Shown here piece by piece: positions 1 to 64,000 of a stretch of DNA of 64,000 bases; within the stretch, counting starts at the first letter, position 1; every line of letters starts with the position of its first letter. The translations under genes were made by a program, and so were the position numbers. The notes under the pieces are model-generated. The model had not been told where the DNA came from, did no database searches, and saw nothing but the letters and a program-made list of their open reading frames with translations. Source of the DNA: Acidobacteriota bacterium (lineage in GTDB: Bacteria > Acidobacteriota > Thermoanaerobaculia > Thermoanaerobaculales > Sulfomarinibacteraceae); the NCBI GenBank assembly GCA_022340775.1, contig JAJDNH010000025.1, positions 2,007 to 66,006 on the forward strand. The letters run 5' to 3'.

Positions 1-122
1 GCATCCTCCTCGTCGGTGCTCGTCCCCCCCGAGCCGTGCACATTGATTGACGGTTCGATTCTACCATCGAGCAACAATGCGATCATAAGAGATTGAAGTT
101 GCGACTCTGTATTTATTAATAA

Positions 123-145
123 ACTCCTACTTGACAACTCGGAGA
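123..145 (+). promoter_or_regulatory. Imperfect palindrome overlapping a TTGACA -35-like hexamer upstream of the Rrf2 gene (candidate promoter/operator)
   Basis: ACTCCTACTTGACAACTCGGAGA has 16 of 23 positions self-complementary. TTGACA is at 131-136. The site sits in a local AT-rich patch just upstream of the ATG at 167. Confidence 0.25.
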
Positions 146-166
146 ACTGGGATTATTGATAAGTTG

Positions 167-685
167 ATGCGACTCTCCACTCGGGCTCGTTACGCCCTTC
201 GCATGATGCTCGACATTGCCAAGAACAACCAGGGCAATAGGGCGGTCAGCTTGAGCTCCGTAGCGGCGCGGACCGACCTTTCCAGGGGTTACCTCGAGCA
301 GCTGGTCGTACCGCTTCGCAACGCTCGACTCCTGCGCGGAGTGGCTGGCCGCAACGGCGGCTACCGTCTCTGCCGGGCGCCCGATGAGATCACGCTGGGA
401 GAGATCATCGAAGCAGTCATCGGTCCGGTGTGCCTCGTGGGCTGCCTGGAGGATCCTGACAGCTGTTTGCGGACGCAGTACTGCGAGTGCCGGCTGGTCT
501 ATGCCCTGATCAACCATCGGATCGCCGAGGTCCTTCACGGGTTCACGCTCGCCGACCTCCTCGACCCTGCATGGGTGCGGACAACGGGCGCCGAGGTCGC
601 CCAGCTGTCCGGTCTCTCCGTGAGCTCACCGGCAACCCCCAGTTGCCGGGTTTCCAGGCAAGGAGGTCTCGACGATGCCCATTGA
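167..685 (+). CDS. Rrf2 (IscR/NsrR-like) family transcriptional regulator, probably Fe-S binding
   Basis: MRLSTRARYALRMMLDIA...LSSVAARTDLSRGYLEQLVVPLRNARLLRGVAGRNGGYRL is the Rrf2 winged-helix signature. Cys cluster VCLVGCLEDPDSC..YCEC is present. ATG at 167 is preferred over the TTG at 131. Confidence 0.85.
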   Translation: MRLSTRARYALRMMLDIAKNNQGNRAVSLSSVAARTDLSRGYLEQLVVPLRNARLLRGVAGRNGGYRLCRAPDEITLGEIIEAVIGPVCLVGCLEDPDSCLRTQYCECRLVYALINHRIAEVLHGFTLADLLDPAWVRTTGAEVAQLSGLSVSSPATPSCRVSRQGGLDDAH

Positions 686-1346
686 AGTCTCTCGCTTCAC
701 CGAGGTCCTCATGGATCAGGCGCAGCTCGTGGCGCTGGCCATCATGGCAGCGGTCTACCTGCTCAAGATCCGGTGGATCCTCAACCATGCAGCCGCCAGT
801 GAGCGGACTCCCGCCCGCGGCGACCACGGCAAGGCGATTCGTTACTCCTACGCGACGCTCGCCATGCCGTGGGAGCTGCCGAGCACGCGTCGGCACTGGT
901 TCCACTACCTGGAGTTTGCGTTCTTCCACATCGCGGTGGCGGTCGCCATCCTGGTCACATTCGTGATGCCCTACTGGCCGCGTCTGCTTTCCGGCCGAGA
1001 CATGGTGGACCTCCTGCAGATCGTGTTTGCAGTCGGTCTACTGGCCGCCGCGTCGCGCCTGACACGTCGCATCGGGACCCCCGCCATGCGAGCCGTTTCA
1101 TCGCCGGACGACTACTTTTCCCTGCTCATGCTGGGGACATGGTTCGCGGCCGCGATCCTGGCCGCGCCTCAGGCGAGCGAGCCGGCCCTGATCGCCTTCT
1201 TCGGTCTCACGGCCTTTTTCCTCGTTTACGTGCCGTTTTCGAAGATCTCGCACTACATCTACTGGCCGTTCATCCGCTACTACACCGGCAAGCACTTCGG
1301 GCACCGCGGCGTGTACCCCGCCAAGTCGGTGCCGCGGCACGCGTGA
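675..1346 (+). CDS. Polytopic membrane protein, NarI/DsrM/HdrE-like (putative quinone-interacting b-type cytochrome subunit)
   Basis: It has about 5 hydrophobic helices, with His residues inside helices (WFHYLEFAFFHIAVAV; FSKISHYIYWPF). AAGGAGG lies upstream of the ATG. The start overlaps the rrf2 stop and the gene sits directly upstream of an HdrD/DsrK-like gene, as in DsrMK/HdrED pairs. Confidence 0.5.
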   Translation: MPIEVSRFTEVLMDQAQLVALAIMAAVYLLKIRWILNHAAASERTPARGDHGKAIRYSYATLAMPWELPSTRRHWFHYLEFAFFHIAVAVAILVTFVMPYWPRLLSGRDMVDLLQIVFAVGLLAAASRLTRRIGTPAMRAVSSPDDYFSLLMLGTWFAAAILAAPQASEPALIAFFGLTAFFLVYVPFSKISHYIYWPFIRYYTGKHFGHRGVYPAKSVPRHA

Positions 1347-1358
1347 GGAGGTTCAGAG

Positions 1359-3116
1359 ATGGCAAGCGGAAACACTCAGAGCCCCAGCGCACGAGCGGTC
1401 GTCGAGGGTTTCAAGAACGGCCTCAGCAGACAGACGGTCCTTTCTCTCGGTGCTTGTGTCCACTGCGGGATGTGCAACGACTCCTGCCACTACTACCTCG
1501 CCACCGGCGATCCCCAGATGACGCCCGCGGCCAAGACCGACAAGGTCCGCAAGCTGTACAAGCGCCACGTTGACTGGCTAGGACGGGTGGCCCCGGCATG
1601 GGTCGGCGGGGCTACGCTGCGCACGGACGAGGATCTCCAAGCCCTCCAGGACGTGGTCTACGGGTCGTGCACGATGTGCCGGCGGTGCACGCTCTCGTGT
1701 CCGTTCGGCGTCGACACCGCGCTCATCATGCGCACGGCACGCGGCCTGCTGACTGCCCAGGGTTTCGCCCCCGAAGGCGTGAAGGTGGTGAGCAAGGATC
1801 AGTGGGAGATCGGCAACCAGATGGGCGTATCCAAGGAGGACTACCTGGAAACCCTCGACTGGCTGCAGGACGAGCTTCGCGGCGATGTCGGGGATCCTGA
1901 AGCGATGATCCCAATCGACAAGGAAGGCGCCCATGTGCTCTTCCTCGTCAACCCGCGGGAGATCAAGTACGCCCCGATGTCGCTGCTGGCAGCGGCGAAG
2001 ATCTTCTACGCAGCCGGCGAAGATTGGACGATGCCCTCGGTGGGTTGGGACAACACCAACTTCGGCCTCTTTTCCGGAGACAACAAGCTCGGTGCGCACA
2101 TGGGCAAGCTGGCCTACGACCAGGCGAGGAAGCTGGGAATCGGCAAGGTCGTGATTTCCGAGTGCGGTCACGGCTTCAGGGCGACCAAGTGGGAGGCACC
2201 CAACTGGGCCAAGGAGGATCTGCCGTTCCCCATGGAGAGCTTCCTCGAGACCATGGTCGAGTACGTTAATACCGGCCGTCTGACTCTCGACCCGACCGCC
2301 AACCCGCGGCCGGTGACCTACCATGATCCCTGCAACCTGGCACGCTCCGCCGGTATTACAGAGGAGCCGAGGTTCCTGCTCAAACGCTCGTGTCTCGACT
2401 TCCGCGAGATGACGCCGAACCGTCAGGAGAACTTCTGTTGCACCGGGGGTGGCGGCGCGATGTCGATGTCCGAGTATGCACAGCGCCGCCTACAGGTGGC
2501 GAGAGTCAAGGCGGACCAGATCCGCGCTACCGGCGCCGAGTCGGTGGCGACGGCTTGCCACAACTGCATCGACGGTCTGTCTGATCTGATCAAACACTAC
2601 GAGCTCAAAGTGCCGGTTCGCAACGTTTGCGAGTACGTGGCCGATGCCCTGGTGCTGCCGGCGCCGGCAATAGCCCGTGATGCTCTGATTCCCACCGGTT
2701 TGCGCGGGAAGAGGGTGCTCGTGATCGACGACGATCCGGACACGGTCGTCTACCTGACGACGCTGTTCGAAGATCAGGGCCTGGACACGGTATCCGCGCA
2801 CAACGCCGCCGAGGGCATGACGGCGGCACGCACGGCACAACCCGATCTGATCACGCTCGACATCTCGATGCCGGGACGATCGGGAGCGGACGTTTTCGCC
2901 AAGCTGCGGTCGGATGAGGTGCTGGCGCGGATCCCCGTCGTCATAGTAACCGGAGCGATCGACTTCAGGGAGCTCATGTACAGACGCAACGTCCCGCCGC
3001 CGGACGGGTATGTAGCGAAGCCGATCGATCCAGAGCTGCTCTTGATGACGCTCCGCAAAGTGTTGGAGGTCAGGCACCGCGAGGGTGTAGGCTCTGGGGA
3101 GGGCGCTGCGGTCTGA
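1359..3116 (+). CDS. HdrD/DsrK/GlpC-like Fe-S oxidoreductase (2x 4Fe-4S ferredoxin motif + 2 CCG-type Cys-rich regions) fused to a C-terminal response-regulator receiver domain
   Basis: Ferredoxin motifs are CVHCGMCNDSCHYY and CTMCRRCTLSCPFG. Cys-rich regions are HDPCNLAR, FCCTGGGG and ACHNC. A receiver domain spans aa 451-569 (VLVIDDD, phospho-site LITLD(501)ISMPG, VIVT(531)G, VAK(554)P). GAGGAGG SD is present. Confidence 0.8.
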   Translation: MASGNTQSPSARAVVEGFKNGLSRQTVLSLGACVHCGMCNDSCHYYLATGDPQMTPAAKTDKVRKLYKRHVDWLGRVAPAWVGGATLRTDEDLQALQDVVYGSCTMCRRCTLSCPFGVDTALIMRTARGLLTAQGFAPEGVKVVSKDQWEIGNQMGVSKEDYLETLDWLQDELRGDVGDPEAMIPIDKEGAHVLFLVNPREIKYAPMSLLAAAKIFYAAGEDWTMPSVGWDNTNFGLFSGDNKLGAHMGKLAYDQARKLGIGKVVISECGHGFRATKWEAPNWAKEDLPFPMESFLETMVEYVNTGRLTLDPTANPRPVTYHDPCNLARSAGITEEPRFLLKRSCLDFREMTPNRQENFCCTGGGGAMSMSEYAQRRLQVARVKADQIRATGAESVATACHNCIDGLSDLIKHYELKVPVRNVCEYVADALVLPAPAIARDALIPTGLRGKRVLVIDDDPDTVVYLTTLFEDQGLDTVSAHNAAEGMTAARTAQPDLITLDISMPGRSGADVFAKLRSDEVLARIPVVIVTGAIDFRELMYRRNVPPPDGYVAKPIDPELLLMTLRKVLEVRHREGVGSGEGAAV

Positions 3117-3144
3117 CGCCGGGCCGCGGCCCAGGAGGTCCAGG

Positions 3145-4593
3145 ATGACCGCCGAGGCCGGCCGAACCGAGATCTCGGGGCGACAGCTTCTTGACGCCCT
3201 CGGTGGGTTCAACCTGGTGGTGAATCGGGAGCTTGAGGTGCTCCAAGTGGGAGCGCCGCTGCGGGAGGCCTTGGGTGATGCCCTGGGCCTCCCGTGCTAC
3301 GGGGTGCTCCACGGGCGGGACGAACCCTGTCCAGACTGCCCGGCGCGCGCAGTCCTGGAATCCCGACAACGGGTCCTCGGTGCGGAGCTGACACCGACGA
3401 CTGGGGGTGGTACGACCGTTGTGCCGGTGACGGCGGCGCCGGTGCTGGCCGACGACGGCACCATCGTCGCGGTCGTGCTCACCGAGCTCGCCGGCGGCGG
3501 GACCGGAAGGCCCACCGAGGCGGCCCACGAGCGTGCCTGTGCAACCCTCTTCGAAGAGGTGCCCTGCTACATCGCAGTGATCGACGAGGATTTCCACCTG
3601 CTGCGCGTGAATCGCAAGGCGCGCGACGATTTCGGCGACCCGGCCGACGTCCTCGGGGTCCACTGCTACGAGCTGTTCAAGCGGCGCAGGGAGCCTTGTC
3701 TGAACTGCCCGACGGCGGCGACGTTCCGTGAGGGCAGCTCACGGACCAGCGAGGAGACGGTCATCACACGCAACGGCGAGCCCCGGCAGGTGCTGGTGAT
3801 CACCACACCGCTCCTCGACGCCGAAGGGGAAACGAGCCGCGTCATGGAGATGGCCACTGACATCACCGAAATCCGTCACATGCAGTCGCAGCTTGAGGCG
3901 CTGGGGATGCTGGTGGGTCGGATAGCGCACGACATCAAGGGTGTGCTGACCGGGCTCGACGGTGGGGTCTACATGGTCTCGACCGGGATGGAGCGGCGCG
4001 ATCAGGACCGACTCGACCGTGGTTGGCAGATGGTCCGACGCAACGTCGACCGAATCCGAACCCTGGCCCTCGACATCCTTTACTACGCCAAGGACCGCGA
4101 GCCCGACTGCCGTCTCGCTTCCCCGATCAAGGTGTTGGACACGGTGCTGGCGCGTCTCGAGCCGAGGGCGAAAGAGGCTGGCGTGTCGGTCCAGCGCGAC
4201 GTGGACCCGGAGGCGATTCGGTTCGAGGTCGACGTTCGTGCCGTTGAAGCACTCTTGACCAATCTCGCCGACAACGCGCTCGATGCTTGCCGTATCGACG
4301 AGCGGGAGGACGGGCACACCGTGCGCATGGCGGTGCGCGACGGTGCGGAGGAGGTCTTGTTCGTGGTCGAGGACAACGGCGTCGGCATGGACTCCGAGGG
4401 TCGCGCCAAGGCCTTTACGCCGTTCTTCTCATCGAAGGGCTCCAGTGGCACTGGCCTCGGGCTCTACATCGCTCACCGCATCGCTGTCCAGCACGGCGGT
4501 GGCATTGACCTCGACAGCGAGCTCGGGCGCGGTACAACCTTCACGGTGCATCTGCCCAAGCACTCCCACAGGGCACGCGCCAAACCGGCCTAG
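3145..4593 (+). CDS. Cytoplasmic sensor histidine kinase with two Cys-containing PAS-like modules, HisKA and HATPase_c
   Basis: H-box is LVGRIAHDIKGVLTGL. ATPase boxes are EDNGVGMD and GTGLGLYI. No TM segment is seen. The motif CY-x8-PC-x2-CP is repeated. AGGAGG SD is present. Confidence 0.85.
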   Translation: MTAEAGRTEISGRQLLDALGGFNLVVNRELEVLQVGAPLREALGDALGLPCYGVLHGRDEPCPDCPARAVLESRQRVLGAELTPTTGGGTTVVPVTAAPVLADDGTIVAVVLTELAGGGTGRPTEAAHERACATLFEEVPCYIAVIDEDFHLLRVNRKARDDFGDPADVLGVHCYELFKRRREPCLNCPTAATFREGSSRTSEETVITRNGEPRQVLVITTPLLDAEGETSRVMEMATDITEIRHMQSQLEALGMLVGRIAHDIKGVLTGLDGGVYMVSTGMERRDQDRLDRGWQMVRRNVDRIRTLALDILYYAKDREPDCRLASPIKVLDTVLARLEPRAKEAGVSVQRDVDPEAIRFEVDVRAVEALLTNLADNALDACRIDEREDGHTVRMAVRDGAEEVLFVVEDNGVGMDSEGRAKAFTPFFSSKGSSGTGLGLYIAHRIAVQHGGGIDLDSELGRGTTFTVHLPKHSHRARAKPA

Positions 4594-4860
4594 CCGCAGC
4601 GCAGGCGAGCGAGCGTGGGAGCCTCGAGCGCACGGTGGTGCTGGGCCCTGCCCTGGCGAGCTCGAGTGAAATGTCTGCCGTGCAAATGGTTCTGAGTGAG
4701 GTTCCTCGATGTGGCCAGTGATAGAATGATCGTCGAGGGTACTGGAGGGTATCGATGGGTACGGCCACGTCTGCCGCGAGTTCGGCTGTCGGGAGGCGCC
4801 GGGCCAGCACCGACGTAGCAGGCTGTGGAGGGCGCCAGGAACGACGCCAAGCCGGCGGCC

Positions 4861-5337
4861 ATGTGTGACGAGGGGCGGCCCCGGGGCGTCGAGGCCGGGC
4901 TGACGGTCATCGAGCTGTTGGTCACTGGGGCGCTGATCGCGACGCTGGCGTCGATTGTCATACCGCATTACACGAGTGCACAGAAGAAGATGCGCGTCAC
5001 ACGAGCGGTGACCGAGATCCGCTCGCTCGAGGCCGATATCGGCGTCTACATCAATGATCACGGAGAGCCCCCCGACACGCTGGTTCAGGCCGGCATCAGC
5101 ACGCCGCTTGACCCTTGGGGCAACCCGTATCAGTACCTGAAGATCATCAACGGTGGACCGGGCGCGAACGGCCAATCCCGAAAGGACCACTCGATGGTGC
5201 CGGTGAACTCGGACTACGATCTCTACAGCATGGGTCCGGATGGCAAGAGCCAGCCAGCGTTCACCTCCCAATCGAGCCGCGACGACATCGTTCGTGCCGG
5301 AGACGGCGCCTATGTCGGCCCGGTGTCCGACTTCTGA
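4861..5337 (+). CDS. Type II secretion GspG-like pseudopilin / type IV pilin-like protein (orphan)
   Basis: Prepilin leader and N-terminal helix G|LTVIELLVTGALIATLASIVIP, with Glu at +5. GspG-like core is DPWGNPYQY...YDLYSMGPDGK. The start at ATG 4861 is an assumption. Confidence 0.7.
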   Translation: MCDEGRPRGVEAGLTVIELLVTGALIATLASIVIPHYTSAQKKMRVTRAVTEIRSLEADIGVYINDHGEPPDTLVQAGISTPLDPWGNPYQYLKIINGGPGANGQSRKDHSMVPVNSDYDLYSMGPDGKSQPAFTSQSSRDDIVRAGDGAYVGPVSDF

Positions 5338-5351
5338 GGACGGGGGCAGGG

Positions 5352-7565
5352 GTGAAGATCCGCCTCAGGATGCTCACGACTCGGATCGGACACAGGATCC
5401 TGCTGCTGTTCGTGCTGTGCGCGCTGGTCCCGATCGTGACCCTGGCGGTGGTCTCGTACCGTGAAGTGGTGAGCGAGCTGCGTGCGCAGAGCGCCCGCCG
5501 TCTCCGTGAGTCGACCAAGATGGTGGGGCTCTCGGTGTACAACCGGATCCTTCTTCTCGAACACGACCTGCGGGCTTCCGGCTTGGACCAGGACCTCGAA
5601 GGAGCCAGCGGGCGGGGAACGGATGAACCCGCGGCGGCCCGCTTCGAGCAGGTGTTCACAGTCTCGGACACCGAGATGCCGGCTCAGCTTCGCAGGTCGG
5701 GTGAGACCGAGAACGCGGTCCAGGAGCGGCTTCGTTGGTTGAGAGACGGCGGATCGGTGCTGCTGTCGCAAGGAGGAGAGAGCGGTCGGCCGCGAGTGAC
5801 GTTGTTCGTCCGCAACCAGCGTCCCACGCTGGGAGCCGAGACTCTCGGTGCCGATATCAACCCCAGGTTCTTGTGGGGCGGGGACGGAGGAGGGATGGTC
5901 CCAGCCGGGTACCAGGCTTGCTGGTTCGACGACCGGCTGAAGCCCCTCTTCGCGTCGTTTCCAGGGTGTTCGGCGCTGCCGGCACTGCTCGGAAACGGAC
6001 CGAACGCTTTGGTTTCTGGCAGGGTAGGGCTTACGGCGGCTGGCACCGAATACCTCGCCGGCTACCGTCGGGTGTTCCTGAAAGGGCGATTCTCGGTCCG
6101 CGACTGGGTCGTCGTGCTGTGCGAGTCGAAGGCGAGCGTGCTGGCGCCGGTGGCGCAGTTCCGGCGCGTGTTTCCTCCGGTGGTCCTGATGACCCTCTGG
6201 GTCGTGATCCTCCTGAGCCTGATTACGCTGCGCAAGACTCTCGATCCGCTCGATCGGCTCAAGGCTGCTACCGGGCATCTGGCCGATCGCGACTTTCAAT
6301 GGCGCGTGGACGTCAACAGCGGCGATGAGTTCGAGGAGCTTGCGAGTGCATTCAACGACATGGCGGGCCGTCTCAAGAACCAGTTCAAAACTCAGGCGAT
6401 GATCGCGGAGCTCCATCGCACCATCCTGTCGGCGCTGGATCCCTCCCTGGTGGTCGAGGCGACAATCTCGGGCGTGCTCAAAACGCTGGAGTGCGAGCTC
6501 GCCTGCGTGGCCCTGTCGGAGGATATCGGCGGAACGATCACCCTGTACACGGGCCGCTCGGGGGCGACGGCAGTCGAGAGGTCGACTCACCGGCTGACGC
6601 AGCGGGACCGCGAGCGGATGAGCGAGGAGGGAACGGTCATCGATCTGGCGGACCGCGACGACTCGCTGAGGCATCTGACCGATGCGGACGGAGAGCTGGC
6701 CACCGTCATCCTGGCGCCGGTCGCGCTCAGAAGACGAGGGCCGGGCGCCCTGATCCTCGGCTGGCGGACAGAGGATGGGCTCGGGAGCTCCCGGGATCTC
6801 GAGGTGCGGCGGCTGGCGGATCAGCTCGAGGTTGCGCTTGCCAACTCATCCCTGGTTCAAGAGCTCGGCGACCTCACATGGGGAACGTTGCAGGCTCTGG
6901 CTCGTGCCGTGGACGCCAAATCCTCATGGACTGCAGGACACTCCGAACGGGTGACGCAAATCGCCCTCGAGATCGGCCGCGAGATGGGCCTGTCTCCCGA
7001 AGAGCTGAGACCGCTTCGCAGTGGCGCACTGCTGCACGACATCGGCAAGATCGGGGTACCGCGCCAGATTCTCGACAAGCCGTCGACGCTGGACGGGGAG
7101 GAGCTCCGTGCGATCCGTAGCCACCCGCTCATCGGCGAGCGGATCCTCGAGCCGATCGCGGCTTTTGAAGAGGCGTTGCCGATCATCTCGCAGCACCATG
7201 AGCGCTTCGACGGCTCCGGCTATCCGCGAGGGGTGACCGGAGCTGCGATCGACATCAAGGCCAGGATCCTCGCCGTCGCCGATGTTTACGATGCGATGAC
7301 CACGGTGCGGCCGTACCGCCAAGCTCGCAGCCACGAAACAGCAGTGGCCACGATCCGTGAGGGCTCCGGCAGTCAGTTCGATCCCGCCGTGGTCGGGGCT
7401 TTTCTGAGAATTATCGAGAGCTCTGGGCAGCCCGGCAGGGAGACAGCCCTGCCCCCCTCCGATGTGCCCGCAGAGAGTCATGAGGCGAACAGCTCCGTCG
7501 CCGGAGGCGCCAGCGGCGAGCCTCAGTCAACCCGTGATGGAGCGCAGCCTCCTGGGGGGACATGA
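5352..7565 (+). CDS. Membrane-anchored HAMP / HD-GYP domain protein (putative c-di-GMP phosphodiesterase)
   Basis: N-terminal TM ILLLFVLCALVPIVTLAVV, a second TM plus HAMP (LDPLDRLKAATGHLADRDFQWRV..FEELASAFNDMAGRL), and HD-GYP motifs HSERV, LLHDIGKIGVP, HHERFDGSGYPRG. The start is GTG 5352 or ATG 5370. Confidence 0.8.
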   Translation: MKIRLRMLTTRIGHRILLLFVLCALVPIVTLAVVSYREVVSELRAQSARRLRESTKMVGLSVYNRILLLEHDLRASGLDQDLEGASGRGTDEPAAARFEQVFTVSDTEMPAQLRRSGETENAVQERLRWLRDGGSVLLSQGGESGRPRVTLFVRNQRPTLGAETLGADINPRFLWGGDGGGMVPAGYQACWFDDRLKPLFASFPGCSALPALLGNGPNALVSGRVGLTAAGTEYLAGYRRVFLKGRFSVRDWVVVLCESKASVLAPVAQFRRVFPPVVLMTLWVVILLSLITLRKTLDPLDRLKAATGHLADRDFQWRVDVNSGDEFEELASAFNDMAGRLKNQFKTQAMIAELHRTILSALDPSLVVEATISGVLKTLECELACVALSEDIGGTITLYTGRSGATAVERSTHRLTQRDRERMSEEGTVIDLADRDDSLRHLTDADGELATVILAPVALRRRGPGALILGWRTEDGLGSSRDLEVRRLADQLEVALANSSLVQELGDLTWGTLQALARAVDAKSSWTAGHSERVTQIALEIGREMGLSPEELRPLRSGALLHDIGKIGVPRQILDKPSTLDGEELRAIRSHPLIGERILEPIAAFEEALPIISQHHERFDGSGYPRGVTGAAIDIKARILAVADVYDAMTTVRPYRQARSHETAVATIREGSGSQFDPAVVGAFLRIIESSGQPGRETALPPSDVPAESHEANSSVAGGASGEPQSTRDGAQPPGGT

Positions 7566-7945
7566 TGCACAAGCAGTGGATGAGAGCCGCCGTCGTCCTC
7601 GGCGTCGCGATCGCCTGCGTGACCAGTCCCGGCTGCCGTCGCCACGACCGCGGGGTACCGGCGGTGCTGCTCGGGGTGTGGACGAGCAGCAGCCCGGGCT
7701 ATAGCGACAGGTACATCGACATCCGGCCGGACATGATCATCTTTGGCACGGGTGGAACCAGATCGCAGGGCTACCGAATCCTCGGCTGTGAGCGCCGGGA
7801 AACGCCGGACGGTCCGCTTTACATACTGGAGTTCAAGGGCGTTTCGGCTGGGCCCTACCGGCGGCCCCTGTACTACATTTCCGAAGGCGGCGGGCGGCTG
7901 AAGTTCAAGAACCAGCCCGCGGTGACCTGGGTGCGATCGTCCTGA
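7562..7945 (+). CDS. Small hypothetical lipoprotein
   Basis: Signal peptide with a lipobox-like VTSPGC. The start overlaps the upstream stop (ATGA). No family recognised. Confidence 0.5.
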   Translation: MMHKQWMRAAVVLGVAIACVTSPGCRRHDRGVPAVLLGVWTSSSPGYSDRYIDIRPDMIIFGTGGTRSQGYRILGCERRETPDGPLYILEFKGVSAGPYRRPLYYISEGGGRLKFKNQPAVTWVRSS

Positions 7946-8063
7946 CGTGGCGCGCGTGTGCCCGCCGTCCGCCCCGGCATCCTCGTGTCTTCCCAGATGA
8001 CAGCCAGCATGCAAAGTAGAATGGGGTGTTCAACGATCGAGTGGTCAATACCTGGAGGTTGTC

Positions 8064-9134
8064 ATGGGACGGTTCATGAAGCGCTACAGCGCGCCGGGCA
8101 GCGTTCCTGGGAGCTTTGCCGAAAGGGCGCCCGAGGGCCCGTGTGCGGCGCTCGAGGTGATCCTTTACTCTCCCGAAGCGTACAGGCGGTTCGAAATCCC
8201 CTCGCTGGACAAGCTCCCGGACCCGAAACCCGGGACCGTGACGTGGCTCAACGTGGCGGGTCTCGACGGCGCCGTGCTCGAGCAGCTTACCTCGCGGTTC
8301 GGAATCCATCCGCTAGTCATGGAGGATGTCGTGAACCTCGGGCAGCGACCAAAGGTCGAGGCGTACGACGGCTACCTTTTCGTGGTGCTCGACCTGGTGA
8401 CATGGAACGAGGAGGCGCTGCATGTCGAGCGAGAGCAGGTCAGCCTTCTGCTCCTCGAGGGGCTAGTGATCTCGATCCAGGAGCGGCCCGGGGATGTGTT
8501 CGATCCGGTGCGGGAGCGCATCTCGTCGGCGCGGGGGCGGATCCGCACTGTCGGCGCTGATTACCTCCTCTACGCTCTCATCGATGCGGCGGTCGATCAT
8601 CTCTTCCCGGTCCTGGAGAGCGTCGGCGACCAGATCGAGGACCTCGAGGACGAGCTCGTGGAGGAGCCGTCCCGGGAGCACGTCGCCACCCTTCACGCGA
8701 TCAAGCGCGACCTGCTCAGTCTCAGACGTTCGACGTGGCCGTTGCGCGAGATGACGTCCAGGCTCGCTCGCGGCGAGAACGCGGCGTTTGCAGCCGACAC
8801 GGTTCCCTACCTTCGCGACGTTGCCGATCACGCGGTCCAGGTGCTCGATGTGTTGGAGAGCTTCCGAGATGTCGTCTCCGGTCTCATGGACCTGTACCTG
8901 TCCAGCGTCTCCAACCGCATGAACGAGGTCATGAAGGTGCTGACCATCATCGCGACGATCTTCATCCCGCTGGGGTTCATCGCCGGTCTGTACGGCATGA
9001 ACTTCAATCCAGCGGTCAGCCCTTACAACATGCCCGAGCTCGGATGGCGCTACGGCTACCCGTTCGCGCTCGCTGTCATGGCCACGGTCGCGGGAGTGAT
9101 GGTGTTCTACTTCTCCCGCCGCAAGTGGCTGTGA
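8064..9134 (+). CDS. corA: CorA-type magnesium/cobalt transporter
   Basis: C-terminal two TM helices with the YGMNF signature (GLYGMNFNPAVSPYNMPEL). GGAGG SD is present. Confidence 0.9.
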   Translation: MGRFMKRYSAPGSVPGSFAERAPEGPCAALEVILYSPEAYRRFEIPSLDKLPDPKPGTVTWLNVAGLDGAVLEQLTSRFGIHPLVMEDVVNLGQRPKVEAYDGYLFVVLDLVTWNEEALHVEREQVSLLLLEGLVISIQERPGDVFDPVRERISSARGRIRTVGADYLLYALIDAAVDHLFPVLESVGDQIEDLEDELVEEPSREHVATLHAIKRDLLSLRRSTWPLREMTSRLARGENAAFAADTVPYLRDVADHAVQVLDVLESFRDVVSGLMDLYLSSVSNRMNEVMKVLTIIATIFIPLGFIAGLYGMNFNPAVSPYNMPELGWRYGYPFALAVMATVAGVMVFYFSRRKWL

Positions 9135-9186
9135 CCGTGCCGGAGCCGGCTTGCGGGCCGGATGGTGGTTGACTACAGTGACTCTC

Positions 9187-10155
9187 ATGAAGATCAGCGA
9201 CTTCATGGAGCGCCACTACCGCCACTTCAACGCTGCAACCGTGGTGGACGCCGCCAAGGCCTACCGGCGCCTCGTCGATGACGGAGGGTTGATGTTCATG
9301 ACCCTTGCCGGAGCCATGAGCACCGCCGAGCTCGGCATCTCGCTGGCGGAGATGATCCGCCGGGGCAAGGTTCACGCCATCACCTGCACCGGTGCCAACC
9401 TCGAGGAGGACCTGTTCAACCTGGTCGCTCACGAGCACTACGTCCGGGTGCCGCACTACCGGGAGCTGGCGCCCGCCGATGAGCAGGCGCTGCTGGATCG
9501 GCACCTCAACCGCGTGACCGACACCTGCATCCCGGAGGAGGAGGCTTTCCGGAGGCTGGAGCAGGTGGTGCTCGACCTGTGGCAGGAGGCGGATCGTGCC
9601 GGGGAGCGCTACTTCCCGCACCAGTTCCTGTACCGTGCGCTGAGGACCGGGAGGCTCGAGGAGTACTACGAGATCGATGCTCGTGACTCATGGATGGTGG
9701 CGGCAGCCGAGAAGGACCTCCCGCTGTTCGTTCCTGGCTGGGAGGACTCGACCCTCGGCAACATCTTCGCGGCCCGCCTGATCGAGGGCGAGATCAGCAG
9801 CCCATCGACGGTTCGCTCGGGCATCGAGTACATGGCGGAGCTTGCCGACTGGTACACCCGCACCTCGGCCGAGCACCCGATCGGCTTCTTCCAGATCGGC
9901 GGCGGCATTGCCGGCGACTTCCCGATCTGTGTCGTGCCGATGCTGCACCAGGACCTGCGGCGCGACGAGGTGCCCCTGTGGGCCTACTTCTGCCAGATCT
10001 CCGACTCGACGACCAGCTACGGCTCGTACTCGGGCGCGGTGCCGAACGAGAAGATCACGTGGGGCAAGCTCGGCGTTCAGACGCCCAAGTTCGTGATCGA
10101 GTCCGACGCGACCATCGTGGCGCCGCTGGTCTTCGCCTACGTGCTGGGGGACTGA
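9187..10155 (+). CDS. Deoxyhypusine synthase-like protein (bacterial DHS-like, candidate homospermidine synthase)
   Basis: DHS-family blocks TLAGAMSTAELG, ITCTGANLEEDLF, FQIGGGIAGDF and SDSTTSYGSYSGAVPNEKITWGK. It lies next to speB/speA. Confidence 0.8.
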   Translation: MKISDFMERHYRHFNAATVVDAAKAYRRLVDDGGLMFMTLAGAMSTAELGISLAEMIRRGKVHAITCTGANLEEDLFNLVAHEHYVRVPHYRELAPADEQALLDRHLNRVTDTCIPEEEAFRRLEQVVLDLWQEADRAGERYFPHQFLYRALRTGRLEEYYEIDARDSWMVAAAEKDLPLFVPGWEDSTLGNIFAARLIEGEISSPSTVRSGIEYMAELADWYTRTSAEHPIGFFQIGGGIAGDFPICVVPMLHQDLRRDEVPLWAYFCQISDSTTSYGSYSGAVPNEKITWGKLGVQTPKFVIESDATIVAPLVFAYVLGD

Positions 10156-10159
10156 GCCC

Positions 10160-11047
10160 TCACGGAGCCCCGCCGCCTCCGGCGACAATCTCGGCCAGGA
10201 ACCGGTAGACCAGCTTGGCGGCGAGAAACTCGGACGCCCATTGACCGGGGGTGGGCAGCAGCTCGACCACGTCGAAGCCGACGACCCTGCGCTGCCGCGC
10301 GACCTCGGTCAGCAGATCCTCGACGTGGTGCCAGAGCAGGCCCCCGGGCTCCGGCGTGCCGGTGGCCGGGACCAGCGACGGATCGAAACCGTCGAGGTCG
10401 ATGGTGACGTAGACATCCTCGCCGAGCAGGGCGAGCGCACGGTCGATCCACGACCTTTCCCGTGGTCCGCAGCGGACGATGTCATGCGCCCACAACACCC
10501 GCGACTCGTCGAGGGCGGCGCGTTCGGAGACGTCGATGGAACGGATCCCGACCTGGACGATCGGCGCTACCTCGCGCGCTCGGGCCATGACGCAGGCGTG
10601 GTTGCAGGCCGAGCCCTCGTAGCTTTCCCGGGTGTCGGCATGGGCGTCGATCTGCAGCACCGACGTACCGGGCACGGCCCTGACGGCGGCGCGGATGGCA
10701 CCGATCGACACCGAGTGCTCGCCGCCCAGGACCACCGGCAGCCGGCCGTCCGCCAGCTGCTCGCCGACGCGCTCCTCGACCAGCTCGGCCAGCACCTCGG
10801 GGCCTTGGCTGCAGACCAGCGGCGGCAGCGTCGCGATCCCGATTCGCCACGGCTCGGTCGCGGTCGGGATGTCGTACAGCTCCATGTTCGCAGAGGCCTC
10901 GAGCAGCGCCGCAGGTCCCTGGTCGGCGCCCTTCTTCCAGGTCGAGGTCAGGTCGTAGGGCACCGGAAGCACCGCAACCGCGGCGGCGTTGAGGTCGACG
11001 GCTACCTCGGGGCCGCCGAACGGGACGAGTCGGGCAGCCGTTTTCAT
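10160..11047 (-). CDS. speB: Agmatinase (ureohydrolase family)
   Basis: Mn-binding ureohydrolase motifs GGEHSVSIG, QIDAHADT and TIDLDGFDP. It is adjacent to arginine decarboxylase. Confidence 0.8.
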   Translation of the reverse strand: MKTAARLVPFGGPEVAVDLNAAAVAVLPVPYDLTSTWKKGADQGPAALLEASANMELYDIPTATEPWRIGIATLPPLVCSQGPEVLAELVEERVGEQLADGRLPVVLGGEHSVSIGAIRAAVRAVPGTSVLQIDAHADTRESYEGSACNHACVMARAREVAPIVQVGIRSIDVSERAALDESRVLWAHDIVRCGPRERSWIDRALALLGEDVYVTIDLDGFDPSLVPATGTPEPGGLLWHHVEDLLTEVARQRRVVGFDVVELLPTPGQWASEFLAAKLVYRFLAEIVAGGGGAP

Positions 11048-11098
11048 GCGGTCTGTCCGGTATTCATGTCCCGATCGGCGGCTGAGGTTCTCATCGGG

Positions 11099-13057
11099 CT
11101 ACTCCAGGTACGTGTATCCGGTGAGGCCGTCGTCGTAGGCGGCGAGCAGCGTACGGCTCTCGGCAGCCGTCATCCTGCCCTCGCGGACCGAACGCTCGCA
11201 GTCCCGGCGTATGGCCTGGTACAGCTGCCGGTGGTCGTACTGAAGGTAGCTCAGAACCTCGTTGACGGTGTCGCCTTCGACCAGCTCTTCGACCGACCAG
11301 GCGCCGTCCTGGTCGACGGTGATGTGAACTAGGTGGGTGTCGCCGAACAGGTTGTGGAGGTCGCCGAGCGTTTCCTGATATGCGCCGACGAGGAAGGCGC
11401 CCAGGTAGTACGGCTCGTCCGGCCGCAGCTCGTGCACCGGCAGCGTCGACGCGACATCCCGCAGATCGACGAAGTGGTCGAGGTGGCCGTCGGAGTCGCA
11501 CGTGATGTCGGCCAAGGTGGCGCGCCGTACGGGCTCCTCGTCGAGGCGCTGGATCGGCAGCACCGGGAACACCTGGTCGATGGCCCACGAGTCCGGCAGC
11601 GACTGGAAGATCGAGAGGTTGCAGTAGTAGGTGTCGGAGATCTTGTGGTCGAGCTCGGCCAGCTCCTCCGGGACCAGTTCGAGATCGCGCGTGAGAGCAT
11701 CGATCTTGAGGCAGACGGTCCAGTACAGGCGATCGACGAGGCCTCGGTGCAAGAGGCTGAGGTGGCCAACGGTGAAAAGGGTCAGGGCCTCCTGGTGGGC
11801 CTGGATGGCGTCGTGATAGCTCTCGAGCAGGGTGTCCGGCTCGACGGACTGGGCGGCGGACACCAGGTCGGAGACCACTCGTGGCAGGTCCTCGTCCTTG
11901 GCGAGCCGAGCCAGCTCGGCCTTGCCGACTTCCCAGCGGTCGATGCACGAGGCGCCCAGGACGTCGAAGACGAGCACGCTATGATGGCAGACCATGGCCC
12001 TGCCGGCCTCGGTGACGATGGTCGGGTGCTCCACGCCCGCGTCGTCGCAGACGCTCTGGAGGCGGTAGACGACGGTCATCGCGTACTCGCTGAGTGTGTA
12101 GTTGGTGGAGAAGTCCCAGTTGGTCTGGCTGCCGTCGTAGTCGACACCGAGACCGCCGCCGACGTCGATGTACTTGAGGTCGGTTCCCATCTTCTGGAGC
12201 TCGACGAAGATCTGGGCGAGCTCGGTGACTCCCGCGTTGATGACCTGAATGTCCGTAATCTGGCTGCCCATGTGGCAGTGGAGCAGCTCGAGGCACTCGA
12301 GCATTCCGGCCTTGCGGAGCCGCGACACGACCTCCAGCACTCCCGGGATGGCGAGCCCGAACTTGGCTTTCTCTCCCGACGACTCATGCCAGCGCCCACT
12401 GCCGGCCCGGCTGAGCTTCACCCGGACGCCGATGCGGGGGCGGATACCGGCTCTGCGTGCCTCGCGGAGGATGACCTCGAGCTCGGACATGTTCTCGATG
12501 ACGGCCACGATGCGGCGGCCGAGCTTGGTTGCCAGCAGGTAGTGGCGGATGTACTTGGCCTCCTTGAAACCGTTGCAGATGATCAGGCGCCGGGGTGCCT
12601 CCGAGGTGAGCCCCATGACCGCCAACAGCTCCGGCTTGGAGCCGACCTCGAGCCCGAAGCCGAGATCCCTCCCCAGGCGCTCGATCTGCTCCACCAGGTA
12701 GCGGTGCTGGTTGACCTTGGTCGGGTAGACGGGGGCGTAGCTGCCGGTGTACCCACACTCCGAGATGGCCTCGGAGAAGGCCTCGGCCATCAGCCGCATC
12801 CGGCGGGCCAGGAGATCACGGAAGCCGATCAGAACCGGAGTACTGATGCCCCGGTCCGCCAGCCCCTGCACGACCTCGTAAAGGTCGACCCGCGGACCAT
12901 CCGGGCCGTGGGGCATGACCAGTATGTGCCCGTTGGCGCCGAGCTCGAAGATATCCTCGCCCCAGCCGTCCACCATGTACAGGGCCGCCGAGTCGGCCGT
13001 TGTCCACTCTTCACTGACCCCCGCGTCCTCAGCTGGGTGCATGCGTTCGTCATCCAT
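11099..13057 (-). CDS. speA: Biosynthetic arginine decarboxylase
   Basis: 652 aa, with SpeA-type N-terminus (YMVDGWGEDIFELGANGHILVMP) and a PLP-fold type III core (YPTKVN, GGGLGVDYDG). Confidence 0.9.
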   Translation of the reverse strand: MDDERMHPAEDAGVSEEWTTADSAALYMVDGWGEDIFELGANGHILVMPHGPDGPRVDLYEVVQGLADRGISTPVLIGFRDLLARRMRLMAEAFSEAISECGYTGSYAPVYPTKVNQHRYLVEQIERLGRDLGFGLEVGSKPELLAVMGLTSEAPRRLIICNGFKEAKYIRHYLLATKLGRRIVAVIENMSELEVILREARRAGIRPRIGVRVKLSRAGSGRWHESSGEKAKFGLAIPGVLEVVSRLRKAGMLECLELLHCHMGSQITDIQVINAGVTELAQIFVELQKMGTDLKYIDVGGGLGVDYDGSQTNWDFSTNYTLSEYAMTVVYRLQSVCDDAGVEHPTIVTEAGRAMVCHHSVLVFDVLGASCIDRWEVGKAELARLAKDEDLPRVVSDLVSAAQSVEPDTLLESYHDAIQAHQEALTLFTVGHLSLLHRGLVDRLYWTVCLKIDALTRDLELVPEELAELDHKISDTYYCNLSIFQSLPDSWAIDQVFPVLPIQRLDEEPVRRATLADITCDSDGHLDHFVDLRDVASTLPVHELRPDEPYYLGAFLVGAYQETLGDLHNLFGDTHLVHITVDQDGAWSVEELVEGDTVNEVLSYLQYDHRQLYQAIRRDCERSVREGRMTAAESRTLLAAYDDGLTGYTYLE

Positions 13058-13222
13058 CCCTGGATCATATTACGAAACGCTCCCCGAGCGTGCACCGTCC
13101 TCGGTTGCCCGGCGGTGGGGGCACCGTGTGTGTGGTGATGCTGAGCCTGATCGGCGACCCCGGTCCGCCCCTACAAGGGGTACGCGGCCGCCTCGTGTGC
13201 TAGAGGAGCGAGTCTGCCGATG

Positions 13223-14188
13223 TTACCCCTCCTTGCGCTCTCGGCCTGGCAGACCGGCCGGCGACCCGGGTGCCTCGGCTCGCGCTCCCGGCTTGCCTTC
13301 GATGTAGTTGATGTAGGTGCGCCGGGTGGGGTACGCGAAGTCGATTCCGTCCTGGTCAGAGAAAGCGTCCAGGATGGCCTCCCAGATCTTCTCCCGGTTG
13401 GCACGTCGCTGGCGGGCAGGCGTGAGGTACCGGAGTGTCAGCATGACTCCGCAGTCGTGCACGGCGGTGTAGACGATCGGCGTCAGGTTGCGCAAGAACA
13501 ACGCGTGGTCGCGGGCAGTTTGTTTGAGCTGTTGCTGCGCGTTGCGGGCCAGCGGTGCCGCGAGCTCACTGTTGATTTCTGTCAGCAGCTGTTTGGCGAG
13601 TCGCCAATCGCTCTCAAAGGTGACGAGGACCGGGATCTCGTCCCAGATGTGGTCGAAGCCGCGGGTGAAGTTCGCCACCGGTGCCTGGAACACCATCCCG
13701 TTGGGTAGCATAACGATGCGCCCGGTGGACTGGTCGGCGTCTACCCACTTCCCGCACTCCAGGATGTAGGTGAGGAAGAGGCGAATGTCGATCACGTCCC
13801 CCATGTGACCGCCCATTTCGATGCGATCGCCGATCTGGTAGGGCCGCCGAGCGAGGATGAACGCCCAGCCCGCCAGGTCCTTCAGCAGGTCCCCGAGCGC
13901 CACGGCCAGTCCGGCCGTCAGGAGCCCGAGGAATGTCCCGATGTTCCCGAACTTCGTGACCCACACCCTGATCAGCAAAACGGCGCCGACGGCGGTCAGC
14001 AGATAGGTGATCAGGCGCCGCCAGTGAAAGGCCGCCTTCTCGTCTGTGACTCGCTTTCGCACGACTCGGTGCAGGAAGGCCCTTGTCGTGGACAGCGACA
14101 GGATGACCAGGACGGTCCACAGGATGCCGATCACGGTCGATGGGGCGAACCCGAGCCACTCGGCGAGCTGTTGAATCAGGCGCTGCAC
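13223..14188 (-). CDS. Mechanosensitive ion channel (MscS) family protein
   Basis: It has three N-terminal TM helices. An MscS beta-domain block follows (PYQIGDRIEMGGHMGDVIDIRLFLTYILE). Confidence 0.75.
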   Translation of the reverse strand: MQRLIQQLAEWLGFAPSTVIGILWTVLVILSLSTTRAFLHRVVRKRVTDEKAAFHWRRLITYLLTAVGAVLLIRVWVTKFGNIGTFLGLLTAGLAVALGDLLKDLAGWAFILARRPYQIGDRIEMGGHMGDVIDIRLFLTYILECGKWVDADQSTGRIVMLPNGMVFQAPVANFTRGFDHIWDEIPVLVTFESDWRLAKQLLTEINSELAAPLARNAQQQLKQTARDHALFLRNLTPIVYTAVHDCGVMLTLRYLTPARQRRANREKIWEAILDAFSDQDGIDFAYPTRRTYINYIEGKPGARAEAPGSPAGLPGRERKEG

Positions 14189-14295
14189 GGACCGAGCTTA
14201 CCCTATTCCCAGAGTCGCAAGAGGTGCGGACTTACCGTTGAGTGCCTGCATGCCGAGCCGGGAGCACAACTCGAGAACTCGAGTCCGGCCGCCGG

Positions 14296-14673
14296 TCAAT
14301 AGCGGTCCTGGCAGTCCTCGCAGGCATGCTGAATGCCCGTCTCCATGAGATCTCTGATGTGATAGTCGGCGAGGCTGTAGTACACCATGCGCCCGTCGCG
14401 CCGGGAGTCAATCAGGCGACGGTCGCGCAGCAGGCGCAGCTGGTGGCTGACCGCCGAGATCGACAGCCCGGCCCTTTCGGCGAGGTCGGTCACACAGAGG
14501 TCGTCCGCATGCGCGAGGGCGTGCAGAATACGCAGCCGCGTCGGGTCCGAGAGCGCGGAGAAGATCCGGCTCAAGCACTCGATGATCCACTCCGGAAGGT
14601 CGTGGGTACTGTCACTCCCTTCCTGCGACTGCGCCGCCGGAAGCGTACCGATCGGATCTGGCTCTTTGCTCAT
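14296..14673 (-). CDS. ArsR/SmtB family metalloregulator
   Basis: LSDPTRLRILHAL...CVTDLAERAGLSISAVSHQLRLLRDRRLI..RRDGRMVYYSL, with a C-terminal HACEDC. Confidence 0.85.
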   Translation of the reverse strand: MSKEPDPIGTLPAAQSQEGSDSTHDLPEWIIECLSRIFSALSDPTRLRILHALAHADDLCVTDLAERAGLSISAVSHQLRLLRDRRLIDSRRDGRMVYYSLADYHIRDLMETGIQHACEDCQDRY

Positions 14674-14766
14674 AGGATCATTCTTGCAAGAGTGGCTGGC
14701 GTCGTCAAGGACAAACAGGCTTCAGGGAGGAGCCGGCTGGCGCGAGAAGCCGGACCAGGGCCCGTC

Positions 14767-15855
14767 CTAATCGGAGCCAAAGGTCCTCGAGTAGCCGACG
14801 TGCAGGACCAGGTCGGCGGAGTTGTCGAGCTCGACGACGTTCTCGACCAGGGCGAAGGTGAGCGTACCCCGTCGGCCGGCGGGGACCCGTGCGCCGCCGA
14901 GCACCAGGTAGGAAGGCCTGGCGAGGTCGGAGGGTGTCGTCCCTCTGAAAACCGACGTCTCCGCGGTAGCCTGCAGGATCCAGTTGACCCTCCGTCGGGG
15001 GCTCCACAGCTCGTAGCCGGCGACGAAAGTCCAGAGGTTGTTCGCCGTCAAACCCGGCAGACTGTCGGTGCCTCCGAGAAGCGCGTAGGCCAGGTTCAGG
15101 TGGAGCCGCCCCGGCCCGACCCGGCGGCTCGCGTAGCCAGCGAGCTGAGCGTCCCAGCGTCCGGAGCCGGCGAGGTCAGCGCGGCTGCCGGTCGGCGCCT
15201 TGACTGCCACCGACACGGACGAGAGCCATCCATGCCACGTTTGCCGGGCGCGAAGCTTGAGCTCGCAGGTGGTGTCGCCGAGGACGGGGTTGGCCGATGC
15301 GCCGTCGAAAAAAACCTGCCGGCCACCGAGACGCATGAAGAGTTGGTAGTGATTCTGTGGGAAATACTCCCGTTCGGCGTTGGCAAAGCGGAACGACCCG
15401 TGGAAGGACTCGATGGAGCTGTCAGCGAACCCACCACCTTGAGTCTGGACCGCGGTACCGAGCGTGAGTTGCAGCCTGTCGGTGAGGCCGTAGCTCACGC
15501 GCAGGTTGAAGCGAGCCAGCTCACCGTCAAACATGTAGAGGTCAGTTGTCGGATAGAGCGCCAGCAACCGACCAATCTCGGTCTGGTTCAGGCCATGCCG
15601 ACCCGGCGAGCGGTAGTTCACGACCCAGTTGCGGACTCCCTTGGAGAGTATGAACGTATTCGACCACGTTACCGAGATGTCCGATCGCACTTGTCCGTGG
15701 GGTAGTGTCCCCGCTGCCTCGGGAGTCAGGGCCAGGAACAGCTGATCGAATGGGGACTGACTCCGCACGCCAACGAGACCGAGGCCTTGGGCTCCGAGTG
15801 CAGAGGAAAGCGCCAGGGCCAGGATCTCGATCAGGAGCGTCCTTCGAATCGACAT
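14767..15855 (-). CDS. Secreted protein with beta-strand-rich sequence, putative outer-membrane beta-barrel (possibly DUF3187-like)
   Basis: Signal peptide LALALSSALGAQG. Alternating hydrophobic pattern throughout. The family name is a recollection, not verified. Confidence 0.45.
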   Translation of the reverse strand: MSIRRTLLIEILALALSSALGAQGLGLVGVRSQSPFDQLFLALTPEAAGTLPHGQVRSDISVTWSNTFILSKGVRNWVVNYRSPGRHGLNQTEIGRLLALYPTTDLYMFDGELARFNLRVSYGLTDRLQLTLGTAVQTQGGGFADSSIESFHGSFRFANAEREYFPQNHYQLFMRLGGRQVFFDGASANPVLGDTTCELKLRARQTWHGWLSSVSVAVKAPTGSRADLAGSGRWDAQLAGYASRRVGPGRLHLNLAYALLGGTDSLPGLTANNLWTFVAGYELWSPRRRVNWILQATAETSVFRGTTPSDLARPSYLVLGGARVPAGRRGTLTFALVENVVELDNSADLVLHVGYSRTFGSD

Positions 15856-15950
15856 CGATCATCCCTTCGGATTGGGTTGCCGCGGCGACAGCGCCATGGG
15901 CGGCCGCTTGTCCGACGGTATTCTGCTCCTTCCCGTTCTCGCTTGCCAGG

Positions 15951-16181
15951 TTATGCCAGGGCGCCATACGCCATCCCAGTAATGGTGGCCATCACGATGA
16001 CCAGCGAGACATACGTGATGGTCTTCTTCGGGCCGAGGTACGAGTTGATCACCAGCATGTTGGGCAGGCTGAGTGCCGGGCCAGCGAGCAACAACGTCAG
16101 CGCTGGCCCTTGGCCCATGCCGGCGCCGATCAGGGTCTGCAGTATCGGTATCTCCGTCAGGTCCGCGGCCTGCGACTCCAC
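15951..16181 (-). pseudogene. 3'-terminal remnant of an ArsP/DUF318-type permease
   Basis: The 76 aa match only the last TM hairpin of this family (GAGMGQGPALTLLLAGPALSLPNMLVI..LGPKKTITYV). Full-length members are several-fold longer, and the upstream 130 nt carries no permease-like frame. Confidence 0.6.
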
Positions 16182-16310
16182 CTCTCGGGGACGGTCAGGA
16201 AGGTCTCGAGGATGCCCTCGACCTGTATGTTGAGAGGTGCGACGTGAAGAGCGCGTCCCTGGCCAGCGTATCGCTGCTCGCAGTAGATCGTGAACGGATA
16301 GCCCGGGCGT

Positions 16311-17927
16311 CTAGAAGCCGAATCCGAGGCCCCAGGTGAAGAGCCAGCGGTCATCTCGGCGGCCTTGGACCCGGCGTAGAGCCCCGAGCTCGATGTTGAC
16401 CCTGGCGATCGAGACTTCTGCCGCCGCCCCGAGGTAGGTGGTCGACGGGGGAGCGCCTACCGGGTTGCTCCAGGTCCTCAGGAGGGTGGCCTTCAAGCCA
16501 TAGCCGAGGTAGGCGTGGGTCAGCAACCGGTCCCGCCGAAGCTCACCGAGGAGCTGGCCATAGCCGAGGCTCAGGCGGCCTCCTCCGGTCCCCGCCCCCA
16601 GCTGGGCGTACGGCCCACTGATCTCGCAGAGAGTGGCGCAGTCTGCGTCGGGCTCCAGGTGGGTCAGCATGAGTGCCAGCGAGCCGGACGGGCCGTTCGG
16701 GCGCGTCCAACCCAGCAGCGGGAGGATGACCAGCCGGGCCTTCTTTCCAGCCTGCTCGTCGGCGATCTCCTGCTCCAGTGCCGGGAGGTCGACAGTCGGC
16801 GTTGCCATGACCGGTACTCGGGCGGCACCGCCGTCCAGCGGGCGCACGGGCTGGCCGCAAACCGCCTCGAGGGTGAAGCCGGTCGGGTCGGGGAGCTTGC
16901 CCTGTTCGACCATCTCGAGAACCACGGACTCGTTCAGTGTTAAGCCGTCGCGTGCGCTGTAGCGTTTCCTTTGCTCCTCGAGCCACGGGCTGTCCAGCCA
17001 GTGGCAGTATCCGCGCAGCATCGGCAGCATCGAGCTCCAACGGCCCTTGCGGAAGATCTGCGGCTCGTACGACTCGTCCCACTCCGGGGTCACGTAGCGG
17101 GCGAGGTCGATCGGTCGCCGGATCCGCCAACGGCCCTCCGAGAGCTCGAGCACGGGGTTCGGACCGCTGCAGAGGTCGCGGTAAAACCGCATCCCCTGGT
17201 TGTCGGCCTCGAGATCGGAGATCGACAGGATTCCGGAGGTACGGTATCCGAGCAGCAGGTACCGCTCGCCGACGACACCCTTGCGGATGACGGTGAGCTC
17301 CGCTTTCTCAGGCGACATGCCGTGCCGCACCAGTCGTCTGTAGCCGCGGTAGTACTTCCAACCCAGGGAAACGAAGTGGGCGAGCTTGTCGGTGCCGATG
17401 CGAACGCCTGCGACCTCAATGGTGTCCCCAAGGGGCATCCACATGCCGACGTCGAGCAGCCCATGGCGGCTGTAGATGTTGCTGCGGTGGCTCTCATGCT
17501 CATCTTGGGGAGTTCCCGGGTACCGGCCGACAAGCGGGCTGCTCGAGCTCCAGACCTCGACCGGATGGAAGATGAAGAGAAAGCGGAGCCGGCGTTGGAA
17601 GCGGACGGTGACGTCCCAGCAGGTGGCAGGGGGGCGATCGCTGGGGAGTCCTGCGAGGGTTCGCTGGAGCTCGCGGGTGAACCAGGCGTTGAGGACCTCG
17701 GTCGAGTCCTTGATCGGCTTGCCCCAGCTCGAGTACTGGTCCGTCTCCGTGGCACTGACCGACCATGTCGCGGCGAGCGCCAGGAGGACGGCAAGCGACC
17801 GGGCGAGCAGTCGCTGGCCCACGGAGGACCGTATGCTCCGCCGAGGGCAGCGGCGCGCGCCGCCGGCCGCGCCGCGCCATGTCTCAGTACCGGTAGCCGA
17901 GTACGAGCATCGCCGAGTCACGTTCAC
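16311..17927 (-). CDS. Hypothetical exported protein with a C-terminal beta-barrel-like region (ends ..WGLGFGF)
   Basis: Signal-like LLARSLAVLLALAATWSVSA, and a C-terminal aromatic residue typical of OMPs. The start is uncertain (ATG 17927 overlaps the upstream gene; GTG 17822 is possible). No family recognised. Confidence 0.5.
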   Translation of the reverse strand: MNVTRRCSYSATGTETWRGAAGGARRCPRRSIRSSVGQRLLARSLAVLLALAATWSVSATETDQYSSWGKPIKDSTEVLNAWFTRELQRTLAGLPSDRPPATCWDVTVRFQRRLRFLFIFHPVEVWSSSSPLVGRYPGTPQDEHESHRSNIYSRHGLLDVGMWMPLGDTIEVAGVRIGTDKLAHFVSLGWKYYRGYRRLVRHGMSPEKAELTVIRKGVVGERYLLLGYRTSGILSISDLEADNQGMRFYRDLCSGPNPVLELSEGRWRIRRPIDLARYVTPEWDESYEPQIFRKGRWSSMLPMLRGYCHWLDSPWLEEQRKRYSARDGLTLNESVVLEMVEQGKLPDPTGFTLEAVCGQPVRPLDGGAARVPVMATPTVDLPALEQEIADEQAGKKARLVILPLLGWTRPNGPSGSLALMLTHLEPDADCATLCEISGPYAQLGAGTGGGRLSLGYGQLLGELRRDRLLTHAYLGYGLKATLLRTWSNPVGAPPSTTYLGAAAEVSIARVNIELGALRRVQGRRDDRWLFTWGLGFGF

Positions 17928-18723
17928 CGAAACCCGCCTCCATCGTCAGCGTCCAATGCTGGCCGATGCCGGCCATCGCTCCGAGCAGGTAGTTGAGCGG
18001 TTTGGCTTGTTTGAACTCGACGCTGAACGGGAAAGTGCCGAAGTACGGCATGGTGTAGACGCCCTGGTCGCGCTCCTGGGTGTCCTGATACATGGCACCC
18101 ACCCAGACGGCCCCGCCATTTACCTGATAACCCACCTTGAGTGTGGCCACCCAGGCCTTGATCGAACTCGTGCTGACGTTGAGGCTGGTCTTGGTGTACT
18201 CGTAGGTGAGTGTCTCGAACGTCCTCTCCCAGCCGCCAGCCAGCGTGAAGCCGCCGCCGAACACCGTGCCGCTGTAATCGATCCGAAGATCGTTGAGCTG
18301 CAGCGGGACACCGAGGTCGATGTTGGAAAGGCTCACTCGGGTCTTGCCTTCAACCGTGCCGCCAAGGGCAAACACGTTGAGGAACGGTAGGACCCAGTAG
18401 TCGACCATCAGATGGGTGGTGTCGGTCTTGTTATCCACCTTGAGGCCGTTCGCCTGGCTGAGGTCGATGCCCGGAATCCCGACGTCGAGACTCTGGATGT
18501 CGTAACCCTGCCGCTGGTCGTAGACCGTGAGCGTGACTCCCAGGCGCGGCGGCAGCTGCACGCCGGCCGCCCGCGCGGCGTCGAACGACTGAGCCTGGCT
18601 GTACAGCGGGACAGCCAAGAATGCCAGCAGAATGCCCAGGCTGGTTGCCATGCACCGCTGGCCCCGCCGACGACGCGCCGCCGTCGCCAGCCGTGAACGA
18701 ATGCAGCCATCCGCCTCGATCAT
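17884..18723 (-). CDS. Putative outer-membrane beta-barrel protein
   Basis: Signal peptide ..MATSLGILLAFLAVPLYSQAQS, beta-strand periodicity, and C-terminal LVLGYRY. ATG 18723 has a GGGGGAG SD; ATG 18651 is an alternative. Confidence 0.55.
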   Translation of the reverse strand: MIEADGCIRSRLATAARRRRGQRCMATSLGILLAFLAVPLYSQAQSFDAARAAGVQLPPRLGVTLTVYDQRQGYDIQSLDVGIPGIDLSQANGLKVDNKTDTTHLMVDYWVLPFLNVFALGGTVEGKTRVSLSNIDLGVPLQLNDLRIDYSGTVFGGGFTLAGGWERTFETLTYEYTKTSLNVSTSSIKAWVATLKVGYQVNGGAVWVGAMYQDTQERDQGVYTMPYFGTFPFSVEFKQAKPLNYLLGAMAGIGQHWTLTMEAGFGERDSAMLVLGYRY

Positions 18724-18918
18724 AGCGTTCTCCCCCCCTTCTGTGATGGGTGAGCTTTCTGCGCCAATTGTACTCGCAACTGGTGGAAAGGTAAGGAGCG
18801 AGGCCTGAAGGGCAAAGTGATATTCCCGACCCGAAGAGCGTACCTGCAGCACGCTTCAGCCTATGGTGCGGTCGGCGCCACCCGCCATGTTTCGAGGATT
18901 ACGAGCTTGCTGGAACGC

Positions 18919-20685
18919 TCAGCTCAGTGCCTCGTTGATCGCGTGGCGCAGGCGCGTGAGGCCGGCCGCGAGATCGCCGGTCAGGTGTACGCGAAGCAGG
19001 CGCCGGCCACGCTCCGCCAACACCTCGAGATCGCCGCGCGCCTGTGCCTCTTCGACGGTACCGAAAGTGTAGCTCCGGCCGGGGACCGGAAGGTCGTCCG
19101 AAACAGTGGCGGTGAGCTGCAGGAAGACGCCGGAGTTGGGCCCCCCCTTGTACGCCTGGCCGGTGGAGTGGAGGAACCGGGGTCCGAAGCCGAGGCAGGT
19201 GGCAACCCGGCGATGGTTGCGTACCGTGTGTCTGAGGGCCTGGAGCTGCTCGATGTTGGCCGGACTCATGGCCAGGAATGCGACGATCGCAACGTAGTCG
19301 CTGGGCAGTGCCCGGGCAAGGTGCGCCTTGAGGTAGGCGGCAAGCGACGGGTGGCCTCCGGTAGCGGCGGCCAGCTCGGCCTCGTTCCCTTGGTCGGCGA
19401 AGAGCTGCAGGCCGTCCTCCTCGTAGAACGCGTTCTGCGGCGGCAGGGCGCCGGTGGACTCGACCTCATCGGTCAGCCGTCGTGCGGCCACTTTGGCCGC
19501 CTCGACATCGGGCTGGTCGAACGGGTTGATTCCGAGCGCCATGCCGGCCGCCGCGGTTGCGATCTCCCAGTGGAAGAACTCCTGGCCGAGGTCCTGCCGG
19601 TCGCGCAACATGATGTCGACAATGGGGTGGCCAGCCTGCTCGATCCGGTCGAGGGCCGCACCTACTCCGTCGTCGTCATCTCCCTCCACGGCTAGACGGA
19701 CGAACAGACGATCGTTGCCATACGCGCTCGGTGGGCCCGGTTGCTCCCCATCGACCGGTATCAACCCCTTGCCTCGCTTGCCGGTCGACTCGGCCAACAA
19801 CTGCTCCAGCCAGGCACCGAGACTGCGCACTCGATTCGAGGGCAGGATGGTCACCTTGTCTCGTCCCGCCCTTGCGGCCGCCCCCAGCACCGCTCCCAGG
19901 ACCAGGCCGGGGTTCTGTGCCACCGGGTTGTCGGCGGCGCACGCTTCCACCATTTCGCCCGCACGGTCGAGAAGCCCGGCCACGTCGAGACCCGTGAGCG
20001 CCGCCGGCACGAGACCGAAGTCCGAGAGCGCGGAGTACCGGCCGCCGATCGAGGGGACGCCGTGGAACAGGTGGCGAAAGCCGTCTTCCTGGGCCAAGCC
20101 CTCGAGAGGCGATCCGGGGTCCGTGACGGCGATGAACCTCCTCCCCGGGGGGCGACCCAGCGCTTGCTCGACCCGCTGGAAGAAGTAGCTCAGGAGGATG
20201 TTCGGCTCGAGCGTCGTGCCGGACTTGCTGGAGACAATGAACCACGTCGAAGCCAGGTCGACGGCGTTTTCTACGGCAGCGATCTGGACGGGGTCCGTGG
20301 TGTCCAGGACCAGGAGCTCGGGAAAGCCGTCGGCGCTGCCGAAGACGTTTGACAGCACTTGCGGCGCAAGGCTTGAGCCACCCATACCCAGCAGCACGAG
20401 GCCGGATGGCCTGTTCTGGCGGACATCCTCGGCGAGGCGCAAGAAGCGCTCCAAGTGGCCCCGCTGCTCACTGACGATGTCGAGCCAGCCAAGCCACTTC
20501 TCCTCTCCGCTCGACGTCCACAGGGAGGCGTCGTGCGCCCAGAGGCGGCCGGCCACGTCGTCAGTGGCCCATTGCTCGAGAAGAGCCTCGACTTCTGCCG
20601 CGAAAGCGGCGGGGAGACGAAGGGTCTGGTGCACCGCCGTGACAGCCTCGGCGCCCGTGCGGAGTGGTTTCTGAGTGGGGTTCAT
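18919..20685 (-). CDS. pgi: Glucose-6-phosphate isomerase
   Basis: SIS-domain blocks LLGMGGSSLAPQV and FIVSSKSGTTLEP, followed by GGRYSALS. Confidence 0.85.
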   Translation of the reverse strand: MNPTQKPLRTGAEAVTAVHQTLRLPAAFAAEVEALLEQWATDDVAGRLWAHDASLWTSSGEEKWLGWLDIVSEQRGHLERFLRLAEDVRQNRPSGLVLLGMGGSSLAPQVLSNVFGSADGFPELLVLDTTDPVQIAAVENAVDLASTWFIVSSKSGTTLEPNILLSYFFQRVEQALGRPPGRRFIAVTDPGSPLEGLAQEDGFRHLFHGVPSIGGRYSALSDFGLVPAALTGLDVAGLLDRAGEMVEACAADNPVAQNPGLVLGAVLGAAARAGRDKVTILPSNRVRSLGAWLEQLLAESTGKRGKGLIPVDGEQPGPPSAYGNDRLFVRLAVEGDDDDGVGAALDRIEQAGHPIVDIMLRDRQDLGQEFFHWEIATAAAGMALGINPFDQPDVEAAKVAARRLTDEVESTGALPPQNAFYEEDGLQLFADQGNEAELAAATGGHPSLAAYLKAHLARALPSDYVAIVAFLAMSPANIEQLQALRHTVRNHRRVATCLGFGPRFLHSTGQAYKGGPNSGVFLQLTATVSDDLPVPGRSYTFGTVEEAQARGDLEVLAERGRRLLRVHLTGDLAAGLTRLRHAINEALS

Positions 20686-20844
20686 GGTCGACCTTTCTGC
20701 TCGGTGCTCGCAGCCGGAGGCCAGCGTGCCTCTCGGTCGGGGAAAGAGGTGCGGAGCTGCGCGCGGACATCCGCTCCTCTCGCCAGTGGAACACCCGGCA
20801 ACTCCGGGCTGATTCCCCCGGAGCCGTCCTGCCGGTGGCGCTGG

Positions 20845-21237
20845 TCAGCTCAGGTCGAGGTCCACGGACGACTCCCACAGCCCGTGGATGTTGCACATCG
20901 ATACCGCAACCAACGTTCCTGGTTTCGAGATCTCGACCGAGAACGTTGCCTTTGGATGGGCGCGTATGGGCCCCTCGTTGGCGCCGCGTGTCGACTCGCC
21001 GTGGGCGCGAAAGTCCGAGTGGCCCGCGTGGTACGCGAACGCTTCCCCCAGAGGCTTGAAGTAAAGGTCGAGCCAGGCGATGAAGTGCTCGGTCGTGTTC
21101 GGATGTGGGATCTCGGTGCCGACGGCGACCGTGACGTCGAACGGAACACCGGCCGTCACCGCCTCGGGAGTCGAAATCACTGGAACGTGCTTTTCGCCCT
21201 TGAAGTCCCCTGAGCGGCAGAGCTCGCCATTCTTCAT
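20845..21237 (-). CDS. Superoxide reductase (neelaredoxin/desulfoferrodoxin Fe-centre II domain)
   Basis: GEKHVPVI, HPNTTEHFIAW and the C-x2-H ligand pair MCNIHGLW. The start is at MKNGELC. Confidence 0.85.
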   Translation of the reverse strand: MKNGELCRSGDFKGEKHVPVISTPEAVTAGVPFDVTVAVGTEIPHPNTTEHFIAWLDLYFKPLGEAFAYHAGHSDFRAHGESTRGANEGPIRAHPKATFSVEISKPGTLVAVSMCNIHGLWESSVDLDLS

Positions 21238-21461
21238 CTGCTGATCTCCTTTCACAGTGACTTCACTGCTCACCTCTTGAAAGGTAGGTCGGCGTCGGCT
21301 CCGGTGCAACCACTGGTCTCATAACGGTTGATTGTAATCAGGAGCCAATCTCGGTAATGAGCTGGGATCGTCCTCGGCCTCTCGGGGGCGACCAGGCGAC
21401 AGGAGGAAGACCTCTCGAGCTCGTCGGATCGATTCCTGTGGAGGGCTCCGGAACGGGCCGA

Positions 21462-21812
21462 CTACTGCTGCTCGGGCTTGTAGCGGATGATCTCGGCACG
21501 CTCGAGAGTGATCAGACCGCCGCAGTTGGCCTCGTCGAGCATCGCCTCGACGCGCGCAATGAACGGCTCGAGCGTCTCCTCCGACTCCACCACCTCGATC
21601 ACGATTGGCAGGTCCTCGGACAGCCGGAGAATCCGGGCGGTGTGGACGATCGAGTCGGCGCCGTAGCCCTCGATGCCGCGCAGGACGGTGGCGCCCCCCA
21701 ATCCCATCTCACGGGCGAGGTACACGATTGCTTCGAAAAGCGGCCGGCCGCGTAGCCGATCGCCCTCGCCGATGAAGATCCGCACCAGCTTGCCGTCACC
21801 GCGAACCCGCAT
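21462..21812 (-). CDS. DUF190 (PII-like) protein commonly paired with CrcB
   Basis: GRPLFEAIVYLAREMGLGGATVLRGIEGYGADS is a typical DUF190 block. It lies 14 nt downstream of crcB. Confidence 0.7.
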   Translation of the reverse strand: MRVRGDGKLVRIFIGEGDRLRGRPLFEAIVYLAREMGLGGATVLRGIEGYGADSIVHTARILRLSEDLPIVIEVVESEETLEPFIARVEAMLDEANCGGLITLERAEIIRYKPEQQ

Positions 21813-21826
21813 TTCCGTCACCTCCG

Positions 21827-22213
21827 TCAGACCATACGGCCGAGCTTCAGGCCGATCCAGCACGCACCGAGCCCGAGGACCAGGCTCACCGCCAGGTTCG
21901 CAAACGCCACCCTGAAGTCACCGAGGCGCGCGGCCTGCACCGTCTCGTAGCCAAAGGTCGAGAACGTCGTGAACGCTCCCAGCAGGCCAATGGTCAGGAA
22001 GGCTCGCCAACTGGGGGAAATCATGAGGCGACCCGCCGTGGTGGCTCCCATGACCAGTCCGAGCAGGGCCGCGCCGGCGACGTTTACCGACAGCGTCCCA
22101 TAGGGAAACGGAGACGACCGAGTGGCCGCTGACACCCAGCCAGACAGAGCATAGCGAGCCACCGCGCCGACGGCGCCACCGAGTGCAACCGCTACCAGCC
22201 GCACCAGATTCAT
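21827..22213 (-). CDS. crcB: Fluoride ion channel CrcB/FluC
   Basis: 128 aa with four TM helices. Motifs are GGAVGAVARY, PYGTLSVNVAG and GAFTTFSTF. Confidence 0.9.
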   Translation of the reverse strand: MNLVRLVAVALGGAVGAVARYALSGWVSAATRSSPFPYGTLSVNVAGAALLGLVMGATTAGRLMISPSWRAFLTIGLLGAFTTFSTFGYETVQAARLGDFRVAFANLAVSLVLGLGACWIGLKLGRMV

Positions 22214-22388
22214 GATCGGTACCTGTCTGCGCAGATACCCACCGGATGAGGCAGGCTCTCGAACCAGGGAAACTGAGTTGCCGTCTCCATCGACGGCAGA
22301 TGATACGGAAGATGGCGTCTCGCCGCAACATAGAACGCCGACCTCGCCAAGGTGCCGGTGCTCCGAAGGCGTTGGGGACAGAGGCGGA

Positions 22389-23480
22389 TCAGTCGGACGG
22401 CAGAAGGTAGATCGATCGTGCCTTCAGGCTTGCCCGCACCTCGCAGCCCGCACGGAGACCGAGGTCGTCAGCCGCACACTGGCTGACACGGGTCACGATT
22501 CGCACGCCGGCGTCGGTCTCGAGGTCGGCCTGGACGCGGCCGTCCAGACGGAGCAGCTCCCGCACGTGCGCGGTGACGACGTTGGCCTGTACCTGGGGAC
22601 GGAGCGGGCGGTCTGGATGGAGCAGCATGACCTCCTCGGGGCGGATGCCAACCAGGACCGTCTCACGGTCACACGGTGGCCGCTGCTCGGTTTCCAAAGT
22701 GAGACGGCCGTCATCGAGACGCAGCACGGTGTGGCCCTCGCAGATGGTCAACACCTGGCCGGGCCACAGGTTTTCCGGTGATAGGAAGCGGGCGACCGCG
22801 GCGTTCGCGGGGCGGTCGTAGAGTGTCCTCGGGTCGGCCAGCTGATGCAGGCGTCCGCCGAGGAGCACGCCGATCGTCTCGCCGAGGAGGAACGCCTCTT
22901 CGCGGTCGTGGGTGATGTGGACGACGGTCGGGCGGTGCTCGTGGTGGAGCTTCCGCAGGAGGAGCTGGAAGCCGCGCCTGAGATGGGGGTCGAGGGCGGC
23001 GCACGGCTCATCGATGGCGAGAAGCCGTGGCCCTGTCAGGAGCGCCCGACAGAGGGTGACCCGCTGCTGCTCCCCCCGAGACAGGGTGGCCGGGCTCGGC
23101 CGGTCGATCACTGTCTCCAGGGCGAGGACTTCGGTGAGGGTGGCCAGGAACTTCTGATCGACCTTCTGGCCCCGGCAGTCGACGCCCCATGTGATGTTGC
23201 TCCGTACATTGAGGTGGGGCAATAGCCCCAGATCCTGTGGCACGTAGGCGATCCGGCGTTGGCCGGGAGGGATGCTGGCCACCGGGCGGCCGCTGAGCGA
23301 CACGCCACCGGAATCCGGCTGGTGCCAGCCGAGCAGTGTCTCCAGGAGAACCGTCTTGCCGGCGCCGGAGGGGCCGACGAGCACAAGGTACTCACCGTCG
23401 CCGATAACGAGATCGAGCGGGCCGAGCTGGAAGCGACCGAGATGGAGGCAGAGGCCGTTGGCCGCCAGTGCGGGAGTCAC
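22389..23480 (-). CDS. ABC transporter ATPase with C-terminal TOBE-like domain (molybdate/tungstate ModC-like)
   Basis: Walker A GPSGAGKT, signature LSRGEQQRV, Walker B LLAIDEP. The C-terminal ~110 aa form a beta-rich TOBE-type tail. It is in an operon with ModA/ModB-like genes and Moco genes. Confidence 0.8.
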   Translation of the reverse strand: MTPALAANGLCLHLGRFQLGPLDLVIGDGEYLVLVGPSGAGKTVLLETLLGWHQPDSGGVSLSGRPVASIPPGQRRIAYVPQDLGLLPHLNVRSNITWGVDCRGQKVDQKFLATLTEVLALETVIDRPSPATLSRGEQQRVTLCRALLTGPRLLAIDEPCAALDPHLRRGFQLLLRKLHHEHRPTVVHITHDREEAFLLGETIGVLLGGRLHQLADPRTLYDRPANAAVARFLSPENLWPGQVLTICEGHTVLRLDDGRLTLETEQRPPCDRETVLVGIRPEEVMLLHPDRPLRPQVQANVVTAHVRELLRLDGRVQADLETDAGVRIVTRVSQCAADDLGLRAGCEVRASLKARSIYLLPSD

Positions 23481-24271
23481 GCTCGCCTCCCGGCGACGAC
23501 GCGCAGGGTAAGCAGGACGGCGGTCGCGGCGGCTACCAGCACCAGCGCCAGGCGTGCGGCGTGGGCGAGGGAGCCCGACTCGAGAGCCAGGAAGATCCCG
23601 GTGGCAAGCGTTTCCGTCCTACCGGGGATCGTCCCGGCGACGGTGACCGTGGCGCCGAACTCGCCGAGGGCACGGGCGAAAGCGAGAATCGACGCTGCCA
23701 GCAGCCCGGGGCGGGCGAGTGGCAGGGTCACCTTGATCAGGGTTCTCCAGTGTGAGGCGCCATAAAGTTCGGCGAGCCGTTCCAGACGGGGATCGACACC
23801 GGCGAACGCGGCTTCTGCAGCGCGCACGACGAGGGCGACCACGACCGTCAGCTGGGCCAGGATGACACCGGCAAACCCGAACAGAACTCCCACCCCCCGG
23901 TCCAGCCAGCTGCCGGGTGGCTGCCGCAGGAACAACAGGATCGCCGTTCCCACAGCGACCGGCGACAGCATCGTCGGCAGGTCGAGGACGGTGCTCAGGA
24001 GGCGACGGATTGGGAGACGGGTGCGGGCCAGCCAGAGAGCGGTGGGGACGCCGAGAAGCAGCGCCAGCACGGTGGCAGCGACGGCCGCGATGACGCTGGT
24101 GAGGATGAGCTGCGCCAGGGGCGTCCCACCGCCGGGTCCCGGACCGGTCGCGGCGAGACGGACGAGCGCGATCAGCAGCAGCAGCAGGTAGCCGACGAGA
24201 ACGGCCGCGGTGGTTGCGGCAAGGGAGCCGGTCGGAGCGGCCGGCGGTCGGTCCTCACGGCGTGCGGTCAC
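23477..24271 (-). CDS. ABC transporter permease (ModB-like)
   Basis: EAA-type loop ASILAFARALGEFGATVTVAG. The GTG start at 24271 overlaps the upstream stop (GTGA). The longer ORF to 24652 is an Arg/Pro-rich extension. Confidence 0.75.
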   Translation of the reverse strand: MTARREDRPPAAPTGSLAATTAAVLVGYLLLLLIALVRLAATGPGPGGGTPLAQLILTSVIAAVAATVLALLLGVPTALWLARTRLPIRRLLSTVLDLPTMLSPVAVGTAILLFLRQPPGSWLDRGVGVLFGFAGVILAQLTVVVALVVRAAEAAFAGVDPRLERLAELYGASHWRTLIKVTLPLARPGLLAASILAFARALGEFGATVTVAGTIPGRTETLATGIFLALESGSLAHAARLALVLVAAATAVLLTLRVVAGRRA

Positions 24272-25089
24272 CGCGGAGCCGAAGCCTCGGGTGCCAGCGC
24301 CAGCGCCTCCTTTGATGTCACCAAGTAGCCGTGGGCGCGCCACAGGGTGCGCCCTTCGCGGCCGGCCAGCCAAGCGAGGACTCGTTTGGCGGCCCCCGGG
24401 TGAGCGGCGAAGGTGGTCACCCCGCCAGGGACCGCCGCCACGCGGGTGACGAGCGGTGGCGGTAGCGGCACGACCTGCAGCCGGTCCGGGTACCAGGCGG
24501 CAAACACCCGCCAGCCGATGATGGCGTCGACGTTGCCGAGAGCCAGCAGGTTGGCGAGCGCGGCGCAAGAGCGGGCACGGCCCAGGCGCGGCAGGAGCTT
24601 GTTGGCGAGGCCGGCTCGCTCGAGGACGCCCTCTGCGTACGCTCCGACACACACCGTGCGCGGCTCGGCAATGGCGGCACGCACGTCAGGCCGTTCGAGG
24701 TCGGCGAGAGTGTGTATCCCGAGGGGGTTGCCCGCCTGTACGAGCAACGCCGGCACCAGGTAGGCGAAGTCGATGCGGGAGGCGGGGTCGACCACGTGGC
24801 GCGCTACCGCCCGCTCGATGTAGTCGTGACTGCCGGGGAGGTAGATGTCGCCGCGGCGCCCTAGCTCCAGCTGGCTGAGCATGCTTCCGGACCCTCCGAG
24901 GTTGAGCAGGATCCTGATTCCGAGCTCCTTCTCGATGCGCTTGGCAGCCTCCTCCAAGACTGGCTTGGAGGCCGAGCCAGCGAACATCAGGACCTCGCTG
25001 GGCTCGGCTGCGCTCGCCGATCGTGTCGGCGTCGCCGTCGCCAGCAGGCCAACCCAGAGGAGAGCGGCGGCAATACACCGCCATCTCAC
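24268..25089 (-). CDS. Periplasmic oxyanion (molybdate/tungstate)-binding protein, ModA/WtpA-like
   Basis: Signal peptide, then LMFAGSASKPVLEEAA..LNLGGSGSMLSQLELGRRGDIYLPGS, which resembles ModA-class binding proteins. Mo versus W specificity is not decidable. Confidence 0.7.
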   Translation of the reverse strand: MRWRCIAAALLWVGLLATATPTRSASAAEPSEVLMFAGSASKPVLEEAAKRIEKELGIRILLNLGGSGSMLSQLELGRRGDIYLPGSHDYIERAVARHVVDPASRIDFAYLVPALLVQAGNPLGIHTLADLERPDVRAAIAEPRTVCVGAYAEGVLERAGLANKLLPRLGRARSCAALANLLALGNVDAIIGWRVFAAWYPDRLQVVPLPPPLVTRVAAVPGGVTTFAAHPGAAKRVLAWLAGREGRTLWRAHGYLVTSKEALALAPEASAPR

Positions 25090-26087
25090 CGGCGGCCGTC
25101 TCCCGGGCTGCCCGGAATCACAGGAAGATCGCCGACCTTCGAGCTCCGCTCATCGTTGAGGTGTGTACGGCCACCGCGGACAAGCTCGACGGCGTGGGCG
25201 AGCGCTGGCAGCACCGCCTCGAGGTTCTCGGTCGCGCCCTTGCGACTGCCGGGAAGGTTGAGGATCAAGCTCGACCGGCGGATGCCCGCGACCCCCCGCT
25301 GCAGCATCGCGTGAGGGGTCAACTGGACCGAAGCTGCGCGCATTGCCTCGGCGAGCCCCGGGACCTCCTTGTCGAGCACGGCGCGGGTCGCCTCGGGTGT
25401 CACGTCGCGAGGCCCACACCCGGTGCCGCCAACCGTCAGCACGAGGTCGATGCCACGGCCGGAAAGGTCTTCGAGTCGATTGACTAGACAGTCGCGGTCG
25501 TCGGGTTCGATCCCCGTCCAGGCGACGCGGGCTTGGAGGTGTTCTTGAAGCAGGGCCGCCGTCGCCGGACCGGCGGTGTCCTCGGCAGTGCCACTTGCGC
25601 AGCTGTCGGATACTGTGAGCACCGCCGCCTGAAGCGTCTCCCTGGGCACTCTCTGGCTGACTGTCACGGAATCTCCGGGACGGACGGTGCCATCGCTCAA
25701 GGCGCGCGCAAACAGTCCGGCCCGCGGCATGATGCAGTCACCGCTTCGGTAGTAGATGGCGCACCTCGTGTGGCACACCTTGCCGATTTGCGTGATCTCC
25801 AGGCGGACGTCGTTGACCATCAGGATAGTGCCGATCCCGAGGCTCTCGAGATCCAGGCCGTCGACCACCAGGTTCTCGCCGTACGCGCCCGGCTCGATGT
25901 CGAAACCCCGGGCTCGCATGGTCGCGATGTCGGCTTCGTCGAGCAGGCTGACCTGCCGGTGCCAGTGGCCGGCGTGGGCGTCTCCCTGGATGCCGTGATC
26001 GGTGATGACGTGCGCTCCGTCCACCGGCCGCTTGACGGTGCCCCTCTTCCTGGACGTACAGACGTACTTGACGACTCCGTTCATCAC
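25086..26087 (-). CDS. MOSC domain fused to a MoaB/Mog-type molybdopterin-binding domain
   Basis: The N-terminal half is MOSC-like (GENLVVDGLDL..VRLEITQIGKVCH). The C-terminal half is MoaB-like (LVLTVGGTGCGPRDVTPEAT...LNLPGSRKGA). Confidence 0.75.
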   Translation of the reverse strand: MMNGVVKYVCTSRKRGTVKRPVDGAHVITDHGIQGDAHAGHWHRQVSLLDEADIATMRARGFDIEPGAYGENLVVDGLDLESLGIGTILMVNDVRLEITQIGKVCHTRCAIYYRSGDCIMPRAGLFARALSDGTVRPGDSVTVSQRVPRETLQAAVLTVSDSCASGTAEDTAGPATAALLQEHLQARVAWTGIEPDDRDCLVNRLEDLSGRGIDLVLTVGGTGCGPRDVTPEATRAVLDKEVPGLAEAMRAASVQLTPHAMLQRGVAGIRRSSLILNLPGSRKGATENLEAVLPALAHAVELVRGGRTHLNDERSSKVGDLPVIPGSPGDGRR

Positions 26088-26566
26088 TGCGAGAGCGCTC
26101 CGCTTTGATAGTCGCCTGAGCGGCCACCCGACTTGGCAAGCAGGCGGAGACCGGTGAGGGTCATGGTCTTGGAGAGCGCCTTGAGCATGTCGTAGAGAGT
26201 CAGCCCGGCCACGGATGCGGCGGCAAGTGCCTCCATCTCGACGCCGGTGGCGGCCCGGGTCGATGCGGTGGCGATGATCCGGATTCGGTCGGCACCGGAC
26301 TCGAGCTCGATGCCGACGTGATCGAGGGGCACCTGGTGGGTCAGGGGAATGAGCTCGGAGGTCCTCTTGGCTGCCATGATCCCGGCCAGCCGCGCGGTCT
26401 CATAGACGTTGCCCTTCGGGGTCCGGCCCTCTTCGATTGCGCTCATGATCTCTTGTCCGACGACGAGCACGGCCTCCGCGACGGCCACCCGCCGGCTGAC
26501 GGGCTTGTCGCCGATGTCGACCATGCGTACGGAGCCGTTCTCGTCGAGATGGCTGAGCTTGTCCAC
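26084..26566 (-). CDS. moaC: Cyclic pyranopterin monophosphate synthase MoaC
   Basis: LSHLDENGSVRMVDIGDK, RTSELIPLTHQVPL and TGVEMEALAAASVAGLTLYDM. Confidence 0.9.
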   Translation of the reverse strand: MDKLSHLDENGSVRMVDIGDKPVSRRVAVAEAVLVVGQEIMSAIEEGRTPKGNVYETARLAGIMAAKRTSELIPLTHQVPLDHVGIELESGADRIRIIATASTRAATGVEMEALAAASVAGLTLYDMLKALSKTMTLTGLRLLAKSGGRSGDYQSGALSQ

Positions 26567-26567
26567 C

Positions 26568-27536
26568 TCATCCCCCCACGGCCGCCATCGGCAGGCGGCT
26601 CGTCATTGCCCGGGGCGCCAGCTTGCCTCCCAGGTACTCGCGCAGGGCTCTCGCGAGGCCGTCGTCGTCTTCCCCGAACGCCGCCAGATCGAGAGCGAGG
26701 GGATCCATCAGGCAACGGCGCAGCTGTCCCCTGGCATCGAGCCGGAGCCGGTTGCAGTCGCTACAGAACGGGTGCGATCGTGGAGTGATCCAGCCGACGA
26801 TCACCTCACCGTCTCCCCACCGGACCCGGGTCCGGCGAGCCGGCGTGGTCTGTCGCGCGCCCAGCTCCGAGACGGTTCCATGATGCTCGAGCCAGGAACG
26901 CACCTGGGCGGCGGTGACCAGCTCGCTTTCCGCCCATGCCGCCTCCGTACCGGTACGCATCAGCTCGATGAGGCGGAGCTCCAGGCCGCGGCTGGCCGCG
27001 AGGTCGAGGAGACCAGGAACATCTTCTCTCCACGATGAGGCGAGCAGGACCGCGTTGAGCTTCACGGGCGTCAGCCCGGCGTCCAGCGCGGCCTCGATAC
27101 CGGCAAGGGTGTTGCTCAGACGGCCCCCCCGGGTCAGCAGTGCAAAACGCCGCTCGTCGAGGGTGTCGAGAGAGATGTTGACGCGCCGCAGGCCGGCTCG
27201 ACGCAGCCCCTGCGCGTGTCTCGCCAGCAGCGTACCGTTGGTCGTCATCGAGACTTCGCGGATGGCGGGGATCGACATCAGGAGGGTGACGAGGGTCTCG
27301 ATTCCCTCCCGAGTCAGGGGCTCACCTCCGGTGAGCTTGACACTCGCCACACCGACCTCGGACGCCAGCCGTTTCACGATGGCTGACAGCCGCTCGAGCG
27401 TGGGCAGGCTGCGACGCGCGATCTTGCCGACGCCGCCAGCCGGCATGCAGTAGTGGCACCTGAGGTTGCAGCGATCGGTAACCGACAGCCGCAGAACGTG
27501 GCTGTCGGCGTGCGCGGCGGCTGGAGCGCGGGTCAT
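26568..27536 (-). CDS. moaA: GTP 3',8-cyclase MoaA (radical SAM)
   Basis: LRLSVTDRCNLRCHYCMP is a CxxxCxxC motif. KLTGGEPL is present, with a C-terminal second cluster motif CSDCNRLRL. Confidence 0.9.
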   Translation of the reverse strand: MTRAPAAAHADSHVLRLSVTDRCNLRCHYCMPAGGVGKIARRSLPTLERLSAIVKRLASEVGVASVKLTGGEPLTREGIETLVTLLMSIPAIREVSMTTNGTLLARHAQGLRRAGLRRVNISLDTLDERRFALLTRGGRLSNTLAGIEAALDAGLTPVKLNAVLLASSWREDVPGLLDLAASRGLELRLIELMRTGTEAAWAESELVTAAQVRSWLEHHGTVSELGARQTTPARRTRVRWGDGEVIVGWITPRSHPFCSDCNRLRLDARGQLRRCLMDPLALDLAAFGEDDDGLARALREYLGGKLAPRAMTSRLPMAAVGG

Positions 27537-27557
27537 CCTCGAGCGATCGTAGCAGAT

Positions 27558-28745
27558 CTACAGGGGGTAGCAGACGACCCTGCTGCCCGCGGTGAGATCG
27601 GCTCCCGGCTCGAGCCGTACGAGAGCGTCCGCGCCGGCCCCCGCGACCAGGTCGTGGGAACCCTCCCAGGTTTTGATGGTGGCTCGAAGGCCCTCCGGCC
27701 CTCCTTGGAGCTGGGCCGGCCGGAGGTGAGTACGTTCCTCGCGATTGGCCGCAGCCGTCGTGAGGGCGGCGATCAAAGGGCGCTCGTCGAATGCCGCCGC
27801 GTCGCCGCTCAGAGCGCGGACGAGCGGCAGAACATAGAGACGCCATCCAACCAAGACCGCCAGCGGGTTGCCGGGGAGCCCTACCAGCCAACCGGCCGGG
27901 AAGCGGGCCACGAGGAGCGGCTTGCCGGGCTTCTGCGAGACCTTGTGGAACACGACGGCGCCGCCGAGCGAGGCGACGGCTTCCGGCACCAGGTCGTGGT
28001 CGCCCACCGAAACCCCGCCGGTCGAGACGACAACGTCGGCGTCGGCAAGAGCTTCAGCGAGGGTCGCCCTGACAGCGGACGCCGAGTCTCCGACCCGCCG
28101 GCAGGATGGGGGTGCCAGACCCTGGCTGCGCGCGAAGGCATCCAGCAGCGGCCAGTTCGCGTCCCGGATCTGGCCGTGCCGGGGCCGTTCGCCTTGGGAC
28201 GCGAGCTCGCTGCCGGTTGAGACAATCGTCAGGCGGGGTCGTCGGATGACGGTCAGGCGCCCCGGTGACCCGGCGGCGAGCAAGGCCATGGTGGTCGGCG
28301 TGACTTCAGCTCCGGCGGGAAGGAGCGTCGTACCCGCCGGGAACACCTCGCCCCGTCGGCGCACGTGGGTCCCCGTGGGGCATTGTGCCAGCAGGACTCG
28401 ACCGTCGGCCCGGGGCTCGGCGAGCTCCTGCTGCACGATCGTATCCGCGCCGGCCGGGAGAGCGGCACCGGTGAAGATGCGTGCTGCGAAACCTTCGGGG
28501 AGCCGCTCCGGAACGGCACCGGCTGGCACCTCGAACGCGACCGGCAGGGGTGTTCCCGCTTCCAAGTCCGCGGCACGGACCGCGTAGCCGTCCATGGCCG
28601 AGACGTCGGCGAAGGGCAGGTCGACGTCAGCGACGGCAGGCGCCGCCAGGCGGCAGCCGAGCGCGGCACGGAGTGGGACCTCGACCGGGTCCAACGGCTC
28701 GACTCGGGCGGCCAGAAGGGAGCGGGCCTCATCAATCGTCAGCAT
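27558..28745 (-). CDS. moeA: Molybdopterin molybdotransferase MoeA
   Basis: VSAMDGYAV, STGSEL, TTGGVSVGDHD and GLPGNPLA. The start is at MLTIDEA (ATG 28745). Confidence 0.85.
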   Translation of the reverse strand: MLTIDEARSLLAARVEPLDPVEVPLRAALGCRLAAPAVADVDLPFADVSAMDGYAVRAADLEAGTPLPVAFEVPAGAVPERLPEGFAARIFTGAALPAGADTIVQQELAEPRADGRVLLAQCPTGTHVRRRGEVFPAGTTLLPAGAEVTPTTMALLAAGSPGRLTVIRRPRLTIVSTGSELASQGERPRHGQIRDANWPLLDAFARSQGLAPPSCRRVGDSASAVRATLAEALADADVVVSTGGVSVGDHDLVPEAVASLGGAVVFHKVSQKPGKPLLVARFPAGWLVGLPGNPLAVLVGWRLYVLPLVRALSGDAAAFDERPLIAALTTAAANREERTHLRPAQLQGGPEGLRATIKTWEGSHDLVAGAGADALVRLEPGADLTAGSRVVCYPL

Positions 28746-28830
28746 CAGCCCAGGATAGCGCAGGCGACGGTCGCCTCGCGGTCTTCCGTATTCCCTGCGG
28801 TTGGGCAGGTGTCTGCCGACTTGTGAATGA

Positions 28831-28859
28831 TTGCGCAAACTGGCCAGCGCTGCTAGAAT
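28831..28859 (+). promoter_or_regulatory. Sigma70-like promoter for the cytochrome gene (TTGCGC-17 nt-TAGAAT)
   Basis: -35 is at 28831-28836 and -10 at 28854-28859 with exact 17-nt spacing, about 50 nt upstream of ATG 28910. Confidence 0.35.
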
Positions 28860-28909
28860 CCGCGTCGCACGCCGCGCGGCGCCGGCCGCAGGCGGGGGGG
28901 ACCGAGAGA

Positions 28910-30373
28910 ATGGCTGACCTATCCAAGCGGCGAGACACTCTGGGCCGGGCTTTCAACTACGCCAACAACCCGACGACGCTGACTGGGATCGTGATCGCGA
29001 CGGTCGCGGCACTGACGATCATCATCTTCATGGTCGCGCAGTTGGCGGGTGCCTTCAAGAATCCGTACATCGGCATCTTCTCCTACCTGGTGCTGCCGGC
29101 GCTGTTCGTGCTCGGCCTGCTGATTATCCCGGTCGGGATGTGGCGTCGCCGCAGGAAGCTCGTGGCCTCGGGAGCGACGGTGGAGGAGCTGTCTCACTAC
29201 CCCCGCCTCGACTTCAACGATCCGCACCTGCGACGCATCGCGACCATCGTCCTCGTGCTGACGGGCGTCAACGCGATTATCCTGGGTTCGACGTCCTACC
29301 TGGCGGTCGATGAGATGGATACGGTCCAGTTCTGCGGTGCGACCTGCCATACCGTGATGCGCCCCGAGTACACCGCATACCAGCAGTCCGCGCACTCGAG
29401 GGTGCGCTGCGTCGAGTGCCACATCGGCCCGGGAGCGTCCTGGTTCGTGCGCTCCAAGCTGGATGGCCTCCGTCAGGTCTGGAAGACCGCGTGGGGGACC
29501 TACGACCGACCGATCGAAACCCCCCTCCACAACCTGCGCCCCGCGCGCGAAACGTGCGAGCAATGTCATTGGCCGGAGAAGCACCACGGCGACAAGCTCG
29601 CAGTTTTCGCTCGTTACGGAACCGACGAGAAGAACACGGCGAGCTACACCGTCATGTTGCTCAAGACCGGTGGCGGCAGCCTCGATCTCGGGAGCCATGG
29701 CGGCATCCACTGGTGGCACATCTACTCCGACAACAAGATCCGCTACGTCTCCACGGATGCGAGACGGCAGAAGATCGGCTGGGTCGAGCTGACCACCCCG
29801 GATGGCAAGGTCCGCACCTACACGCGGCCCGGGGAAAAGGCACCGTCGGCCGAGGAGATCGCGGCCAAGGCGCGTGTCATGGACTGCATCGACTGCCACA
29901 ACCGGCCGACCCATCTGTTCAAACCGCCGGCGAAGGCCCTCGATGACGTGCTGGAGGCGCACAAGGCGTACGCAAGTCTGCCGTTCTACAAGCGGACGGC
30001 GCTGGCGGCGATCAACGACGACTACCCGGATCACGACACCGGCGTGGCACGGGTCCGCCAGGCGATAATCGACTTCTATTCCAAGACCTATCCGGAAGTG
30101 GCGCGGGACCAGGGGAAGATGGTCGCGGCAGCGGCCGACGCCGCCTCCGAGGTGTACGCCCGTTCGGAGTTCCCCGAGATGCACACGACCTGGCGCACGC
30201 ACCCCAACGACCTCGGCCATGACGACTTCCCAGGATGTTGGCGGTGTCACGACGACGAGATGCAAACCGCTGACGGCAAACACACCATTCCGCAGGACTG
30301 TGATACCTGCCACGTCTTCCTCGTGGAGGACAGCCCGACCCCGCCGGTGCTCGCGGATCTGGTCGAGAAGTAG
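28910..30373 (+). CDS. Membrane-anchored multihaem cytochrome c (six CxxCH; NapC/NirT-like N-terminal part)
   Basis: It has three N-terminal TM helices. Haem motifs are CGATCH, CVECH, CEQCH, CIDCH, CWRCH and CDTCH. The start is at MADLSKRR. Confidence 0.85.
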   Translation: MADLSKRRDTLGRAFNYANNPTTLTGIVIATVAALTIIIFMVAQLAGAFKNPYIGIFSYLVLPALFVLGLLIIPVGMWRRRRKLVASGATVEELSHYPRLDFNDPHLRRIATIVLVLTGVNAIILGSTSYLAVDEMDTVQFCGATCHTVMRPEYTAYQQSAHSRVRCVECHIGPGASWFVRSKLDGLRQVWKTAWGTYDRPIETPLHNLRPARETCEQCHWPEKHHGDKLAVFARYGTDEKNTASYTVMLLKTGGGSLDLGSHGGIHWWHIYSDNKIRYVSTDARRQKIGWVELTTPDGKVRTYTRPGEKAPSAEEIAAKARVMDCIDCHNRPTHLFKPPAKALDDVLEAHKAYASLPFYKRTALAAINDDYPDHDTGVARVRQAIIDFYSKTYPEVARDQGKMVAAAADAASEVYARSEFPEMHTTWRTHPNDLGHDDFPGCWRCHDDEMQTADGKHTIPQDCDTCHVFLVEDSPTPPVLADLVEK

Positions 30374-30457
30374 GCCCGCCACCGCGCGACGGCGACCGCT
30401 GCCGGATGGGGCCGTCCGGCCCTTGTGTCCCTGGTGCTCGCGGGCTATATTGGGACC

Positions 30458-31198
30458 ATGCGAGGCCGCAGCGCGTTGCAGGTGGCGATCGTGCTGGCCG
30501 TCGTGGGTATTGCGACGGCGGCTGTGGGCGGGGAGCGGTTCATTCCGGTCGTGGCACAGGTCCAGGGAGCCGAAGGTGCTTACTGGAACACCGAGCTGTG
30601 GGTGTCGAACGTCTCCGACGCGGTTGGAACCTACGTTCTGACCTTCCTGCCCTCCGGCAGCGACAACTCGCGGCTGCTGGCCGAGGAGGTTTCTCCAATC
30701 AGCATCGGTCCCGGCGAGACGGTTCACCTGCGGGATGTGGTTCCCCCGGGGAGTACGGGGGCGCTTCGCTTTGCGGGTTCGGAGGGCGTGGTGGTGCGCT
30801 GCCGAGTCTACAACGCCCGCGGGCAGAGCTCGGTGGGGCAAATGGTGCCGGCGTTGACCCGCGAAGAGATGGTTCGTGCTGGAGGCGAGGGCGTGCTGGT
30901 GCCGCTCGTCCGCAGCTCGTCGTTCCGCACCAACGTCGGGTTCTTCAACCCAGGAGAGAACGCCATCAGGGTCCACGCAGTGCTGGTCGACGCCCACGGG
31001 CAGCGGGTTGGCGCGGCAAGCTATGGTGTCGAGCCGGGCTCGCAGGTGCAGATCAACGATTTTCTGCTTTCCTACCGGGTCAGCAAGGCAGATGGCTACC
31101 AGGTGGTTCTCACCGCCAACGACACCTTTGCGGCGTACGCTACGATCGTCGACAGCAGAAGCGGCGCCGCGGTCTTTGTCCTTCCGGTCGTCCGGTAG
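30458..31198 (+). CDS. Hypothetical secreted protein, beta-rich
   Basis: Signal peptide MRGRSALQVAIVLAVVGIATAAVG, with balanced composition unlike the antisense ORF. No family recognised. Confidence 0.5.
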   Translation: MRGRSALQVAIVLAVVGIATAAVGGERFIPVVAQVQGAEGAYWNTELWVSNVSDAVGTYVLTFLPSGSDNSRLLAEEVSPISIGPGETVHLRDVVPPGSTGALRFAGSEGVVVRCRVYNARGQSSVGQMVPALTREEMVRAGGEGVLVPLVRSSSFRTNVGFFNPGENAIRVHAVLVDAHGQRVGAASYGVEPGSQVQINDFLLSYRVSKADGYQVVLTANDTFAAYATIVDSRSGAAVFVLPVVR

Positions 31199-31321
31199 GT
31201 CGCTCTTCCTCACGGTCGTGACAGCCCGGTCCTCAACAAGGCCAGGGTGAAGGTCTTCTGCGGTATCGTTGAAGAGAATAACTAAATAGTGATATAGTGA
31301 TCGTGACGAAGGGAGGACCGG

Positions 31322-31810
31322 ATGGGAACAGAGCTCCTCGTCGCTGCGGTCGCTGGGGTCACGCTGGGTCTGGCTGGCGCAGCTTTGGCCTTACGGCTGC
31401 TCGCCCGGCACTTGCTGATTGTCGAGAAAGCAAGCCCGCTCGGTTTCGATGAGACTGTCGAGGGCATCGTCAAGGAGGCCGAGAAGAGCGGTTGGAGAGT
31501 ACCGATCGTGCACCAGCTGCACGGCTCGGCGCAAGAGGCGTCAGGTCACCTGTTACTTCCAGCCTCCGTTATCGAGCTCAGCCGGCCCGACTACGCGGCA
31601 GTGGTCCTCGGCAACGACGGCGGCCGGATGGCCAGCTCGCTGATGCCGTGTCGTGTGGCGGTGTACATGACGGCCGACGGTGAGGTGACCGTCTCGCGGG
31701 CCAATACGCGCCTTCTGCGACGCATGTTCGGAGGCGTGGTTTCCAGGGTGATGGGCCAAGCTACCGCGGATGCCGAGCAGTTTGTCGGCTCCGCCCTGAC
31801 GAGGACCTGA
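31322..31810 (+). CDS. DUF302 domain protein with N-terminal membrane anchor
   Basis: ELSRPDYAAVVLGND..MASSLMPCRVAVYMTADGEVTVS resembles the DUF302 core. GGGAGGA SD is present. Confidence 0.65.
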   Translation: MGTELLVAAVAGVTLGLAGAALALRLLARHLLIVEKASPLGFDETVEGIVKEAEKSGWRVPIVHQLHGSAQEASGHLLLPASVIELSRPDYAAVVLGNDGGRMASSLMPCRVAVYMTADGEVTVSRANTRLLRRMFGGVVSRVMGQATADAEQFVGSALTRT

Positions 31811-31823
31811 CCCGGTCATTGTG

Positions 31824-33158
31824 TCAGCGGCGGTTGAGGGCTCGCTCCAGGCGGCGCAACCGCTTCTTGATGGCGCGCGCCTCTTTCTTGCGATGTAGGG
31901 AGCGCAGCAGACCATACTGCCGTTGCAGGACCGGCAGCAGTGACTGGTCGCTGGCTCCGCGGACGTTCTCCAGGCGATGCAGGAGCTCCGCGTTCGCATC
32001 GACGGCCTGTGTAGAGCGGCCGGCGGTGGTCAGGAGAGCGGCCCGATCTTGGAGGGCGCGGAGCTCCGCGGCGGTGTTCCCGGACTCACGGTATTCGCCG
32101 ATGAGCTGTGTGAGCGAGGTGAGGACGGTGTCGGTGTCGCCGGCGAGGGCGGCACAGCGCAGGAGCCGCTGTCGGGTCTGCACCAGCGCCGGGTCGTCGG
32201 GCGGGAGCTGCCGCTTCTGGAGCGCGGCCAGCTCCTCGAGCCGCCGACGTGCCTCCTCGACCGCGGGTTTTCCTTTCCCAGCCCCCATCAGGTCCACGAG
32301 CCCGGCATCGCTGTGCGGCATCTGCAGCCATGCTGCGTCGGCGAGAGTCGCGCGGGCGGCGAGCTGCGCCTTCTCCGACGGTTGGCTCGCCAATGCCCGA
32401 TTGGCTAACTGGTCCGCTATGTTCGGATGACCGGCGCCGAGGGCGAGAGCGGCGCCGCGTGCCAGCACGATGGCGGCATCCTCCGGCCGATCCCCTTTTG
32501 CTACGAGCTTGAAGGCCTTGATCAAGAGCTGCTCACCGGCCTCCGGTGAGCCGTGGCGTAGCTCGAGCTTGGCCAGCGTCTCGAGCATGGCTGCCCGCTC
32601 TGCGTTGTCAGCCGTGCCGGAGTCGAGAAGCGCGACGGCCTGACGCTGGTAAGAAAGTGCGTCGCCCTCGTGCCCGTCCAGGACAGCCATCCGTGCCAGT
32701 GCGGCCAGCACCAGCCGGTGTTGGTCGGGGTCCGCAGCGGGGTTGGCGGCGGCCAGCTTGGCGTAGCGGCCGAAGCTAGCTTCGGCGGTTGCAGGATCGC
32801 CGGCGGCAACGGCGACGCGGCCGAGCGCAGCAAGAGCGTCGAGCAGCTCTGGGCTGTCCTCGCCGGCGCGCACCTCGATTGCCGCGACCAACAGGCCGTA
32901 CATCGATTGGGCCTGGTCGAGCTGCCCTTGGTGCTCGTACAGGCGGCCGAGGTCCTCCAGGGTTCGTTCGAGCCGCCGGTCCCCAGGTCGAAACCCGTTG
33001 GCAATCCGCAGTGCCGCCTTGAGCTCTGTCTCGGCACGCTCGACCTGGCCATGAGCGTAGTACCACTCACCAGCCGCGAAATGCTGGTACCAGTCGCCGT
33101 TGTTGGAATGAGCGATGACAGCGGTGAAGAGAAGCAGCACCAGCACCAAACGTCGCAT
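31824..33158 (-). CDS. TPR-repeat protein with signal peptide
   Basis: MRRLVLVLLLFTAVIAHS, then repeated A/L/Y-rich 34-aa-type helical repeats (WYYAHGQVERAETELKAALRI..). The start is ATG 33158. Confidence 0.7.
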   Translation of the reverse strand: MRRLVLVLLLFTAVIAHSNNGDWYQHFAAGEWYYAHGQVERAETELKAALRIANGFRPGDRRLERTLEDLGRLYEHQGQLDQAQSMYGLLVAAIEVRAGEDSPELLDALAALGRVAVAAGDPATAEASFGRYAKLAAANPAADPDQHRLVLAALARMAVLDGHEGDALSYQRQAVALLDSGTADNAERAAMLETLAKLELRHGSPEAGEQLLIKAFKLVAKGDRPEDAAIVLARGAALALGAGHPNIADQLANRALASQPSEKAQLAARATLADAAWLQMPHSDAGLVDLMGAGKGKPAVEEARRRLEELAALQKRQLPPDDPALVQTRQRLLRCAALAGDTDTVLTSLTQLIGEYRESGNTAAELRALQDRAALLTTAGRSTQAVDANAELLHRLENVRGASDQSLLPVLQRQYGLLRSLHRKKEARAIKKRLRRLERALNRR

Positions 33159-33315
33159 CAGGCCGACCTCCGAAACCCTCGGCCGGGATGCCGGGGAGGC
33201 GAGGATACACCAGGCAGGGCCGCCGTTCGATACAACCCTTTGTTGCCCAGCGCCATATTGAGAGTGATGGGTGGCGCGGACAGCTCCCTGAGTTTGTAGC
33301 GAAGGGGACAGACCG

Positions 33316-33813
33316 ATGGCACGGAAGAAACGCATCTTCGTAGATGCCGATGACAGAGCGTGGTTCGTGTGCCGGGAATGTGGTGCGGTGACGACCCTGC
33401 AGGTTCCAAGGCGGTCGGGCTGGTCGACACCGCTGCGGGAGCGGTTTCGTTGCAGCTGTGGCCGATCCCACATCGTCTATCTCGAGCACCGAGTCTCGAC
33501 CCGCCGGGAGGTCTGCCTGCCCGGGACCTACCGGACGGAAGGAGAGGCCGCTGTGCATCAGATGACCGTGCGCAACCTGTCACGGACCGGCCTTGCCTTC
33601 GACATCGGTGAGGGAGAAAGGGCAGTGCCGGGGACCCGCGCCGTGGTCGAGCTCGAGCTCACCCACGCAGAGCGAACGCGCTTCGTCAAGCAGGTTCTCG
33701 TGAGCTGGGTCAATGGCCGCAGGGTGGGCGCCGAGTTCTGGGTCGGGGAGGGCGAGGATGCATACGATCCGCGTTACGACCTGGCCCTGGCCCAGCTCAC
33801 CGCGACCGAGTAA
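33316..33813 (+). CDS. PilZ domain protein with N-terminal Cys4 zinc-ribbon-like segment
   Basis: The Cys pairs are CRECG...CSCG. PilZ motifs are RVSTR (RxxxR) and VRNLSRTGLAF (N-x-S-x-x-G). Confidence 0.7.
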   Translation: MARKKRIFVDADDRAWFVCRECGAVTTLQVPRRSGWSTPLRERFRCSCGRSHIVYLEHRVSTRREVCLPGTYRTEGEAAVHQMTVRNLSRTGLAFDIGEGERAVPGTRAVVELELTHAERTRFVKQVLVSWVNGRRVGAEFWVGEGEDAYDPRYDLALAQLTATE

Positions 33814-33921
33814 GGTGGCGCCAGGAGCCGGGGGTGGCGGTCGTCGGTCACCGCTGACCATGTACACTGTCTTGACTTGACATGCTCCGTCCGGCAGGAC
33901 GACGAGGGAAGGAGGTAGGGG

Positions 33922-35250
33922 ATGCGAAAGCGGGGATTGCTCGTGGCGGCCGTGGCCGTGGCCGCGACGATTGCGCCGGGGTGCTCCAAGCTCCAGGCGC
34001 CGGCACAGAGTGAGGCCGGCGCGTACAAGGCGGCGAAGGCCGCCTACTACAAAGCCGAGACTTCGCAGCAAAAGGCCAAGATTGGCGAGGACTACCTGGG
34101 GAAGTACCCGGGCGGCCAGCATGCGGCCGGTATGGCCAGCCTCGTGATCGAGTACGAAGGCCATCAGCTGAAAGAGCCTGATCGAGCGTTTGCCACGGTT
34201 GACGGTGCGCTTCAGAAGGTGACGGATCCCGAGGTCCGCTTCGAGGTCGGGATGGAGCTGCTGCCGTTGTCCTATGAGGTCAACAAGCCGATCGACCTCG
34301 ATCAGCTCGTTCAAGGCCTCGAGGGCAAGCGACCTCTGACCTTCAACGAGAACTTGGATGTCATGGAGGCGGCGGCGAAGCACGAGAGGTGGCAGCTGGC
34401 CGAGGCGCGGGCCGACCTGGCGCTGGGCCAGGCGACCCCTGAGACGTACAGGGCCGACCATCCCAACAGCAAGGCGGGCGACGCCGCGATCAAGCGCGCC
34501 GTGAGCCGGCGGTCCACGTATGCCCTCGCCTACAAGGCATGGGCGCTGTTCAACCTGGGACACCAGGACGAGGCCATGAGCCTGTTCAAGACGGCGGACA
34601 AAGATGCCACGTTCAACTACCTCGGTGTCTGCAACACGCCCCTACGGCAGTTCTGGGGCGAGGCCGAGCTGGCGCAGGGCAACTGGGCCCGTGCAAGCGA
34701 GCTGCTGGAGCCATCGGCCCTGTTCGGAGCCAATGACACGGCTCTGGCGGACTTGCGCAAGGCGTACGCCGGTCGTCATGGCTCGGAGGCGGGCTTTGAT
34801 GCCTACCTGTGGAAGGAGCGCGAACGGCGGGCCCGCAAGGTCGATGACTTCAAGCTGCCCGACTACAAGGGCACGAACCACAAGCTTTCATCCCTGGAAG
34901 GGAAGGTGACCTACCTGGCGTTCTGGTTCCCCACCTGAGGCGGTTGCCGCGCGGAGTTGCCGCGCCTGCAGCCGCTTTACGAGAAGTACCGGGACCGCGG
35001 GTTCAGGGTCGTTGCCGTGGAGGCCACGCACAACACCGATGCTGCCAAGAAGTTCATCGCGGAGAAGGGCCTGACGTACAGCTTCCTCGAGGACAATGAC
35101 AACGCCAACGTGGTTCATGGCCTGTTCGGTGTTCACTCGTTTCCGACTGCCTACGTGATCGACCGAGACGGCAAGATCATGTACTACCACCTCGGTTTCG
35201 AGCCGGGAGACGAGAAGACAATCTCCGAGGAAATCGAGACATTGCTGTAG
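33922..35250 (+). CDS. Lipoprotein with helical-repeat N-domain and C-terminal TlpA/ResA-like thioredoxin fold; in-frame TGA (34936-34938) read as selenocysteine in a UxxC motif
   Basis: ORFs 33922..34938 and 34957..35250 share a frame. The junction reads FWFPT-U-GGCRAELPRLQPLYEKYRDRGFRVVAVE and aligns to WCxxCRxE of TlpA-like proteins. A hairpin lies immediately 3' of the UGA. Confidence 0.7.
34940..34975 (+). promoter_or_regulatory. SECIS-like stem-loop immediately downstream of the in-frame UGA
   Basis: An 8-bp lower stem (34940-47 with 34968-75, one G.U) and a 6-bp upper stem (34949-54 with 34960-65) are capped by pentaloop AGUUG. The loop GU lies 21-22 nt from the U of UGA. Confidence 0.55.
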
Positions 35251-35403
35251 CTGCAGCAGGGCCGAAGGCTGGTTTCGGGGTGGATTGACGTTCGACAGGA
35301 ACCGGTGCCGCGGACACGGCCAGGAGGCCTTTGGGTCTCTTTCTTGGCTAGGCGGGCTGGATGCGCAGCACATGCCCCCAGAGGTCGGCTACAATCGCTA
35401 GCC

Positions 35404-37536
35404 ATGAAACGATGGCTCCTCATTGCCGTTGCGGTGATGGCCGTCAGCGGCAGCGCCATGGCGGCCGCTGACGGGCGTCTGATCATCCTCGGTTTCGACG
35501 GCGCCGATGCGCGCCTGACCGAGAAGTGGATGGCCGAAGGCGAGCTGCCCAACCTCGCCAGGCTGGCGGAGGCGGGCGGATACGCGCGGCTGAATCCCAC
35601 GGTTCCAGCTCAGACGCCGGTCTCGTGGTCGACCTTCACGACCGGTCGCGATCCCGGAGGCACCCGGATCTTCGACTTCCTGGTCCGTGACCCAAACACC
35701 TACATGCCGGCGTTCGGGGTCGCACAGGAAACCGAGCGCCAGTTCCTGTGGGGGAAGCACAACCCGGTGGTTCTGCTGGCAATCGCCGCGGTAGCCGGCT
35801 GGCTGCTGCTTTTCGTGCCGCTGAGGCTGTTCAAGCGACGTTGGGCGTGGGCGACGGCGCTGCTGCCGGCTGTCCTGTTGGGAGCCGGCGCCTTCTGGGT
35901 CGGAAGCCACTGGGTCCCGACCAAGATCCCACAGGTCATCAACAACCGTCAGGGCACGCCCTTCTGGCGAGTAGCGGGTGAGCACGGGATCGAGTCAGTG
36001 GTCGGGCGCATCCCTGTGACCTTCCCGGCGCGGCCGTTCCCAAATGGGCACCTGCTGTCCGGCCTGGGCGTGCCCGATGTGCGGGGGCGAATCGGCAGTC
36101 CGTCGCTGTTCACGTCAGATCCCTTCTTCAACCTCGGTTCGGACAACGAGTTCTCCATCGAGGTGGTCCACCTCTCGAAGGCCAGCGGCACTATCCACAC
36201 CAAGATTCCCGGCCCCCCGAACCGGCTCTTCGGATCGCCGCCGGAAATCGATGCCCCCCTGACGCTGACGGTTGCCAAGGACCGCAAAGCCCTCGAGCTC
36301 GAGACCTGTGGCCAACACGTGACCCTGCATCCTGGCGAGTGGAGCCCATGGATGTCGGTAGCGTTCAAGTTCAACCCGCTGCTCGCGGTGCATGCTCTGG
36401 CCCGCTTCCGGTTGCTCCAGCTCAACCCGGAGATCCGCCTCTACCTGACGTCGTTGCAGTTCGATCCGGAACACCTGCCGCCCGGCTTCCTGATCTCGGC
36501 GCCCGCAAACTGGGCGGCCATCCTCAAACGTGAGGTGGGTCCATACAAGACCGCGGGCTGGGCTGTCGACACATGGGGTGTGAGCGAAAGAGTGGTCGAT
36601 GAGGACGTATTTCTCGAGGACGTGAAGAATACCGAGGAGGCGTTCCGCGCACAGCTCAGAAGGTTCCTCGTCGGCAACGAGCGGCTCCTGGTCCAGTACT
36701 TCGAGTTCACCGACCGGGTCGGTCACATCCTCTTCCGTTTCATGGACCCGGGCCATCCGGCGTACGATCCTGCGCGCGCTCCCCGATACCAGAAGGCGTT
36801 CCTCGACACCTACAAGACCATGGACTCGATCGTCGGCGAGGTTGAAAAGAGCCTGCATCCCAATGACGTACTCATCGTGCTGTCGGACCACGGTTTCTCG
36901 AGTTGGCGACGCTCGTTCAACATCAACACCTGGCTGGCCCGCAACGGATACCTGGCACTGACGGGCGGTAAGGGCAAGGTTCAGGACCTGGAGACGCTGT
37001 TCGACCGCGGCCAGTTCTGGCCCAACGTCGATTGGAGCCGCAGCAAGGCCTACTCGCTGGGCCTTGGCGGGCTTTACATCAACCTGAAGGGGCGCGAGGC
37101 GAAGGGTACCGTAGCGGCCGGCAGCGAGTATGAGAACCTCCGCCGGGAGCTGGCTCGGCGCCTGGAGGCGATTGTCGATCCCGAGACCGGGGTTCACCCC
37201 GTGGCCAAGGTCTACATGCGCGAAGAGGTGTACCACACGTTCGATCCGGACATCGTTCCCGACATGATCGTGACCACCGCTCAGAACTACCGCATCTCCT
37301 GGCAGAGCGCGTTGGGCGGGATGCCGTCCGAGCTGTTCATGGACAATGCGCGGCCGTGGAGCGGCGACCACTGCACGATGAACCCGGCCGTCGTGCAGGG
37401 CATCCTGTTCGCCAACCGCCCTCTCGAGCGCCAGCAGGTCGACATGATCGACGTGTACCCTACGGTGTTGGGCCTCCTCAAGCAGGAGCCTCCCGAGAAG
37501 CTGGAGGGAACTCCGTTCATCCGTACCGGCGGCTGA
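35404..37536 (+). CDS. Alkaline-phosphatase superfamily enzyme (type I phosphodiesterase/nucleotide pyrophosphatase-like) with an inserted TM hairpin
   Basis: Signal peptide, then ILGFDGAD..PTVPAQTPVSWSTFTTG (metal/nucleophile Thr region) and LSDHGF. Two hydrophobic helices fall at about aa 125-165 of the mature protein. Confidence 0.7.
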   Translation: MKRWLLIAVAVMAVSGSAMAAADGRLIILGFDGADARLTEKWMAEGELPNLARLAEAGGYARLNPTVPAQTPVSWSTFTTGRDPGGTRIFDFLVRDPNTYMPAFGVAQETERQFLWGKHNPVVLLAIAAVAGWLLLFVPLRLFKRRWAWATALLPAVLLGAGAFWVGSHWVPTKIPQVINNRQGTPFWRVAGEHGIESVVGRIPVTFPARPFPNGHLLSGLGVPDVRGRIGSPSLFTSDPFFNLGSDNEFSIEVVHLSKASGTIHTKIPGPPNRLFGSPPEIDAPLTLTVAKDRKALELETCGQHVTLHPGEWSPWMSVAFKFNPLLAVHALARFRLLQLNPEIRLYLTSLQFDPEHLPPGFLISAPANWAAILKREVGPYKTAGWAVDTWGVSERVVDEDVFLEDVKNTEEAFRAQLRRFLVGNERLLVQYFEFTDRVGHILFRFMDPGHPAYDPARAPRYQKAFLDTYKTMDSIVGEVEKSLHPNDVLIVLSDHGFSSWRRSFNINTWLARNGYLALTGGKGKVQDLETLFDRGQFWPNVDWSRSKAYSLGLGGLYINLKGREAKGTVAAGSEYENLRRELARRLEAIVDPETGVHPVAKVYMREEVYHTFDPDIVPDMIVTTAQNYRISWQSALGGMPSELFMDNARPWSGDHCTMNPAVVQGILFANRPLERQQVDMIDVYPTVLGLLKQEPPEKLEGTPFIRTGG

Positions 37537-37543
37537 GGAGCCG

Positions 37544-38695
37544 ATGCGCAGCAGGGCGTTTCCGCTCCTCGCGGTGCTCCTCGTAATAGCTGCAGGAGTC
37601 CTCGAGGGCTCGTCGTCGGTCGGGCCGGTGAAGCCGCAGCTGGAGGTCGTCCGCAGTCGTATCCGTCAGCTGAAGCAGGAGCTCGACGACCTGGACCGCC
37701 GGACCGCGGACGCTCGTTCCAAGGAGCTCAAGCTGACGGCGCAGCTCGACCTGGCGCAGGCACGGGTCGAAGAGCTCGAGCTGGTACTTACCGGCAGTCG
37801 CGACGAGATTATCCGTCTGCGTGCCGAGGCGGAACGGACAGCCAAGGAAATGCAGCAGCGGCTGGGGGTACTGAACCAGCAGCTCCAGATGATGGCGCTG
37901 CTCGGGCGCCCCGGACCGTTGCAGCTGCTGTTTGATGCTGCCCGCGGTGGTCAGTTGGGGCGGGCCATGGGGACGATCTCGGTCATGACCTCCGGCCAGC
38001 TGCGCCTGCTCGATGAGTATGGCAGGCTCGAGACGCAGCACCGAAAGCGGCTCAACGAGCTGAGCGCCGTGCTGAGCCGCGCGCAGGGTGAGGCGGTCGA
38101 GCTGGAGGCACGCCGACGTGAGCTCGAGACAGTGCGGACGCAGGTCAGTCGCGAGCGGCGGCGGCTCGAACACCGACGTAGCAGCACCGAGAACCGGCTG
38201 GCGGAGATGCAGCAACGCGAGCAGGCTTTAGAACGACTGCTCGGGGTGTTGGCCTCCCACCGGCGCGTGACCGGTCGGGATGATATTCGTCGCTACCGCG
38301 GTGCGCTGCCGTGGCCGGCTACAGGCGAGATTGTCGAGACCTTCGGTCGGCATCGGCTGCCGCGCTATGCCACATACACCGTTTGCAACGGGCTTCGGTT
38401 GCGGGTGACCGGGGGTAGCCCGGTGGAGGCGGTGTTCCCTGGAGTGGTGGCCTACGCGAGATACTTCAAGGGCTACGGCAACATGGTCGTTTTGGACCAT
38501 GGACGGGACGTATACTCGCTGGTGGCGGGGCTTGCTACAATCCTCGTACGGCGGGACCAGAACGTGGTCATGGGAACGCACCTCGGTCTGACCCCGCCCG
38601 CGGGCGACGGCGGCAACCTGTACCTCGAGTTCCGCGATCGTGGCAAGGCGTCGAACCCGCTCACGTGGCTTCGACTCAAGGAGGGACGATCCTGA
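37544..38695 (+). CDS. EnvC-like coiled-coil / M23 (LytM) domain protein
   Basis: Signal peptide, then about 220 aa of heptad-rich coiled coil. The C-terminal LytM fold is GLRLRV..GSPVEAVFPGVVAYARYFKGYGNMVVLDHG. Confidence 0.8.
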   Translation: MRSRAFPLLAVLLVIAAGVLEGSSSVGPVKPQLEVVRSRIRQLKQELDDLDRRTADARSKELKLTAQLDLAQARVEELELVLTGSRDEIIRLRAEAERTAKEMQQRLGVLNQQLQMMALLGRPGPLQLLFDAARGGQLGRAMGTISVMTSGQLRLLDEYGRLETQHRKRLNELSAVLSRAQGEAVELEARRRELETVRTQVSRERRRLEHRRSSTENRLAEMQQREQALERLLGVLASHRRVTGRDDIRRYRGALPWPATGEIVETFGRHRLPRYATYTVCNGLRLRVTGGSPVEAVFPGVVAYARYFKGYGNMVVLDHGRDVYSLVAGLATILVRRDQNVVMGTHLGLTPPAGDGGNLYLEFRDRGKASNPLTWLRLKEGRS

Positions 38696-39825
38696 ACATC
38701 CGTAGAGCCCGAACCATCCTCCTGATCGCATCACTGACGGTGGTCCTGTGTGGCACGGGTCTGGTGCTTGCAGACCGCAGCTTCAAGGACGATCTGTACC
38801 GAGCTCTCGGCAACCTCGCGGAGGTCGTGCACCTGATCCATACCCAGTACGTCGACAAGGTCGATCTTGGAGCTTTGGGCGAGGGGCTCGATGGCGGGAT
38901 TGTCGAGTCGGTCGACCCGTGGGCGGCGGAGCTCAACGACGCAGAGCTGGGGCCGTACAAGGAGCTGCTCGCCGGACCGCCACCCTTCGGTATCGAGCTC
39001 GGGCTGCGCTTCGGGACTGCAGCAGTGAGAGGCGTGGTGGCAGGGTCACCGGCCGATGCAGCAGGTTTTGCGCCGTGGGAGATCCTGGAGAAGGTGGAAG
39101 GGCGGCCGACCCGTGGGATGCCGCTGTGGAGGGTCCGGCTGATGCTCGCCGAGCGCGAGAAGGCCGGCGGTGCCCTCAGCCTTGTCGTCGTCGACCGGCA
39201 GGTGGAGAAACGGCGCACGGTCGAGCTCGAGGCTCGGAAGTGGCAGCCGCACAGCATCGACCACGAGGTCCGCGACGGCGTGGTGGTGATCTCGCTGCAC
39301 GCTTTGCCCGCGGGTACCGCAGCAGCGGTCGCGTCGGCTGCCGGTGAGGGACCCAGGGTGCTCGATCTGCGCGCGCTCAGCTGGGGGGTCGAGGACGAGG
39401 CGCTGGCTGTCGCCGACCTTTTCATCGGCCGCGGACAGCTCGGCAACTGGAAAGGCCGTCGAGCTGGAGAGCGGAACTTCCCAGCGAGCTCCAAGTCACT
39501 CGCCGGTCCGCCACCCGTGGTGGTGATCGGGGGCGACACGGAGGGCGTTGGCGAGATTCTCGCTGCGGCGCTGCAGGCGGGGGGGTGCAAACTGGTGGGA
39601 GGTCCCACGCTGGGACATGCACCTCACATGATGTTCGTGAGCGAAGGGGACCTCCACCTGTGGATCCCTGTTGCCCACTGGATGCGGGCCGACGGGAAGG
39701 CAATCGACGGCAACGGCGTTGAACCGGACATCAAGGTTGCGCAGCCGGCGAAGCCGGAAGAGGACCCGGCCCTCCAGCGGGCCCTCGAGATCGCACGAGA
39801 AGGGCGGCATGCCGCAGCGGCGTAA
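38665..39825 (+). CDS. S41 (C-terminal processing peptidase, Ctp)-like protein with PDZ domain; catalytic Ser/Lys apparently substituted
   Basis: A Ctp-like N-terminal block (YRALGNLAEVVHLIHTQYVDKV), a PDZ (GVVAGSPADAAGFAPWEILEKVEG) and LDLR are present. However, GGDTEGVGEILAAAL replaces G-S-A-S-A-S-E-I, and GPTLGHAP replaces T-F-G-K-G. The start is uncertain (GTG 38665; in-frame CTG 38692 follows AAGGAGG). Confidence 0.7.
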   Translation: MASTQGGTILNIRRARTILLIASLTVVLCGTGLVLADRSFKDDLYRALGNLAEVVHLIHTQYVDKVDLGALGEGLDGGIVESVDPWAAELNDAELGPYKELLAGPPPFGIELGLRFGTAAVRGVVAGSPADAAGFAPWEILEKVEGRPTRGMPLWRVRLMLAEREKAGGALSLVVVDRQVEKRRTVELEARKWQPHSIDHEVRDGVVVISLHALPAGTAAAVASAAGEGPRVLDLRALSWGVEDEALAVADLFIGRGQLGNWKGRRAGERNFPASSKSLAGPPPVVVIGGDTEGVGEILAAALQAGGCKLVGGPTLGHAPHMMFVSEGDLHLWIPVAHWMRADGKAIDGNGVEPDIKVAQPAKPEEDPALQRALEIAREGRHAAAA

Positions 39826-40990
39826 GAAGTCCCGTTCCAAACAGACACCGCAGCTACGGGCCCTGGCGCTGTTGGCCTGTCTGATTGTGATCGCAGGTGC
39901 GGTCTGGTACTTCGCTCGTGACCGGGGTGCGGCGACTGCTCACCACGCGGTCGCCCGGGCGGACTTCGGAGACCGCCTGCGGACGCTCGCTGGCCGGCGC
40001 GGCGCGCGGCCAGCCGAGATCGATGCCGATGACCCGATCCGCAGGGTCGGAGGCGTCTTCGTCAGAACCTGGAAGATTTCGCTGCCCGACCAGGAAGCGG
40101 TACGCCTGCTGCGCGGCGACCTCAAGGCGGAAACTGCCACGTGGCAGGGACGGCTCAGCACTCCGCCCCGTTGGGAGTCGGATGACGGCCGGATCCGGGT
40201 CGATCTCGAGGGTGAGGCTTTCGATATTCACCTGCGGGTCGCGGGCGGGAAAGCGGCCAGCGTACCTACGAAGCCGCCGACGGCCCCCCCAAGGCCGACG
40301 GAGCGACCCACCCTCCCGGCATCGGCCCATGGGCGCCTGGCCATCCTCCTCGACGATGCAGGCCAGAACCGCGAGCTGGTGCCGGAGGCAGCGGCCTTGC
40401 CGGAGGCGATCGCGGTCGCGGTGCTGCCGTTCCTGCCCCACTCGGTGGACACCGCGGCCGAGCTCCACCGAACGGGGCACGAGGTGTGGTTACACCTGCC
40501 AATGGAGCCACGCGGCTACCCCAAGGAGAATCCCGGGCCGGGCGCCATCCTGGTGTCCATGCCGGAACGGGAGGTGCGCACCACCGTGCGCTCCGCGCTC
40601 AACAACGTTCCATTCATCGTCGGTGTCAACAACCACATGGGGTCTCTGGCAACCGAGAATCTGCGGACGATGACGTGGGTGATGCAGGAGATCGCGGGCC
40701 GGGGCCTGAAGTTCCTGGACTCCCGCACTACGGCCGGCACCGTCGCCGAGGAAGCGGCGCGGGCGCAGGGCATTCCCACTGGGCGACGCAACGTCTTCCT
40801 GGACAATGACGGGCACGCCAACGCCATCGAACGCCAGCTTGATGAAGCGATCTACCTCGCCCGCAGAGATGGGTCGGCGATCGCCATCGGCCACATGCAC
40901 GCCCGGACACTGCGGGTGCTGGAACGCGAGGCGGAGCGGTTTTCTGCCCGCGGCGTCACCCTCGTGCCCCCCTCCAAGCTGCTGCATTGA
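39809..40990 (+). CDS. Divergent polysaccharide deacetylase family protein (YibQ-like)
   Basis: N-terminal TM, then LAILLDDAG...VLPFLPHS...HLPMEP...GVNNHMGS...AIGH. ATG 39809 overlaps the end of the upstream gene. Confidence 0.8.
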   Translation: MPQRRKKSRSKQTPQLRALALLACLIVIAGAVWYFARDRGAATAHHAVARADFGDRLRTLAGRRGARPAEIDADDPIRRVGGVFVRTWKISLPDQEAVRLLRGDLKAETATWQGRLSTPPRWESDDGRIRVDLEGEAFDIHLRVAGGKAASVPTKPPTAPPRPTERPTLPASAHGRLAILLDDAGQNRELVPEAAALPEAIAVAVLPFLPHSVDTAAELHRTGHEVWLHLPMEPRGYPKENPGPGAILVSMPEREVRTTVRSALNNVPFIVGVNNHMGSLATENLRTMTWVMQEIAGRGLKFLDSRTTAGTVAEEAARAQGIPTGRRNVFLDNDGHANAIERQLDEAIYLARRDGSAIAIGHMHARTLRVLEREAERFSARGVTLVPPSKLLH

Positions 40991-41121
40991 GCCCGGGTCA
41001 TCATTCGCGGTCGCAGCGAATCGCGAGTGCATGAGCCCGCCACGCCAGATCCGCGGCCTTCGGCCGCACATCTCGGGGGTCGTTTCTGGGGAGAGTTGCC
41101 TTCTGGGCCGGGATATCCGGG

Positions 41122-41784
41122 CTACGCGATGCCGGTGAAGGTGTGCCAGAGCAGGAAGAGGCCGAAGCCGACCATGGCCACGCCAACGATGGTGAGGAGG
41201 CGCTGCTGCGCCTTTGGCGAGAAGATCTGTCGGCCGCGGTGCAGGGCGTACAGCAGAGGTAGGTACCACGAGAGGACGCCGGCCAGAAAACCGAGCAGGA
41301 CGGCTGTCAGGCCGAGGCGGCCCCAGTGGCGGGACGCGTGCACGAATGCCGTACCGACGGTGGTCCACCAGATCCAGTAGCCGGGGTTGGCGAGCGGAAT
41401 CAGGAGGCCGGAGATAAAGGGGCCGTGGAGTGCCTGCTCGCGATCGGCGAGTTTCTTGCCGCGTTGACTGACCAGGCGAGAGACGTCCTTGGGGGCGGCG
41501 ATGATCATGGCAGTTCCAGCAATCACGAGCAGGGTGCCGGCGATCGGCGGCATGTACTGGGAGCCCCCGATGCTGCGCAGCCATGGTTGCAGCCCCAGCG
41601 CCAGGCCGAGAAAGACGAGGATGTCCAGCATCACGACCGCACTGAGGCAGGCAGCTGCCGCACGGGTGCCCTGAGTCACCGCGTAGCGGCTCGCTGCCAG
41701 TGTGCTCGGGCTGGGGATGACGACGGTCGCGAAGCTGACGAAGAAGGCTGAAGCCACGATGGCCGGGAGCGACGACAGATCCAT
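41122..41784 (-). CDS. Small-molecule exporter-like membrane protein (LysE/RhtB-type topology)
   Basis: It has six predicted TM helices and is about 220 aa. The N-terminal FFVSFATVVIPSPSTL resembles the LysE PGP region. The assignment is weak. Confidence 0.45.
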   Translation of the reverse strand: MDLSSLPAIVASAFFVSFATVVIPSPSTLAASRYAVTQGTRAAAACLSAVVMLDILVFLGLALGLQPWLRSIGGSQYMPPIAGTLLVIAGTAMIIAAPKDVSRLVSQRGKKLADREQALHGPFISGLLIPLANPGYWIWWTTVGTAFVHASRHWGRLGLTAVLLGFLAGVLSWYLPLLYALHRGRQIFSPKAQQRLLTIVGVAMVGFGLFLLWHTFTGIA

Positions 41785-41795
41785 CCCGGCCCGTC

Positions 41796-43211
41796 CTATC
41801 GTTCCCGGCGCCACACGGTGCCGTGCGCCGTGTCCTCGAGCAGAATTCCCTGCTCGCGCAGCTGGTCGCGAATTGTGTCGGCGCGGGAGAAGTCGCGGGC
41901 GGCGCGGGCTCCGTTGCGCTCATCGATCATGCGTTGGATGTGCTCCTCGTCTGCCGGTCCAGGGTCGGCGGCTGCCGGCATCAGGTCGAGCACCGCGTCT
42001 GCCTCGCCGAGCGCCGCAAGGACGTTCGCATGAGCAGCCCCAGACAGACCACCTGCGTCAAGGGCGATATTGACCGTGCGCAGCAGCGTGTGGAGTGCGG
42101 CCAGTGCACGGGCAGTGTTGAGGTCGTCGCCCAGAGCCTCGAGGAAGTCGTTGCGAAACCGGGCAATCTCCTCAGCTGGCAGGGCACCGGGTCCGGTCGC
42201 GATCGGTGTAGTCCGCAGCCGGTGAAGCGTGTTCGAGATCCGGTCAATCGCCTGATCGGCAGCGTGGAGACCGTCGAACGTGAAGTTCAGCTTCTGTCGG
42301 TACGGGACCGAGATCAGCAGATAGCGGATAGCCAGAGGGTCGTGGCCCCGCGCGAGCAGATCCCTGAGGGTGAAGAAGTTCCCCTTCGACTTGGCCATCT
42401 TCTCGCCCTCGACGATGAGGTGCTCGGCGTGAAGCCAGTAGCGGACGAACGGAGCGTTCGTGGCGCCCTCCGACTGTGCGATCTCGTTCTCGTGGTGAGG
42501 GAAGATGTTGTCGACGGCACCGGTGTGGATGTCGAAGCTGTCGCCGAGAAGGCTCATCGACATGGCGGAGCATTCCAGATGCCAGCCCGGCCGCCCACGA
42601 CCGAGGGCGGTCTCCCAAGCAGGTTCTCCCTCGCGTGCCGCCTTCCACAGCACGAAGTCTCGTGCGTCCTCCTTTTCGTACTCGTCGGAATCGACTCGTG
42701 CCCCTGCCAGGTTGGCCTCCGGGCGAACGCCGGACAGCTTGCCGTAGCCGGGGAAACCCGAGATCCGGTAGTACACGGAACCGGCCGAGGTGTAGGTAAG
42801 GCCGTTGTCGCTGAGGCGCTGGACGAGCGCGACCATCTGTTCGATGTAGTCGGTGGCGCGGGGGTAGTGCTCCGCCGCCTCGGCCCGCAGTGTTGCCAGG
42901 TCCTCGAAGAAGGCTTCGACGTACCGGTCGGTGTAGGTGCGAAGGTCCAGCCCGGCCCTTTGGGCGCCCAGGATCGTCTTGTCATCGACGTCGGTCAGGT
43001 TCATGACCTGGGTAACGCGGTACCCGAAGAGCTTCAACGTGCGTCTCAGCACATCCTCGAACAGGAAGGTGCGGAGGTTGCCGATGTGAACGTGGTCATA
43101 GACGGTGGGTCCACAGGTGTAGAGGCGGGCGTGCCCAGGCTCGATGGGCGCAAACGTCTCGAGCCTTCGGGTGAGGGTATTGTAGAGCCGAAGCTCCCCC
43201 GCCATGGCCAC
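41796..43211 (-). CDS. cysS: Cysteine--tRNA ligase
   Basis: Class I motifs are HIGN (DHVHIGNLR) and KMAKSKGN (KMSKS). Zn-binding CGPTVYD is present. Confidence 0.95.
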   Translation of the reverse strand: MAMAGELRLYNTLTRRLETFAPIEPGHARLYTCGPTVYDHVHIGNLRTFLFEDVLRRTLKLFGYRVTQVMNLTDVDDKTILGAQRAGLDLRTYTDRYVEAFFEDLATLRAEAAEHYPRATDYIEQMVALVQRLSDNGLTYTSAGSVYYRISGFPGYGKLSGVRPEANLAGARVDSDEYEKEDARDFVLWKAAREGEPAWETALGRGRPGWHLECSAMSMSLLGDSFDIHTGAVDNIFPHHENEIAQSEGATNAPFVRYWLHAEHLIVEGEKMAKSKGNFFTLRDLLARGHDPLAIRYLLISVPYRQKLNFTFDGLHAADQAIDRISNTLHRLRTTPIATGPGALPAEEIARFRNDFLEALGDDLNTARALAALHTLLRTVNIALDAGGLSGAAHANVLAALGEADAVLDLMPAAADPGPADEEHIQRMIDERNGARAARDFSRADTIRDQLREQGILLEDTAHGTVWRRER

Positions 43212-43253
43212 CTCCGCGTGGGATTGTACACGTCGCGGCTCGGTGTCCCCGGG

Positions 43254-44207
43254 CTACTCCTGGACGACGGGGACCGCCAGGGCTTCGACGACGTCGATCT
43301 CGTGATCGGTTGCGCAGTGCATGCAGCGGGCGTGGATCTGCTTGCCTTCGGAACGAAAGTCGAGGTCCTTGGCGCCGCAAGACCCGCAGATGAAGCGCCG
43401 TGCGAACGCCCAGTCCATGATGACGTTGGCGGAGAAGCTCGACTCCTTGTCCAGCTGCCACGCGAGGCTCTTCGAGACCTTCTCCCCGAGCTCGATTGGC
43501 ACCTCGAACGTGAGCTGAAGCCGAACCTTGTCCTTCTTCTGGACCAGCTTGCCGCCGATGTCGACGTCGGCGACGAGCTCGAACGGGAACGACAACGTAC
43601 CCTCTTCGCGCTGGGTGAGAAAGCGGCGCGAGGTCAGAAGCAGCGGCCCTTCGTCGCTGCGCAGGAGCAAGAACGGAATCTCCTCCTGTCCCAGCGCCTG
43701 TGCGAAGAGAACCGTGGCGTCCTTGTCCAGAGGGTGACTCTCGAGGTAGCCCTTGGCCCGGTCATCCCACTCTCGCCGCACTTGAATCGCCTTCGTGACA
43801 GCCTCCTCGAGGCGGGCCTCGCGCTGCATGCGCTGCACCTGCTCGCGTTCCCACTTGGCGAACACGAGGCCGCAGCGGGCGCATTCTGGATCGGTGGTTG
43901 GCTGGACGAAGCCGCACCGCGGGCACTCCTGGGTCGCGAGCGATCCTTCCTCGGCCGGAGGCATTTCCGTGTTTGGTCGGACCTCGATGCAGACGCCGGC
44001 ATCGTCGAGAGCGTTGACGGTGGTTCGAGCCTGGTCGGAAGACAGACGCTGGAACAACGGAGCCGAGGGGCGGCGCAGGAGCTCCAGGCTCTCCTCGGTG
44101 GAGTGTCCCGTCAACCGTTCGAAGGCACTGGCAAACCGGGTTCGACCTGCCGGCGACGGATCTCGCAAACCCAGGAGGTAGATATCGAATGAGATGACAT
44201 CGGCCAT
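43254..44207 (-). CDS. Hypothetical protein with two CxxC...CxxC zinc-ribbon segments
   Basis: The ribbons are CPRCG..CARCG and CGSCG..CMHCA. A central region is LLLTSRRFL.. (bacterial PH-like?). The start is at MADVISF. No family recognised. Confidence 0.5.
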   Translation of the reverse strand: MADVISFDIYLLGLRDPSPAGRTRFASAFERLTGHSTEESLELLRRPSAPLFQRLSSDQARTTVNALDDAGVCIEVRPNTEMPPAEEGSLATQECPRCGFVQPTTDPECARCGLVFAKWEREQVQRMQREARLEEAVTKAIQVRREWDDRAKGYLESHPLDKDATVLFAQALGQEEIPFLLLRSDEGPLLLTSRRFLTQREEGTLSFPFELVADVDIGGKLVQKKDKVRLQLTFEVPIELGEKVSKSLAWQLDKESSFSANVIMDWAFARRFICGSCGAKDLDFRSEGKQIHARCMHCATDHEIDVVEALAVPVVQE

Positions 44208-44433
44208 GGGAATGCCCCTTTCGGTGGCTCCATTATCTCGAATCCTCACCTCAAACTCCACCGCTCGGCTCGGGCTTCGGGCAAGGCCGGCGCTCTACTG
44301 TGTTGCCGAGCCCGAGGTCGCTGCAGAGCTCGCCCCGGTCCGCACGGGGTGGGGGCGGTGCGGGCCGGAGGAGGAGACTACTCGTTTGGCGAGCAGTGTC
44401 CCAGTAGTACGAACGAGCCTCCAGCAGTCTTGG

Positions 44434-45384
44434 TTACTTGTGGTGGCCGCCCGCGTACGCCTTTTCGCCCGCACGAACCGCGATCGGTAGATCGTTGCCG
44501 GGAATCGGCAGCGGACAGGTCGCGAACGGCGTGAAGGCGCAGGGCGGGTTGTACGCGCGGTTGAAGTCGAGAACGACCGTACCGTTGTCGTCCGGAGCCG
44601 CTGCCGACAGGAACCGTCCTGCTCCATATGTCTGGCTGCCGCTGGTCGCGTCGCGAAAGACGAAGAACAGCTCCTGGTCCTTTGGGGACTCAACCAGCGG
44701 TTTGAGACTCAGCTGGTGGCCTTCGAGGGTGAAGTGGACGATGCCGGGGACCAGCATCTGCTGCGTCGAGCCGACGACCGTCGGCACATCCACGGGCTGC
44801 GGCTTCTCGAACCTCACCAACCTGCCCTTGACCCGGTACTCGGGATCGGGTGGGAAGTACTGGAGTCCGAGAAAACCGGTCCTCGTCTCCGCCTGCGGGT
44901 CCTTCACCCTGATCGCGAACCTGGTTCCCCGCTTGATCAGGTAGAAGGAGATCCGCCCGGCGTGAAGCACGTCCGGGGCGCCGTCGGCGTCGCTCGCCAG
45001 GGCTCGTCGGGTCACCGGCTCGCCGGCGACGGTGACGCCCGCATCCGGGTTACAGTCGATTGTGACGGTGCCGTTGGTTGCGAGTTCGAAGCGGCCGGCG
45101 TGACCGGCGGTCTCGGGGATGACGACCGAGTTGGACAGGTCCGATCCGAAGTCGTTTCTTCCTGGTTCGAGCCAGAACAGGCCGACCAAGGTCAGCCATC
45201 CGTCCTCGGAGGTGAGGCTCTCCAGGCGGTGTGCCCGCCACGCCTGCTCCTCGGCAAGGAACTGCGGGTCGGCGTTCGGGGACGTTTTCCGGCTGCAGCC
45301 GGTGATCAGGACGGTCGTTCCCAGGAGCATCGCGGTCAGGAACGACAGGGCAAGCGGAGCTGCGAGGCGAGCATGGCGCGTCAT
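44434..45384 (-). CDS. DUF1684 family lipoprotein
   Basis: Lipobox LITGC. The C-terminal block is TYGAGRFL...[37 protein letters not shown]. The start is ATG 45384. Confidence 0.7.
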
Positions 45385-45505
45385 GCCGTTCTTGTACCAC
45401 AGCCAACGGGTTTGCGTGCGTCGCGCGGACCGACCAGCACCAGAGAGGGCTTTGACTTCCAAGCCGCGGAGTGGTAAAAGCCGCTGCCTTCGGGGGACGC
45501 GAGAG

Positions 45506-47317
45506 ATGACCGAGCTGTTATTCAGAAACATTGCCATCATCGCCCATGTCGACCACGGCAAGACGACCTTGGTCGACGCCATGCTGTGGCAGAGCGGGAT
45601 CTTCCGTTCCAACCAGCGCGTCGCCGAGCGCGTGATGGACTCCAACGACCTCGAGCGGGAGCGCGGCATCACGATTCTGGCGAAGAACACCGCGGTCCGC
45701 TACCGCGGCGTCAAGATCAACATTGTGGACACTCCTGGCCACGCCGACTTTGGCGGTGAGGTTGAGCGCACGCTGCAAATGGTCGACGGCGTCTTGCTGC
45801 TCGTAGACGCCGCCGAGGGGCCATTGCCCCAAACCCGGTTCGTGCTCGAAAAGGCACTCCAGCTCGGGCTGCCGGCGATCCTGGCCATCAACAAGATCGA
45901 CCGCGACGATGCACGGCCCGAGGAGGTGCTCAACGAGGTCTACGACCTCTTCATCGATCTCGATGCCAACGACGAGCAGCTCGATCTCCCCGTCTTCTTC
46001 ACGGACGCACGCAAGGGGATCGCACACCGTGAGCTGGGCGACGCTTCCAGGGACCTGCGGCCACTGCTTGACGAGATCGTCGACACCTTGCCGCCGCCGA
46101 GTGGTGATCCGGAGCAGCCGCTGCAGCTCCTGGTAACCAACTTGGATTACAACGATTACGTGGGGCGGTTGGCCATTGGGCGCATCTTCAACGGTCGCCT
46201 CGAGGCCGGTGCCAGAGTGGCTGTGTCGCGTGCCGGGGGCCTGGGCGAAGCCAAGGTAGGCACTCTCTACACCCATGAGGGGCTCGATCGTCTCGAGGTC
46301 GACGAGGCCGTGACCGGGGACATCGTAGCCCTGGCCGGGCTGGGTGAGGTCTCCATCGGCGACACGCTCACCGATCTGGAGCGGCCGCGGCCCATGAAGC
46401 GCATCGTGGTTGACGAGCCCACCCTTGCGATGGTGTTCTCGCCCAACACCTCGCCGTTCGGCGGGCGGGAGGGGAGCTACGTCACCTCGCGCCAGATCCT
46501 CGGGCGTCTGGAGAAGGAGACGCTTCACAACGTGAGCCTGCGCCTCGAGGTTCTGGATGCGGACGCCTTTCAGGTGATGGGGCGCGGCGAGCTGCAGATG
46601 GCAGTCCTGATCGAGACGTTGCGGCGCGAAGGGTACGAGCTCAGCGTGTCGCAACCGCAGATCCTGACCCGCGAGGTCGACGGGCGGCTCCAGGAGCCGA
46701 TGGAGTTGGTGCTGGTGGACTGCCCCGAGGAGTTCACCGGGATCGTCACCCAGAAGCTCGGCGGGCGGCGTGGGCGGATGCTCAAGATGACCAATCACGG
46801 ACACGGCCGCGTGCGGTTGGAGTTCCGGGTGCCGACCCGGGGCCTGATCGGTTTCCGCTCCGAGTTCCTTACCGATACCAGGGGAACCGGGATCCTCAAC
46901 ACGCTCTTCGACGGCCACGAGCCGTGGCAAGGAGAGATCCCGGGCCGCACCACCGGCGCCATGGTGGCCGACCGGCCGGGTCGAGCGACGCCGTACGCGC
47001 TGTACCACCTGCAGCCGCGCGGCACGCTGTTCGTGCGTCCGGGAGTCGACGTCTACGAGGGAATGATCGTCGGCCAGTACAACCGCGAGAACGACCTTGT
47101 CGTGAACGTCACGCGCGAAAAGAAGCTGACCAACATGCGGGCGGCAGGAGCCGACGAAGCGCTCCGTCTCGCACCCCCGCAACGGATGACCTTGGATCGT
47201 GCCCTGGAGTGGATCGACGGCGACGAGCTGGTCGAGGTCACGCCATCGGAGGTCCGCCTGCGCAAGCGCGTGCTGGCAGAGAACCAGCGACCACGCCGAA
47301 GGCACGGAGACTCCTAG
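45506..47317 (+). CDS. typA: Translational GTPase TypA/BipA
   Basis: [36 protein letters not shown], and EF-G-like domains through to the C-terminus. Confidence 0.95.
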
Positions 47318-47412
47318 GCAAGAGCCGGTGTGCCACTGACTGTGGTGAATCGGGAGCTAGTCGGCGCCTCACCGACAGATCCGCGGCCTACGGCCCGCAC
47401 CCTTGACGCGAG

Positions 47413-48000
47413 CTAGAGCGAGACGGGGCGGGAGCCGGGCTTCTCGATCGGCCTGCCCTCCGCACACAGCGGGCACTGAGCGGGGTCCCAGGTCGGGAAG
47501 CTCACCGTCAGCAGGGCCGCATAGGGTAGGTTGTCGAACGGATTCTCGCTGCCGGAACGGTTCACGATTGACGCCAGGGCGATGACCCGCGCGCCCGCCT
47601 TCTCCAGAACCTCGATGACCTCGCGCGTCGACTTTCCTGTGGTCACCACGTCCTCGACCACAACGGCTCGTTGCCCCGATCTCACTGCAAAGCCGCGACG
47701 CAAGGTCATGTTGCCTTCCTGACGTTCGGTGAAGATGAAAGGCAGCTCGAGGGTGCGAGCCGTTTCGTGACCGATAATGAGACCACCCAGTGCGGGCGAC
47801 ACAATCAACTCCGGCTCGACCTCAAGCCGTGACACGGCGGCCGCGAGGAGCCTGCCGGCACGCTCGGCGCGACGCGGGTCGGCAAGGAACAGGGCGCACT
47901 GGAGGTAGTCGCCGGAATGCAGCCCTGAGGAGAGGCGGAAGTGGCCACGCCGGTGGGCGCCCGCTGCGGTCAGGTCATCGAGGGTCAACGGCGTCGTCAT
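47413..48000 (-). CDS. pyrE: Orotate phosphoribosyltransferase
   Basis: GHFRLSSGLHS is present. The PRPP loop is VVVEDVVTTGKST. Confidence 0.9.
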   Translation of the reverse strand: MTTPLTLDDLTAAGAHRRGHFRLSSGLHSGDYLQCALFLADPRRAERAGRLLAAAVSRLEVEPELIVSPALGGLIIGHETARTLELPFIFTERQEGNMTLRRGFAVRSGQRAVVVEDVVTTGKSTREVIEVLEKAGARVIALASIVNRSGSENPFDNLPYAALLTVSFPTWDPAQCPLCAEGRPIEKPGSRPVSL

Positions 48001-49346
48001 GAGGGCTCCCGTTCGATCCCGTAGGTCTGGATTTTCTTGTACAGGTTGGAGCGCGGCGTGTCGATGGCGCGAGCCGTGGCGGCAATGTTCCAGCCGTTGA
48101 GCTCCAGCTGATGGGCGATGTAGGCTCGCTCCGCGGCCCGCTGGAAGTCGTGAAGCGTCGGAGCGTCCAGTAGCCCGCTGGTCTCCGCGGCGGCTGGTGC
48201 GCCCAGAAAGTCAATGCTGCGGATGACATCATCGAGCTCCATGATGACGGCGCGCTCGACAGTGTTTTTGAGCTCGCGGACGTTGCCGGGCCATGCGTAG
48301 CGGCAGAGCTCGGCGAGGGCCGCCTCGTCCCACCGCTTGAGGCGTCGGTTGTACTCCTCGCATGAGGCCCTCGTCAGGTGCTCCACGAGCAGCGGGATGT
48401 CCTCGGCGTGCTCGCGCAAGGGGGGCGTTCTCAACATGACCACCGCGAGCCTGTAGTAGAGGTCCTCGCGGAACCTCCCCTCGGTCACCTCGTGTACCAG
48501 GTCCTTGTTGGTGGCTGCGATGACCCGGACATCGACCGTGAAGGGCTCGCCGGCGCCGACCGGCTCGACCTCGCCATCCTGAAGCACGCGCAGTACCTTG
48601 GCCTGGGTCTTAAGCGACATGTCGCCGACCTCATCGAGGAAGATCGTTCCGCCGTTGGCTTGCACGAACTTCCCCACCTGTCGCCGGTGGGCGCCAGTGA
48701 ACGAGCCCTTCTCGTGCCCGAACAGCTCGGATTCGATCAACTCCTCGGGGATGGCGGCGCAGTTGACGCGGATGAAGGCCGCCTTGGCTCGGGCCGAGAG
48801 ACGGTGGAGACGACGAGCCACCAGCTCCTTTCCGGTGCCGGACTCACCTCGCACGAGAACGGTTGCCCGTGACGGGGCAACACGCGCGATCTCCTCGCGC
48901 AGCCGGCGCATGACGAGGCTGTCGCCGAGCAGTGGAGGCGGCTCGAGGTCGGTGGTTTCTTGACGGGCGAGGCGCCCTTGAGCAACCGCGCCGCGGATTG
49001 CCAGCAGCAGCTCGGAGCGGTCCGGCGGCTTGGTCAGGTAAGAGGCCGCTCCCGCCTCTAGGCAGTCGCGTGCCGTGAACTCGTCGCCGTGGCCGGTGAG
49101 GATCACTACCGGGATCTCCAGCCCGCGCTGGCGGAGGTTCTCCATCAAGCGCAAGCCGTCCATGCCGGGCATCTTGATGTCGAGCAGCATCGCGTCGGGA
49201 GGCGTCGTGTCGAGCCTGTCCAGCGCCTGAAAAGCATCCGACGCCTCATCGACCTGATAACCGGCGCCGCTCAGGATCCGCTGCAGGATCTTCCGGACCC
49301 CCTGTTCGTCGTCGACGATCAGAACCCGGCCTTCCACCGATCTCAC
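47997..49346 (-). CDS. Sigma54-dependent response regulator (NtrC family: REC + AAA+ + Fis-type HTH)
   Basis: VLIVDDE...LLDIKMPGMDG, GESGTGKE, GAFTGA-like GSFTGA, and a C-terminal HTH AATARAIDTPRSNLYKKI. Confidence 0.9.
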   Translation of the reverse strand: MRSVEGRVLIVDDEQGVRKILQRILSGAGYQVDEASDAFQALDRLDTTPPDAMLLDIKMPGMDGLRLMENLRQRGLEIPVVILTGHGDEFTARDCLEAGAASYLTKPPDRSELLLAIRGAVAQGRLARQETTDLEPPPLLGDSLVMRRLREEIARVAPSRATVLVRGESGTGKELVARRLHRLSARAKAAFIRVNCAAIPEELIESELFGHEKGSFTGAHRRQVGKFVQANGGTIFLDEVGDMSLKTQAKVLRVLQDGEVEPVGAGEPFTVDVRVIAATNKDLVHEVTEGRFREDLYYRLAVVMLRTPPLREHAEDIPLLVEHLTRASCEEYNRRLKRWDEAALAELCRYAWPGNVRELKNTVERAVIMELDDVIRSIDFLGAPAAAETSGLLDAPTLHDFQRAAERAYIAHQLELNGWNIAATARAIDTPRSNLYKKIQTYGIEREPS

Positions 49347-50872
49347 CCCTCCACGTCGAACGTTACGCCCTGGGCCAACGGCAGCTCGCGGCCCCAGTTG
49401 ATGGTACAGGTCTGTCGGCGCATGTAGGCCTTCCAGGCGTCCGATCCCGCCTCACGTCCGCCGCCGGTGTCCTTCTCCCCGCCGAACGCGCCGCCGATCT
49501 CCGCCCCGGAGGTTCCGATGTTGACGTTGGCGATGCCGCAGTCCGAACCCTCGTGAGACAGGAAACGCTCCGCCGTGTACAGGTTGGAGGTGAAGATCGC
49601 CGATGACAGGCCCTGGTCCACCGAGTTGTGGAGGGCTATCGCCTGCTCGAGCTCATCGAACTCGAAGATGTAGAGGATGGGGGCGAACGTCTCGTCGCGC
49701 GTGATCTCCATGCCGGCATGCGCCCTGACGAGGGTTGGCTCGACGTAATATCCGGGGCGATCGAGGCGCCGGCCGCCGTACAGAATCTCGCCTCCCTGCT
49801 CGCGAATGGTATCGATGGCCGAAAGGTAAGACTGCACGGCGGCCTCGTTGACCATCGGTCCCATCAGCGTTCCCGGATCGAGGGGGTCTCCGATCGGGAT
49901 GCTGCCGTACGCGCTGACCAGTCGCTGGGTCATCGCTGGCGCAGCGCCTTTCTGCAGGAAAAGCCGCCGCAGCGACGTGCAGCGTTGGCCTGCGGTGCCG
50001 ACAGCGGCAAACAGGATCGCACGCAGGGCGAGGTCCTGGTCGGCATCGTCAGTGACGATGACGCCATTGTTGCCGCCCAGCTCGAGGATCGAGCGGCCGA
50101 AGCGGCGGGCCACCGCCTCGCTGACGTGCCGTCCCATGTCGCATGAGCCGGTGAACGAGACGAGTGGCACCCGGCGGTCGTTGATCATCCGTTCGCCGAC
50201 CAGTGACCCGGAACCGATCGTGAGATTGAAGATGCCCTCGAGGCCGTGCCGCTTCATGATCGGGTTGACGATGTTCTGGACGGCGATCGCGGTCAGCGGC
50301 GTTGAGGACGAGGGCTTCCAGATCATGGTGTCGCCGCAGGCGGCGGCGACGGCGGCGTTCCACGCCCATACCGCGACCGGGAAGTTGAAGGCGGTGATGA
50401 TGCCGACGATGCCGAGCGGATGCCACTGCTCGTACATCCGGTGGCGGGAACGCTCGGAGTGCATGGTGAGACCCGAGAGCTGGCGCGACATGCCGACTGC
50501 GAGGTCACACATGTCGATCATCTCCTGCACCTCCCCGAGGCCCTCGGAGAGAATCTTGCCCATCTCTAGAGACACCAGCCGGCCGAGGTGTTCCTTGTTT
50601 GTGCGCAGAGCGTCCCCCAGCTCCCTCACGATGAGCCCCCGTTGCGGGCCCGGCATCATCCGCCACGACGAGAACGCCGTCTGCGCGGTTGTGACAACCT
50701 GCTCGTAGGCTGCCTCGTCGGCCTGGACCACCTTGGCGATCGGGGTGCCGTCCGCGGGGTTGATCGACACCAACTCGCGGCCGCCGGCCACCGAGATCCA
50801 CTCGCCGGCGCAGGCTCCGGGATTGCTCTCCTTGATGCCGAGCTCGTCGAGCAGCTTCCTGATATCGGTCAT
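49343..50872 (-). CDS. Aldehyde dehydrogenase, ALDH7/piperideine-6-carboxylate (aminoadipate semialdehyde) dehydrogenase-like
   Basis: ILELGGNN, FAAVGTAGQRCTS (catalytic Cys), and an ALDH7-like N-terminus GIKESNPGACAGEW. The start is ATG 50872 with an AAGGAGG SD. Confidence 0.85.
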   Translation of the reverse strand: MTDIRKLLDELGIKESNPGACAGEWISVAGGRELVSINPADGTPIAKVVQADEAAYEQVVTTAQTAFSSWRMMPGPQRGLIVRELGDALRTNKEHLGRLVSLEMGKILSEGLGEVQEMIDMCDLAVGMSRQLSGLTMHSERSRHRMYEQWHPLGIVGIITAFNFPVAVWAWNAAVAAACGDTMIWKPSSSTPLTAIAVQNIVNPIMKRHGLEGIFNLTIGSGSLVGERMINDRRVPLVSFTGSCDMGRHVSEAVARRFGRSILELGGNNGVIVTDDADQDLALRAILFAAVGTAGQRCTSLRRLFLQKGAAPAMTQRLVSAYGSIPIGDPLDPGTLMGPMVNEAAVQSYLSAIDTIREQGGEILYGGRRLDRPGYYVEPTLVRAHAGMEITRDETFAPILYIFEFDELEQAIALHNSVDQGLSSAIFTSNLYTAERFLSHEGSDCGIANVNIGTSGAEIGGAFGGEKDTGGGREAGSDAWKAYMRRQTCTINWGRELPLAQGVTFDVEG

Positions 50873-50944
50873 CAGCAGTCCTCCTTGACTTCTCCGATCC
50901 TCCGGACGCGGGGAGTGTACCACCGGCGACGGCCGCTGAAGCCG

Positions 50945-51388
50945 TCAGGAGTCGCCCGAGAAGTACGCCTCCCAGTCGGCGATCTCACCGGCGGTGAGAG
51001 GAGAGTCGTCGTTCTTATAGGTTCTTGCACCGGGCATCAGCTTGCGCAGCCAGTCAGCTGGCCGACGCACCTGGGCGCCCCGGCGGCGAGCGCGGTCGGC
51101 GAGGCCGCGATCGGCAGTCACCACAACCCATTCTCTGGCTGACGAGCCGGCCGGGAGCGAACGGACGATGACGTCGTCCGCCTTCTCGGCGCCGGAGTAC
51201 ACGATCGTGGTGCGACCGAGGCGCTCCCGCTCCGGCACGCCGTCCGGAGCGGGACCGTCGAAGACAACGGTGACCGACGTCTTTTCGCTCCGGGCCAACT
51301 CCAGGGTGCTCCGGCGCACCGCTGCTCGGGTCCGGTCGTGGGTAGGGAAGCTGTGCATGAGGTTGTTGCCGTCGACGAGTACCGGCAC
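50945..51388 (-). CDS. NYN/PIN-like domain protein (YacP-like putative RNase)
   Basis: The N-terminus is MPVLVDGNNLMH. Further motifs are VVFDG and VVTADRGL. Confidence 0.55.
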   Translation of the reverse strand: MPVLVDGNNLMHSFPTHDRTRAAVRRSTLELARSEKTSVTVVFDGPAPDGVPERERLGRTTIVYSGAEKADDVIVRSLPAGSSAREWVVVTADRGLADRARRRGAQVRRPADWLRKLMPGARTYKNDDSPLTAGEIADWEAYFSGDS

Positions 51389-51559
51389 GGCTGCCTCCAG
51401 GGTAGCTAGCGCAGCGTCAGCGATCCAGCCGGCTCAGAGGGACAGCTCCACACCCGCCCGTGGAGGGCGGCTTTCGCGCCCCCTCTCTGGCCTCGTGTGG
51501 GGGAACCGAGCTCGCTACCGTTGCTGCGCTGGCTCCATCGTTACCACCGACCGGACTGC

Positions 51560-53125
51560 TCATCGCTGCTGGTCGCGGGCGCGGCGCAGCAGGCGCTCGA
51601 GCTCGCGCCGGCCTCTCAGCTGCTGGTACATCTGAGTGGCACGAGGGTGTTCAGGCTCGGATGCGAGGGCTCTTTCGAGGGCCTTTCGTTGCCGCTCCGG
51701 GTCGTTCCGACGACGCCAGAATTCGGCCAGCTCGAGCCACGCATCGACATAGGCTGGGTTGGAATCGATGGCCTTGCGAAGGCTGAGCAGGGCGCGTTGG
51801 CTCCAGAGTGGGTTGCGCATCAGCAGGCGGGCGAGCTTGAGGAGCTCAGGAGGCCGCGGATCGAGCTCGCAGGCCTGTTCGAGGAGCTGGATCGCGAGGT
51901 ACACCTCACCGTCCTTCACGAGCTCATCAGCGCGCTTGAAGTTGGCCTCGACAAGTTTGGAGCGAGCCGCCTGGCTCGCCGTGCGGCGCTTCTTGCCTTC
52001 CTCGATCTGGGCCTCCTGCTGTTCCTCGATCGATCGCAGCACCTTGTCGTAGCGGCTGCGCGACGAGGCAGCCGAGAGCACCTCGTAGGCCTCTGCAGAG
52101 CGGCTGAGGATCGTCGTCAGCTGCGGCTTGAGATCACGGAGGTGAATCTCGAGCGACCGCTCCGGTGAGAACTCCCGCTGAGCGCGGTTCCACGCGTTCT
52201 CGATCTCCTCGAGCCGGACCGACCGCTCGAGGCCGAGGGCCCGATAGTGATCGACGCGCGGGCTCTCATCCGCGAGATTCTGGATGTGTTCGCGCTCCGC
52301 CAGCTGGGTGGAGGTGAGGAGCGATTCGTCGACGACCGCAAGGTGCTCGCCGGAGCTCGCCTTGCGCGTGCTGACGTCCGGGAGAGGGGCCGGGGCCAGG
52401 TCCGGAGAGGTCCCCACCGAAAGCACGCCGGCGGTCTTGAGCGCATAGAGCGTCGCCAGGGCCTTGTCCTCGGCGAGAGGGGAGACGGAGACGAGCTCGG
52501 AGAGCCGGCGAGTGCCGTCGAGGCGGCTCAGGAAGTACGCCTCGCTCGGGGTCAGCGCGAGCTCGCTCAACAAGGTATCGAGGGTGGTGCTTGGCCAGAC
52601 GATCTGCGACATGGGCTGCAGCGCCGCCCGCATCGCACCGACATCCGTGAACGCGCGTGCTGCAAAGAGAATCAGCTGAGTCGTGGTCAGATTCGGCAGG
52701 GTGTCGGGCTGGCCCTCGGCGCGTCCCTCTACGAACTCACAGAACGTCCGCGGGGCTGCAGCTGCCCGGCAGATGATCGTGACCGCGAGCTCCTCCAGCT
52801 CCTGCTCGAGCCGCGCTTGTTCGAGGCAGCCGCGAGTCACCAGCAGGTGCCCAAGGGGGGGAGCGTCGCCTCCGCCCTGGGACAACAGCGTGAGTGCCTT
52901 CTCATTGTCCGAGATGAGGCCGCGGAGAACGAGCCAGCTGCCGAGCTTTTCCTCCTCACTGTTGGAACGGGCGGCGCGCAACTCCCCATCGACGAACAAC
53001 AGCTCGCGCAGGGTCTCGCCGGCGAAGGCGGTGAGGATGCCGGTGGACTGGCTGCGCGCGACCCGTGCCATGTAGTCGGGCAGTGGGCGCGAGCGCCGCA
53101 GGTCGAAGCGGTCGTCGATGGGCAT
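51560..53125 (-). CDS. DUF4388/PATAN-like N-domain protein with degenerate J-domain-like segment and C-terminal TPR-like repeats
   Basis: A DUF4388-like STGILTAFAGETLRELLFVDGELRAARSN is present. The J-like segment is DHYRALGLERSVRLEEIENAWNRAQREFSPE..YEVLS...SRYD, with no HPD. The C-terminal helices are TPR-like. Confidence 0.6.
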   Translation of the reverse strand: MPIDDRFDLRRSRPLPDYMARVARSQSTGILTAFAGETLRELLFVDGELRAARSNSEEEKLGSWLVLRGLISDNEKALTLLSQGGGDAPPLGHLLVTRGCLEQARLEQELEELAVTIICRAAAAPRTFCEFVEGRAEGQPDTLPNLTTTQLILFAARAFTDVGAMRAALQPMSQIVWPSTTLDTLLSELALTPSEAYFLSRLDGTRRLSELVSVSPLAEDKALATLYALKTAGVLSVGTSPDLAPAPLPDVSTRKASSGEHLAVVDESLLTSTQLAEREHIQNLADESPRVDHYRALGLERSVRLEEIENAWNRAQREFSPERSLEIHLRDLKPQLTTILSRSAEAYEVLSAASSRSRYDKVLRSIEEQQEAQIEEGKKRRTASQAARSKLVEANFKRADELVKDGEVYLAIQLLEQACELDPRPPELLKLARLLMRNPLWSQRALLSLRKAIDSNPAYVDAWLELAEFWRRRNDPERQRKALERALASEPEHPRATQMYQQLRGRRELERLLRRARDQQR

Positions 53126-53129
53126 CAGC

Positions 53130-54233
53130 CTACCCGCCCTCGTCCCCCGAGGGCCCTGTGGGAGTGTGGCGTGTCAGCTCGACCACGGCCGGAGTCACGC
53201 CTTCCTGGACCAGAGCCTTGGGTACCGAGCCGATGGCATCCCGAGCGGCCTCAGACGAGCCGTAGTCTCCCCACAGCAGCTGCCAGCACGGGACTCCCCC
53301 TTTGAGGTCTCGGCGTTGCGCGGTGAGATCCTCGGGGTGTTGGCCGGCCTTCCTGAGGATCCTCTGCAGGTCCTGAGGATCGCACCCGGAATCGACCACG
53401 ATGCCCCAGTGACCCTTGACAGCCGCCTGCCGGCGGTTGTGGCCGAGGACCAGCGCCACCGCCGCCACGGCGATCACAAGGGCAACCACTGCCGCCGCGA
53501 TGAGCCATGCCCTACGCCTGCCGGCGGGCCGTCCTACATCCTCCAGGGGAACCGGAGCGACCGAGACCACGGGTTCTGAAACCTCCGCCACCGGTACCGC
53601 TTCGAGCAAGCCTGCCGCCGCCAGGCCTGCCAGGAGACGTGCTACCTCCGACGGGTCATGCGGCGACCGGCTGGCAATTTCCTCGGCGGTGCGCTGGCCG
53701 GTGACCTTGGCCACGACAAGGTCCGCTTCCTCGGCCAGCTGCAGCGCCGCGTACGACTCCAGAAAGCCCGCCGTCCGGCGGAGGAGGACGTTGAGGTTGG
53801 GGAGGATAGCGGAGGTGATGTCGTCCCCATCATCCGACAGGACGGCCTCGACGATGGCGTGGGACAGCGAGATCGTCGGCCGGTCGTCTTCCTCGACCTC
53901 GTATTCGGCCGCCTCCAGGGTGCGGTCGGGATCGAGCAGCCATGAGTGCAGCGCCCTCTCCAGGACCGACTTGACGATTGCCAAGGCGTCGGTCTCACTG
54001 CGGCCCGCCTGTACGGCCGCGGCCTTCGCCTCCTCCAGAAGGTCGGCATGGCCGGCCGGCCTGCAGCCGAGCCGGCGCGCAACGACGGTCGGGTCAGGGC
54101 CCTCGATGCCGATCGCCCTACCGAGGCTGATCTGCAGCGTGAGCTCACCGCCGCCCCAAGCCAGGTGCAGGTCCCCGCTCCTGCGGGCGGCGATCCAACG
54201 CCCAAGCCGCCAGATCGACTGCGGATCGTTCAT
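53130..54233 (-). CDS. DUF4388/PATAN-like protein with one TM helix and C-terminal SPOR-like domain
   Basis: SGDLHLAWGGGELTLQISLGRAIGIEG is followed by the TM WLIAAAVVALVIAVAAVALVL. The C-terminal part is HWGIVVDSG..CWQLLWGDYGSSEAARDAIGSVP. The start is ATG 54233. Confidence 0.5.
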   Translation of the reverse strand: MNDPQSIWRLGRWIAARRSGDLHLAWGGGELTLQISLGRAIGIEGPDPTVVARRLGCRPAGHADLLEEAKAAAVQAGRSETDALAIVKSVLERALHSWLLDPDRTLEAAEYEVEEDDRPTISLSHAIVEAVLSDDGDDITSAILPNLNVLLRRTAGFLESYAALQLAEEADLVVAKVTGQRTAEEIASRSPHDPSEVARLLAGLAAAGLLEAVPVAEVSEPVVSVAPVPLEDVGRPAGRRRAWLIAAAVVALVIAVAAVALVLGHNRRQAAVKGHWGIVVDSGCDPQDLQRILRKAGQHPEDLTAQRRDLKGGVPCWQLLWGDYGSSEAARDAIGSVPKALVQEGVTPAVVELTRHTPTGPSGDEGG

Positions 54234-54309
54234 GGTGCCAGGGTAGTCGATTGCCGCGTTGTTGCCAAGCTGCAGGCAGGCGACGATGATGGTCCTTCCG
54301 GAGGACGTA

Positions 54310-54774
54310 TCAGCTTTGCACTCTCTTGCGGCGCATCGGGATCGCAAGTACTGGGCACGGCGCCATCCGCAGGACCTTGTCGGTGACGCTGCCGAGAATC
54401 GCATGCTCGAGCCCCCGCGTTCCGTGGGTGTTCATGACGATCAGGTCCACCTTCTCCTCGGCGGCGACATCGACGATCACGCGAGCGGGGCGCCCGCGCG
54501 AGACCATAATCTCGATCTTGAGGCCCGAGGGCGCCTCCTCGACGACCTCCTGCAATGTGGACAGCGCGCGACTGCGGATCGAGCGGTAGTAGTCCTTGTT
54601 GGGAGAGTGAAAGGAGAAGATGTCGGGGTACGGGAAGGTGTCTTCGACCACGGCCAGCATGATCAGCTCGGCACCGTTGAGCTTGGCCAGCTGCACGGCC
54701 AGGTCGAACGGCCGCCGGCTGAAGTTCCCAACGTCGACGGGAATCAGGATCCGTGTCGGCAATGGGTTCCGCAT
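54310..54774 (-). CDS. Universal stress protein (UspA family)
   Basis: ILIPVD is present, followed by DLIVMNTHGTRGLEHAILGSVTDKVLRMAPCPVL. Confidence 0.85.
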   Translation of the reverse strand: MRNPLPTRILIPVDVGNFSRRPFDLAVQLAKLNGAELIMLAVVEDTFPYPDIFSFHSPNKDYYRSIRSRALSTLQEVVEEAPSGLKIEIMVSRGRPARVIVDVAAEEKVDLIVMNTHGTRGLEHAILGSVTDKVLRMAPCPVLAIPMRRKRVQS

Positions 54775-54832
54775 GGCGTACCTCCCCGTTTTCGTGTCGC
54801 TTCAACACCAATATGGGAGGCTACCGAAGGGC

Positions 54833-54861
54833 TTGACAAGGGTTATGCCACCCACTAGGAT
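54833..54861 (+). promoter_or_regulatory. Sigma70-like promoter for the tRNA pair (TTGACA-17 nt-TAGGAT)
   Basis: A consensus -35 at 54833-38 and -10 at 54856-61 have 17-nt spacing. The pair lies about 25 nt upstream of tRNA-Val. Confidence 0.5.
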
Positions 54862-54886
54862 GACGCTCCCAACGGTGGTTCCGTTT

Positions 54887-54961
54887 GGGAGGTTAGCTCA
54901 GCGGCAGAGCACCTGCCTTACACGCAGGGGGTCGTGGGTTCAAATCCCCCACCTCCCACCA
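54887..54961 (+). tRNA. tRNA-Val (anticodon UAC), CCA encoded
   Basis: Cloverleaf folded by hand: acceptor GGGAGGU/ACCUCCC, D-stem GCUC/GAGC, anticodon stem CCUGC/GCAGG with loop CUUACAC, T-arm GUGGG-UUCAAAU-CCCCC (one U.C mismatch). Length 75 nt. Confidence 0.85.
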
Positions 54962-54978
54962 CCTGCCGCGCCTGATGC

Positions 54979-55055
54979 GGGGTCGTAGTTCAGCTGGTTA
55001 GAACGCCGGCCTGTCACGCCGGAGGTCGAGGGTTCGAGTCCCTTCGGCCCCGCCA
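54979..55055 (+). tRNA. tRNA-Asp (anticodon GUC), CCA encoded
   Basis: Acceptor GGGGUCG/CGGCCCC (one U.G), D-stem GUUC/GAAC, anticodon stem CCGGC/GCCGG with loop CUGUCAC, T-arm GAGGG-UUCGAGU-CCCUU. Length 77 nt. Confidence 0.9.
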
Positions 55056-55068
55056 CTCCACTCACACA

Positions 55069-55097
55069 GCCGCCCTCCAGGCGGCCGTTTTCGTTTC
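55069..55097 (+). terminator. Rho-independent terminator after tRNA-Asp
   Basis: GCCGCC-CUCCA-GGCGGC hairpin (55069-55085) followed by CGUUUUCGUUUC. Confidence 0.55.
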
Positions 55098-55248
55098 GTG
55101 TCCGGGCCAAAGGGAGTCGAGCGCCGCGCAGCCAGCGGGTGGCCGTACACCGTTCCCGCCCTCTCCCTGCGACCCCGCCAGCCCACCGGCTGGGTGGGGG
55201 AACCTGACCACCTCAGCGCTCGATCACCTAGCTACTCTGGGATCGCGC

Positions 55249-57741
55249 CTATACCGTGAGTCCGGGGACCTTCACGATCGGGTGCCCCTCGTCGTCGACC
55301 TCGAAGCCGGTAGGCAACCTGAAGTCGGGATCCAGGGACCGGTAGTAGTCCACGTCGTAGGCCGTGAGCCGTAGCCGAGCTAAGCCGCGGCGGTGACCGT
55401 TGACGATCTCCGCGGTGAGGCCGAAGTCGACCTCGCCGAGGTCGGTGCTGACAATGTAGCGGGGTAGCTCGCGTCCACTGCCGTTCGTTCTCAAGGAGCT
55501 GGCGATGTCCAGTACCCTGGACAAGGGGATCGGTTGCTTGGCGTTCCACCATTTCTGGGGCGGCAACCCGGCCACGTAGAGGTGGTGGACCTCGATGCCG
55601 AGTCGACGGCAGGCCGCCGTGATGTCGGTGATTGTCCGACAGTTGTCGTTGATGGCAGCAAGCAGGGGAATGCTGGCGTGGACGGTGACCCCCCGCCTGC
55701 GGAGCGCCTTGACGAGTCGCTGGTGGTCCGGCTTGAGATCGGTCGGATGGAGGAGGAGAGTCTCGACCTCGAGGCGTGTCGGGTTGACGCTCGACAGCCG
55801 GTTCAAGGAGGTGATCCGGCGCACCATCCCGTCCGAGAAAGCCTCCGGTTCAAAAGCCGCAGCCAGGCTCCGCAGCCGCACGGCGTTGACATGGGGCAAC
55901 GGTTGCAGGCGCTCGACGATCACCCCGACTTTGTACAACGTGTGGGCCACGTCCCGGCGGGAGAAGAGGACGACATCGGTGATGCGGGTGTTGGAGGAGA
56001 TGTACTCGACGGAGCGCGCGATCTCCTCCTCCGCTGCCTCACAGTCGAGCTCCACGCGGGTCATGTGCGGGCGGGACAGTGACCGGAGGCCGGTGTCGAC
56101 GAGGGAAGGCCCCAGCAAGGGGTCGTGTCGAAAGCGCTGCCGGATCTCGTTGAGAGCTTCCTCTCGGGCGTGTTCGGGCAGGGGAGTGGCTTCGGCCAGC
56201 GGGCGCGCCCAGCTGCGTGCCTCGCGTGGCCCTAACAGAAAGGCAGAGTCGCCCACTTTGGCCATCAGCTTCGCATCGAGGGTTCCTTCCCGGTTGGGCC
56301 TTGCTATCCGGGACAGGTCGAGGATCGGGGCGAACGTCTCGAGGTACTCGAGAGAGTAGGGTGTTCGCAGCCACACGAAGCGTTCGTCGTCCTGGTCGAT
56401 TTCTACCGCCCATCCACTGGTGCCCCAGTCGATTTTGCCGATGGAGGTCGCGGTGCACAGATGCGGGACTGCGCGATCCGAGAGGGTTGCCCTCAGGACT
56501 CGGGCGGCCTGGAGGCCGGAGGAAAGCGTTGATGCGTACCTGCGGTTGCCCTGGATCGGGCTGCACGGCATGAAGATGTAGTGCATTTCGGCGCCGGCGC
56601 CCCGCAGCCTACGGTAGAGCTCGGCGAGGGTCTCTCCCAAGTCGTTGCAGCCACCGACATAGGGAGTCTGCACGTAGACGCCGATGCCGTTCCCCACCAA
56701 CTCGGTAATGACCTCGAGGCTTCTGATGGTCACCTCGTCGGGGTGGATGAAATGGGTGGCGATCTCGATCTTCCTGTCTCTCTGGGCCAGCTCGAGCTGC
56801 TTGCGCTTCAGGTAGTCGAGCCAGAAGCCGTCCCGGCCGGTGAACAGGGCAGGGTGGTAGGAGAGCGCCCGGGTGGCGACCCGCAGCGTCTCCACGTGGG
56901 GGACCTTGGCGAGGCCGTCGATGGCTTGAGTCAGGGTAGGCCGGTTCATGAAAGGATCGCCCCCGGTGAGGACGACCTCCTTGATCTCGGGGCAACTCTT
57001 GATGTACGCCACTCCCAGGTCGACGTGCTTCTGAGTCGGCGCTCTCTGGGTCCGACACTCCTTGTGCTTGCGGAAGCAGAACCGGCAGAAGACGGGACAC
57101 ACCATGTTGAGGATGAAGATCACCCGGTTGCGGTACATCTGCTCGATGACCCCGCGGTGGAACTGGCCGACCCAGGTGTGGACGAGGCCCTCGCGGTCCA
57201 ACTCGTCCGCGAAAGGCTGGTACTGGTAGGCGACGGCGGGCGAAAGCCGCATCTGGCGAATGGTGTGGGCCGAGAAGCGAGCTGGGTAAACCGCAAGCAC
57301 CTCTCTCAGGGCGTCACGTTCCTCCTCGGGGACCTTCCGGTTGGTGAGCTTCTCGAGACGGCTGAGAGTCTTGACATCGATGATCGCGTCTCCGGGAATC
57401 AGCACTTCCAGGATAGCGAGCAGGAGAGCGTAGGGGATCCGGACCCCGTCCACCGCGACCTGTGCGGCTACCTGTCCGTTGGCCAGTGCGAGCTGCGCCA
57501 GTACCTCTTCGAAGAATCCCTGTGCGTCGTCCTCGTAACCAGCCGCAGTGAGCAGCCTCAGGAGGCGGCTTTCGCCGTCCCCCTCGCCGGTCACGGTACA
57601 AAAGTCCGTGTCGACCAGCGGCTCCGCACCGTACAGCTCAAGGAACTCGACTGTGGCCCGTTCGAGTGCCTTGAGGGGAACCTGCAGCTTCTCCTTGGAG
57701 GGAAGAAACTCGACTGAAAGATCTGCCTGCGGTGTCTGCAC
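55249..57741 (-). CDS. Large KamA-family radical SAM protein (aminomutase-like) with a second, degenerate KamA-like module
   Basis: CPVFCRFC (C215/C219/C222), LTGGDP, THFIHPDE and SIGKIDW are in the first module. The second module (about aa 560-775) parallels it but lacks the Cys triad, GGDP and the Lys. GTG start with an AGGAGG SD. Confidence 0.8.
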   Translation of the reverse strand: MQTPQADLSVEFLPSKEKLQVPLKALERATVEFLELYGAEPLVDTDFCTVTGEGDGESRLLRLLTAAGYEDDAQGFFEEVLAQLALANGQVAAQVAVDGVRIPYALLLAILEVLIPGDAIIDVKTLSRLEKLTNRKVPEEERDALREVLAVYPARFSAHTIRQMRLSPAVAYQYQPFADELDREGLVHTWVGQFHRGVIEQMYRNRVIFILNMVCPVFCRFCFRKHKECRTQRAPTQKHVDLGVAYIKSCPEIKEVVLTGGDPFMNRPTLTQAIDGLAKVPHVETLRVATRALSYHPALFTGRDGFWLDYLKRKQLELAQRDRKIEIATHFIHPDEVTIRSLEVITELVGNGIGVYVQTPYVGGCNDLGETLAELYRRLRGAGAEMHYIFMPCSPIQGNRRYASTLSSGLQAARVLRATLSDRAVPHLCTATSIGKIDWGTSGWAVEIDQDDERFVWLRTPYSLEYLETFAPILDLSRIARPNREGTLDAKLMAKVGDSAFLLGPREARSWARPLAEATPLPEHAREEALNEIRQRFRHDPLLGPSLVDTGLRSLSRPHMTRVELDCEAAEEEIARSVEYISSNTRITDVVLFSRRDVAHTLYKVGVIVERLQPLPHVNAVRLRSLAAAFEPEAFSDGMVRRITSLNRLSSVNPTRLEVETLLLHPTDLKPDHQRLVKALRRRGVTVHASIPLLAAINDNCRTITDITAACRRLGIEVHHLYVAGLPPQKWWNAKQPIPLSRVLDIASSLRTNGSGRELPRYIVSTDLGEVDFGLTAEIVNGHRRGLARLRLTAYDVDYYRSLDPDFRLPTGFEVDDEGHPIVKVPGLTV

Positions 57742-57821
57742 CCGGCCACCTCCTAACGATCCAAGTCGAGACTGGAGAGGAGCGACCTGCCCTGCTCATC
57801 GCGACCGTCGATGCGAAGCCG

Positions 57822-58700
57822 TCACCGCAGCGTCTTGCACCACACGTGCATGTTCTCGAAGCGGCCTGCGATGTGGCAGTTTTTGACCAACGTGCCGGTC
57901 CACTCGTAGCCACGGTTGTAGAACACGCGGTTCATGCCGGCCGAACGGGCCCTGGCGATGGTGTACAGGTAACGAATGTCCCGCTCCGCCATGTCCTCCT
58001 CGAGGGCTGCGAGGGTGTGCTGCGCCAGTCCCAGCCCTCTCCGATCCGGAAGCGTGGCGAAATCGGTCATTTCCGCGTTGTGGTGTGCACGAATGGTGTC
58101 TGCTGATGCGGCGGCGATCAGGGATCCTCCGTCGTCCCGAACGATCCTATAGACCACGTCGGACAGCATGGTCTCGATCAGGAAGCCGGGGTCCGTTATC
58201 GGGAACGGATAGCTCTTGAAGACCGTGTCGTAGAGCGCGGCGAGCTCGTCGGCGTCTTCCGGCCGTGCCACCCGCATCAGGTAGCCGTCGGGGAGCGCCG
58301 GCACGGAGGGATCTGCAGGGCGGGAGCGGATCTTGCGGAGGATTGATTCCTCCTCTTCCGCAGCCGGGCGCTGCCGACGGTTCTGATCGAGAAACCTCGA
58401 CATCACCACGGCGGGCTTCCCGTTGAAGTAGCCGGAGATCGTGGCTTCGGCCTGCATGCCGGCAGCCTCGAGAGCGGCTCGATCCTCGACCGGCGCCTTC
58501 ACGAAGATCTTGCCGAGCTTCAGGTCAAGCGCCTTCTCGGCGAGCTCTTCGACCATGCCGATGAGGTTGGATCCCTCATAGTCGAGAATGTGGACCCTGC
58601 GGTTCAGTCCGCTGAAGACGGCTCGGGCTCTGTAGCCCTGTCCGTCGACAGAGAGTCGGGTATCGATCTCGGAACCCGCGGTGATTCGGACTGCGGTCAT
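57822..58700 (-). CDS. ablB: GNAT acetyltransferase, AblB-like (putative beta-lysine N6-acetyltransferase)
   Basis: A two-part architecture typical of AblB (N-terminal regulatory-like half, C-terminal GNAT with ATLPDRRGLGLAQHTL). The start overlaps the ablA stop (ATGA). Confidence 0.7.
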   Translation of the reverse strand: MTAVRITAGSEIDTRLSVDGQGYRARAVFSGLNRRVHILDYEGSNLIGMVEELAEKALDLKLGKIFVKAPVEDRAALEAAGMQAEATISGYFNGKPAVVMSRFLDQNRRQRPAAEEEESILRKIRSRPADPSVPALPDGYLMRVARPEDADELAALYDTVFKSYPFPITDPGFLIETMLSDVVYRIVRDDGGSLIAAASADTIRAHHNAEMTDFATLPDRRGLGLAQHTLAALEEDMAERDIRYLYTIARARSAGMNRVFYNRGYEWTGTLVKNCHIAGRFENMHVWCKTLR

Positions 58701-60037
58701 GCGCTCCTCCCTGTCGGTTCCTCCTCCTCGCCTTCCTCCTCTGGCGACAGGGCAGATGGAATGAGTGCGATGTTACCTGGGTCATCGTCGAATAGGCCGG
58801 CCACACCGACCGTTTCCAGTCCCTCGCGGAGGACCTCGCGGCAGTGCGAGCAGGGGTGCCCCTCCGAGCACATCCCGATGTAGTCCCTGGGCTCCTCGTA
58901 GGCGACGATACGGCCTTCGAAGTTGCGGAGGATCACCTTGTGCTCGTGCTGCGAGACCACGTAGTTGGGATGCACGGGGATCTTGCCGCCGCCACCGGGG
59001 GCATCCACGACGAAGGTGGGTACGGCGAGGCCCGAGATGTGGCCGCGCAGGTGCTCCATGATCTCGATTCCCTTGGCGACAGTGGTCCGAAAGTGCATGA
59101 GACCCTCGGCGAGGTCGCACTGGTAGATGTAGTACGGACGAATACGGTTGACGGTGAGCTTGTGCATCAGCTTGCGCATCAGTGCCCAGCAGTCGTTGAC
59201 GCTTCGCAGCAACACGGTCTGGTTCCCGAGGGGGATGCCGGCGTCGGCCAGGAGTGCCACTGCGGCCTCGGACTCGGAAGTGAACTCCTTGGGTACGTTG
59301 AAGTGCGTGTTGAGATAGATGGGGTGGTAGCGTTTCAAGGTCGCTGCCAGGTTCGGCGTGATCCGCTGGGGCATGGTCACCGGCAGCCGCGAGCCGATGC
59401 GGATAATCTCGACCGACGGCGCTTCCGCACGCAAGCGCTTCAGGATGTGCTCGAGGCGTTCGTCGGACAGCAGCAGGGGATCGCCGCCCGAGAGGAGCAC
59501 GTCCCTGATTTCCGTGTGCTCGTTCAGGTAGGCGATTCCGGCATCCAGCTGGGCATCCGTGATCGCAGCCGGCCGCTCGCCGACCTTGCGCTTTCGGGTG
59601 CAGTGCCGGCACAGCATGGCGCACTCATGCACCACGACCCACAGCACGCGGTCCGGGTAGCGATGAGTCATGCCCGGAGCCACCGAGTCTCCCTCCTCGT
59701 TGAGGGGGTCCTCGATGTCAAAGTCGCTCAGCGTCAGCTCGCCCTCACCGGGAATCGCCTGCAGCCGGATCGGGCACTCGGGGTCGTCGGGGTCGATCAG
59801 CGAGGCGTAGTAAGGCGGAACCGCGAATCGGAAGCGATCGAGGGCGCGCTCGATCGTACGTTGCTCGCGGGGCGTCATGGGCAGGATGCGGGCGAGCTCC
59901 TCGGCGGTAGTGATGCGGTGGCGCATCTGCCAGTGCCAGTCGCGCCACTCCTCGTTGGGAACGTCCCGCCAGATGGAGCGCTCCTTGTAGGAAGGCTGAG
60001 CCCGGGACGCCGAACGCTCGGTGACTGGGATCGTCAT
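58697..60037 (-). CDS. ablA: Lysine 2,3-aminomutase (KamA/AblA)
   Basis: CAMLCRHCTRK (CxxxCxxC), LSGGDPL, NTHFNVPKE, GNQTVLLRSVND, YYIYQCD and VVDAPGGGGKIP (PLP Lys). The start is ATG 60037 with an AAGGA SD. Confidence 0.9.
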   Translation of the reverse strand: MTIPVTERSASRAQPSYKERSIWRDVPNEEWRDWHWQMRHRITTAEELARILPMTPREQRTIERALDRFRFAVPPYYASLIDPDDPECPIRLQAIPGEGELTLSDFDIEDPLNEEGDSVAPGMTHRYPDRVLWVVVHECAMLCRHCTRKRKVGERPAAITDAQLDAGIAYLNEHTEIRDVLLSGGDPLLLSDERLEHILKRLRAEAPSVEIIRIGSRLPVTMPQRITPNLAATLKRYHPIYLNTHFNVPKEFTSESEAAVALLADAGIPLGNQTVLLRSVNDCWALMRKLMHKLTVNRIRPYYIYQCDLAEGLMHFRTTVAKGIEIMEHLRGHISGLAVPTFVVDAPGGGGKIPVHPNYVVSQHEHKVILRNFEGRIVAYEEPRDYIGMCSEGHPCSHCREVLREGLETVGVAGLFDDDPGNIALIPSALSPEEEGEEEEPTGRSA

Positions 60038-60256
60038 GGTTTTTCCTTTCGGGCACGCCAAACGGCTAGCGGGTCTCGCCTGGGGAGATGCAGCCGCACT
60101 GGAGGACGAATGGGGGGAGCATTACAGACACCAATTGCATTGCATGCTAAATATTATCACACAGAACGCTTCGGGGCAAGAGATGAGAAGAGACCAGGGG
60201 GCCGGGGTCGAGGGTGAGGAGCGGGGCCGAATCCCCGAGCGCTCGAAGGCTGATCT

Positions 60257-60832
60257 CTACCGCTTTGCCTTGTCCGGCTGGAGCCGCTTCAGGAACGTCT
60301 CGGTCCCTTCCGAGCTGGCATCGAGGGGTCCGGTGGACAGGATCGGGCCTGCTTCGACGCTCTCCGCCTCCATCAGGGCCACAATCCGCTGTAGCGAGGA
60401 CAGGATCTGGGTCTGTTCCCACTCCGGAAGCCCGCTGAACGCATGCGTGAAGTGCTCCTGCAGCAGGGGCGGTGCCTGTGCGATGAGCGTCTCCGCCGCG
60501 TCTGTGGAGGAGACGATGACCTTCCTTCTGTCCTCTGTGCTTCTCACCCGTTCAACAAGGCCCTTCCGATCCAGGCGGTCGAGGATGCCGGTGAGCGTCG
60601 CCTGGCTCAGGTTGACCGCATGTGCGAGCTCGCTGACGGTTTGGGGAGAGCTCTCGGCAAGCTCCTTCAAGACGACGAGCTGAGGCCCGGTGAGGCCATA
60701 GCGTTGGACGAGCGTGCGCGAGTGAAGGTCGATGGCTCGAATGATGCGTCGCAGGGCCGCCAGAACCCCCCTCGTGGTCCGTGGCTCTGAGTTCGATCCG
60801 GACGGTATGGCCTTGGCACTCATCGACGGCAT
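60257..60832 (-). CDS. MarR family transcriptional regulator
   Basis: GLTGPQLVVLKELAESSPQTVSELAHAVNLSQATLTGILDRLDRKGLVERVRSTEDRRKV. The start is ATG 60832. The 443-aa ORF to 61588 is an antisense-of-infC extension. Confidence 0.85.
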   Translation of the reverse strand: MPSMSAKAIPSGSNSEPRTTRGVLAALRRIIRAIDLHSRTLVQRYGLTGPQLVVLKELAESSPQTVSELAHAVNLSQATLTGILDRLDRKGLVERVRSTEDRRKVIVSSTDAAETLIAQAPPLLQEHFTHAFSGLPEWEQTQILSSLQRIVALMEAESVEAGPILSTGPLDASSEGTETFLKRLQPDKAKR

Positions 60833-60906
60833 TGTACTTGAACGCGGAAGCAATTCAGACTCACCTCGGTGCGGGCGATTTGACGTATTGCGGCGGACAT
60901 AATAGT

Positions 60907-60916
60907 TTGAATTCAA
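60907..60916. promoter_or_regulatory. Perfect 10-bp palindrome TTGAATTCAA in the AT-rich marR/infC divergent region (candidate MarR operator)
   Basis: The palindrome is seen directly, 75 nt upstream of the marR ATG, in a local AT-rich patch (ACATAATAGTTTGAATTCAATGTTTC). Confidence 0.25.
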
Positions 60917-61012
60917 TGTTTCGTGGTGCGGGTGCGAGAGAATCCCGAGGAGCCGGCGAAGCGGCAGCGGGCCTCCACCTGTCGGTACAAACCCACGGAA
61001 AGGAGGGTTCCT

Positions 61013-61564
61013 ATCAGAGGAAGAAGACGGTTTTTTCGCGAGCCGCCGCCTCGCCCCGAGCATCGACTCAACGAGATGATCCGGATCTCGCCGGTGCGGG
61101 TGGTCGGCACCGACGGCGAGCAGGTGGGGGTGATTCCGGTCGAGGAGGCCAGGGCAATGGCCGGCGAACTGGGGCTCGATCTCGTCGAGGTCGCCCCGAC
61201 TGCCCGTCCTCCCGTGTGCAAGATAATGGACTATCACCGGTTCCTGTTCGAACGCGAGAAAAAGGCCAAGGAGGCCAAACGGCACCAGCACCGGATCGAG
61301 ACCAAAGAGGTCAAGTTCCGGCCGAACATCAGCGACCATGACTTTTCCACCAAGGTGAAGCTGGCGGAGCGGTTTCTCCGCACCGGCTTCCACGTCAAGC
61401 TCACCGTGATGTTCCGCAGGCGCGAGCTGCGGCGCCCGGAGAATGGATACGAGCTCCTGACACGGGCGTGCGAGCGTCTCGACGACGTGGCAGACGTAGC
61501 AAGCGCACCACCGGAGAACCTGCAGGGCCGGGATCTCTCGATGGTGCTCAAGCCCGACAACTGA
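61013..61564 (+). CDS. infC: Translation initiation factor IF-3, probable non-canonical AUC start
   Basis: RLNEMIRISPVRVVGTDGEQVGVIPVEEARAMAGELGLDLVEVAPTARPPVCKIMDY..VKFRPNISDHDF aligns to IF-3. A strong SD (GGAAAGGAGGG) lies 6 nt before in-frame ATC 61013. GTG codons at 60923-60932 lack an SD. Confidence 0.8.
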   Translation: MRGRRRFFREPPPRPEHRLNEMIRISPVRVVGTDGEQVGVIPVEEARAMAGELGLDLVEVAPTARPPVCKIMDYHRFLFEREKKAKEAKRHQHRIETKEVKFRPNISDHDFSTKVKLAERFLRTGFHVKLTVMFRRRELRRPENGYELLTRACERLDDVADVASAPPENLQGRDLSMVLKPDN

Positions 61565-61580
61565 CTCCAGAGATCTGCAT

Positions 61581-62972
61581 GTGCACATCGCCGACTACCT
61601 GATCCTCGCTGCGTACTTTCTCGGCATGCTGGGGATCGGCATGTACTTCCAGCGTCGCCAGACGAGTCTCGAGGAGTACTTCGTTGGCGGCAGGGACATG
61701 AGCGCCCGGCACATCGGGCTGTCCGTGGTGGCGACCGACGTCGGTGGGGGTTTCTCGATCGGGCTCGGAGGCCTCGGCTTTGTGATGGGGATCTCCGCTT
61801 CGTGGCTGCTTTTCTCGGGCCTCCTCGGTGCCTGGGTCTCGGCCGTCATCCTGGTGCCGAGAGTCAAGAGCCTGGGTTCCATTCACCAGCACAGGTCGTT
61901 TCCCGACTTCCTGGCTCACAGGTTCGGGGAGCCAACACGACTGGTGGCAGCGGTCGTCTCGGCCGTCGGCTACGCGGGCTTCACCGGCTCACAGCTGCTG
62001 GCCGGAGGCAAGCTCGCGTCGGCGGCTTTCCAGTTCAACCTGACCACTGCGGTGCTGCTGATGTCTTTCGTCATAGTCGGTTACACCGCTCTCGGCGGCC
62101 TCGAGGCGGTCGTCTACACCGATACCGCACAATGGGGAATCCTGTTTGTCGGTCTTCTCGGCCTTGGCGTACCGCTCGGCTTCTACGAGGTCGGAGGGTG
62201 GTCGGGGCTCAAGGGCGCCCTGCCGCCGAAGTTCTTCTCGCTCGGCAACGTGAGCACGATGCAGATCGTGACCTGGATGGTGACCATCGTGCCGATCTGG
62301 TTTGTAGCGATGACCTTGTACCAGCGAATCCACGCCTCGCGCGACGTCGCTACTGCGCGCCGGGCGTGGTTCATGGCAGGGCTGCTGGAGTACCCGGGAA
62401 TGGCGTTCATGGGGGCCGTCCTCGGCATGTTCTCGAGGGTGCTGTACCCCCACGTCGACCCGGAGATGGGCTTGCCGCTGCTTATCCGAGACGTGCTACC
62501 CGCCGGCGCCACAGGCCTGATCCTGGCCGCCTACTTCGCGGCCATCATGTCGACTGCGGACTCCTGTCTACTGGCCAGCGTGGGTAACCTGGTCGATGAC
62601 ATCATCGGACGCCATGTGGCTCCCTCGGCATCGGAGCAGTCCATGCTCCGCCTCTCTCGGATCCTGACCGCAGTCGTCGGTTTCGGCTCAGTCGCGTTTG
62701 CCCTCTACATCCCTCAGGTGATCGACTCGATCCTGCTTGCCTATTCCTTCATGGTGGCGGGCCTGTTCTTTCCCACCCTGGGGGCCCTGTTCTGGCGCCG
62801 CGTCAGCGGAACCGCAGCCTTCTGGAGCGTGGTCGGCGGCGGCGGGACGACGGTATTCCTGACAGTCGCCCACACCGCCGTTCGGCTGGACCCGGTGTTT
62901 TACGGCCTAGCGGTTTCCGGGGCTGTGCTTGTGATCCTCACCTTCTGGTTTCCTTCCAAGCGGTTGGCCTGA
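61581..62972 (+). CDS. Sodium:solute symporter (SSS) family transporter
   Basis: About 13 TM helices, with an N-terminal block YFLGMLGIGMYFQRRQTSLEEYFVGGRDM typical of the SSF. GTG start. Confidence 0.85.
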   Translation: MHIADYLILAAYFLGMLGIGMYFQRRQTSLEEYFVGGRDMSARHIGLSVVATDVGGGFSIGLGGLGFVMGISASWLLFSGLLGAWVSAVILVPRVKSLGSIHQHRSFPDFLAHRFGEPTRLVAAVVSAVGYAGFTGSQLLAGGKLASAAFQFNLTTAVLLMSFVIVGYTALGGLEAVVYTDTAQWGILFVGLLGLGVPLGFYEVGGWSGLKGALPPKFFSLGNVSTMQIVTWMVTIVPIWFVAMTLYQRIHASRDVATARRAWFMAGLLEYPGMAFMGAVLGMFSRVLYPHVDPEMGLPLLIRDVLPAGATGLILAAYFAAIMSTADSCLLASVGNLVDDIIGRHVAPSASEQSMLRLSRILTAVVGFGSVAFALYIPQVIDSILLAYSFMVAGLFFPTLGALFWRRVSGTAAFWSVVGGGGTTVFLTVAHTAVRLDPVFYGLAVSGAVLVILTFWFPSKRLA

Positions 62973-63116
62973 TCCCCCGAGAACCTGGCTTCCAGTGTCG
63001 GCAAGCCGGCCCCGCCCCAACGGCTGTGGCACGGAGTGGCTTCCCGATCTGGGACACCCTGAACCAGGATGGAACGAGTAGCTCGGGTCACGCAGTCATC
63101 AGCAGTGCCCCAGCTG

Positions 63117-63132
63117 TGGCATCGATCTTGCT
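63117..63132 (+). promoter_or_regulatory. Sigma54-type -24/-12 promoter (TGGCAT-N5-TTGCT)
   Basis: GG at 63118-19 and GC at 63130-31 have canonical spacing. It lies 23 nt upstream of ATG 63155 and just before the GGAGG SD. Confidence 0.4.
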
Positions 63133-63154
63133 GTCCCGCTGCGTGGAGGTGACG

Positions 63155-63547
63155 ATGCCTGATCGCGCGCCAGCCACGCCCAGCAGGAACGTCTCGGCGC
63201 TGGTTCTCGCTGAATCCGTGAGCGAGGCGGACGCTCTGGCCGACGGCCTGAGAGGGAGTTACGGGATCGAGGTTCTGGCCGTCGGCTCGCCGGGCGCGGC
63301 CCGCATGGCACTGATCGGGGGCGACTACGACCTGCTGCTGGCGCCGGGCGGTGCCGAGGTCGATTGGGTTGCAGAGGTTGCGCCGCAGGTCACGGTGGTG
63401 CTCCTCGGGTACGCCGCCACGGCACCATCGATCCCCTCCCTGCTGATCATTCCCGACTGGCCACAGCCGCTTGACTCGTTGGTGCGCGCGATCAACTGGC
63501 ACCTCGAGACATGGAGCGGACCACAGCAGGCTGTCCCCAGCAACTGA
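63155..63547 (+). CDS. Hypothetical protein, receiver-like fold lacking phospho-acceptor residues (pseudo-receiver?)
   Basis: An alternating beta/alpha pattern (ALVLAES..IEVLAVGS..YDLLLAPGG..VVLLGY) resembles REC, but the acidic pocket and Asp are absent. GGAGG SD 5 nt upstream. This is a weak call. Confidence 0.4.
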   Translation: MPDRAPATPSRNVSALVLAESVSEADALADGLRGSYGIEVLAVGSPGAARMALIGGDYDLLLAPGGAEVDWVAEVAPQVTVVLLGYAATAPSIPSLLIIPDWPQPLDSLVRAINWHLETWSGPQQAVPSN

Positions 63548-63598
63548 ATCGCGAGCCTCCGTAGATACCCGGGTTAAACTGGTCCGGGATCGCAGCCG

Positions 63599-64000
63599 AT
63601 GAGCACCTTCGACCGCAACTGGCGCGAGCTCCAGCTCGAAACCCTCGTCGATCTTTCTCTGTCGATCGGGGGTGTTCGGGCAGAGGAAGAAGTGGTCGAG
63701 GAGCTTCTGCAGAGGGCGGTTGGCACTCTGGATGCCCGTGCTGGGCTCGTCGTAACCCAACATTCCGGGGGGCGTGAAGGGGTCGCTCGGGCCGTCGCGA
63801 TGTCAGCCAGCCTGGACTCGGCTCGCGGCCTGGTCGAGGTTGAAATAGACAAGCTGGCCGGCGGCGATGCTGTCCGCCTTGCTCCTTCGAGGGACGGCGC
63901 GCCGAGTGAGATCATCGCCGCACCCATGCTGTGGCAACGAGAGCTGATCGGCCTCGTAATCCTCGGTGACAAGGAGGCGCGCTGGGGACAGATTCCCTTC
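63599..64000 (+). CDS. GAF-domain protein, 3'-truncated by window end (possibly RsbU/SpoIIE-type phosphatase N-terminus)
   Basis: My translation from ATG 63599 is MSTFDRNWRELQLETLVDLSLSIGGVRAEEEVVEELLQRAVGTLDARAGLVV...APMLWQRELIGLVILGDKEARWG, which looks GAF-like. The frame stays open to nt 64000. Confidence 0.55.
   Translation, partial: MSTFDRNWRELQLETLVDLSLSIGGVRAEEEVVEELLQRAVGTLDARAGLVVTQHSGGREGVARAVAMSASLDSARGLVEVEIDKLAGGDAVRLAPSRDGAPSEIIAAPMLWQRELIGLVILGDKEARWGQIPF

Follow-up and report, generated by a model that had tools for sequence, protein, structure and literature searches.

Organization of the locus

The window analysed is a stretch of 64,000 nt, and near its left end lie four genes, all on the plus strand. 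Gene 1 (167..685) encodes an Rrf2-family regulator of the cluster-binding type, gene 2 (675..1346) a 223 aa membrane subunit resembling NarI, TmcC and HmcE, gene 3 (1359..3116) an Fe-S protein fused to a receiver domain (REC), and gene 4 (3145..4593) a soluble PAS-PAS histidine kinase with conserved sets of cysteines. Genes 1 and 2 overlap by 11 nt, ATG675 lying inside the Rrf2 reading frame, which ends with TGA at 683-685; gene 2 is separated from gene 3 by 12 nt, and gene 3 from gene 4 by 28 nt. Each of genes 2-4 is preceded by a Shine-Dalgarno sequence (AGGAGG or GGAGG) 6-8 nt 5' of its ATG, and inspection upstream of the start of gene 1 revealed none. This arrangement had been described in a first-pass annotation and is confirmed by the ORF coordinates; its domain calls (Rrf2, NarI-like partner, HdrD/DsrK-like Fe-S protein with a receiver, soluble Cys-PAS kinase) were all right.

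The program-listed ORF of gene 1 begins at TTG131. The likely start is ATG167, and not 123 or 131, as the product from there (MRLSTRARY...) begins at position 1 of the Pfam Rrf2 profile. Gene 1 matches the Rrf2 profiles of Pfam (3.5e-32) and TIGRFAM (TIGR00738, 4.6e-31), and its cysteine triad Cx6Cx5C (C93/C100/C106 from ATG167; 105/112/118 in the ORF numbering from TTG131) is invariant in 18 syntenic homologues. Such an Fe-S-type Rrf2 protein would be expected to control transcription of the operon.

Positions 1..166 are the divergent intergenic and promoter region between gene 1 and a gene for a single-domain REC. By sequence only, TTGACA at 131-136, followed after a 17-nt spacer by TATTGA ending 8 nt before ATG167, is promoter-like; a direct repeat, TGCGACTCT, occurs at 100-108 and 168-176. 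The gene for the single-domain REC (134 aa, PF00072) starts immediately to the left of the window and occupies 3416-3820 on the minus strand of the extended contig (L081, in which window position 1 is 3821). This gene, just beyond the window, is a further member of the cassette that the first-pass annotation did not list.

Conservation of the cassette

Gene linkage was surveyed in the 80 best-matching species genomes, from about 15 phyla and physiologically diverse hosts that include Acidobacteriota, Gemmatimonadota, Planctomycetota and NC10. Every one of them (80/80) has the REC fusion, the membrane gene lies immediately upstream of it in 76/76 informative loci, and the kinase gene immediately downstream in 68/72. 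Membrane subunit, Fe-S::REC protein and kinase are thus a tightly conserved cassette, and an order kept so consistently over many phyla goes far beyond chance. Domains resembling gene 2 (membrane) and gene 3 (Fe-S) also occur naturally fused to each other (P0245). Rrf2 is a frequent but not universal partner, being present at only 28/66 related loci, with other Cys-rich regulators taking its place elsewhere. The proposed co-occurrence of four genes accordingly holds for genes 2-4 and only at part of the loci for Rrf2; synteny across phyla gives strong support to the view that the cassette functions as a unit, and the interpretation given in the first-pass annotation is partly supported overall.

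Within the 80 neighbourhoods there was no consistent linkage to dsrC/tusE-like, cytochrome c or catabolic genes, and etfAB and acyl-CoA dehydrogenase genes did not recur. HmcA/TmcA-type cytochrome c genes, DsrJOP genes and a DNA-binding response regulator are absent from the cassette in this survey. Of 52 loci, 6 have a gene for Sat (ATP sulfurylase) next to the cassette and about 10 have a second DsrM-like/DsrK-like pair there; in some genomes its neighbours are a distinct paralogue closer to DsrK (328 bits) and the PF02665 membrane partner of that paralogue.

Membrane subunit

A Pfam profile search gave no match for gene 2. Its sole NCBIfam matches, both full length, are TmcC (3e-11) and HmcE (1e-7). 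AlphaFold2 modelled it with five long helices (pLDDT 86), and in a fold comparison with the PDB the top eight matches of this model were NarI without exception (probability 1.0, TM about 0.5), which supports the NarI-like fold with about five TM helices suggested previously; at the sequence level, too, the family profile matches NarI best in the PDB. Intramembrane histidines had likewise been predicted, but only two, H85 and H193, are conserved in the family, where they are invariant (55 homologues). H85 aligns with NarI H56, and the segment PFSKISH193 with PFSRLIH205 of NarI. Since this pair matches the proximal-haem ligands of NarI and the distal-haem ligands are missing, gene 2 probably carries a single haem b, like mycobacterial EtfD and unlike the di-haem DsrM and NarI. 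The distal haem of NarI adjoins the quinol site, so in a family without this haem the proposed coupling to quinone rests on analogy with EtfD. EtfD spans the membrane with five TM helices and ligates its single haem b through His78/His241; menaquinone lies 4-5 A away from this haem (PMC13083937).

Iron-sulfur and receiver domains of gene 3

The N-terminal ~445 aa of gene 3 (1359..2693) form the predicted catalytic domain. Its best NCBIfam matches are HmcF (2e-92), TmcB (1e-89) and DsrK (3e-76), with 310, 301 and 257 bits against equivalog cut-offs of 750, 735 and 400, respectively; the Pfam matches of the whole protein are Fer4_8/Fer4_17, CCG (4.9e-12) and Response_reg (aa 453-564). Two ferredoxin-type motifs, C33xxC36xxC39xxxC43 and C104xxC107xxC110xxxC114P, are predicted to bind two [4Fe-4S] clusters. 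They are followed by SECGH (S267-E-C269-G-H271) and a single complete CCG motif (C325...C360C361...C400xxC403). Across 118 homologues of 57-84% identity from many phyla, the Cys ligands, the SECGH residues and D405 do not vary. Judged by these motifs, gene 3 is of the DsrK/HmcF/TmcB type, which combines one non-cubane-cluster CCG motif with (T/G/S)ECGH. HmcF has one CCG motif and T/GECGH (PMC10861901), and in DsrK, HmcF and TmcB the cysteine of (T/G)ECGH is described as probably catalytic (PMC10861901; bioRxiv 10.64898/2026.08.25.746951). Alignment with bona fide DsrK representatives (37-39% identity) shows that they share the ECGH motif and that the acidic E425 is opposite their invariant Asp. 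The first-pass annotation had both ferredoxin motifs and the relationship to DsrK right, but also claimed two CCG-type regions as in HdrD and GlpC; one full CCG motif plus SECGH rules out that two-CCG type. The best match among solved structures is M. smegmatis EtfD (9ojn; E 2.6e-15, 476 columns, 20% identity), with E 3e-15 by sequence.

The C-terminal REC (aa 451-569; 2709..3065) matches PF00072 at 5.7e-18 (65.6 bits, cut-off 30.2) and, as its best NCBIfam match, the DVU0259_DivK family (1.5e-24). The receiver fold proposed for these residues is upheld by this match and by fold matches to the DivK, RR468 and PhoB receivers (target-normalised TM 0.85-0.93); compared with PDB sequences, the receiver profile has DivK and PleD among its top matches. 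The pocket consists of D457/D458, the phospho-acceptor D501, T531 and K554, retained in the 118 homologues at 109 (D457), 117 (D458), 118 (T/S531) and 117 (K554); D501 is found in 112 and replaced by N in 5. Residues 437-440 of the linker ahead of the REC have pLDDT < 50 in the AlphaFold2 model, and with this low-confidence linker no contact between REC and catalytic site is predicted.

Histidine kinase and single-domain receiver

Gene 4 matches PAS_4 (3.7e-19, aa 136-243), PAS_9 and HATPase_c (2.1e-23), and no hydrophobic segment was seen on reading its sequence. In 53 syntenic homologues the H-box residue H262 is invariant, C382 is conserved in 100%, and C51/C62/C65 of the first PAS domain and C141/C174/C185/C188 of the second are each conserved in 98%. 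A single-domain receiver paralogous to the fused REC is found at 49/56 loci; its gene lies directly 3' of the kinase gene in 50/68 loci and is divergent in this genome. The three receivers examined all score best against the DVU0259 family model, with 73-108 bits and thus under its cut-off of 160. The DVU0259 gene presumably adjoins the tmc genes.

Proposed function

The best reading of the cassette, to which we give an even chance, is a phosphorylation-gated quinone-to-thiol/sulfur oxidoreductase. Because gene 2 lies upstream of gene 3 at 76/76 loci, domains like theirs are fused in P0245 and EtfD matches as a one-chain version of the architecture, we infer that their products associate at the membrane as a two-subunit redox complex comparable to HmcEF, TmcBC, DsrMK and EtfD. 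On its cytoplasmic side gene 2 would hold a single haem b, with His85 and His193 as ligands, that connects the (mena)quinone pool to the two [4Fe-4S] clusters of gene 3. From these clusters the path would continue to a single non-cubane [4Fe-4S] site in the peripheral subunit, where Cys269 is the presumed catalytic residue. There a cytoplasmic disulfide, persulfide or trisulfide, of a protein or a small thiol, might be reduced, or the reaction might run in reverse. The REC would act as a regulatory switch on the Fe-S enzyme, a role suggested by the adjacent kinase with its Cys-PAS sensors, intact H-box and ATPase. With its Cys-rich PAS domains this kinase may detect a redox, metal or sulfur cue in the cytoplasm and phosphorylate Asp501, thereby gating catalysis, substrate access or docking to gene 2, in the manner of CheB, PleD and other enzyme-coupled response regulators. 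Probably it also serves the divergent single-domain REC, as a branch or phosphate sink. As the cassette lacks a DNA-binding response regulator and its other receiver is single-domain, the two-component output would have to lie at the protein level. Asn in place of D501 in 5/118 homologues and the lack of a predicted REC-catalytic site contact count against gating by phosphorylation.

Less probable, and the main rival, is that the gene 2-3 complex is not primarily a metabolic enzyme and instead serves as redox-sensing input, monitoring the quinone pool or cytoplasmic thiol/sulfane-sulfur status through an electron wire. Depending on their redox state, the clusters would then alter phosphate gain from the kinase or loss at the fused REC, which would be a redox-controlled phosphate sink or scaffold, the single-domain REC being the output. 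Regulators are abundant in the cassette (Rrf2, MerR or sigma-54 types, kinase, two receivers), and this crowding suits a signalling device equally as a regulated enzyme. Dominance of signalling genes without linked catabolic genes, the very diverse physiologies of the hosts and a branched design of one kinase with two receivers favour an input module; so do the loss of the distal haem and the lack of a periplasmic cytochrome partner, which make the complex unsuited to transmembrane energy-conserving transfer. However, a kinase with two Cys-conserved PAS domains does not obviously need a second elaborate sensor, and a downstream target of the single-domain receiver is not identifiable. Invariance of SECGH and the full CCG motif would be expected for turnover, although substrate binding alone could select for it too.

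Two further readings take the complex as respiratory. An ordinary Hmc/Tmc/DsrMK-type module that reduces DsrC trisulfide in dissimilatory sulfur metabolism, its REC a fused Rrf1-type tuner of expression that does not itself act on the enzyme, would agree with the top family scores, the ECGH motif, the occasional neighbouring Sat and DsrMK-like genes and the regulation of hmc by Rrf1 and Rrf2 in D. vulgaris. We consider it improbable: the scores lie far under all three equivalog cut-offs, identity to true DsrK is low, the cytochrome c, DsrJOP and distal haem ligands are missing, and a REC without a DNA-binding domain cannot alone regulate transcription. Sulfate or sulfite reduction is also not known from most of the host lineages, which counts against it. 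Slightly less probable still is an EtfD-like input, in which the complex would relay electrons to menaquinone from ETF or a similar flavoprotein of the cytoplasm and the REC would tune entry into the respiratory chain. EtfD is the closest solved structure, and its membrane part likewise combines five helices, one haem and, next to the latter, a quinone site; yet the identity is only 20%, its linear [3Fe-4S] cluster needs four CCG-domain Cys where the first CCG-like region of gene 3 keeps only Cys269 (in SECGH), and ETF-related genes do not recur nearby. For the preferred phosphorylation-gated enzyme, the spread of the cassette suggests a common control of quinone-linked redox enzymes by phosphorylation.

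Comparison with known systems

Hmc and Tmc genes of sulfate reducers adjoin response regulators and histidine kinases, and the hmc cluster of Desulfovibrio (Nitratidesulfovibrio) vulgaris Hildenborough carries the regulators rrf1 and rrf2, both of which regulate hmc expression. We take the gene order there to be hmcF-rrf1-rrf2 (DVU0531-0529). Hmc comprises the same four protein kinds: HmcE, a NarI-related membrane cytochrome b and with TmcC the only match of gene 2; HmcF, a cytoplasmic Fe-S protein of the GlpC superfamily and the top match of gene 3; the receiver protein Rrf1; and the founding Rrf2. The gene set corresponds to that at the end of the hmc operon (hmcE-hmcF-rrf1-rrf2), with an rrf1-type receiver fused to hmcF. 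It differs from hmc in this covalent fusion, in lacking the HmcABCD genes (cytochrome c, HmcB/C/D), in having a dedicated soluble Cys-PAS kinase, in the position of Rrf2 (upstream here, downstream in hmc), in its sub-equivalog HmcF and HmcE scores and in its host, an acidobacterial metagenome-assembled genome. Tmc is similarly close, with TmcB and TmcC as near-top family matches and a tmc-linked model as the best for the receivers, whose scores fall below the family cut-off; TmcA cytochrome c3 and TmcD are absent here, and the REC is fused rather than separate. DVU0258-DVU0260 (kinase and receivers) presumably neighbour tmc.

DsrMK, the core of the DsrC-trisulfide reductase DsrMKJOP, likewise pairs a NarI-like membrane protein with a cytoplasmic Fe-S protein that has two [4Fe-4S] clusters, a single non-cubane cluster and a conserved Cys-x-His (GECGH). 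DsrM has two haems, whereas gene 2 keeps ligands for one; gene 3 remains distant from DsrK, DsrJOP are lacking, and a receiver has been added. EtfD (Rv0338c; 9ojn) has five TM helices, one bis-His haem b and two cubane clusters plus one non-cubane cluster as a wire to menaquinone, which makes it the best available template for a putative single-haem gene 2-gene 3 complex. Unlike the cassette it consists of a single polypeptide without a receiver, accepts electrons from ETF and binds a linear [3Fe-4S] cluster through its CCG domains, while gene 3 carries the DsrK-type SECGH. CheB, and PleD with DivK, resemble gene 3 in joining a canonical phospho-acceptor receiver to an enzyme and not to a DNA-binding domain, and PleD/DivK also in a DivK-like single-domain receiver that presumably shares the kinase; here the receiver is C-terminal, and the part that it would control is a metallo-redox subunit of a putative membrane complex.

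The first-pass annotation knew of no characterised example; a description of the fusion was indeed not found in the literature searched, but the unfused hmc precedent with rrf1 and rrf2 had been overlooked. The fusion cassette is uncharacterised, and what is new relative to the unfused hmc and tmc systems is a REC carried covalently on the Fe-S subunit.

Cassette organization and regulator

The cassette comprises four genes on the forward strand, which encode an Rrf2 regulator (gene 1, 131/167..685), a NarI-like membrane protein (gene 2, 675..1346), an iron-sulfur protein fused to a receiver domain (gene 3, 1359..3116) and a soluble PAS-PAS histidine kinase (gene 4, 3145..4593). The four co-directional reading frames and their spacing are as described in the first-pass annotation: the ATG of gene 2 at 675 lies inside gene 1 (TGA at 683-685), giving an 11-nt overlap, and the two following gaps measure 12 and 28 nt. 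The Shine-Dalgarno sequences claimed for genes 2-4 are likewise present as AGGAGG or GGAGG, 6-8 nt before each start, and gene 1 is without one. The Rrf2 profile starts at MRLSTRARY, which makes ATG167 the most likely true start of gene 1. The protein matches PF02082 with 111.8 bits (cut-off 30, E 3.5e-32) and TIGR00738 with 107 bits (cut-off 73), and it is below the cut-offs of the equivalog models IscR, NsrR, CymR and RirA. Because the Cys triad Cx6Cx5C is invariant in 18 of 18 syntenic homologues, gene 1 is predicted to be of the cluster-binding Rrf2 type, as had been proposed.

Window positions 1-166 form the intergenic region common to the Rrf2 gene and a divergent gene whose start codon lies just left of window position 1. 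In L081, the contig of the window extended leftward, this gene (3416-3820, minus strand) encodes a 134-aa single-domain receiver. It shares 37% identity with the fused receiver and 35% with the single-domain receivers located after the kinase in other loci. The DVU0259 family model is the best NCBIfam match of all three kinds of receiver. The same divergent arrangement is found in Thermoanaerobaculia and other acidobacterial loci, and the divergent gene is probably the second receiver of the cassette, so that the genome would have the full signalling set of one kinase and two receivers. The only cassette member lacking in this genome is the Macro-domain gene, which is also lacking in the loci of the closest relatives, L001-L008.

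A direct repeat, TGCGACTCT, occurs in the intergenic region at 100-108 and again at 168-176, and a further repeat, GATTGAnnnTnCGAnTCT, lies at 45-62 and 91-108. The hexamer TTGACA (131-136) is followed after 17 nt by TATTGA, the end of which is 8 nt upstream of ATG167, so the Rrf2 mRNA may be leaderless. The repeats and the hexamer pair are possible operator and promoter elements; a promoter/terminator scan gave no signal above background.

Directly 3' of the kinase gene, at 4825-7565, are genes for a 170-aa type II secretion G-like pseudopilin and a 737-aa membrane protein with HAMP and HD-GYP (HD_5) domains, whose adjacency to the cassette is not conserved in other genomes. A CorA Mg2+ channel gene (8064-9134) precedes a polyamine-type cluster (9151-13057) with deoxyhypusine-synthase-like (PF01916), arginase-family and arginine decarboxylase genes. 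When the window was scanned for the other recurrent genes of the cassette (Macro, single-domain receiver, second NarI/DsrK pair, MerR-Cys, Sat), none was found. The scan returned only an NtrC-type protein with a receiver and a sigma-54 AAA+ domain (47997-49346, minus strand), located after a 526-aa reading frame (49343-50923) in the region 47997-50923; it surfaced only via domain cross-match to the query set and appears unrelated to the cassette.

Membrane subunit

Gene 2 itself has no Pfam match, and PF02665 was found on some of its homologues. Among the NCBIfam membrane anchors it matches TmcC (3e-11) and HmcE (1e-7), both over the full length. The AlphaFold2 (AF2) model shows five long helices (pLDDT 86, pTM 0.82), and NarI accounts for all of the eight best PDB fold matches (probability 1.0, TM 0.43-0.51, full-length alignment). 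A PDB sequence search with gene 2 alone returned noise only, but with a family profile the best sequence matches were again NarI. The proposed NarI-like character of gene 2, as a five-helix membrane protein, is thus supported by model, fold and profile.

Gene 2 has eight histidines, of which just two, H85 and H193, are conserved among 55 homologues. In the family profile they align with NarI H56 and H205 (FFHIAV/LFHIGI; PFSKISH/PFSRLIH), and gene 2 has no His at the positions of H66 and H187, so that the NarI-type set of four His for two haems is incomplete. We take H56/H205 to be the ligands of the proximal, cytoplasm-side haem and H66/H187 to be the distal pair, and the PDB title 'NarI-H66Y' is consistent with this assignment. 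Gene 2 would accordingly bind one haem, probably, rather than two. Mycobacterial EtfD is a solved precedent in which a membrane domain of five helices and a single haem feeds an HdrD-like cluster chain; its haem b (His78/His241) is at a distance of 7 A from the last cluster and of 4-5 A from menaquinone (PMC13083937).

Iron-sulfur protein

Both ferredoxin CxxCxxCxxxC motifs reported for gene 3 are present and invariant (C33/36/39/43 and C104/107/110/114; Fer4_8 1.2e-10). The claim of two CCG-type regions was not borne out, as only one motif is complete (C325...C360C361...C400xxC403). Pfam CCG covers a single stretch, aa 319-403, and C325, C360-C361, C400 and C403 are invariant among homologues. 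The first CCG-like region retains C269 alone, within S267-E-C269-G-H271, a motif whose C, G and H do not vary across 118 homologues. This ECGH aligns with the ECGH of representatives above the DsrK cut-off, and the conserved (T/G)ECGH motif of DsrK (Cys329/His331) is thereby represented in gene 3. The motif together with one non-cubane [4Fe-4S] cluster is the signature of DsrK, HmcF and TmcB, and its Cys is probably catalytic (PMC10861901; bioRxiv 10.64898/2026.08.25.746951). With one CCG stretch and SECGH, gene 3 carries this signature and is not of the two-cluster HdrD/HdrB type.

The NCBIfam scores of gene 3 are 310 bits for HmcF (NF045711; cut-off 750, 2e-92), 301 for TmcB (NF045724; cut-off 735, 1e-89) and 257 for DsrK (NF045796; cut-off 400, 3e-76). 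Since all three are under the equivalog cut-offs, the protein is assigned on sequence grounds to a separate subfamily, orthologous to none of the three. Its best structural match is EtfD of M. smegmatis (9ojn, E 2.6e-15, 476 aligned columns). D405, invariant in gene 3 homologues, was considered as the equivalent of DsrK Asp500 (an Asp in place of the supernumerary Cys ligand) and was rejected because true DsrK representatives have no Asp at that position; the residue aligned with their invariant Asp is E425.

Receiver domain and kinase

The complete receiver reported at the C-terminus of gene 3 was recovered by profile, fold and active-site residues. It matches PF00072 with 65.6 bits (cut-off 30.2, 5.7e-18) over aa 453-564 and profile positions 1-109 of 111. 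The AF2 model shows alternating strands and helices over residues 452-577 in a (beta-alpha)5 CheY-like fold, which Foldseek matches to DivK, RR468, PhoB and Spo0F with target-normalised TM values of 0.85-0.93. In 118 homologues the acidic pocket and phospho-acceptor residues are kept as D457 (109), D458 (117), D501 (112), T/S531 (118) and K554 (117), with Y or F at the aromatic switch position 551. From these residues and the model, the receiver looks functional. The linker before it is disordered in the AF2 model, with residues 437-440 at pLDDT below 50.

The description of gene 4 as a Cys-PAS kinase also holds. HATPase_c scores 83 bits, the H, N, G1, F and G2 boxes are invariant (H262, N373/N377, D410-G412-G414, F424/F427, G435-G437-G439), and seven Cys are conserved in the two PAS domains. 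No HisKA match was obtained from Pfam at E<=0.01, and no solved Cys- or metal-binding relative of the PAS region was found.

Distribution and synteny

The best 120 database matches of gene 3 have 57-84% identity and lengths of 514-618 aa (two are shorter), and all but two contain PF00072. Their hosts include Acidobacteriota, Desulfobacterota, Methylomirabilota, Latescibacterota, Planctomycetota, Myxococcota and Armatimonadota. In a public collection an identical protein is labelled 'MAG: response regulator [Acidobacteria bacterium]', and the closest named relative, from Vicinamibacteria, is 78% identical. The fusion is labelled in databases only as 'response regulator' or 'Fe-S oxidoreductase/CheY-like chemotaxis protein'. 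When a single genome of each species was scanned, at least 80 verified fusion loci were obtained, all from MAGs, which added Ignavibacteria, Bacteroidota, Zixibacteria, Gemmatimonadota, Elusimicrobiota, Spirochaetales and Fibrobacteraceae. The figure of 585 genomes from this search includes unfused DsrK-like matches, which share the pattern VTYHDPCN, and the verified fusions are the 80 retained loci only.

Synteny was counted by tblastn among those of the 80 loci with enough flanking DNA. The fused receiver is present in 80/80 loci, a gene 2 homologue lies directly upstream in 76/76, and a PAS kinase with invariant H262 directly downstream in 68/72. A single-domain receiver comes right after the kinase in 50/68 loci, and some other receiver is present in 49/56. 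A Macro-domain gene is directly upstream of gene 2 in 64/72 loci, and Rrf2 is upstream in 28/66. The co-occurrence in question is tight for the membrane subunit and the kinase and partial for Rrf2, which is replaced in loci without it by other Cys-rich regulators of the HTH_17/MerR type or by an LMWPc-PAS-sigma54 activator. Examples are a sigma-54 AAA+ activator with an LMW-phosphatase/ArsC-like domain and a PAS domain that has a similar Cys motif, CxnCx3Cx2C (locus L044, 1536-3281; L077, 187-1929), and an HTH_17/MerR protein with a Cys-rich middle (L033, 3937-4716). Strong purifying selection across phyla is seen both at the protein sites (cofactor-binding and catalytic-type residues, phospho-acceptor pocket, catalytic boxes of the kinase) and in the linkage of the genes.

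The Macro-domain protein (ADP-ribose-binding/hydrolase-like, about 180 aa; e.g. L014, 4654-5199, and L052, 4737-5282) hints at a link of the cassette to ADP-ribosylation or NAD-derived signals. An ATP sulfurylase gene (Sat-like by inspection) adjoins the cassette in NC10 loci, for example L003 (3883-5178) and L021. About 10 of 52 loci have a second module downstream, with a PF02665 NarI-like protein and a 535-aa DsrK-like protein without receiver (e.g. L045, about 10200-12786; L032, 8468-11010; L043, 4437-5372). This DsrK-like protein has GECGH and scores 328 bits against the DsrK model (cut-off 400), and in many cases the gene ahead of the module encodes a MerR-type regulator whose tail is rich in Cys. 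The antisense clusters 7, 9, 10, 14, 16 and 17 were shadow frames of a greedy ORF caller in high-GC loci and were ignored.

The clade comparison was based on a protein library clustered at 50% identity, which held few full-length representatives of the fused clade (the best 587 aa at 64%, the next 549 aa at 50%). Among unfused representatives of full length the nearest has 44% identity, and true DsrK representatives have 37-39%. In loci L004, L052, L062 and L066 a DsrK-like gene is followed directly by a separate receiver gene, and these genes are read as the split form of the fused pair. The metagenomic protein P0245 (670 aa) is a natural single chain that joins a gene-2-like membrane domain retaining the two His to a DsrK-like domain in which SPCGH replaces SECGH. 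A second protein, P0196, was rejected as a natural fusion of genes 2 and 3 and is a frameshifted gene call.

Proposed function

A physical complex of the gene 2 and gene 3 products is supported by analogy, with the single chain of P0245 and with EtfD. In such a complex electrons would pass from quinone through haem b (H85/H193) and two [4Fe-4S] clusters to the non-cubane cluster with Cys269, and from there to a cytoplasmic disulfide, persulfide or trisulfide. As the haem would lie on the cytoplasm side only, the path would not be electrogenic. A conventional respiratory module reducing DsrC is unlikely: the family cut-offs were not reached, cytochrome c and Dsr neighbours are lacking, as are the ligands for a distal haem, and most host lineages are not known to reduce sulfate. 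An ETF:menaquinone oxidoreductase like EtfD, the best structural match, is still more improbable, as etf genes showed no linkage and the catalytic motif belongs to the DsrK type.

In the usual view, two-component systems govern redox metabolism via transcription. Here we put at about an even chance that phosphorylation controls the Fe-S enzyme. The kinase has its own sensory PAS domains and the cassette is without a DNA-binding response regulator, so on the simplest reading the receiver would carry the Fe-S domain as its effector, in the manner of CheB or PleD; the single-domain receiver would be a parallel branch or a phosphate sink. The main rival, which we regard as a tentative possibility, makes the electron wire the sensor and the fused receiver its readout. 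Equally tentative is the fuller form of that idea, a new two-component input in about 15 phyla, in which the redox occupancy of an HdrED/EtfD-like wire (quinone, haem b, [4Fe-4S] clusters and a non-cubane cluster with a thiol or sulfur ligand) would be read by the fused receiver and would steer phosphate among the kinase and two receivers, so that electron transfer would be coupled to phosphotransfer. A nearby and likewise tentative variant would make the cassette the first two-component system to have, as its output, a quinone-linked membrane redox enzyme that phosphorylation gates directly. The computations made do not separate control from readout.

In a membrane complex of the HmcEF/DsrMK/EtfD type, a receiver within the catalytic subunit suggests fast post-translational coupling of signalling with electron flow to or from the quinone pool, of which the literature searched gave no example. 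The fusion, which marks a large DsrK-like subfamily outside the classical sulfate reducers, suggests direct phospho-control, or phospho-readout, of a quinone-linked Fe-S enzyme. Interest in the cassette lies in its wide spread and strong conservation, as hundreds of environmental genomes keep the fusion together with its kinase (80 loci verified). As a Rosetta stone it predicts that the Rrf1-type single-domain receivers beside hmcF and tmcB, a 30-year-old puzzle, bind the Fe-S subunit and not DNA, and this can be tested with the Rrf1/DVU0259-type receivers of classical sulfate reducers.

Comparison with known systems

The distal end of the hmc cluster of Desulfovibrio vulgaris has the same gene set as the cassette, namely Rrf2, an HmcE-like protein, an HmcF-like protein and a receiver. 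No periplasmic multihaem cytochrome c of the HmcA/TmcA kind is present in the cassette of the window; no cytochrome c cluster recurs beside the core in the 80 loci, and a multihaem protein was seen in only 4. The Hmc genes of Desulfococcus multivorans lie downstream of tmcA1 and have genes for response regulators, a universal stress protein and kinases on their flanks, an arrangement 'resembling' that of D. vulgaris (PMC5109826). Rrf1 (DVU_0530) is cited as influencing how the hmc operon is regulated, and Rrf1 homologues are the strongest structural matches of the single-domain response regulator CstR (PMC13344952). The partnership of redox module, receiver and Rrf2 is therefore old, and Rrf2 proteins take their name from it.

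Full-text literature searches gave no description of the gene 3 fusion or of the cassette, in line with the earlier statement that no characterised example was known. New here are the covalent fusion and the presence of a dedicated Cys-PAS kinase, together with the loss of the distal haem and of every periplasmic or cytochrome c component and with the spread far beyond sulfate reducers. The cassette is not a categorically new system; it is related to the modules of the HmcEF, TmcBC, DsrMK and EtfD type with receiver and Rrf2 companions.

Follow-up and report, generated by a model that had tools for sequence, protein, structure and literature searches.

The locus at 33922..35250 of the window (the whole 64-kb stretch of DNA that was analysed) raises the question of whether it holds two genes or one. 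In every public record the gene is split, and in at least 130 database clusters the family appears as a 'hypothetical protein' together with a truncated 'peroxiredoxin', 'CcmG' or 'TlpA' fragment. Our analyses indicate that the two adjacent ORFs are very probably a single gene for a 442-residue exported thiol-disulfide oxidoreductase, in which selenocysteine (Sec) takes the place of the catalytic Cys and is specified by a UGA with a conserved recoding hairpin. All features described here lie on the forward (+) strand.

The frame and its protein-level selection continue through the TGA

The upstream ORF (33922..34938) encodes 338 amino acids and is closed by a TGA at 34936-34938, and the downstream ORF (34957..35250) starts 18 nt past it with the frame unchanged. 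Reading through gives the junction ...GKVTYLAFWFPT-*-GGCRAELPRLQPLYEKYRDRGFRVVAVE... and a frame of 442 codons (338 + Sec + 103) followed by a TAG at 35248-35250. The preliminary description had regarded the pair as one frame broken only by the TGA and 18 nt, and both the sequence and a redoxin profile spanning the TGA confirm this. We assign the complete selenoprotein CDS to 33922..35250 based on the continuous frame, the alignment of redoxin and ResA profiles across the TGA, and an architecture common to 139 loci, in nearly all of which the part after U is 103-108 aa long. A Shine-Dalgarno sequence, GGAGG, lies upstream of the start at about 33909-33913; a promoter and terminator scan found nothing.

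The N-terminus (33922..33984) has the features of a signal peptide with a lipobox-like A-P-G-C motif and a predicted lipidated cysteine, Cys21 (TGC, 33982-33984). Cys21 is invariant in the family alignment (A1), and a basic N-terminus, a hydrophobic stretch and an [A/L/V/M]-x-[G/A/S]-C motif were present in 102 of 117 full-length family members. Based on this predicted lipoprotein signal, the protein would be exported and lipidated. Residues ~31-304 (34012..34833) are predicted to form a TPR-like, all-helical repeat domain of 15 helices. No Pfam match to this N-terminal domain was found. An AlphaFold2 model built from A1 had a mean pLDDT of 85.9 and a pTM of 0.78, and when this model was searched against the PDB with Foldseek the top matches were all TPR proteins, with TM scores of 0.3-0.4.

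The C-terminal part is a TlpA/ResA-like redoxin domain with a thioredoxin fold (residues ~301-433; 34822..35220) and the active site U339-G-G-C342. With U replaced by C, it matched the Pfam families AhpC-TSA (PF00578; 2.3e-20, 73.2 bits, cutoff 26) and Redoxin (PF08534; 1.3e-19, 70.8 bits, cutoff 26.6). Both matches cover residues 306-433 as one stretch across the TGA, and UGGC occupies the WCxxC position of the domain. Within NCBIfam, the ResA subfamily scored 83.9 bits over residues 301-425. No NCBIfam model reached its cutoff for the read-through protein, the equivalog models being missed by ResA (83.9/170), TlpA (48.6/230), DsbE (45.5/123) and StoA (42.8/210). Judged by its sequence, the protein is predicted to work like ResA, TlpA, DsbE and StoA and is an orthologue of none of them. 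The lipobox, the helical-repeat N-domain and the Sec-containing redoxin domain proposed in the preliminary description were each supported by these results, the lipoprotein as a prediction.

The TGA, the predicted Sec codon (residue 339), stands where CxxC has its nucleophilic Cys. Homologous loci were recruited with patterns upstream of the TGA codon, and in 139 of 139 informative loci the codon at the Sec position was TGA; TGC, TGT, TAA and TAG occurred in none. The same held for 114 of 114 distinct junction sequences. These loci range from 100% to ~23% identity and come mostly from Thermoanaerobaculia MAGs and sediment metagenomes, with several phyla represented. All 12 database homologues of the N-domain end at the same residue, with a redoxin fragment of 97-102 aa 12-18 nt further on. 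In the homologues, both the frame and the protein conservation run on past the TGA, with synonymous variation on both flanks. Codons +1 to +6 (G-G-C-R-V/A-E) lie outside the annotated coding regions; the encoded residues are conserved and the codons vary synonymously, Gly using four of them. The resolving cysteine, Cys342 (TGC, 34945..34947), lies within this supposed intergenic region. Its codon was TGC in 89 and TGT in 25 of the 114 distinct sequences, and this invariance of the residue despite two codons indicates selection at the protein level.

The assignment of the UGA to the attacking-Cys position, put forward in the preliminary description, is borne out by the redoxin and ResA profiles that span the codon and by a Cys-form homologue, P0014, which also combines TPR and redoxin domains. 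In a BLASTP alignment, FWFPT-X-GGCRAELPRLQ aligned to VWGTW-C-SPCVAEMPQLQ, so that the first Cys of WCSPC in P0014 pairs with the UGA position as a Sec/Cys pair. No Cys-containing orthologue was found within the family itself, and the nearest Cys form is 28% identical. Close Cys homologues exist for most selenoprotein families, and a family lacking them is therefore unusual.

A covarying hairpin follows the TGA

The preliminary description had also placed a 14-bp interrupted hairpin at 34940-34975, directly 3' of the UGA. A hairpin is present there; its extent was slightly misjudged, as the minimum free energy (MFE) structure comprises 18 bp beginning at the UGA itself, of which just the upper 6 bp are conserved in relatives. 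The full hairpin in the window (34936..34979) consists of a lower 12-bp stem (34936-34947 with 34968-34979) plus a core. It folds at -31.1 kcal/mol compared with -20.0 +/- 3.0 for shuffled sequences (z = -3.7; 1 of 200 shuffles was as good), a value that overstates the functional element because the lower stem of the window is not conserved. Across the family this lower helix is 72% paired and it is gone in AT-rich relatives; it is thus lineage-specific.

The conserved core is 17 nt long (34949..34965), with a 6-bp stem, GCGCGG/CCGCGC (34949-34954 with 34960-34965), that begins 10 nt after the UGA, and an apical loop, AGUUG (34955-34959), for which the family consensus is AGUUN. Counting on the fold places the loop G and U at nt 21-22 from the U of UGA, just as the preliminary description had it. 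In 42 of 42 diverse sequences the upper helix was 100% paired, with three of the six pairs changed on both sides, while slid controls were only 31-52% paired. The covariation score of this helix was 0.229 against 0.129 for shuffled alignments, and none of 500 shuffles reached 0.229. The compensatory changes can be followed codon by codon. The stem codon pairs GTG-CCA, GCG-CCG and GAG-CCT occurred 102, 9 and 3 times, respectively, with no exception, meaning that the synonymous third position of the Pro codon tracks the Ala/Val/Glu codon in every case. Synonymous variation was suppressed only within the stem, and the core was kept in the MFE structure of five of six divergent relatives. A search for the pattern of TGA, 7-25 nt, a 6-bp stem and an AGTTN loop returned 140 matches at the junction versus 4 elsewhere (2 x 1.35 Mb), which is more than chance.

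The bacterial SECIS (bSECIS) model describes an apical loop of 3-9 nt, an upper stem of 4-16 bp, a UGA-to-loop distance of 16-37 nt, and a G within the first two loop positions that is usually followed by G or U (PMC13188914, section 5). The hairpin fits this model throughout, with a loop of 5 nt in which the G at position 2 precedes a U, a stem of 6 bp and a spacing of 16 nt; folding and comparison thus agree with the SECIS-like element that had been suspected. Gathering and permissive scans of Rfam returned only tRNAs and chance miRNA-like matches, and no bacterial SECIS match.

Decoding of the TGA

We predict that translation would begin at 33922 and that, once the UGA at 34936-34938 is reached, SelB-GTP-Sec-tRNA(Sec) would be recruited by the 17-nt stem-loop that lies 10 nt further on, with its 6-bp stem and A-G-U-U-N loop. 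Sec would then be inserted at position 339 and translation would go on to the TAG at 35248-35250. The 442-residue product would carry the lipoprotein signal with Cys21, the TPR-like helical domain and the TlpA/ResA-like thioredoxin-fold domain. We infer that SelB-dependent insertion of Sec takes place in the source organism, and documented Sec users do occur among the Acidobacteriota (PMC12013277, PMC13582414). In the literature we found no paper tying Thermoanaerobaculia or Sulfomarinibacter to selenocysteine.

The Sec machinery and other UGA-containing genes were also searched for. ARAGORN found no tRNA-Sec in the 64-kb window or in any of the 141 loci, and a motif screen for SelA, SelB and SelD across the window and ~1.35 Mb of related loci returned only BipA (the window's sole translational GTPase) and chance matches. 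Such a negative is expected by chance for the window and these loci and says nothing about the genome elsewhere. Neither an allo-tRNA nor a selC* gene turned up in the window or related loci. When same-frame ORF pairs split by a TGA with coding signal on both sides were examined, no convincing second selenoprotein gene was found in the window. One related contig (L005) carries a homologue of 57% identity together with a PrdB/GrdB-family gene that has an in-frame TGA in a U-x-x-C motif, PrdB being one of the classical selenoproteins with a UxxC motif (PMC2398784, Table 2).

Other explanations of the locus have to be weighed against Sec insertion. The public annotations all read it as two separate genes, in which case the 338-aa TPR lipoprotein would end at the TGA, re-initiation at a TTG or other start available 12-18 nt downstream would make a small redoxin, and the hairpin would act in coupling or attenuation. 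The 97-aa product of such an event would have neither strand beta1 nor any part of the U/CxxC motif, and would thus be a non-functional thioredoxin fold. Furthermore, the last 35 residues of the N-terminal ORF already lie in the redoxin profile, which starts at 301-306, and no locus has TAA or TAG in place of the TGA. In orthologues the two parts never occur as genes that would each be viable alone; all have the TGA at the same codon and keep G-G-C-R-[A/V]-E within the gap. Given the selected codons between the TGA and the called start, the profile that straddles the TGA, and the Cys-form P0014, which is a single fused protein, we rejected the two-gene reading as very improbable. That a gene for a CxxC redoxin lipoprotein has decayed through a nonsense mutation might be suspected from a lone in-frame stop that is one mutation from a Cys codon. 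However, the TGA is shared by all 139 loci from several phyla, no relative carries TGC, other lesions are absent from these loci, and purifying selection acts on both sides; this combination excludes a pseudogene, and we regard that possibility as effectively refuted and vanishingly small.

An alternative genetic code, with UGA as a sense codon for Trp or Gly, would also result in a continuous ORF. Against this, a rough gene calling of the window gave 51 genes, of which 33 stop at TGA, and among 135 family genes the stop codons were TGA in 31, TAG in 74 and TAA in 30, indicating that TGA is an ordinary stop in the lineage. In the window, moreover, only this same-frame ORF pair has both coding signal on the two sides and a redox motif around the TGA. 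An alternative code is effectively refuted by these observations and deserves almost no weight. The remaining alternative accepts the UGA and its hairpin as a recoding signal for a residue other than Sec, e.g., Cys, brought in by a suppressor that resembles tRNA(Sec), for instance a selC* tRNA-Cys or an acidobacterial allo-tRNA; the protein would then be an ordinary CxxC redoxin reached by an unusual mode of decoding. In line with this, tRNA(Sec)-like tRNA-Cys species may act as opal suppressors and allo-tRNAs of Acidobacteria are possibly nonsense suppressors (Mukai et al., PMC5389517), and the canonical Sec machinery was not among the genes of the window or of the ~1.35 Mb of related loci. 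Nevertheless, we consider it very improbable: the hairpin has the canonical geometry of a SelB-type bSECIS, the PrdB-like gene on the related contig belongs to a classical selenoprotein family and bears the same UGA signature, neither proposed tRNA type was seen in the loci covered, and the retention of TGA over TGC in ~140 loci would be hard to explain if Cys were inserted. On this very improbable reading, the family of ~140 members, invariant at the Sec position, would give the Acidobacteriota their first natural client of a SelB-dependent insertion of something other than Sec. A milder proposal is that it may be a Sec-obligate, exported TPR-TlpA subfamily that current selenoprotein catalogues and NCBIfam models lack and that has its own lineage-specific minimal SECIS.

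Relatives of the family and its predicted role

Selenoproteins with UxxC motifs in Prx-like, redoxin and TlpA-like domains have been catalogued since 2004-2008, and the TPR-redoxin gene is a further member of this group, whose genes databases routinely split. The catalogued 'Prx-like 1' and 'Prx-like 3 = Redoxin family protein' selenoproteins belong to PF00578 and PF08534 (PMC13188914, Table 1; PMC2398784, Table 2), and in GOS Prx-like 3 had already been seen fused to unknown domains (PMC2398784). Compared by domain and motif definition, our family shares with them the AhpC-TSA/Redoxin thioredoxin fold, Sec as the first residue of UxxC, a UGA followed immediately by a SECIS hairpin in the coding region, and an occurrence mainly in marine and anaerobic bacteria. 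In contrast to Prx-like 1 and 3, it has a TPR-like N-domain of ~300 residues, a lipoprotein signal and the local motif F-W-F-P-T-U-G-G-C-R; it is also largely confined to Thermoanaerobaculia-like Acidobacteriota, and all ~140 sequences use Sec. The catalogue references WP_010940744.1, HEU0032618.1 and MGB1650493.1 were not among the best 120 matches to the redoxin domain. We rejected the identification as a true peroxiredoxin, the JGI name for the fragments. The peroxidatic motif of true peroxiredoxins is P-x-x-x-T-x-x-C/U (PMC13188914), and this is absent here, the residues upstream of U339 being L-A-F-W-F-P-T with Thr at -1 and Pro at -2 rather than at -3 and -7; a thioredoxin-type UxxC is present instead.

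A thiol-disulfide isomerase-like selenoprotein with UxxC in a TlpA-like domain (cd02966) was described from the Sargasso Sea (PMC1088965). Our family resembles TlpA, ResA and CcmG(DsbE) in that its best profile matches are to ResA, TlpA and DsbE, in its motif F-W-x-x-x-[C/U]-x-x-C-R-x-E-x-P, and in a predicted extracytoplasmic location, here through a lipid anchor. It differs in having Sec for Cys, in a predicted anchor made of a TPR domain and lipobox where those proteins use a single TM helix, in the absence of cytochrome-maturation and CcdA/DsbD genes from its surroundings, and in scores far under the equivalog cutoffs. The NCBIfam entry NF041054 ('ResA-like WAxxUGC motif-containing protein') describes a UGC-containing TlpA family selenoprotein that likewise combines a ResA-like fold with a long extension at the N-terminus and places Sec in its active-site region; it matched at only 55.2 bits against a cutoff of 300, and its motif is W-A-x-x-U-G-C, with Sec and Cys one residue apart, compared with W-F-P-T-U-G-G-C here.

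On the model of TlpA, ResA and CcmG, U339 would attack a substrate disulfide through its selenolate, Cys342 would resolve the mixed selenenylsulfide, and the resulting Se-S bond would be re-reduced by a CcdA/DsbD-type membrane electron shuttle. Binding of the protein substrate is probably the task of the TPR domain. Clustering of the flanking ORFs revealed housekeeping synteny (ArfB-like, MtnA, Era, CorC, a phytase-like lipoprotein and a glutaredoxin-like protein) and no CcdA/DsbD gene, cytochrome c maturation gene or conserved redox partner nearby; the electron pathway is therefore proposed purely by analogy.

The TPR-redoxin selenoprotein leaves the understanding of Sec decoding and of TlpA-type reductases unchanged. 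Its practical value lies in annotation, as no NCBIfam model rescues the split entries, and a model built for the family, with U at 339, would mend these entries. It would also mark Thermoanaerobaculia and Ca. Sulfomarinibacteraceae, which are abundant Acidobacteriota of the seafloor, as users of selenium. The family has no Cys orthologues and is predicted to lie outside the cytoplasm, and its Se-S chemistry may matter in sulfidic sediments. The 17-nt element offers a clear natural case of a minimal bacterial SECIS, with perfect covariation while it overlaps codons of the active-site helix, and could be useful for defining SelB recognition beyond Proteobacteria and Firmicutes. Like the fdhF-type bSECIS of E. 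coli, it is a hairpin within the coding region that immediately follows the UGA and has a small apical loop containing G-U, and the minimal fdhF element has the same arrangement, a 17-nt core ~10-11 nt after the UGA. Unlike fdhF, it shows no bulged U in the upper stem and no sequence similarity to that element. Its UGA-to-loop spacing of 16 nt corresponds to the lower limit of the bSECIS consensus model of Zhang and Gladyshev (summarised in PMC13188914).

The reading frame across the UGA

The ORF at 33922-34938 (338 aa) is closed by the TGA at 34936-34938 and shares its frame with the ORF at 34957-35250, as the preliminary description had reported. Read through, the frame comprises 442 codons, ends at a TAG (35248-35250) and has the junction ...KVTYLAFWFPT-[TGA]-GGCRAELPRLQPLYEKYRDRGF.... 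When the TGA was scored as Cys, a single Pfam AhpC-TSA/Redoxin domain (2e-20 / 1e-19, residues 306-433) was found to extend across the stop, and the top NCBIfam matches (residues 301-425) were thiol-disulfide oxidoreductases of the ResA, TlpA and DsbE types.

Searching databases with the read-through protein as query gave 12 N-domain homologues at 100% to 37% identity; each is 327-338 aa long and terminates at one common alignment position. Their contigs show the same split every time: a gene of ~338 aa, a stop and, 12-18 nt on, a 97-102-aa 'redoxin' fragment. Further loci were gathered with the N-domain alignment alone, using search patterns upstream of the codon so that there was no bias on the codon itself. 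Species-representative genomes contributed 51 loci in this way, and metagenomes 80. Most of the source genomes are MAGs carrying the label Thermoanaerobaculia, Ca. Sulfomarinibacteraceae or Acidobacteriota; a few belong to Krumholzibacteriia, Latescibacteria, Gemmatimonadota and Glassbacteria. The codon was TGA in all 139 junction-containing loci (TGC/TGT 0, TAA/TAG 0), and the frame beyond it ran on as x-x-C-R-[A/V]-E-L-P-R-L-Q.

Two alternatives had been raised previously: that the orthologous parts are always separate genes, or that relatives carry TGC where this copy is disabled. Neither was found. TGA with a continuing frame in 139 of 139 loci, none with TGC, is not to be expected of a pair of independent genes or of a pseudogene. 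Further, the six codons annotated as 'intergenic' evolve as protein, with Gly written in four codons and an invariant Cys as TGC (89) or TGT (25). A reassigned genetic code is excluded because TGA is an ordinary stop in this lineage; it closes 31 of the family's own genes, alongside TAG (74) and TAA (30), and ends most genes of the window. Frame, domain, comparative and hairpin evidence agree with the original reading of a recoded UGA within one split selenoprotein gene, and we regard it as almost certain that the UGA is recoded and that both ORFs form one protein.

The RNA element downstream of the UGA

Folding of 34930-34990 produced a hairpin at 34936-34979 (-31.1 kcal/mol; z = -3.7 versus dinucleotide shuffles, with 1 of 200 shuffles folding equally well). 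The lower stem spans 12 bp; above it, 34949-34954 pair with 34960-34965 as a 6-bp upper stem, which is capped by the loop AGUUG (34955-34959). A SECIS-like hairpin with this loop had been proposed 3' of the UGA, and folding, pairing and covariation, and the bSECIS criteria all support it. The upper helix was paired in 42 of 42 diverse junction sequences, with double-sided changes at three of its six pairs (23 cells). For the whole structure, the covariation score was 0.229 versus 0.129 +/- 0.009 for shuffles (0/500 reached 0.229), and sliding the 3' partner as a control lowered pairing from 81% to 31-52%. Across 114 distinct sequences, the synonymous third position of a Pro codon tracked the opposite codon with zero exceptions: GUG (Val) with CCA in 102, GCG (Ala) with CCG in 9 and GAG (Glu) with CCU in 3. 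Inside the stem Val is solely GUG and Glu solely GAG, whereas outside it synonyms vary freely. When divergent relatives were folded individually, five of six again formed this stem, with its 5-nt loop, at positions +14 to +30. Since the lower stem is paired just 72% overall and is gone in AT-rich relatives, the functional core predicted from these alignments is a 17-nt stem-loop starting 10 nt past the UGA.

The bSECIS model specifies an apical loop of 3-9 nt, an upper stem of 4-16 bp, a UGA-to-loop spacing of 16-37 nt and a G at loop position 1 or 2 that usually precedes G or U (PMC13188914, section 5). The target hairpin agrees on every point, with values of 5 nt, 6 bp, 16 nt and A-G-U. The combined pattern is specific, occurring 140 times at the junction versus 4 times elsewhere on both strands of 1.35 Mb of homologue-bearing loci. 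Distant relatives in Gemmatimonadota, Glassbacteria and Acidobacteria gp6 MAGs (loci L055-L061, e.g. L057:10208, L059:10145, L060:10088) have longer, different N-terminal regions and the motifs U-P-S-C, U-P-G-C or U-A-A-C, and retain the TGA and a 6-bp stem/AGUUN loop with fully compensated stems (e.g. GUGAGG/CCUCAC). Because the element persists there beside different N-terminal regions, it predates the TPR-domain arrangement seen in the clade to which the window belongs. We see the main value of the target in its annotation and in a well-supported natural minimal SECIS.

The predicted selenoprotein and its relatives

The N-terminus, MRKRGLLVAAVAVAATIAPGC, starts basic, turns hydrophobic and then has A-P-G-C, which resembles a lipobox. 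Cys21 does not vary in a 12-sequence alignment, and 102 of 117 full-length members share the arrangement. Residues 31-304 gave no Pfam match and were modelled with confidence as 15 paired helices (pLDDT 85.9), the best structural matches all being TPR proteins. Based on this N-terminus, the TPR-like fold and the redoxin domain, the target is probably a lipoprotein in which a TPR-like scaffold precedes a C-terminal Sec-redoxin domain. The lipoprotein with an IAPGC lipobox suggested earlier is therefore probable, and the suggested helical-repeat N-domain is consistent with the structural model.

Among full-length Cys forms the nearest is P0014, from Pyrinomonadaceae, which combines TPR repeats with a redoxin domain; its alignment to the target covers 242 residues at 28% identity (E = 1e-18). 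The UGA faces the first Cys of its W-C-S-P-C, in line with the proposed nucleophilic position of a CxxC motif. The 120 best hits of a redoxin-domain search (100-54% identity) were all 95-122-aa fragments beginning past the TGA, with no Cys orthologue within the target family among them. These fragments, in at least 120 database clusters (P0021-P0140; window counterpart 34957-35250), are named 'peroxiredoxin', 'CcmG/DsbE' or 'TlpA family', and the N-terminal parts 'hypothetical protein' or 'TPR repeat protein'. Since all 120 best hits are such fragments, the family is systematically split and mis-annotated in public data.

Several established selenoprotein families combine UxxC with an AhpC-TSA, Redoxin or TlpA-like domain, among them 'Prx-like thiol:disulfide oxidoreductase', 'Prx-like 3/Redoxin family protein', 'thiol-disulfide isomerase-like protein' and 'UGC-containing TlpA family' (PMC13188914 Table 1; PMC2398784 Table 2; PMC1088965). 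Likened by description, the target has their defining domain and UxxC. Its own distinguishing features are its TPR-like N-domain with lipobox, its exclusive Sec use and its restriction mainly to Thermoanaerobaculia-like Acidobacteriota, and no curated model recognises it. Membership of the WAxxUGC family was rejected (55/300 bits and a different motif), as were orthology to ResA, TlpA, DsbE or StoA (all scores well under cutoff) and a true peroxiredoxin (no PxxxTxxC/U motif). Compared with the catalogued families by description, the target is a new member of a known selenoprotein kind and arguably forms a distinct subfamily.

Sec-decoding capacity is the least secure part of the case: neither the 64-kb window nor 1.35 Mb of related loci gave any detectable selA, selB, selD or tRNA-Sec; the window's sole tRNAs are tRNA-Val(TAC) and tRNA-Asp(GTC) (54887-55055), and its sole translational GTPase is BipA. 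Locus L005, which bears a 57%-identity homologue of the target, also bears a PrdB/GrdB-family gene (L005:16478-17320, minus strand) with an in-frame TGA in U-P-L-C (...DLALLVPA-U-PLC-NRAGG...). NCBIfam PrdB aligns across this TGA (124.7 bits), the Pfam GRDB match stops 3 residues short of it, and the hairpin that follows the TGA resembles a bSECIS less clearly (z -1.7). PrdB counts among the classical UxxC selenoproteins (PMC2398784, PMC1088965), and this is a probable second selenoprotein gene on a homologue-bearing contig. Our literature search found nothing tying Thermoanaerobaculia or Sulfomarinibacter to selenocysteine; known Sec users exist among Acidobacteriota (PMC12013277, PMC13582414) and, with the PrdB-like gene, support Sec decoding indirectly. 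The inserted residue is very probably selenocysteine.

SelB- and SECIS-dependent Sec insertion at residue 339 is the best-supported reading, and sequence comparison strongly supports this decoding part of the mechanism. We infer export, redox cycle, reductant and substrate from family knowledge. The product would be a periplasm-facing thiol-disulfide reductase working like TlpA, ResA or CcmG: the selenolate would attack a substrate disulfide, Cys342 would resolve the intermediate, and a CcdA/DsbD-type shuttle would re-reduce the Se-S bond. Substrate choice presumably falls to the TPR domain.

Neighbouring genes and other loci

No conserved redox partner gene was found near the target; the genes that are conserved around it have housekeeping roles. 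Directly downstream on the same strand, 64 loci of the main Sulfomarinibacteraceae-like clade carry a gene for an RF-1-domain protein of ~149 aa, a ribosome-rescue factor of ArfB type with GGQ (at L024:11808-12257 and correspondingly in 63 other loci, e.g. L013-L052), which is probably plain synteny. The window has no ArfB-type gene, and a PF01663 phosphodiesterase (35305-37536) follows instead. Two minus-strand ORFs overlap the selenoprotein gene (33580-34563, 327 aa; 34888-35373, 161 aa); they were not picked by codon-position GC, have no homologue evidence and are typical spurious ORFs of a 66% GC genome. A 764-aa ORF (28919-31213, minus strand) without a Pfam match, which overlaps a 630-aa NapC/NirT-type multihaem cytochrome (28481-30373, plus strand), is probably spurious.

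Elsewhere, a polyamine-type cluster (9151-13057) holds a deoxyhypusine-synthase-family gene (9151-10155; PF01916, 145 bits) and, on the minus strand, a biosynthetic arginine decarboxylase (11099-13057); between these two lies a minus-strand ORF (10160-11047) that looks like an agmatinase/arginase-family gene. The minus strand at 55249-60061 carries a closely spaced pair of lysine-2,3-aminomutase-like radical-SAM genes, one of 454 aa with a LAM_C domain (58697-60061) and one unusually long at 830 aa with a weak Radical_SAM match only (55249-57741); a 292-aa ORF sits between them. An unusual plus-strand fusion (1359-3116) joins HdrD/GlpC-like Fe-S (Fer4_8) and CCG cysteine-rich domains to a C-terminal response-regulator receiver (Response_reg), and the ORF after it (3145-4593) reads like a sensor histidine kinase.

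Follow-up and report, generated by a model that had tools for sequence, protein, structure and literature searches.

A widespread pseudo-dimeric relative of lysine 2,3-aminomutase encoded beside ablA and ablB in an Acidobacteriota bacterium

Introduction

N-acetyl-β-lysine is a salt-protection compound and the product of the two genes ablA and ablB. In the stretch of Acidobacteriota DNA analysed here (the window, 64,000 nucleotides), this pair is followed by a third gene of 830 codons, which poses the question of what a further relative of lysine 2,3-aminomutase (LAM) may do at such a locus. A sequence-only reading had described it as a second KamA-family enzyme of about twice the usual size and with an unexplained role.

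Results

Organisation of the locus

All four open reading frames that had been read on the minus strand at 55249-60832 are present, in the order marR, ablA, ablB and long gene. The first (60257-60832) encodes a MarR-family regulator (PF01047, 64 bits; also PF12802), and a homologous MarR lies upstream of ablA in three related loci (L001, L081, L090). A mechanically called 443-codon frame, in which marR extends to 61588, was rejected as a high-GC artefact because infC occupies the opposite strand at 60923-61564. The product of ablA (minus strand, 58697-60061) scores 563 bits on TIGR03820 (cutoff 525.4) and carries the motifs CAMLCRHC and GGGGK as well as a LAM_C domain (115 bits). Judged from the sequence, an ATG at 60037 that follows AAAGGAAAAA is a likelier start than the TTG at 60061. 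The spacer between marR and ablA (60062-60256, minus strand) contains an AT-rich stretch, read directly as TGTGATAATATTTAGCATGCAATGCAATTGG, a candidate for the ablA promoter or for a MarR operator. A sigma-70 consensus scan of this spacer returned no promoter match, and no Rfam riboswitch was found in it.

The stop codon of ablA and the start codon of ablB overlap as ATGA, as had been read. ablB (57822-58700, minus strand) encodes a GNAT of the β-lysine N-acetyltransferase family (TIGR03827, 288 bits, cutoff 205) and is annotated at NCBI as a putative β-lysine N-acetyltransferase (MCG6961992.1). It is separated from the long gene (55249-57741, minus strand) by the 80-nt spacer described earlier (57742-57821), which contains TAGGAGGTGGCCGGGTG and gives AGGAGG-N7-GTG at the start of the long gene; no terminator-like site was found in this interval. 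The GTG start is credible because homologues of around 830 residues align with the protein from its very first residue. The long gene is best explained as the last cistron (X) of a marR-ablA-ablB-X unit, the downstream end of which is marked by convergent genes for tRNA-Val and tRNA-Asp with their own terminator-like hairpin (54887-55085, plus strand).

At the other end, infC (60923-61564, plus strand; TIGR00168, 187 bits) diverges from marR and is a conserved neighbour, with an identical arrangement in L081. It is followed by a gene for an SSF/PutP-like sodium:solute symporter (61581-62972, plus strand), which scores 152 bits on TIGR00813, below the cutoff of 184. This transporter had been noted as present in the window but not adjacent. 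Its presence stands, but it belongs effectively to the neighbourhood, since infC is the sole gene between it and marR. Its homologues adjoin the locus of ablAB and long gene in L001, L004, L081, L090, L093/L171 and L095, and in L004 the symporter gene sits between ablA and ablB. The ALDH7-type gene, for an L-piperidine-6-carboxylate dehydrogenase (49343-50923; 760 bits, cutoff 730), is equally real and, as had been stated, not adjacent; it lies 4.3 kb from the long gene, with three ORFs and two tRNAs between them. No ALDH7-type gene was seen near the long gene in other loci.

Architecture of the long protein

The long protein is a covalent pseudo-dimer of the LAM fold, in which two KamA-like barrels have arisen by internal tandem duplication. 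The earlier description therefore holds as far as a KamA-related radical-SAM protein of double length is concerned, but not as one large enzyme: the additional length is a second, dead barrel plus an N-terminal extension of 120 residues. This family-specific extension (residues 1-120; 57382-57741, minus strand) forms a β-hairpin and helices with a GxGDGE motif; it has no Pfam or NCBIfam match, is folded confidently by AlphaFold and is moderately conserved (0.54). Residues ~121-500 (56242-57381, minus strand) form the catalytically equipped unit, which aligns with LAM/AblA in hhalign at a probability of 99.9 (E 2e-34). A linker of low conservation that contains a single long helix (residues 501-553, helix 523-539; 56083-56241, minus strand; mean majority-residue frequency 0.41, zero invariant columns) leads to the degenerate second barrel (residues ~554-830 and stop; 55249-56082, minus strand). 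The C-terminal half matches the N-terminal half (probability 99.9, E 8e-32) and LAM itself (98.9, E 2e-17), and the NCBIfam search likewise returned two KamA-like stretches. LAM structure 2A5H is the sole PDB match of the family profile (E 1.5e-31) and the best Foldseek match of the long protein (E 1e-18). In the AlphaFold (AF2) model (pLDDT 91.9, pTM 0.94), both halves are packed as one rigid body.

By its residues, the N-terminal half is still fully equipped to move an amino group by PLP/radical-SAM chemistry. The set comprises C215, C219 and C222 of the CxxxCxxC motif (CPVFCRFC, codons at 57076-57099, minus strand), R224, T259-G-G-D262, Q358 and K436 (codon at 56434-56436, minus strand). 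In the alignment with LAM, the cysteines bind the [4Fe-4S] cluster, GGD and Q358 contact SAM, R224 is the counterpart of the carboxylate-binding R134, and K436 aligns with the PLP-binding K337 (IGK versus GGGGK). Invariant in 83 family sequences are C215, C219, C222, R224, G260-G261-D262, R291, Q358 and K436. The second barrel has neither the cluster cysteines (SRPHMTRV), nor the GG of the GGD motif, nor the PLP lysine, which is E770 here and E or D across the 83 sequences. It retains H559, T561 and R562 (HxTR), the last corresponding to the ligand-binding R134 of LAM. With 22 invariant columns in the same sequences, conservation shows that this barrel, though catalytically dead, remains under selection.

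The pocket, read solely from alignment, differs from that of LAM. D293 is replaced by S394 and D330 by A431/T432; S394 and T432 are invariant (83/83), and residue 431 is alanine in 76 of 83. D335, E385 and D422-R423 are new residues that are invariant or nearly so. Glutamate-type aminomutases reportedly carry a Lys/Asn pair at the substrate positions; the long protein has neither this pair nor the lysine-type Asp pair, as the proposed check of substrate residues brought out. One set of pocket residues is common to all 83 close members, and distant didomain clades have a His at position 394, which suggests that specificity varies within the wider family.

Distribution and gene neighbourhoods

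Against the NCBIfam models for KamA, AblA, EpmB and the glutamate and arginine aminomutases, the long protein stays below every cutoff (best scores 120-160 bits, cutoffs 199-650). On these sequence scores the long gene is in no characterised family. The family it forms is a compact one, represented by 388 species loci in five or more phyla. Members are labelled 'lysine 2,3-aminomutase' by NCBI and JGI, and a literature search found no paper describing the family.

Within the clade of the window, long gene and ablAB occur together in L001, L090, L096, L003/L081 and L093/L171 (81-90% and 58-60% relatives), and they do so again in L004, a locus from Gemmatimonadota, and in L013, which is unclassified. 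The order ablA-ablB-X recurs in L001, L003, L013, L090, L093 and L096. This synteny extends through these relatives, but not family-wide: among 129 non-redundant loci (dereplicated at 90%), AblA lies within 4 kb in only 10 (8%). Within the same distance, a cytoplasmic M23-like hydrolase is encoded in 51 loci (40%), an AblB-family acetyltransferase in 20 (16%), often without ablA, and a YtcJ-type amidohydrolase (Amidohydro_3) in 20 (16%). Of the 58 loci whose flanks extend for 3 kb or more in each direction, 42 have at least one such partner and the other 16 (about a third) have none; the Desulfobacterota neighbourhoods are phylogenetically non-independent.

The M23-like gene mostly starts ~10-60 nt after the stop codon of the long gene, and its product (PF01551) retains the HxxxD and HxH zinc motifs, as read from the sequence. 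In loci of the L164 type, the YtcJ-type gene lies 62 nt beyond the long gene in the same orientation, and in L170 M20 deacylases follow. At least 20 loci have an AblB-family GNAT directly upstream of the long gene and no ablA within 7-10 kb; such GNATs score 289-328 bits on TIGR03827, and in L024 and L025 no ablA was found within 10 kb on either side. AblA/AblB contexts occupy at least six deep branches of the family tree. Desulfobacterota clusters contain ABC importers of basic-amino-acid or polyamine type, IclR, hydrolases, an aminotransferase and a Cys/Cys proline-racemase-like gene. In L073, L137 and L149 an ornithine aminotransferase (TIGR01885, 538 bits) lies directly downstream. SSF and BCCT transporters are close by in several loci, and the long gene stands alone in Gemmatimonadota, Calditrichota, KSB1 and several Thermoanaerobaculia. 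Since ablA is a minority neighbour and M23-like hydrolases, AblB and amidohydrolases dominate, the functional link appears to be with acetyl-amine chemistry rather than with ablA as such.

Discussion

We propose, with a probability of roughly 0.35, that the long protein is a PLP/radical-SAM aminomutase for a lysine-type amino acid with an acylated distal amine, an assignment based on gene neighbourhood and the loss of two residues. That it is an aminomutase, but not one for free lysine, glutamate or arginine, we infer from the replacement of D293 and D330 and from the new residues in the pocket. An acylated lysine suggests itself because the long gene travels across phyla with an AblB-family acetyltransferase or an adjoining amide hydrolase (M23-like, YtcJ-type or M20). 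The simplest reaction would interconvert Nε-acetyl-L-lysine and Nε-acetyl-β-lysine; both Nε-acetyl-α-lysine and Nε-acetyl-β-lysine are reported compatible solutes (PMC9049628). If so, the long protein would provide the window operon with a second entry into, or exit from, the acetyl-β-lysine osmolyte pool, and the Desulfobacterota clusters would employ the same reaction for uptake and catabolism. Against this, D335, E385, D422 and R423 might restore the binding of a free amine, the locus of the window has no deacylase, and turning acetyl-β-lysine into acetyl-α-lysine inside a biosynthetic operon would be of no obvious benefit. The partner-less loci and stand-alone genes are better suited to an enzyme for a common free amino acid.

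Free L-lysine is a possible, if less probable, substrate. Here, the long protein would be an alternative didomain LAM that supplies AblB with β-lysine, as an isozyme of AblA in the window and as its replacement where only AblB and the long gene occur. The Desulfobacterota set of aminomutase, GNAT, aminotransferase and deacylase mirrors the yodT-...-yodP-kamA operon of B. subtilis, in which the aminomutase acts on free lysine. The invariant 2,3-aminomutase kit, the existing database labels and the GNATs without a nearby ablA agree with this, the more so as β-lysine is the sole documented substrate of AblB (PMC9049628; PMC2821294). Yet both aspartates that bind the ε-ammonium group in LAM are replaced, and at least 10 non-redundant loci, the window included, encode a bona fide AblA in the same operon, where duplicates of the same function would be unusual. 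EpmB, by comparison, keeps acidic residues at the positions of D293 and D330. A 2,3-aminomutase for another free amino acid, such as ornithine, 2,4-diaminobutyrate, arginine or glutamine, is a more doubtful proposition, in which the enzyme would produce a second β-amino solute or open a catabolic route and the proximity to ablAB would reflect osmolyte co-regulation, not a shared pathway. This would account for the solitary genes in many phyla, the SSF and BCCT transporters, the ornithine aminotransferases and the racemase-like gene with its importers; Ser/Thr in the distal pocket would suit an amide or shorter side chain, and His at 394 hints at varying specificity. It leaves unexplained why AblB-family GNATs, or amide hydrolases in their place, adjoin the long gene on many independent branches. 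Moreover, an acetylated mono-amino β-acid is an anion and not a typical solute, and the 83 close members share one pocket across very different neighbourhoods.

It is improbable that the long protein performs with radical-SAM chemistry the reaction of the B12-dependent β-lysine 5,6-aminomutase KamDE, taking the product of AblA with its ε-amine on PLP and shifting the amine to C5. Lysine fermentation proceeds from KamA through KamDE to Kdd, an order resembled by ablA-X-class III aminotransferase in L073, L137 and L149, and a reversed β-lysine would place its carboxylate and ammonium at LAM D293/D330, in keeping with the change to Ser/Thr and with D422-R423. However, no kce, kal or kdd gene was seen in any long-gene neighbourhood, most loci have no ablA, AblB would block the ε-amine needed for the reaction, and R224, the α-carboxylate clamp beside the PLP-bound nitrogen, is still invariant. 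Least credible is the suggestion that the long protein is a non-catalytic paralogue with a sensory or regulatory role in the abl pathway. Half of it is indeed a dead enzyme domain whose HxTR motif could bind a ligand, but in the N-terminal half the residues for the [4Fe-4S] cluster, for SAM and for PLP are invariant across phyla, no DNA-binding or signalling domain was found with Pfam or NCBIfam, the cluster already has a dedicated MarR, and the family occurs mostly without ablA.

Taken together, the long protein represents a large radical enzyme, widespread but so far unstudied, in which a catalytically equipped copy of the LAM fold is joined to a dead one. Classical LAM relies on a separate partner subunit and a Zn/LAM_C multimerisation domain; in the long protein, the dead barrel appears to substitute for both. 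And where LAM clamps the ε-ammonium group of lysine between the two aspartates D293 and D330, the long protein offers S394 and A431/T432 instead.

Genomic organisation of the locus

Positions 55249-60832 of the minus strand hold four co-oriented ORFs. The last of them (55249-57741, hereafter the long gene) encodes a didomain, half-dead KamA-fold radical SAM/PLP protein of 830 residues. It lies 80 nt 3' of an ablAB pair, with an AGGAGG-N7-GTG start in the spacer, and no terminator-like site was found between ablB and the long gene. The first ORF carries a MarR domain (PF01047, 64 bits). The second, ablA, scores 563 bits on TIGR03820 (cutoff 525.4) and 115 bits on LAM_C (PF12544), and contains the CAMLCRHC and GGGGK motifs. 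Its stop overlaps the ATG of ablB as ATGA. The ablB product, an acetyltransferase of the AblB GNAT family, scores 288 bits on TIGR03827 (cutoff 205.1). The two genes are thus adjacent, co-oriented and above their equivalog cutoffs, as in an ablA-ablB system with acetyl-β-lysine as the predicted product. The sequence-only reading had already described this four-gene locus, with its canonical ablA, AblB-like GNAT, overlap and spacer. We confirm it, with adjustments to the ablA start, which is probably the ATG at 60037, and to the extent of the marR ORF.

Downstream, tRNA-Val(tac) and tRNA-Asp(gtc) (54887-55085, plus strand) converge on the 3' end of the long gene. A GC-rich hairpin of their own, with a T-run, follows them, and the minus-strand cluster ends here. 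In the marR-ablA spacer, at about 60135-60170, the AT-rich stretch TGTGATAATATTTAGCATGCAATGCAATTGG is conspicuous within an otherwise 65% GC region; it is likely a putative ablA promoter with an extended -10 element, a putative MarR operator, or both. Na+ and c-di-AMP riboswitches are known 5' of some ablA genes (PMC9337991). An Rfam scan of the window returned two tRNAs only, with no regulatory RNA, neither of these riboswitches, and none in the marR-ablA spacer.

An ALDH7-type dehydrogenase had also been pointed out in the window, and the gene is indeed there: a lysine-catabolic L-piperidine-6-carboxylate (α-aminoadipic semialdehyde) dehydrogenase (NF050084 760 bits, cutoff 730), upstream of a sigma-54 response regulator gene with a 4-nt overlap, the two together spanning 47997-50923 on the minus strand. 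We rejected it as a member of the long-gene unit because it is syntenic with the long gene in no other locus. Two further genes bear no relation to the long gene. One encodes an HmcF/TmcB/DsrK-like iron-sulfur protein that scores under cutoffs (1359-3116, plus strand), the other a bifunctional transaldolase/phosphoglucose isomerase (18919-20685, minus strand; 797 bits, cutoff 712).

A barrel with intact catalytic motifs and a dead barrel in one chain

For profile-profile comparison of the hhalign type, we used slices of a 27-sequence alignment of the long-protein family. Residues 121-475 are homologous to AblA and to the lysine 2,3-aminomutase (LAM) of C. subterminale (probability 99.9, E 2e-34). 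Residues 540-830 are homologous to the N-terminal half (99.9, E 8e-32, 24% identity over 234 columns) and more weakly to LAM (98.9, E 2e-17). Since the C-terminal half resembles the N-terminal half more than LAM, the profiles identify the long protein as the product of a KamA-like unit that had diverged before it was duplicated internally. The remainder consists of a variable linker (residues 501-553) and, at the N-terminus, an extension of 120 aa.

The N-terminal half keeps C215, C219 and C222, R224 (LAM R134), T259-G-G-D262, R291, Q358 (LAM Q258) and K436 (LAM K337), all invariant across 83 homologues. In the C-terminal half, SRPHMTRV stands at the place of the cluster motif, the GG of GGD is gone, and Glu or Asp occupies the lysine position. 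This half still has 22 invariant columns, including H559, T561, R562, E658, E660 and R757. The sequence-only reading had spoken of a KamA-family enzyme of about twice the normal size; length and fold bear this out, but the cutoff of the KamA subfamily is missed and the second barrel is dead.

AlphaFold2, run on the 83-sequence alignment, models the long protein as one rigid body (pLDDT 91.9, pTM 0.94). Foldseek with this model returned LAM (PDB 2A5H, E 1e-18) as the top match and, below it, generic radical SAM folds; the model also matches NifB, PFL-AE, viperin and further structures of this superfamily. Among all PDB sequences, 2A5H was the sole match of the family profile (E 1.5e-31). By our inference, the protein has its partner built in: the dead barrel would replace both the second subunit and the Zn-linked C-terminal domain with which classical LAM multimerises. 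A split, two-gene version of the long protein was not established; many half-length matches in the representative library look like contig-end fragments.

Family membership and substrate pocket

KamA-type NCBIfam models match the long protein in two separate stretches, all far under cutoff. The best was the BlsG-type arginine 2,3-aminomutase model TIGR04468 (159.9 bits, cutoff 600), followed by AblA_like_2 (152, cutoff 396), AblA/KamA TIGR03820 (142.8, cutoff 525.4), the KamA subfamily TIGR00238 (140.9, cutoff 199.2), the glutamate 2,3-aminomutase (Eam) TIGR04368 (134.1, cutoff 650) and EpmB TIGR03821 (120.3, cutoff 369.3). Scoring against the AblA, glutamate and arginine models had been suggested in the sequence-only reading, and every cutoff was missed. 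As the NCBIfam and Pfam scans gave KamA-type matches below threshold only, we rejected assignment to a known family; the long protein lies outside every characterised aminomutase family. NCBI holds the exact protein as MCG6961991.1, from an Acidobacteriota MAG, under the label 'lysine 2,3-aminomutase'. Such public labels on members of the long-gene family are unsupported by current family models and are probably wrong, or at the least unproven.

The long protein has the radical SAM hallmark, a CxxxCxxC cluster motif in a partial (β/α) barrel, with C215-x3-C219-x2-C222 invariant in the 83 sequences, a Fer4_12 score of 22.4 (cutoff 22) and a PF04055 score of 26.3, slightly under the cutoff of 29.5. 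The invariant K436 aligns with the lysine of GGGGK and is the predicted PLP lysine. The LAM_C/Zn domain (PF12544) was not detected in the long protein, and the Cys-rich segment after K436 is also absent. No efp or epmA gene was found in the long-gene loci whose called genes were listed by Pfam family, and among 161 loci that were clustered or screened by tblastn, no recurrent neighbour cluster resembled either.

In the LAM structure, as reportedly described by Lepore and colleagues in 2005, Asp293 and Asp330 bind the ε-ammonium of lysine. Glutamate 2,3-aminomutase is reported to have Lys and Asn at these two distal-pocket positions (Ruzicka and Frey, 2007). The sequence-only reading had proposed inspecting these residues. 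In profile alignments, LAM D293 corresponds to S394 of the long protein and D330 to A431/T432, so that at alignment level neither the Asp/Asp pair nor the Lys/Asn pair is present. S394, T430 and T432 are invariant in the 83 sequences, and position 431 is Ala in 76 and Ser in seven. Charged residues without a LAM counterpart are conserved as well, namely D335 (78/83), E385 (82/83) and the invariant D422-R423. Because of these, the alignments do not allow the pocket to be called simply neutral.

Distribution and genomic neighbourhoods

The family comprises more than 900 homologues of about 830 aa, with 48-60% identity between phyla, and the long gene occurs in 388 species-level genomes. The library clustered at 50% identity holds only about 14 full-length representatives, the lowest at 38% identity; the family is therefore compact. 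It occurs in Acidobacteriota (Thermoanaerobaculia, Holophagae, Aminicenantes), Gemmatimonadota, Calditrichota, KSB1 and Muiribacteriota, and most of all in Desulfobacterota. Two carriers are cultured, Desulfocicer vacuolatum DSM 3385 and Desulfopila sp. IMCC35006, and the nearest genome locus belongs to an uncultured Thermoanaerobaculia. In the literature searched we found no mention of a long KamA or a third abl gene; classical ablAB loci are described without one (PMC3543383, PMC2821294).

The nearest outgroup is a clade of single-domain KamA-like proteins of 340-412 aa (library proteins P0157, P0158, P0160, P0174, P0177, P0180 and P0183). They are 27-35% identical to the N-terminal half (130-200 bits), closer than canonical KamA, and are likewise unclassified, under every NCBIfam cutoff.

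Neighbourhoods were sampled from 80 genome and 80 metagenome loci, which left 129 after dereplication at 90% identity. The long gene is repeatedly linked to AblB-family acetyltransferases and amide hydrolases. Within 4 kb, 51 of the 129 loci have an M23-like gene, 20 an AblB, 20 an Amidohydro_3 and 10 an AblA, and at least one of these four is present in 42 of the 58 loci that are flanked by 3 kb or more on each side. The sequence-only reading had proposed analysing the synteny of long KamA genes next to ablAB; the long gene lies with ablAB in the window's own clade, in Gemmatimonadota and at locus L013, and across the family ablA is a minority neighbour. The window's clade keeps (marR)-ablA-ablB-long gene with an SSF symporter (L001, L090 and L096 at 81-83% identity; L003/L081 and L093/L171 at 58-60%). 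The gemmatimonadotal L004 has ablA-SSF-ablB convergent on the long gene, and L013 reads ablA-ablB-GNAT-long gene.

Elsewhere the partners change. In Desulfobacterota and one Calditrichaceae locus, AblB-family GNATs stand directly 5' of the long gene with no ablA within up to 10 kb; at 289-328 bits on TIGR03827, these score equal to or above the AblB of the window. Three loci (L073, L137, L149) read ablA-long gene-ornithine aminotransferase, without ablB. The commonest arrangement, in Desulfobacterota and Aminicenantes-like Acidobacteriota, is the long gene followed, in most cases after about 10-60 nt, by a gene for a 220-aa cytoplasmic M23-like protein. The HxxxD and HxH motifs of this partner are intact and a signal peptide is absent (L070 12472-13137 and homologues; L170 10512-11219); it is related to the middle domain of the PRK06148 fusion proteins (kinase-M23-aminotransferase). 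Such a setting is unusual for an M23 peptidase; a literature search on M23/hydroxylysine-kinase fusions yielded nothing useful. In the L163-L167 clade, a YtcJ-type amidohydrolase takes the downstream position instead, 62 nt past the long-gene stop, and in L170 M20 deacylases, an MR_MLE enzyme and a GNAT lie 3' of the long gene.

In Desulfobacterota a wider set of genes lies divergent from or convergent on the long gene-M23 pair. It consists of a regulator (IclR or sigma-54), an ABC importer resembling PotABCD or LAO systems, AblB, an aminotransferase of class I/II, Amidohydro_3 and a proline-racemase-like protein of the Cys/Cys type. At L040, L047, L052, L070 and similar loci (e.g. L070 2196-13137), a conserved cluster divergent from the pair encodes IclR, two ABC permeases, a PotD-like binding protein, an ATPase, a Cys/Cys proline-racemase-like protein and a YtcJ-type amidohydrolase, in some cases with an aminotransferase and AblB. 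When the window was searched by tblastn with M23, Amidohydro_3, ProRac-like, aminotransferase, IclR and SBP queries, only AblB and an unrelated ABC ATPase matched; the catabolic-type cluster is therefore not in the window.

On a neighbour-joining tree, AblA/AblB contexts fall on at least six deep branches, and the long gene stands alone in several phyla. Rfam searches over 19 stand-alone loci returned no regulatory RNA, and a group II intron in L088 only. There, intron and reverse transcriptase (3444-5569) sit between GNAT and SSF genes 5' of the long gene, with a BCCT transporter nearby. PutP-like SSF symporters accompany ablAB and the long gene in Acidobacteriota (window 61581-62972, plus strand; L081 4735-6084; L171 3750-5153). 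In L004 the symporter (13410-14846) is inserted between ablA and ablB, and in L095 it adjoins the long gene-M23 pair. Transport of an osmolyte or a precursor for the abl/long-gene system is a possible role. One thermodesulfobacteriotal bin, MAG071 (JAYEMW01), has two long-gene paralogues in different contexts: AblB-long gene with Amidohydro_3/ProRac/ABC genes, and IclR/long gene-M23 (L025 and L057). Either two roles within a single cell or a contaminated bin may lie behind this.

Proposed function and alternatives

Because the whole catalytic kit is invariant, the long protein would be an aminomutase. Its substrate is presumably not free lysine, since the pocket no longer has the two Asp and the same operon encodes a true AblA. 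We tentatively suggest a substrate with an acylated distal amine, because the recurring, interchangeable neighbours either make an amide (AblB) or break one (M23-like, YtcJ-like, M20). The simplest candidate pair would be Nε-acetyl-L-lysine and Nε-acetyl-β-lysine, both reported as compatible solutes (PMC9049628). The long protein would then be the first radical SAM/PLP aminomutase to act on a side-chain-acylated amino acid, interconverting these two as a fused active/dead pseudo-heterodimer, a reading to which we give a probability of roughly one in four. In the window, such an enzyme could give the osmolyte pool a second entry or an exit. Alongside the importers and deacylases of sulfate reducers, it may serve a scavenging or catabolic route.

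Possible, if doubtful, is a didomain isozyme or replacement of AblA that acts on free lysine. The loci with AblB and without ablA would fit such a replacement, but the pocket residues and the co-occurrence with AblA speak against it. If the enzyme instead rearranged some other free amino acid, this would agree with the stand-alone loci and with the ornithine/proline-type neighbours; we consider it unlikely, with the amide-making and amide-breaking partners pointing to an acylated substrate. It is very unlikely that the protein is a radical SAM analogue of β-lysine 5,6-aminomutase, and a regulatory pseudo-enzyme, to be set beside an N-terminal half with every catalytic residue invariant, is the most improbable reading of all.

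Implications

To our knowledge, characterised PLP-dependent radical SAM aminomutases are very few, comprising the lysine, glutamate and arginine enzymes and EpmB. With the long-gene family, this set would gain a branch that is conserved over several phyla, differs in its pocket and solves quaternary structure in a new way, a dead copy fused in cis standing in for the Zn-linked homodimer. We regard the family as a new subfamily, so far uncharacterised and spread over several phyla, that fuses an active barrel to a dead one and probably takes another substrate than the known aminomutases do. The 'lysine 2,3-aminomutase' labels meanwhile inflate metagenome predictions of acetyl-β-lysine synthesis and lysine fermentation.

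Acetyl-β-lysine is an abundant osmolyte of methanogens and bacteria. If the enzyme links acetyl-α-lysine and acetyl-β-lysine, or replaces AblA, inferences on osmolyte synthesis and turnover would change for Acidobacteriota, Gemmatimonadota and sulfate reducers. An acetyl-lysine aminomutase would imply a previously unknown, AblA-free route to acetyl-β-lysine in bacteria, with AblB acting first and isomerisation second. With M23-like or YtcJ-like deacylases and ABC importers, it would supply a missing catabolic route for acetyl-β-lysine in anoxic sediments. The long-gene enzyme would also offer a new biocatalyst for β-amino acids. What the sequence-only reading noticed is real and merits experimental work; how it was interpreted is supported in part, subject to the corrections made here.

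Comparison with known systems

LAM and AblA share with the long protein the CxxxCxxC motif followed by Arg, the GGD motif, the Gln contact and the predicted PLP lysine. LAM 2A5H is the only solved structure matched by both the family profile and the AlphaFold2 model, and a true AblA member is encoded two genes 5' of the long gene. In contrast to LAM, the long protein, at about 25-29% identity, lacks the LAM_C/Zn domain, has S394 and A431/T432 in place of D293 and D330, and carries a dead barrel fused in cis and a 120-aa N-terminal extension.

The single-domain clade P0157-P0183 has the CPAYCRFCFRK, ERMY-DR, NHPDE and IGK motifs in common with the N-terminal half, and a C-terminal 'D-G-x-I-V' tail like the end of each half. 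Unlike the long protein, it has one barrel, and its pocket residues are heterogeneous, P0174 having both Asp. Eam and arginine 2,3-aminomutase follow the same evolutionary logic, in which the substrate is switched by replacing two distal-pocket residues. However, both are single-domain enzymes, and the Lys/Asn signature of Eam is not in the long protein.

The B. subtilis yodT-yodS-yodR-yodQ-yodP-kamA operon encodes an aminomutase (canonical KamA), an AblB-like GNAT, an aminotransferase and an M20 deacylase. Of this operon, yodP-kamA is cited in PMC9049628. As an analogy between whole systems, the Desulfobacterota clusters that surround the long gene combine the same four functions. These clusters differ in having the didomain enzyme and M23-like or YtcJ-like hydrolases, and in adding an ABC importer, an IclR regulator and a proline-racemase-like gene.

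EpmB (YjeK), which serves EF-P β-lysylation, is a single-domain enzyme of about 340 aa that acts on free lysine. Like the long protein, it is a KamA relative without the C-terminal multimerisation domain of LAM (PMC2821294), but the long protein has two domains and the long-gene neighbourhoods examined are free of efp and epmA. Taken together, the long protein is LAM-like in its cofactor logic, yet by scores, pocket residues and C-terminal domain it falls outside KamA/AblA, Eam, the arginine aminomutases and EpmB alike.
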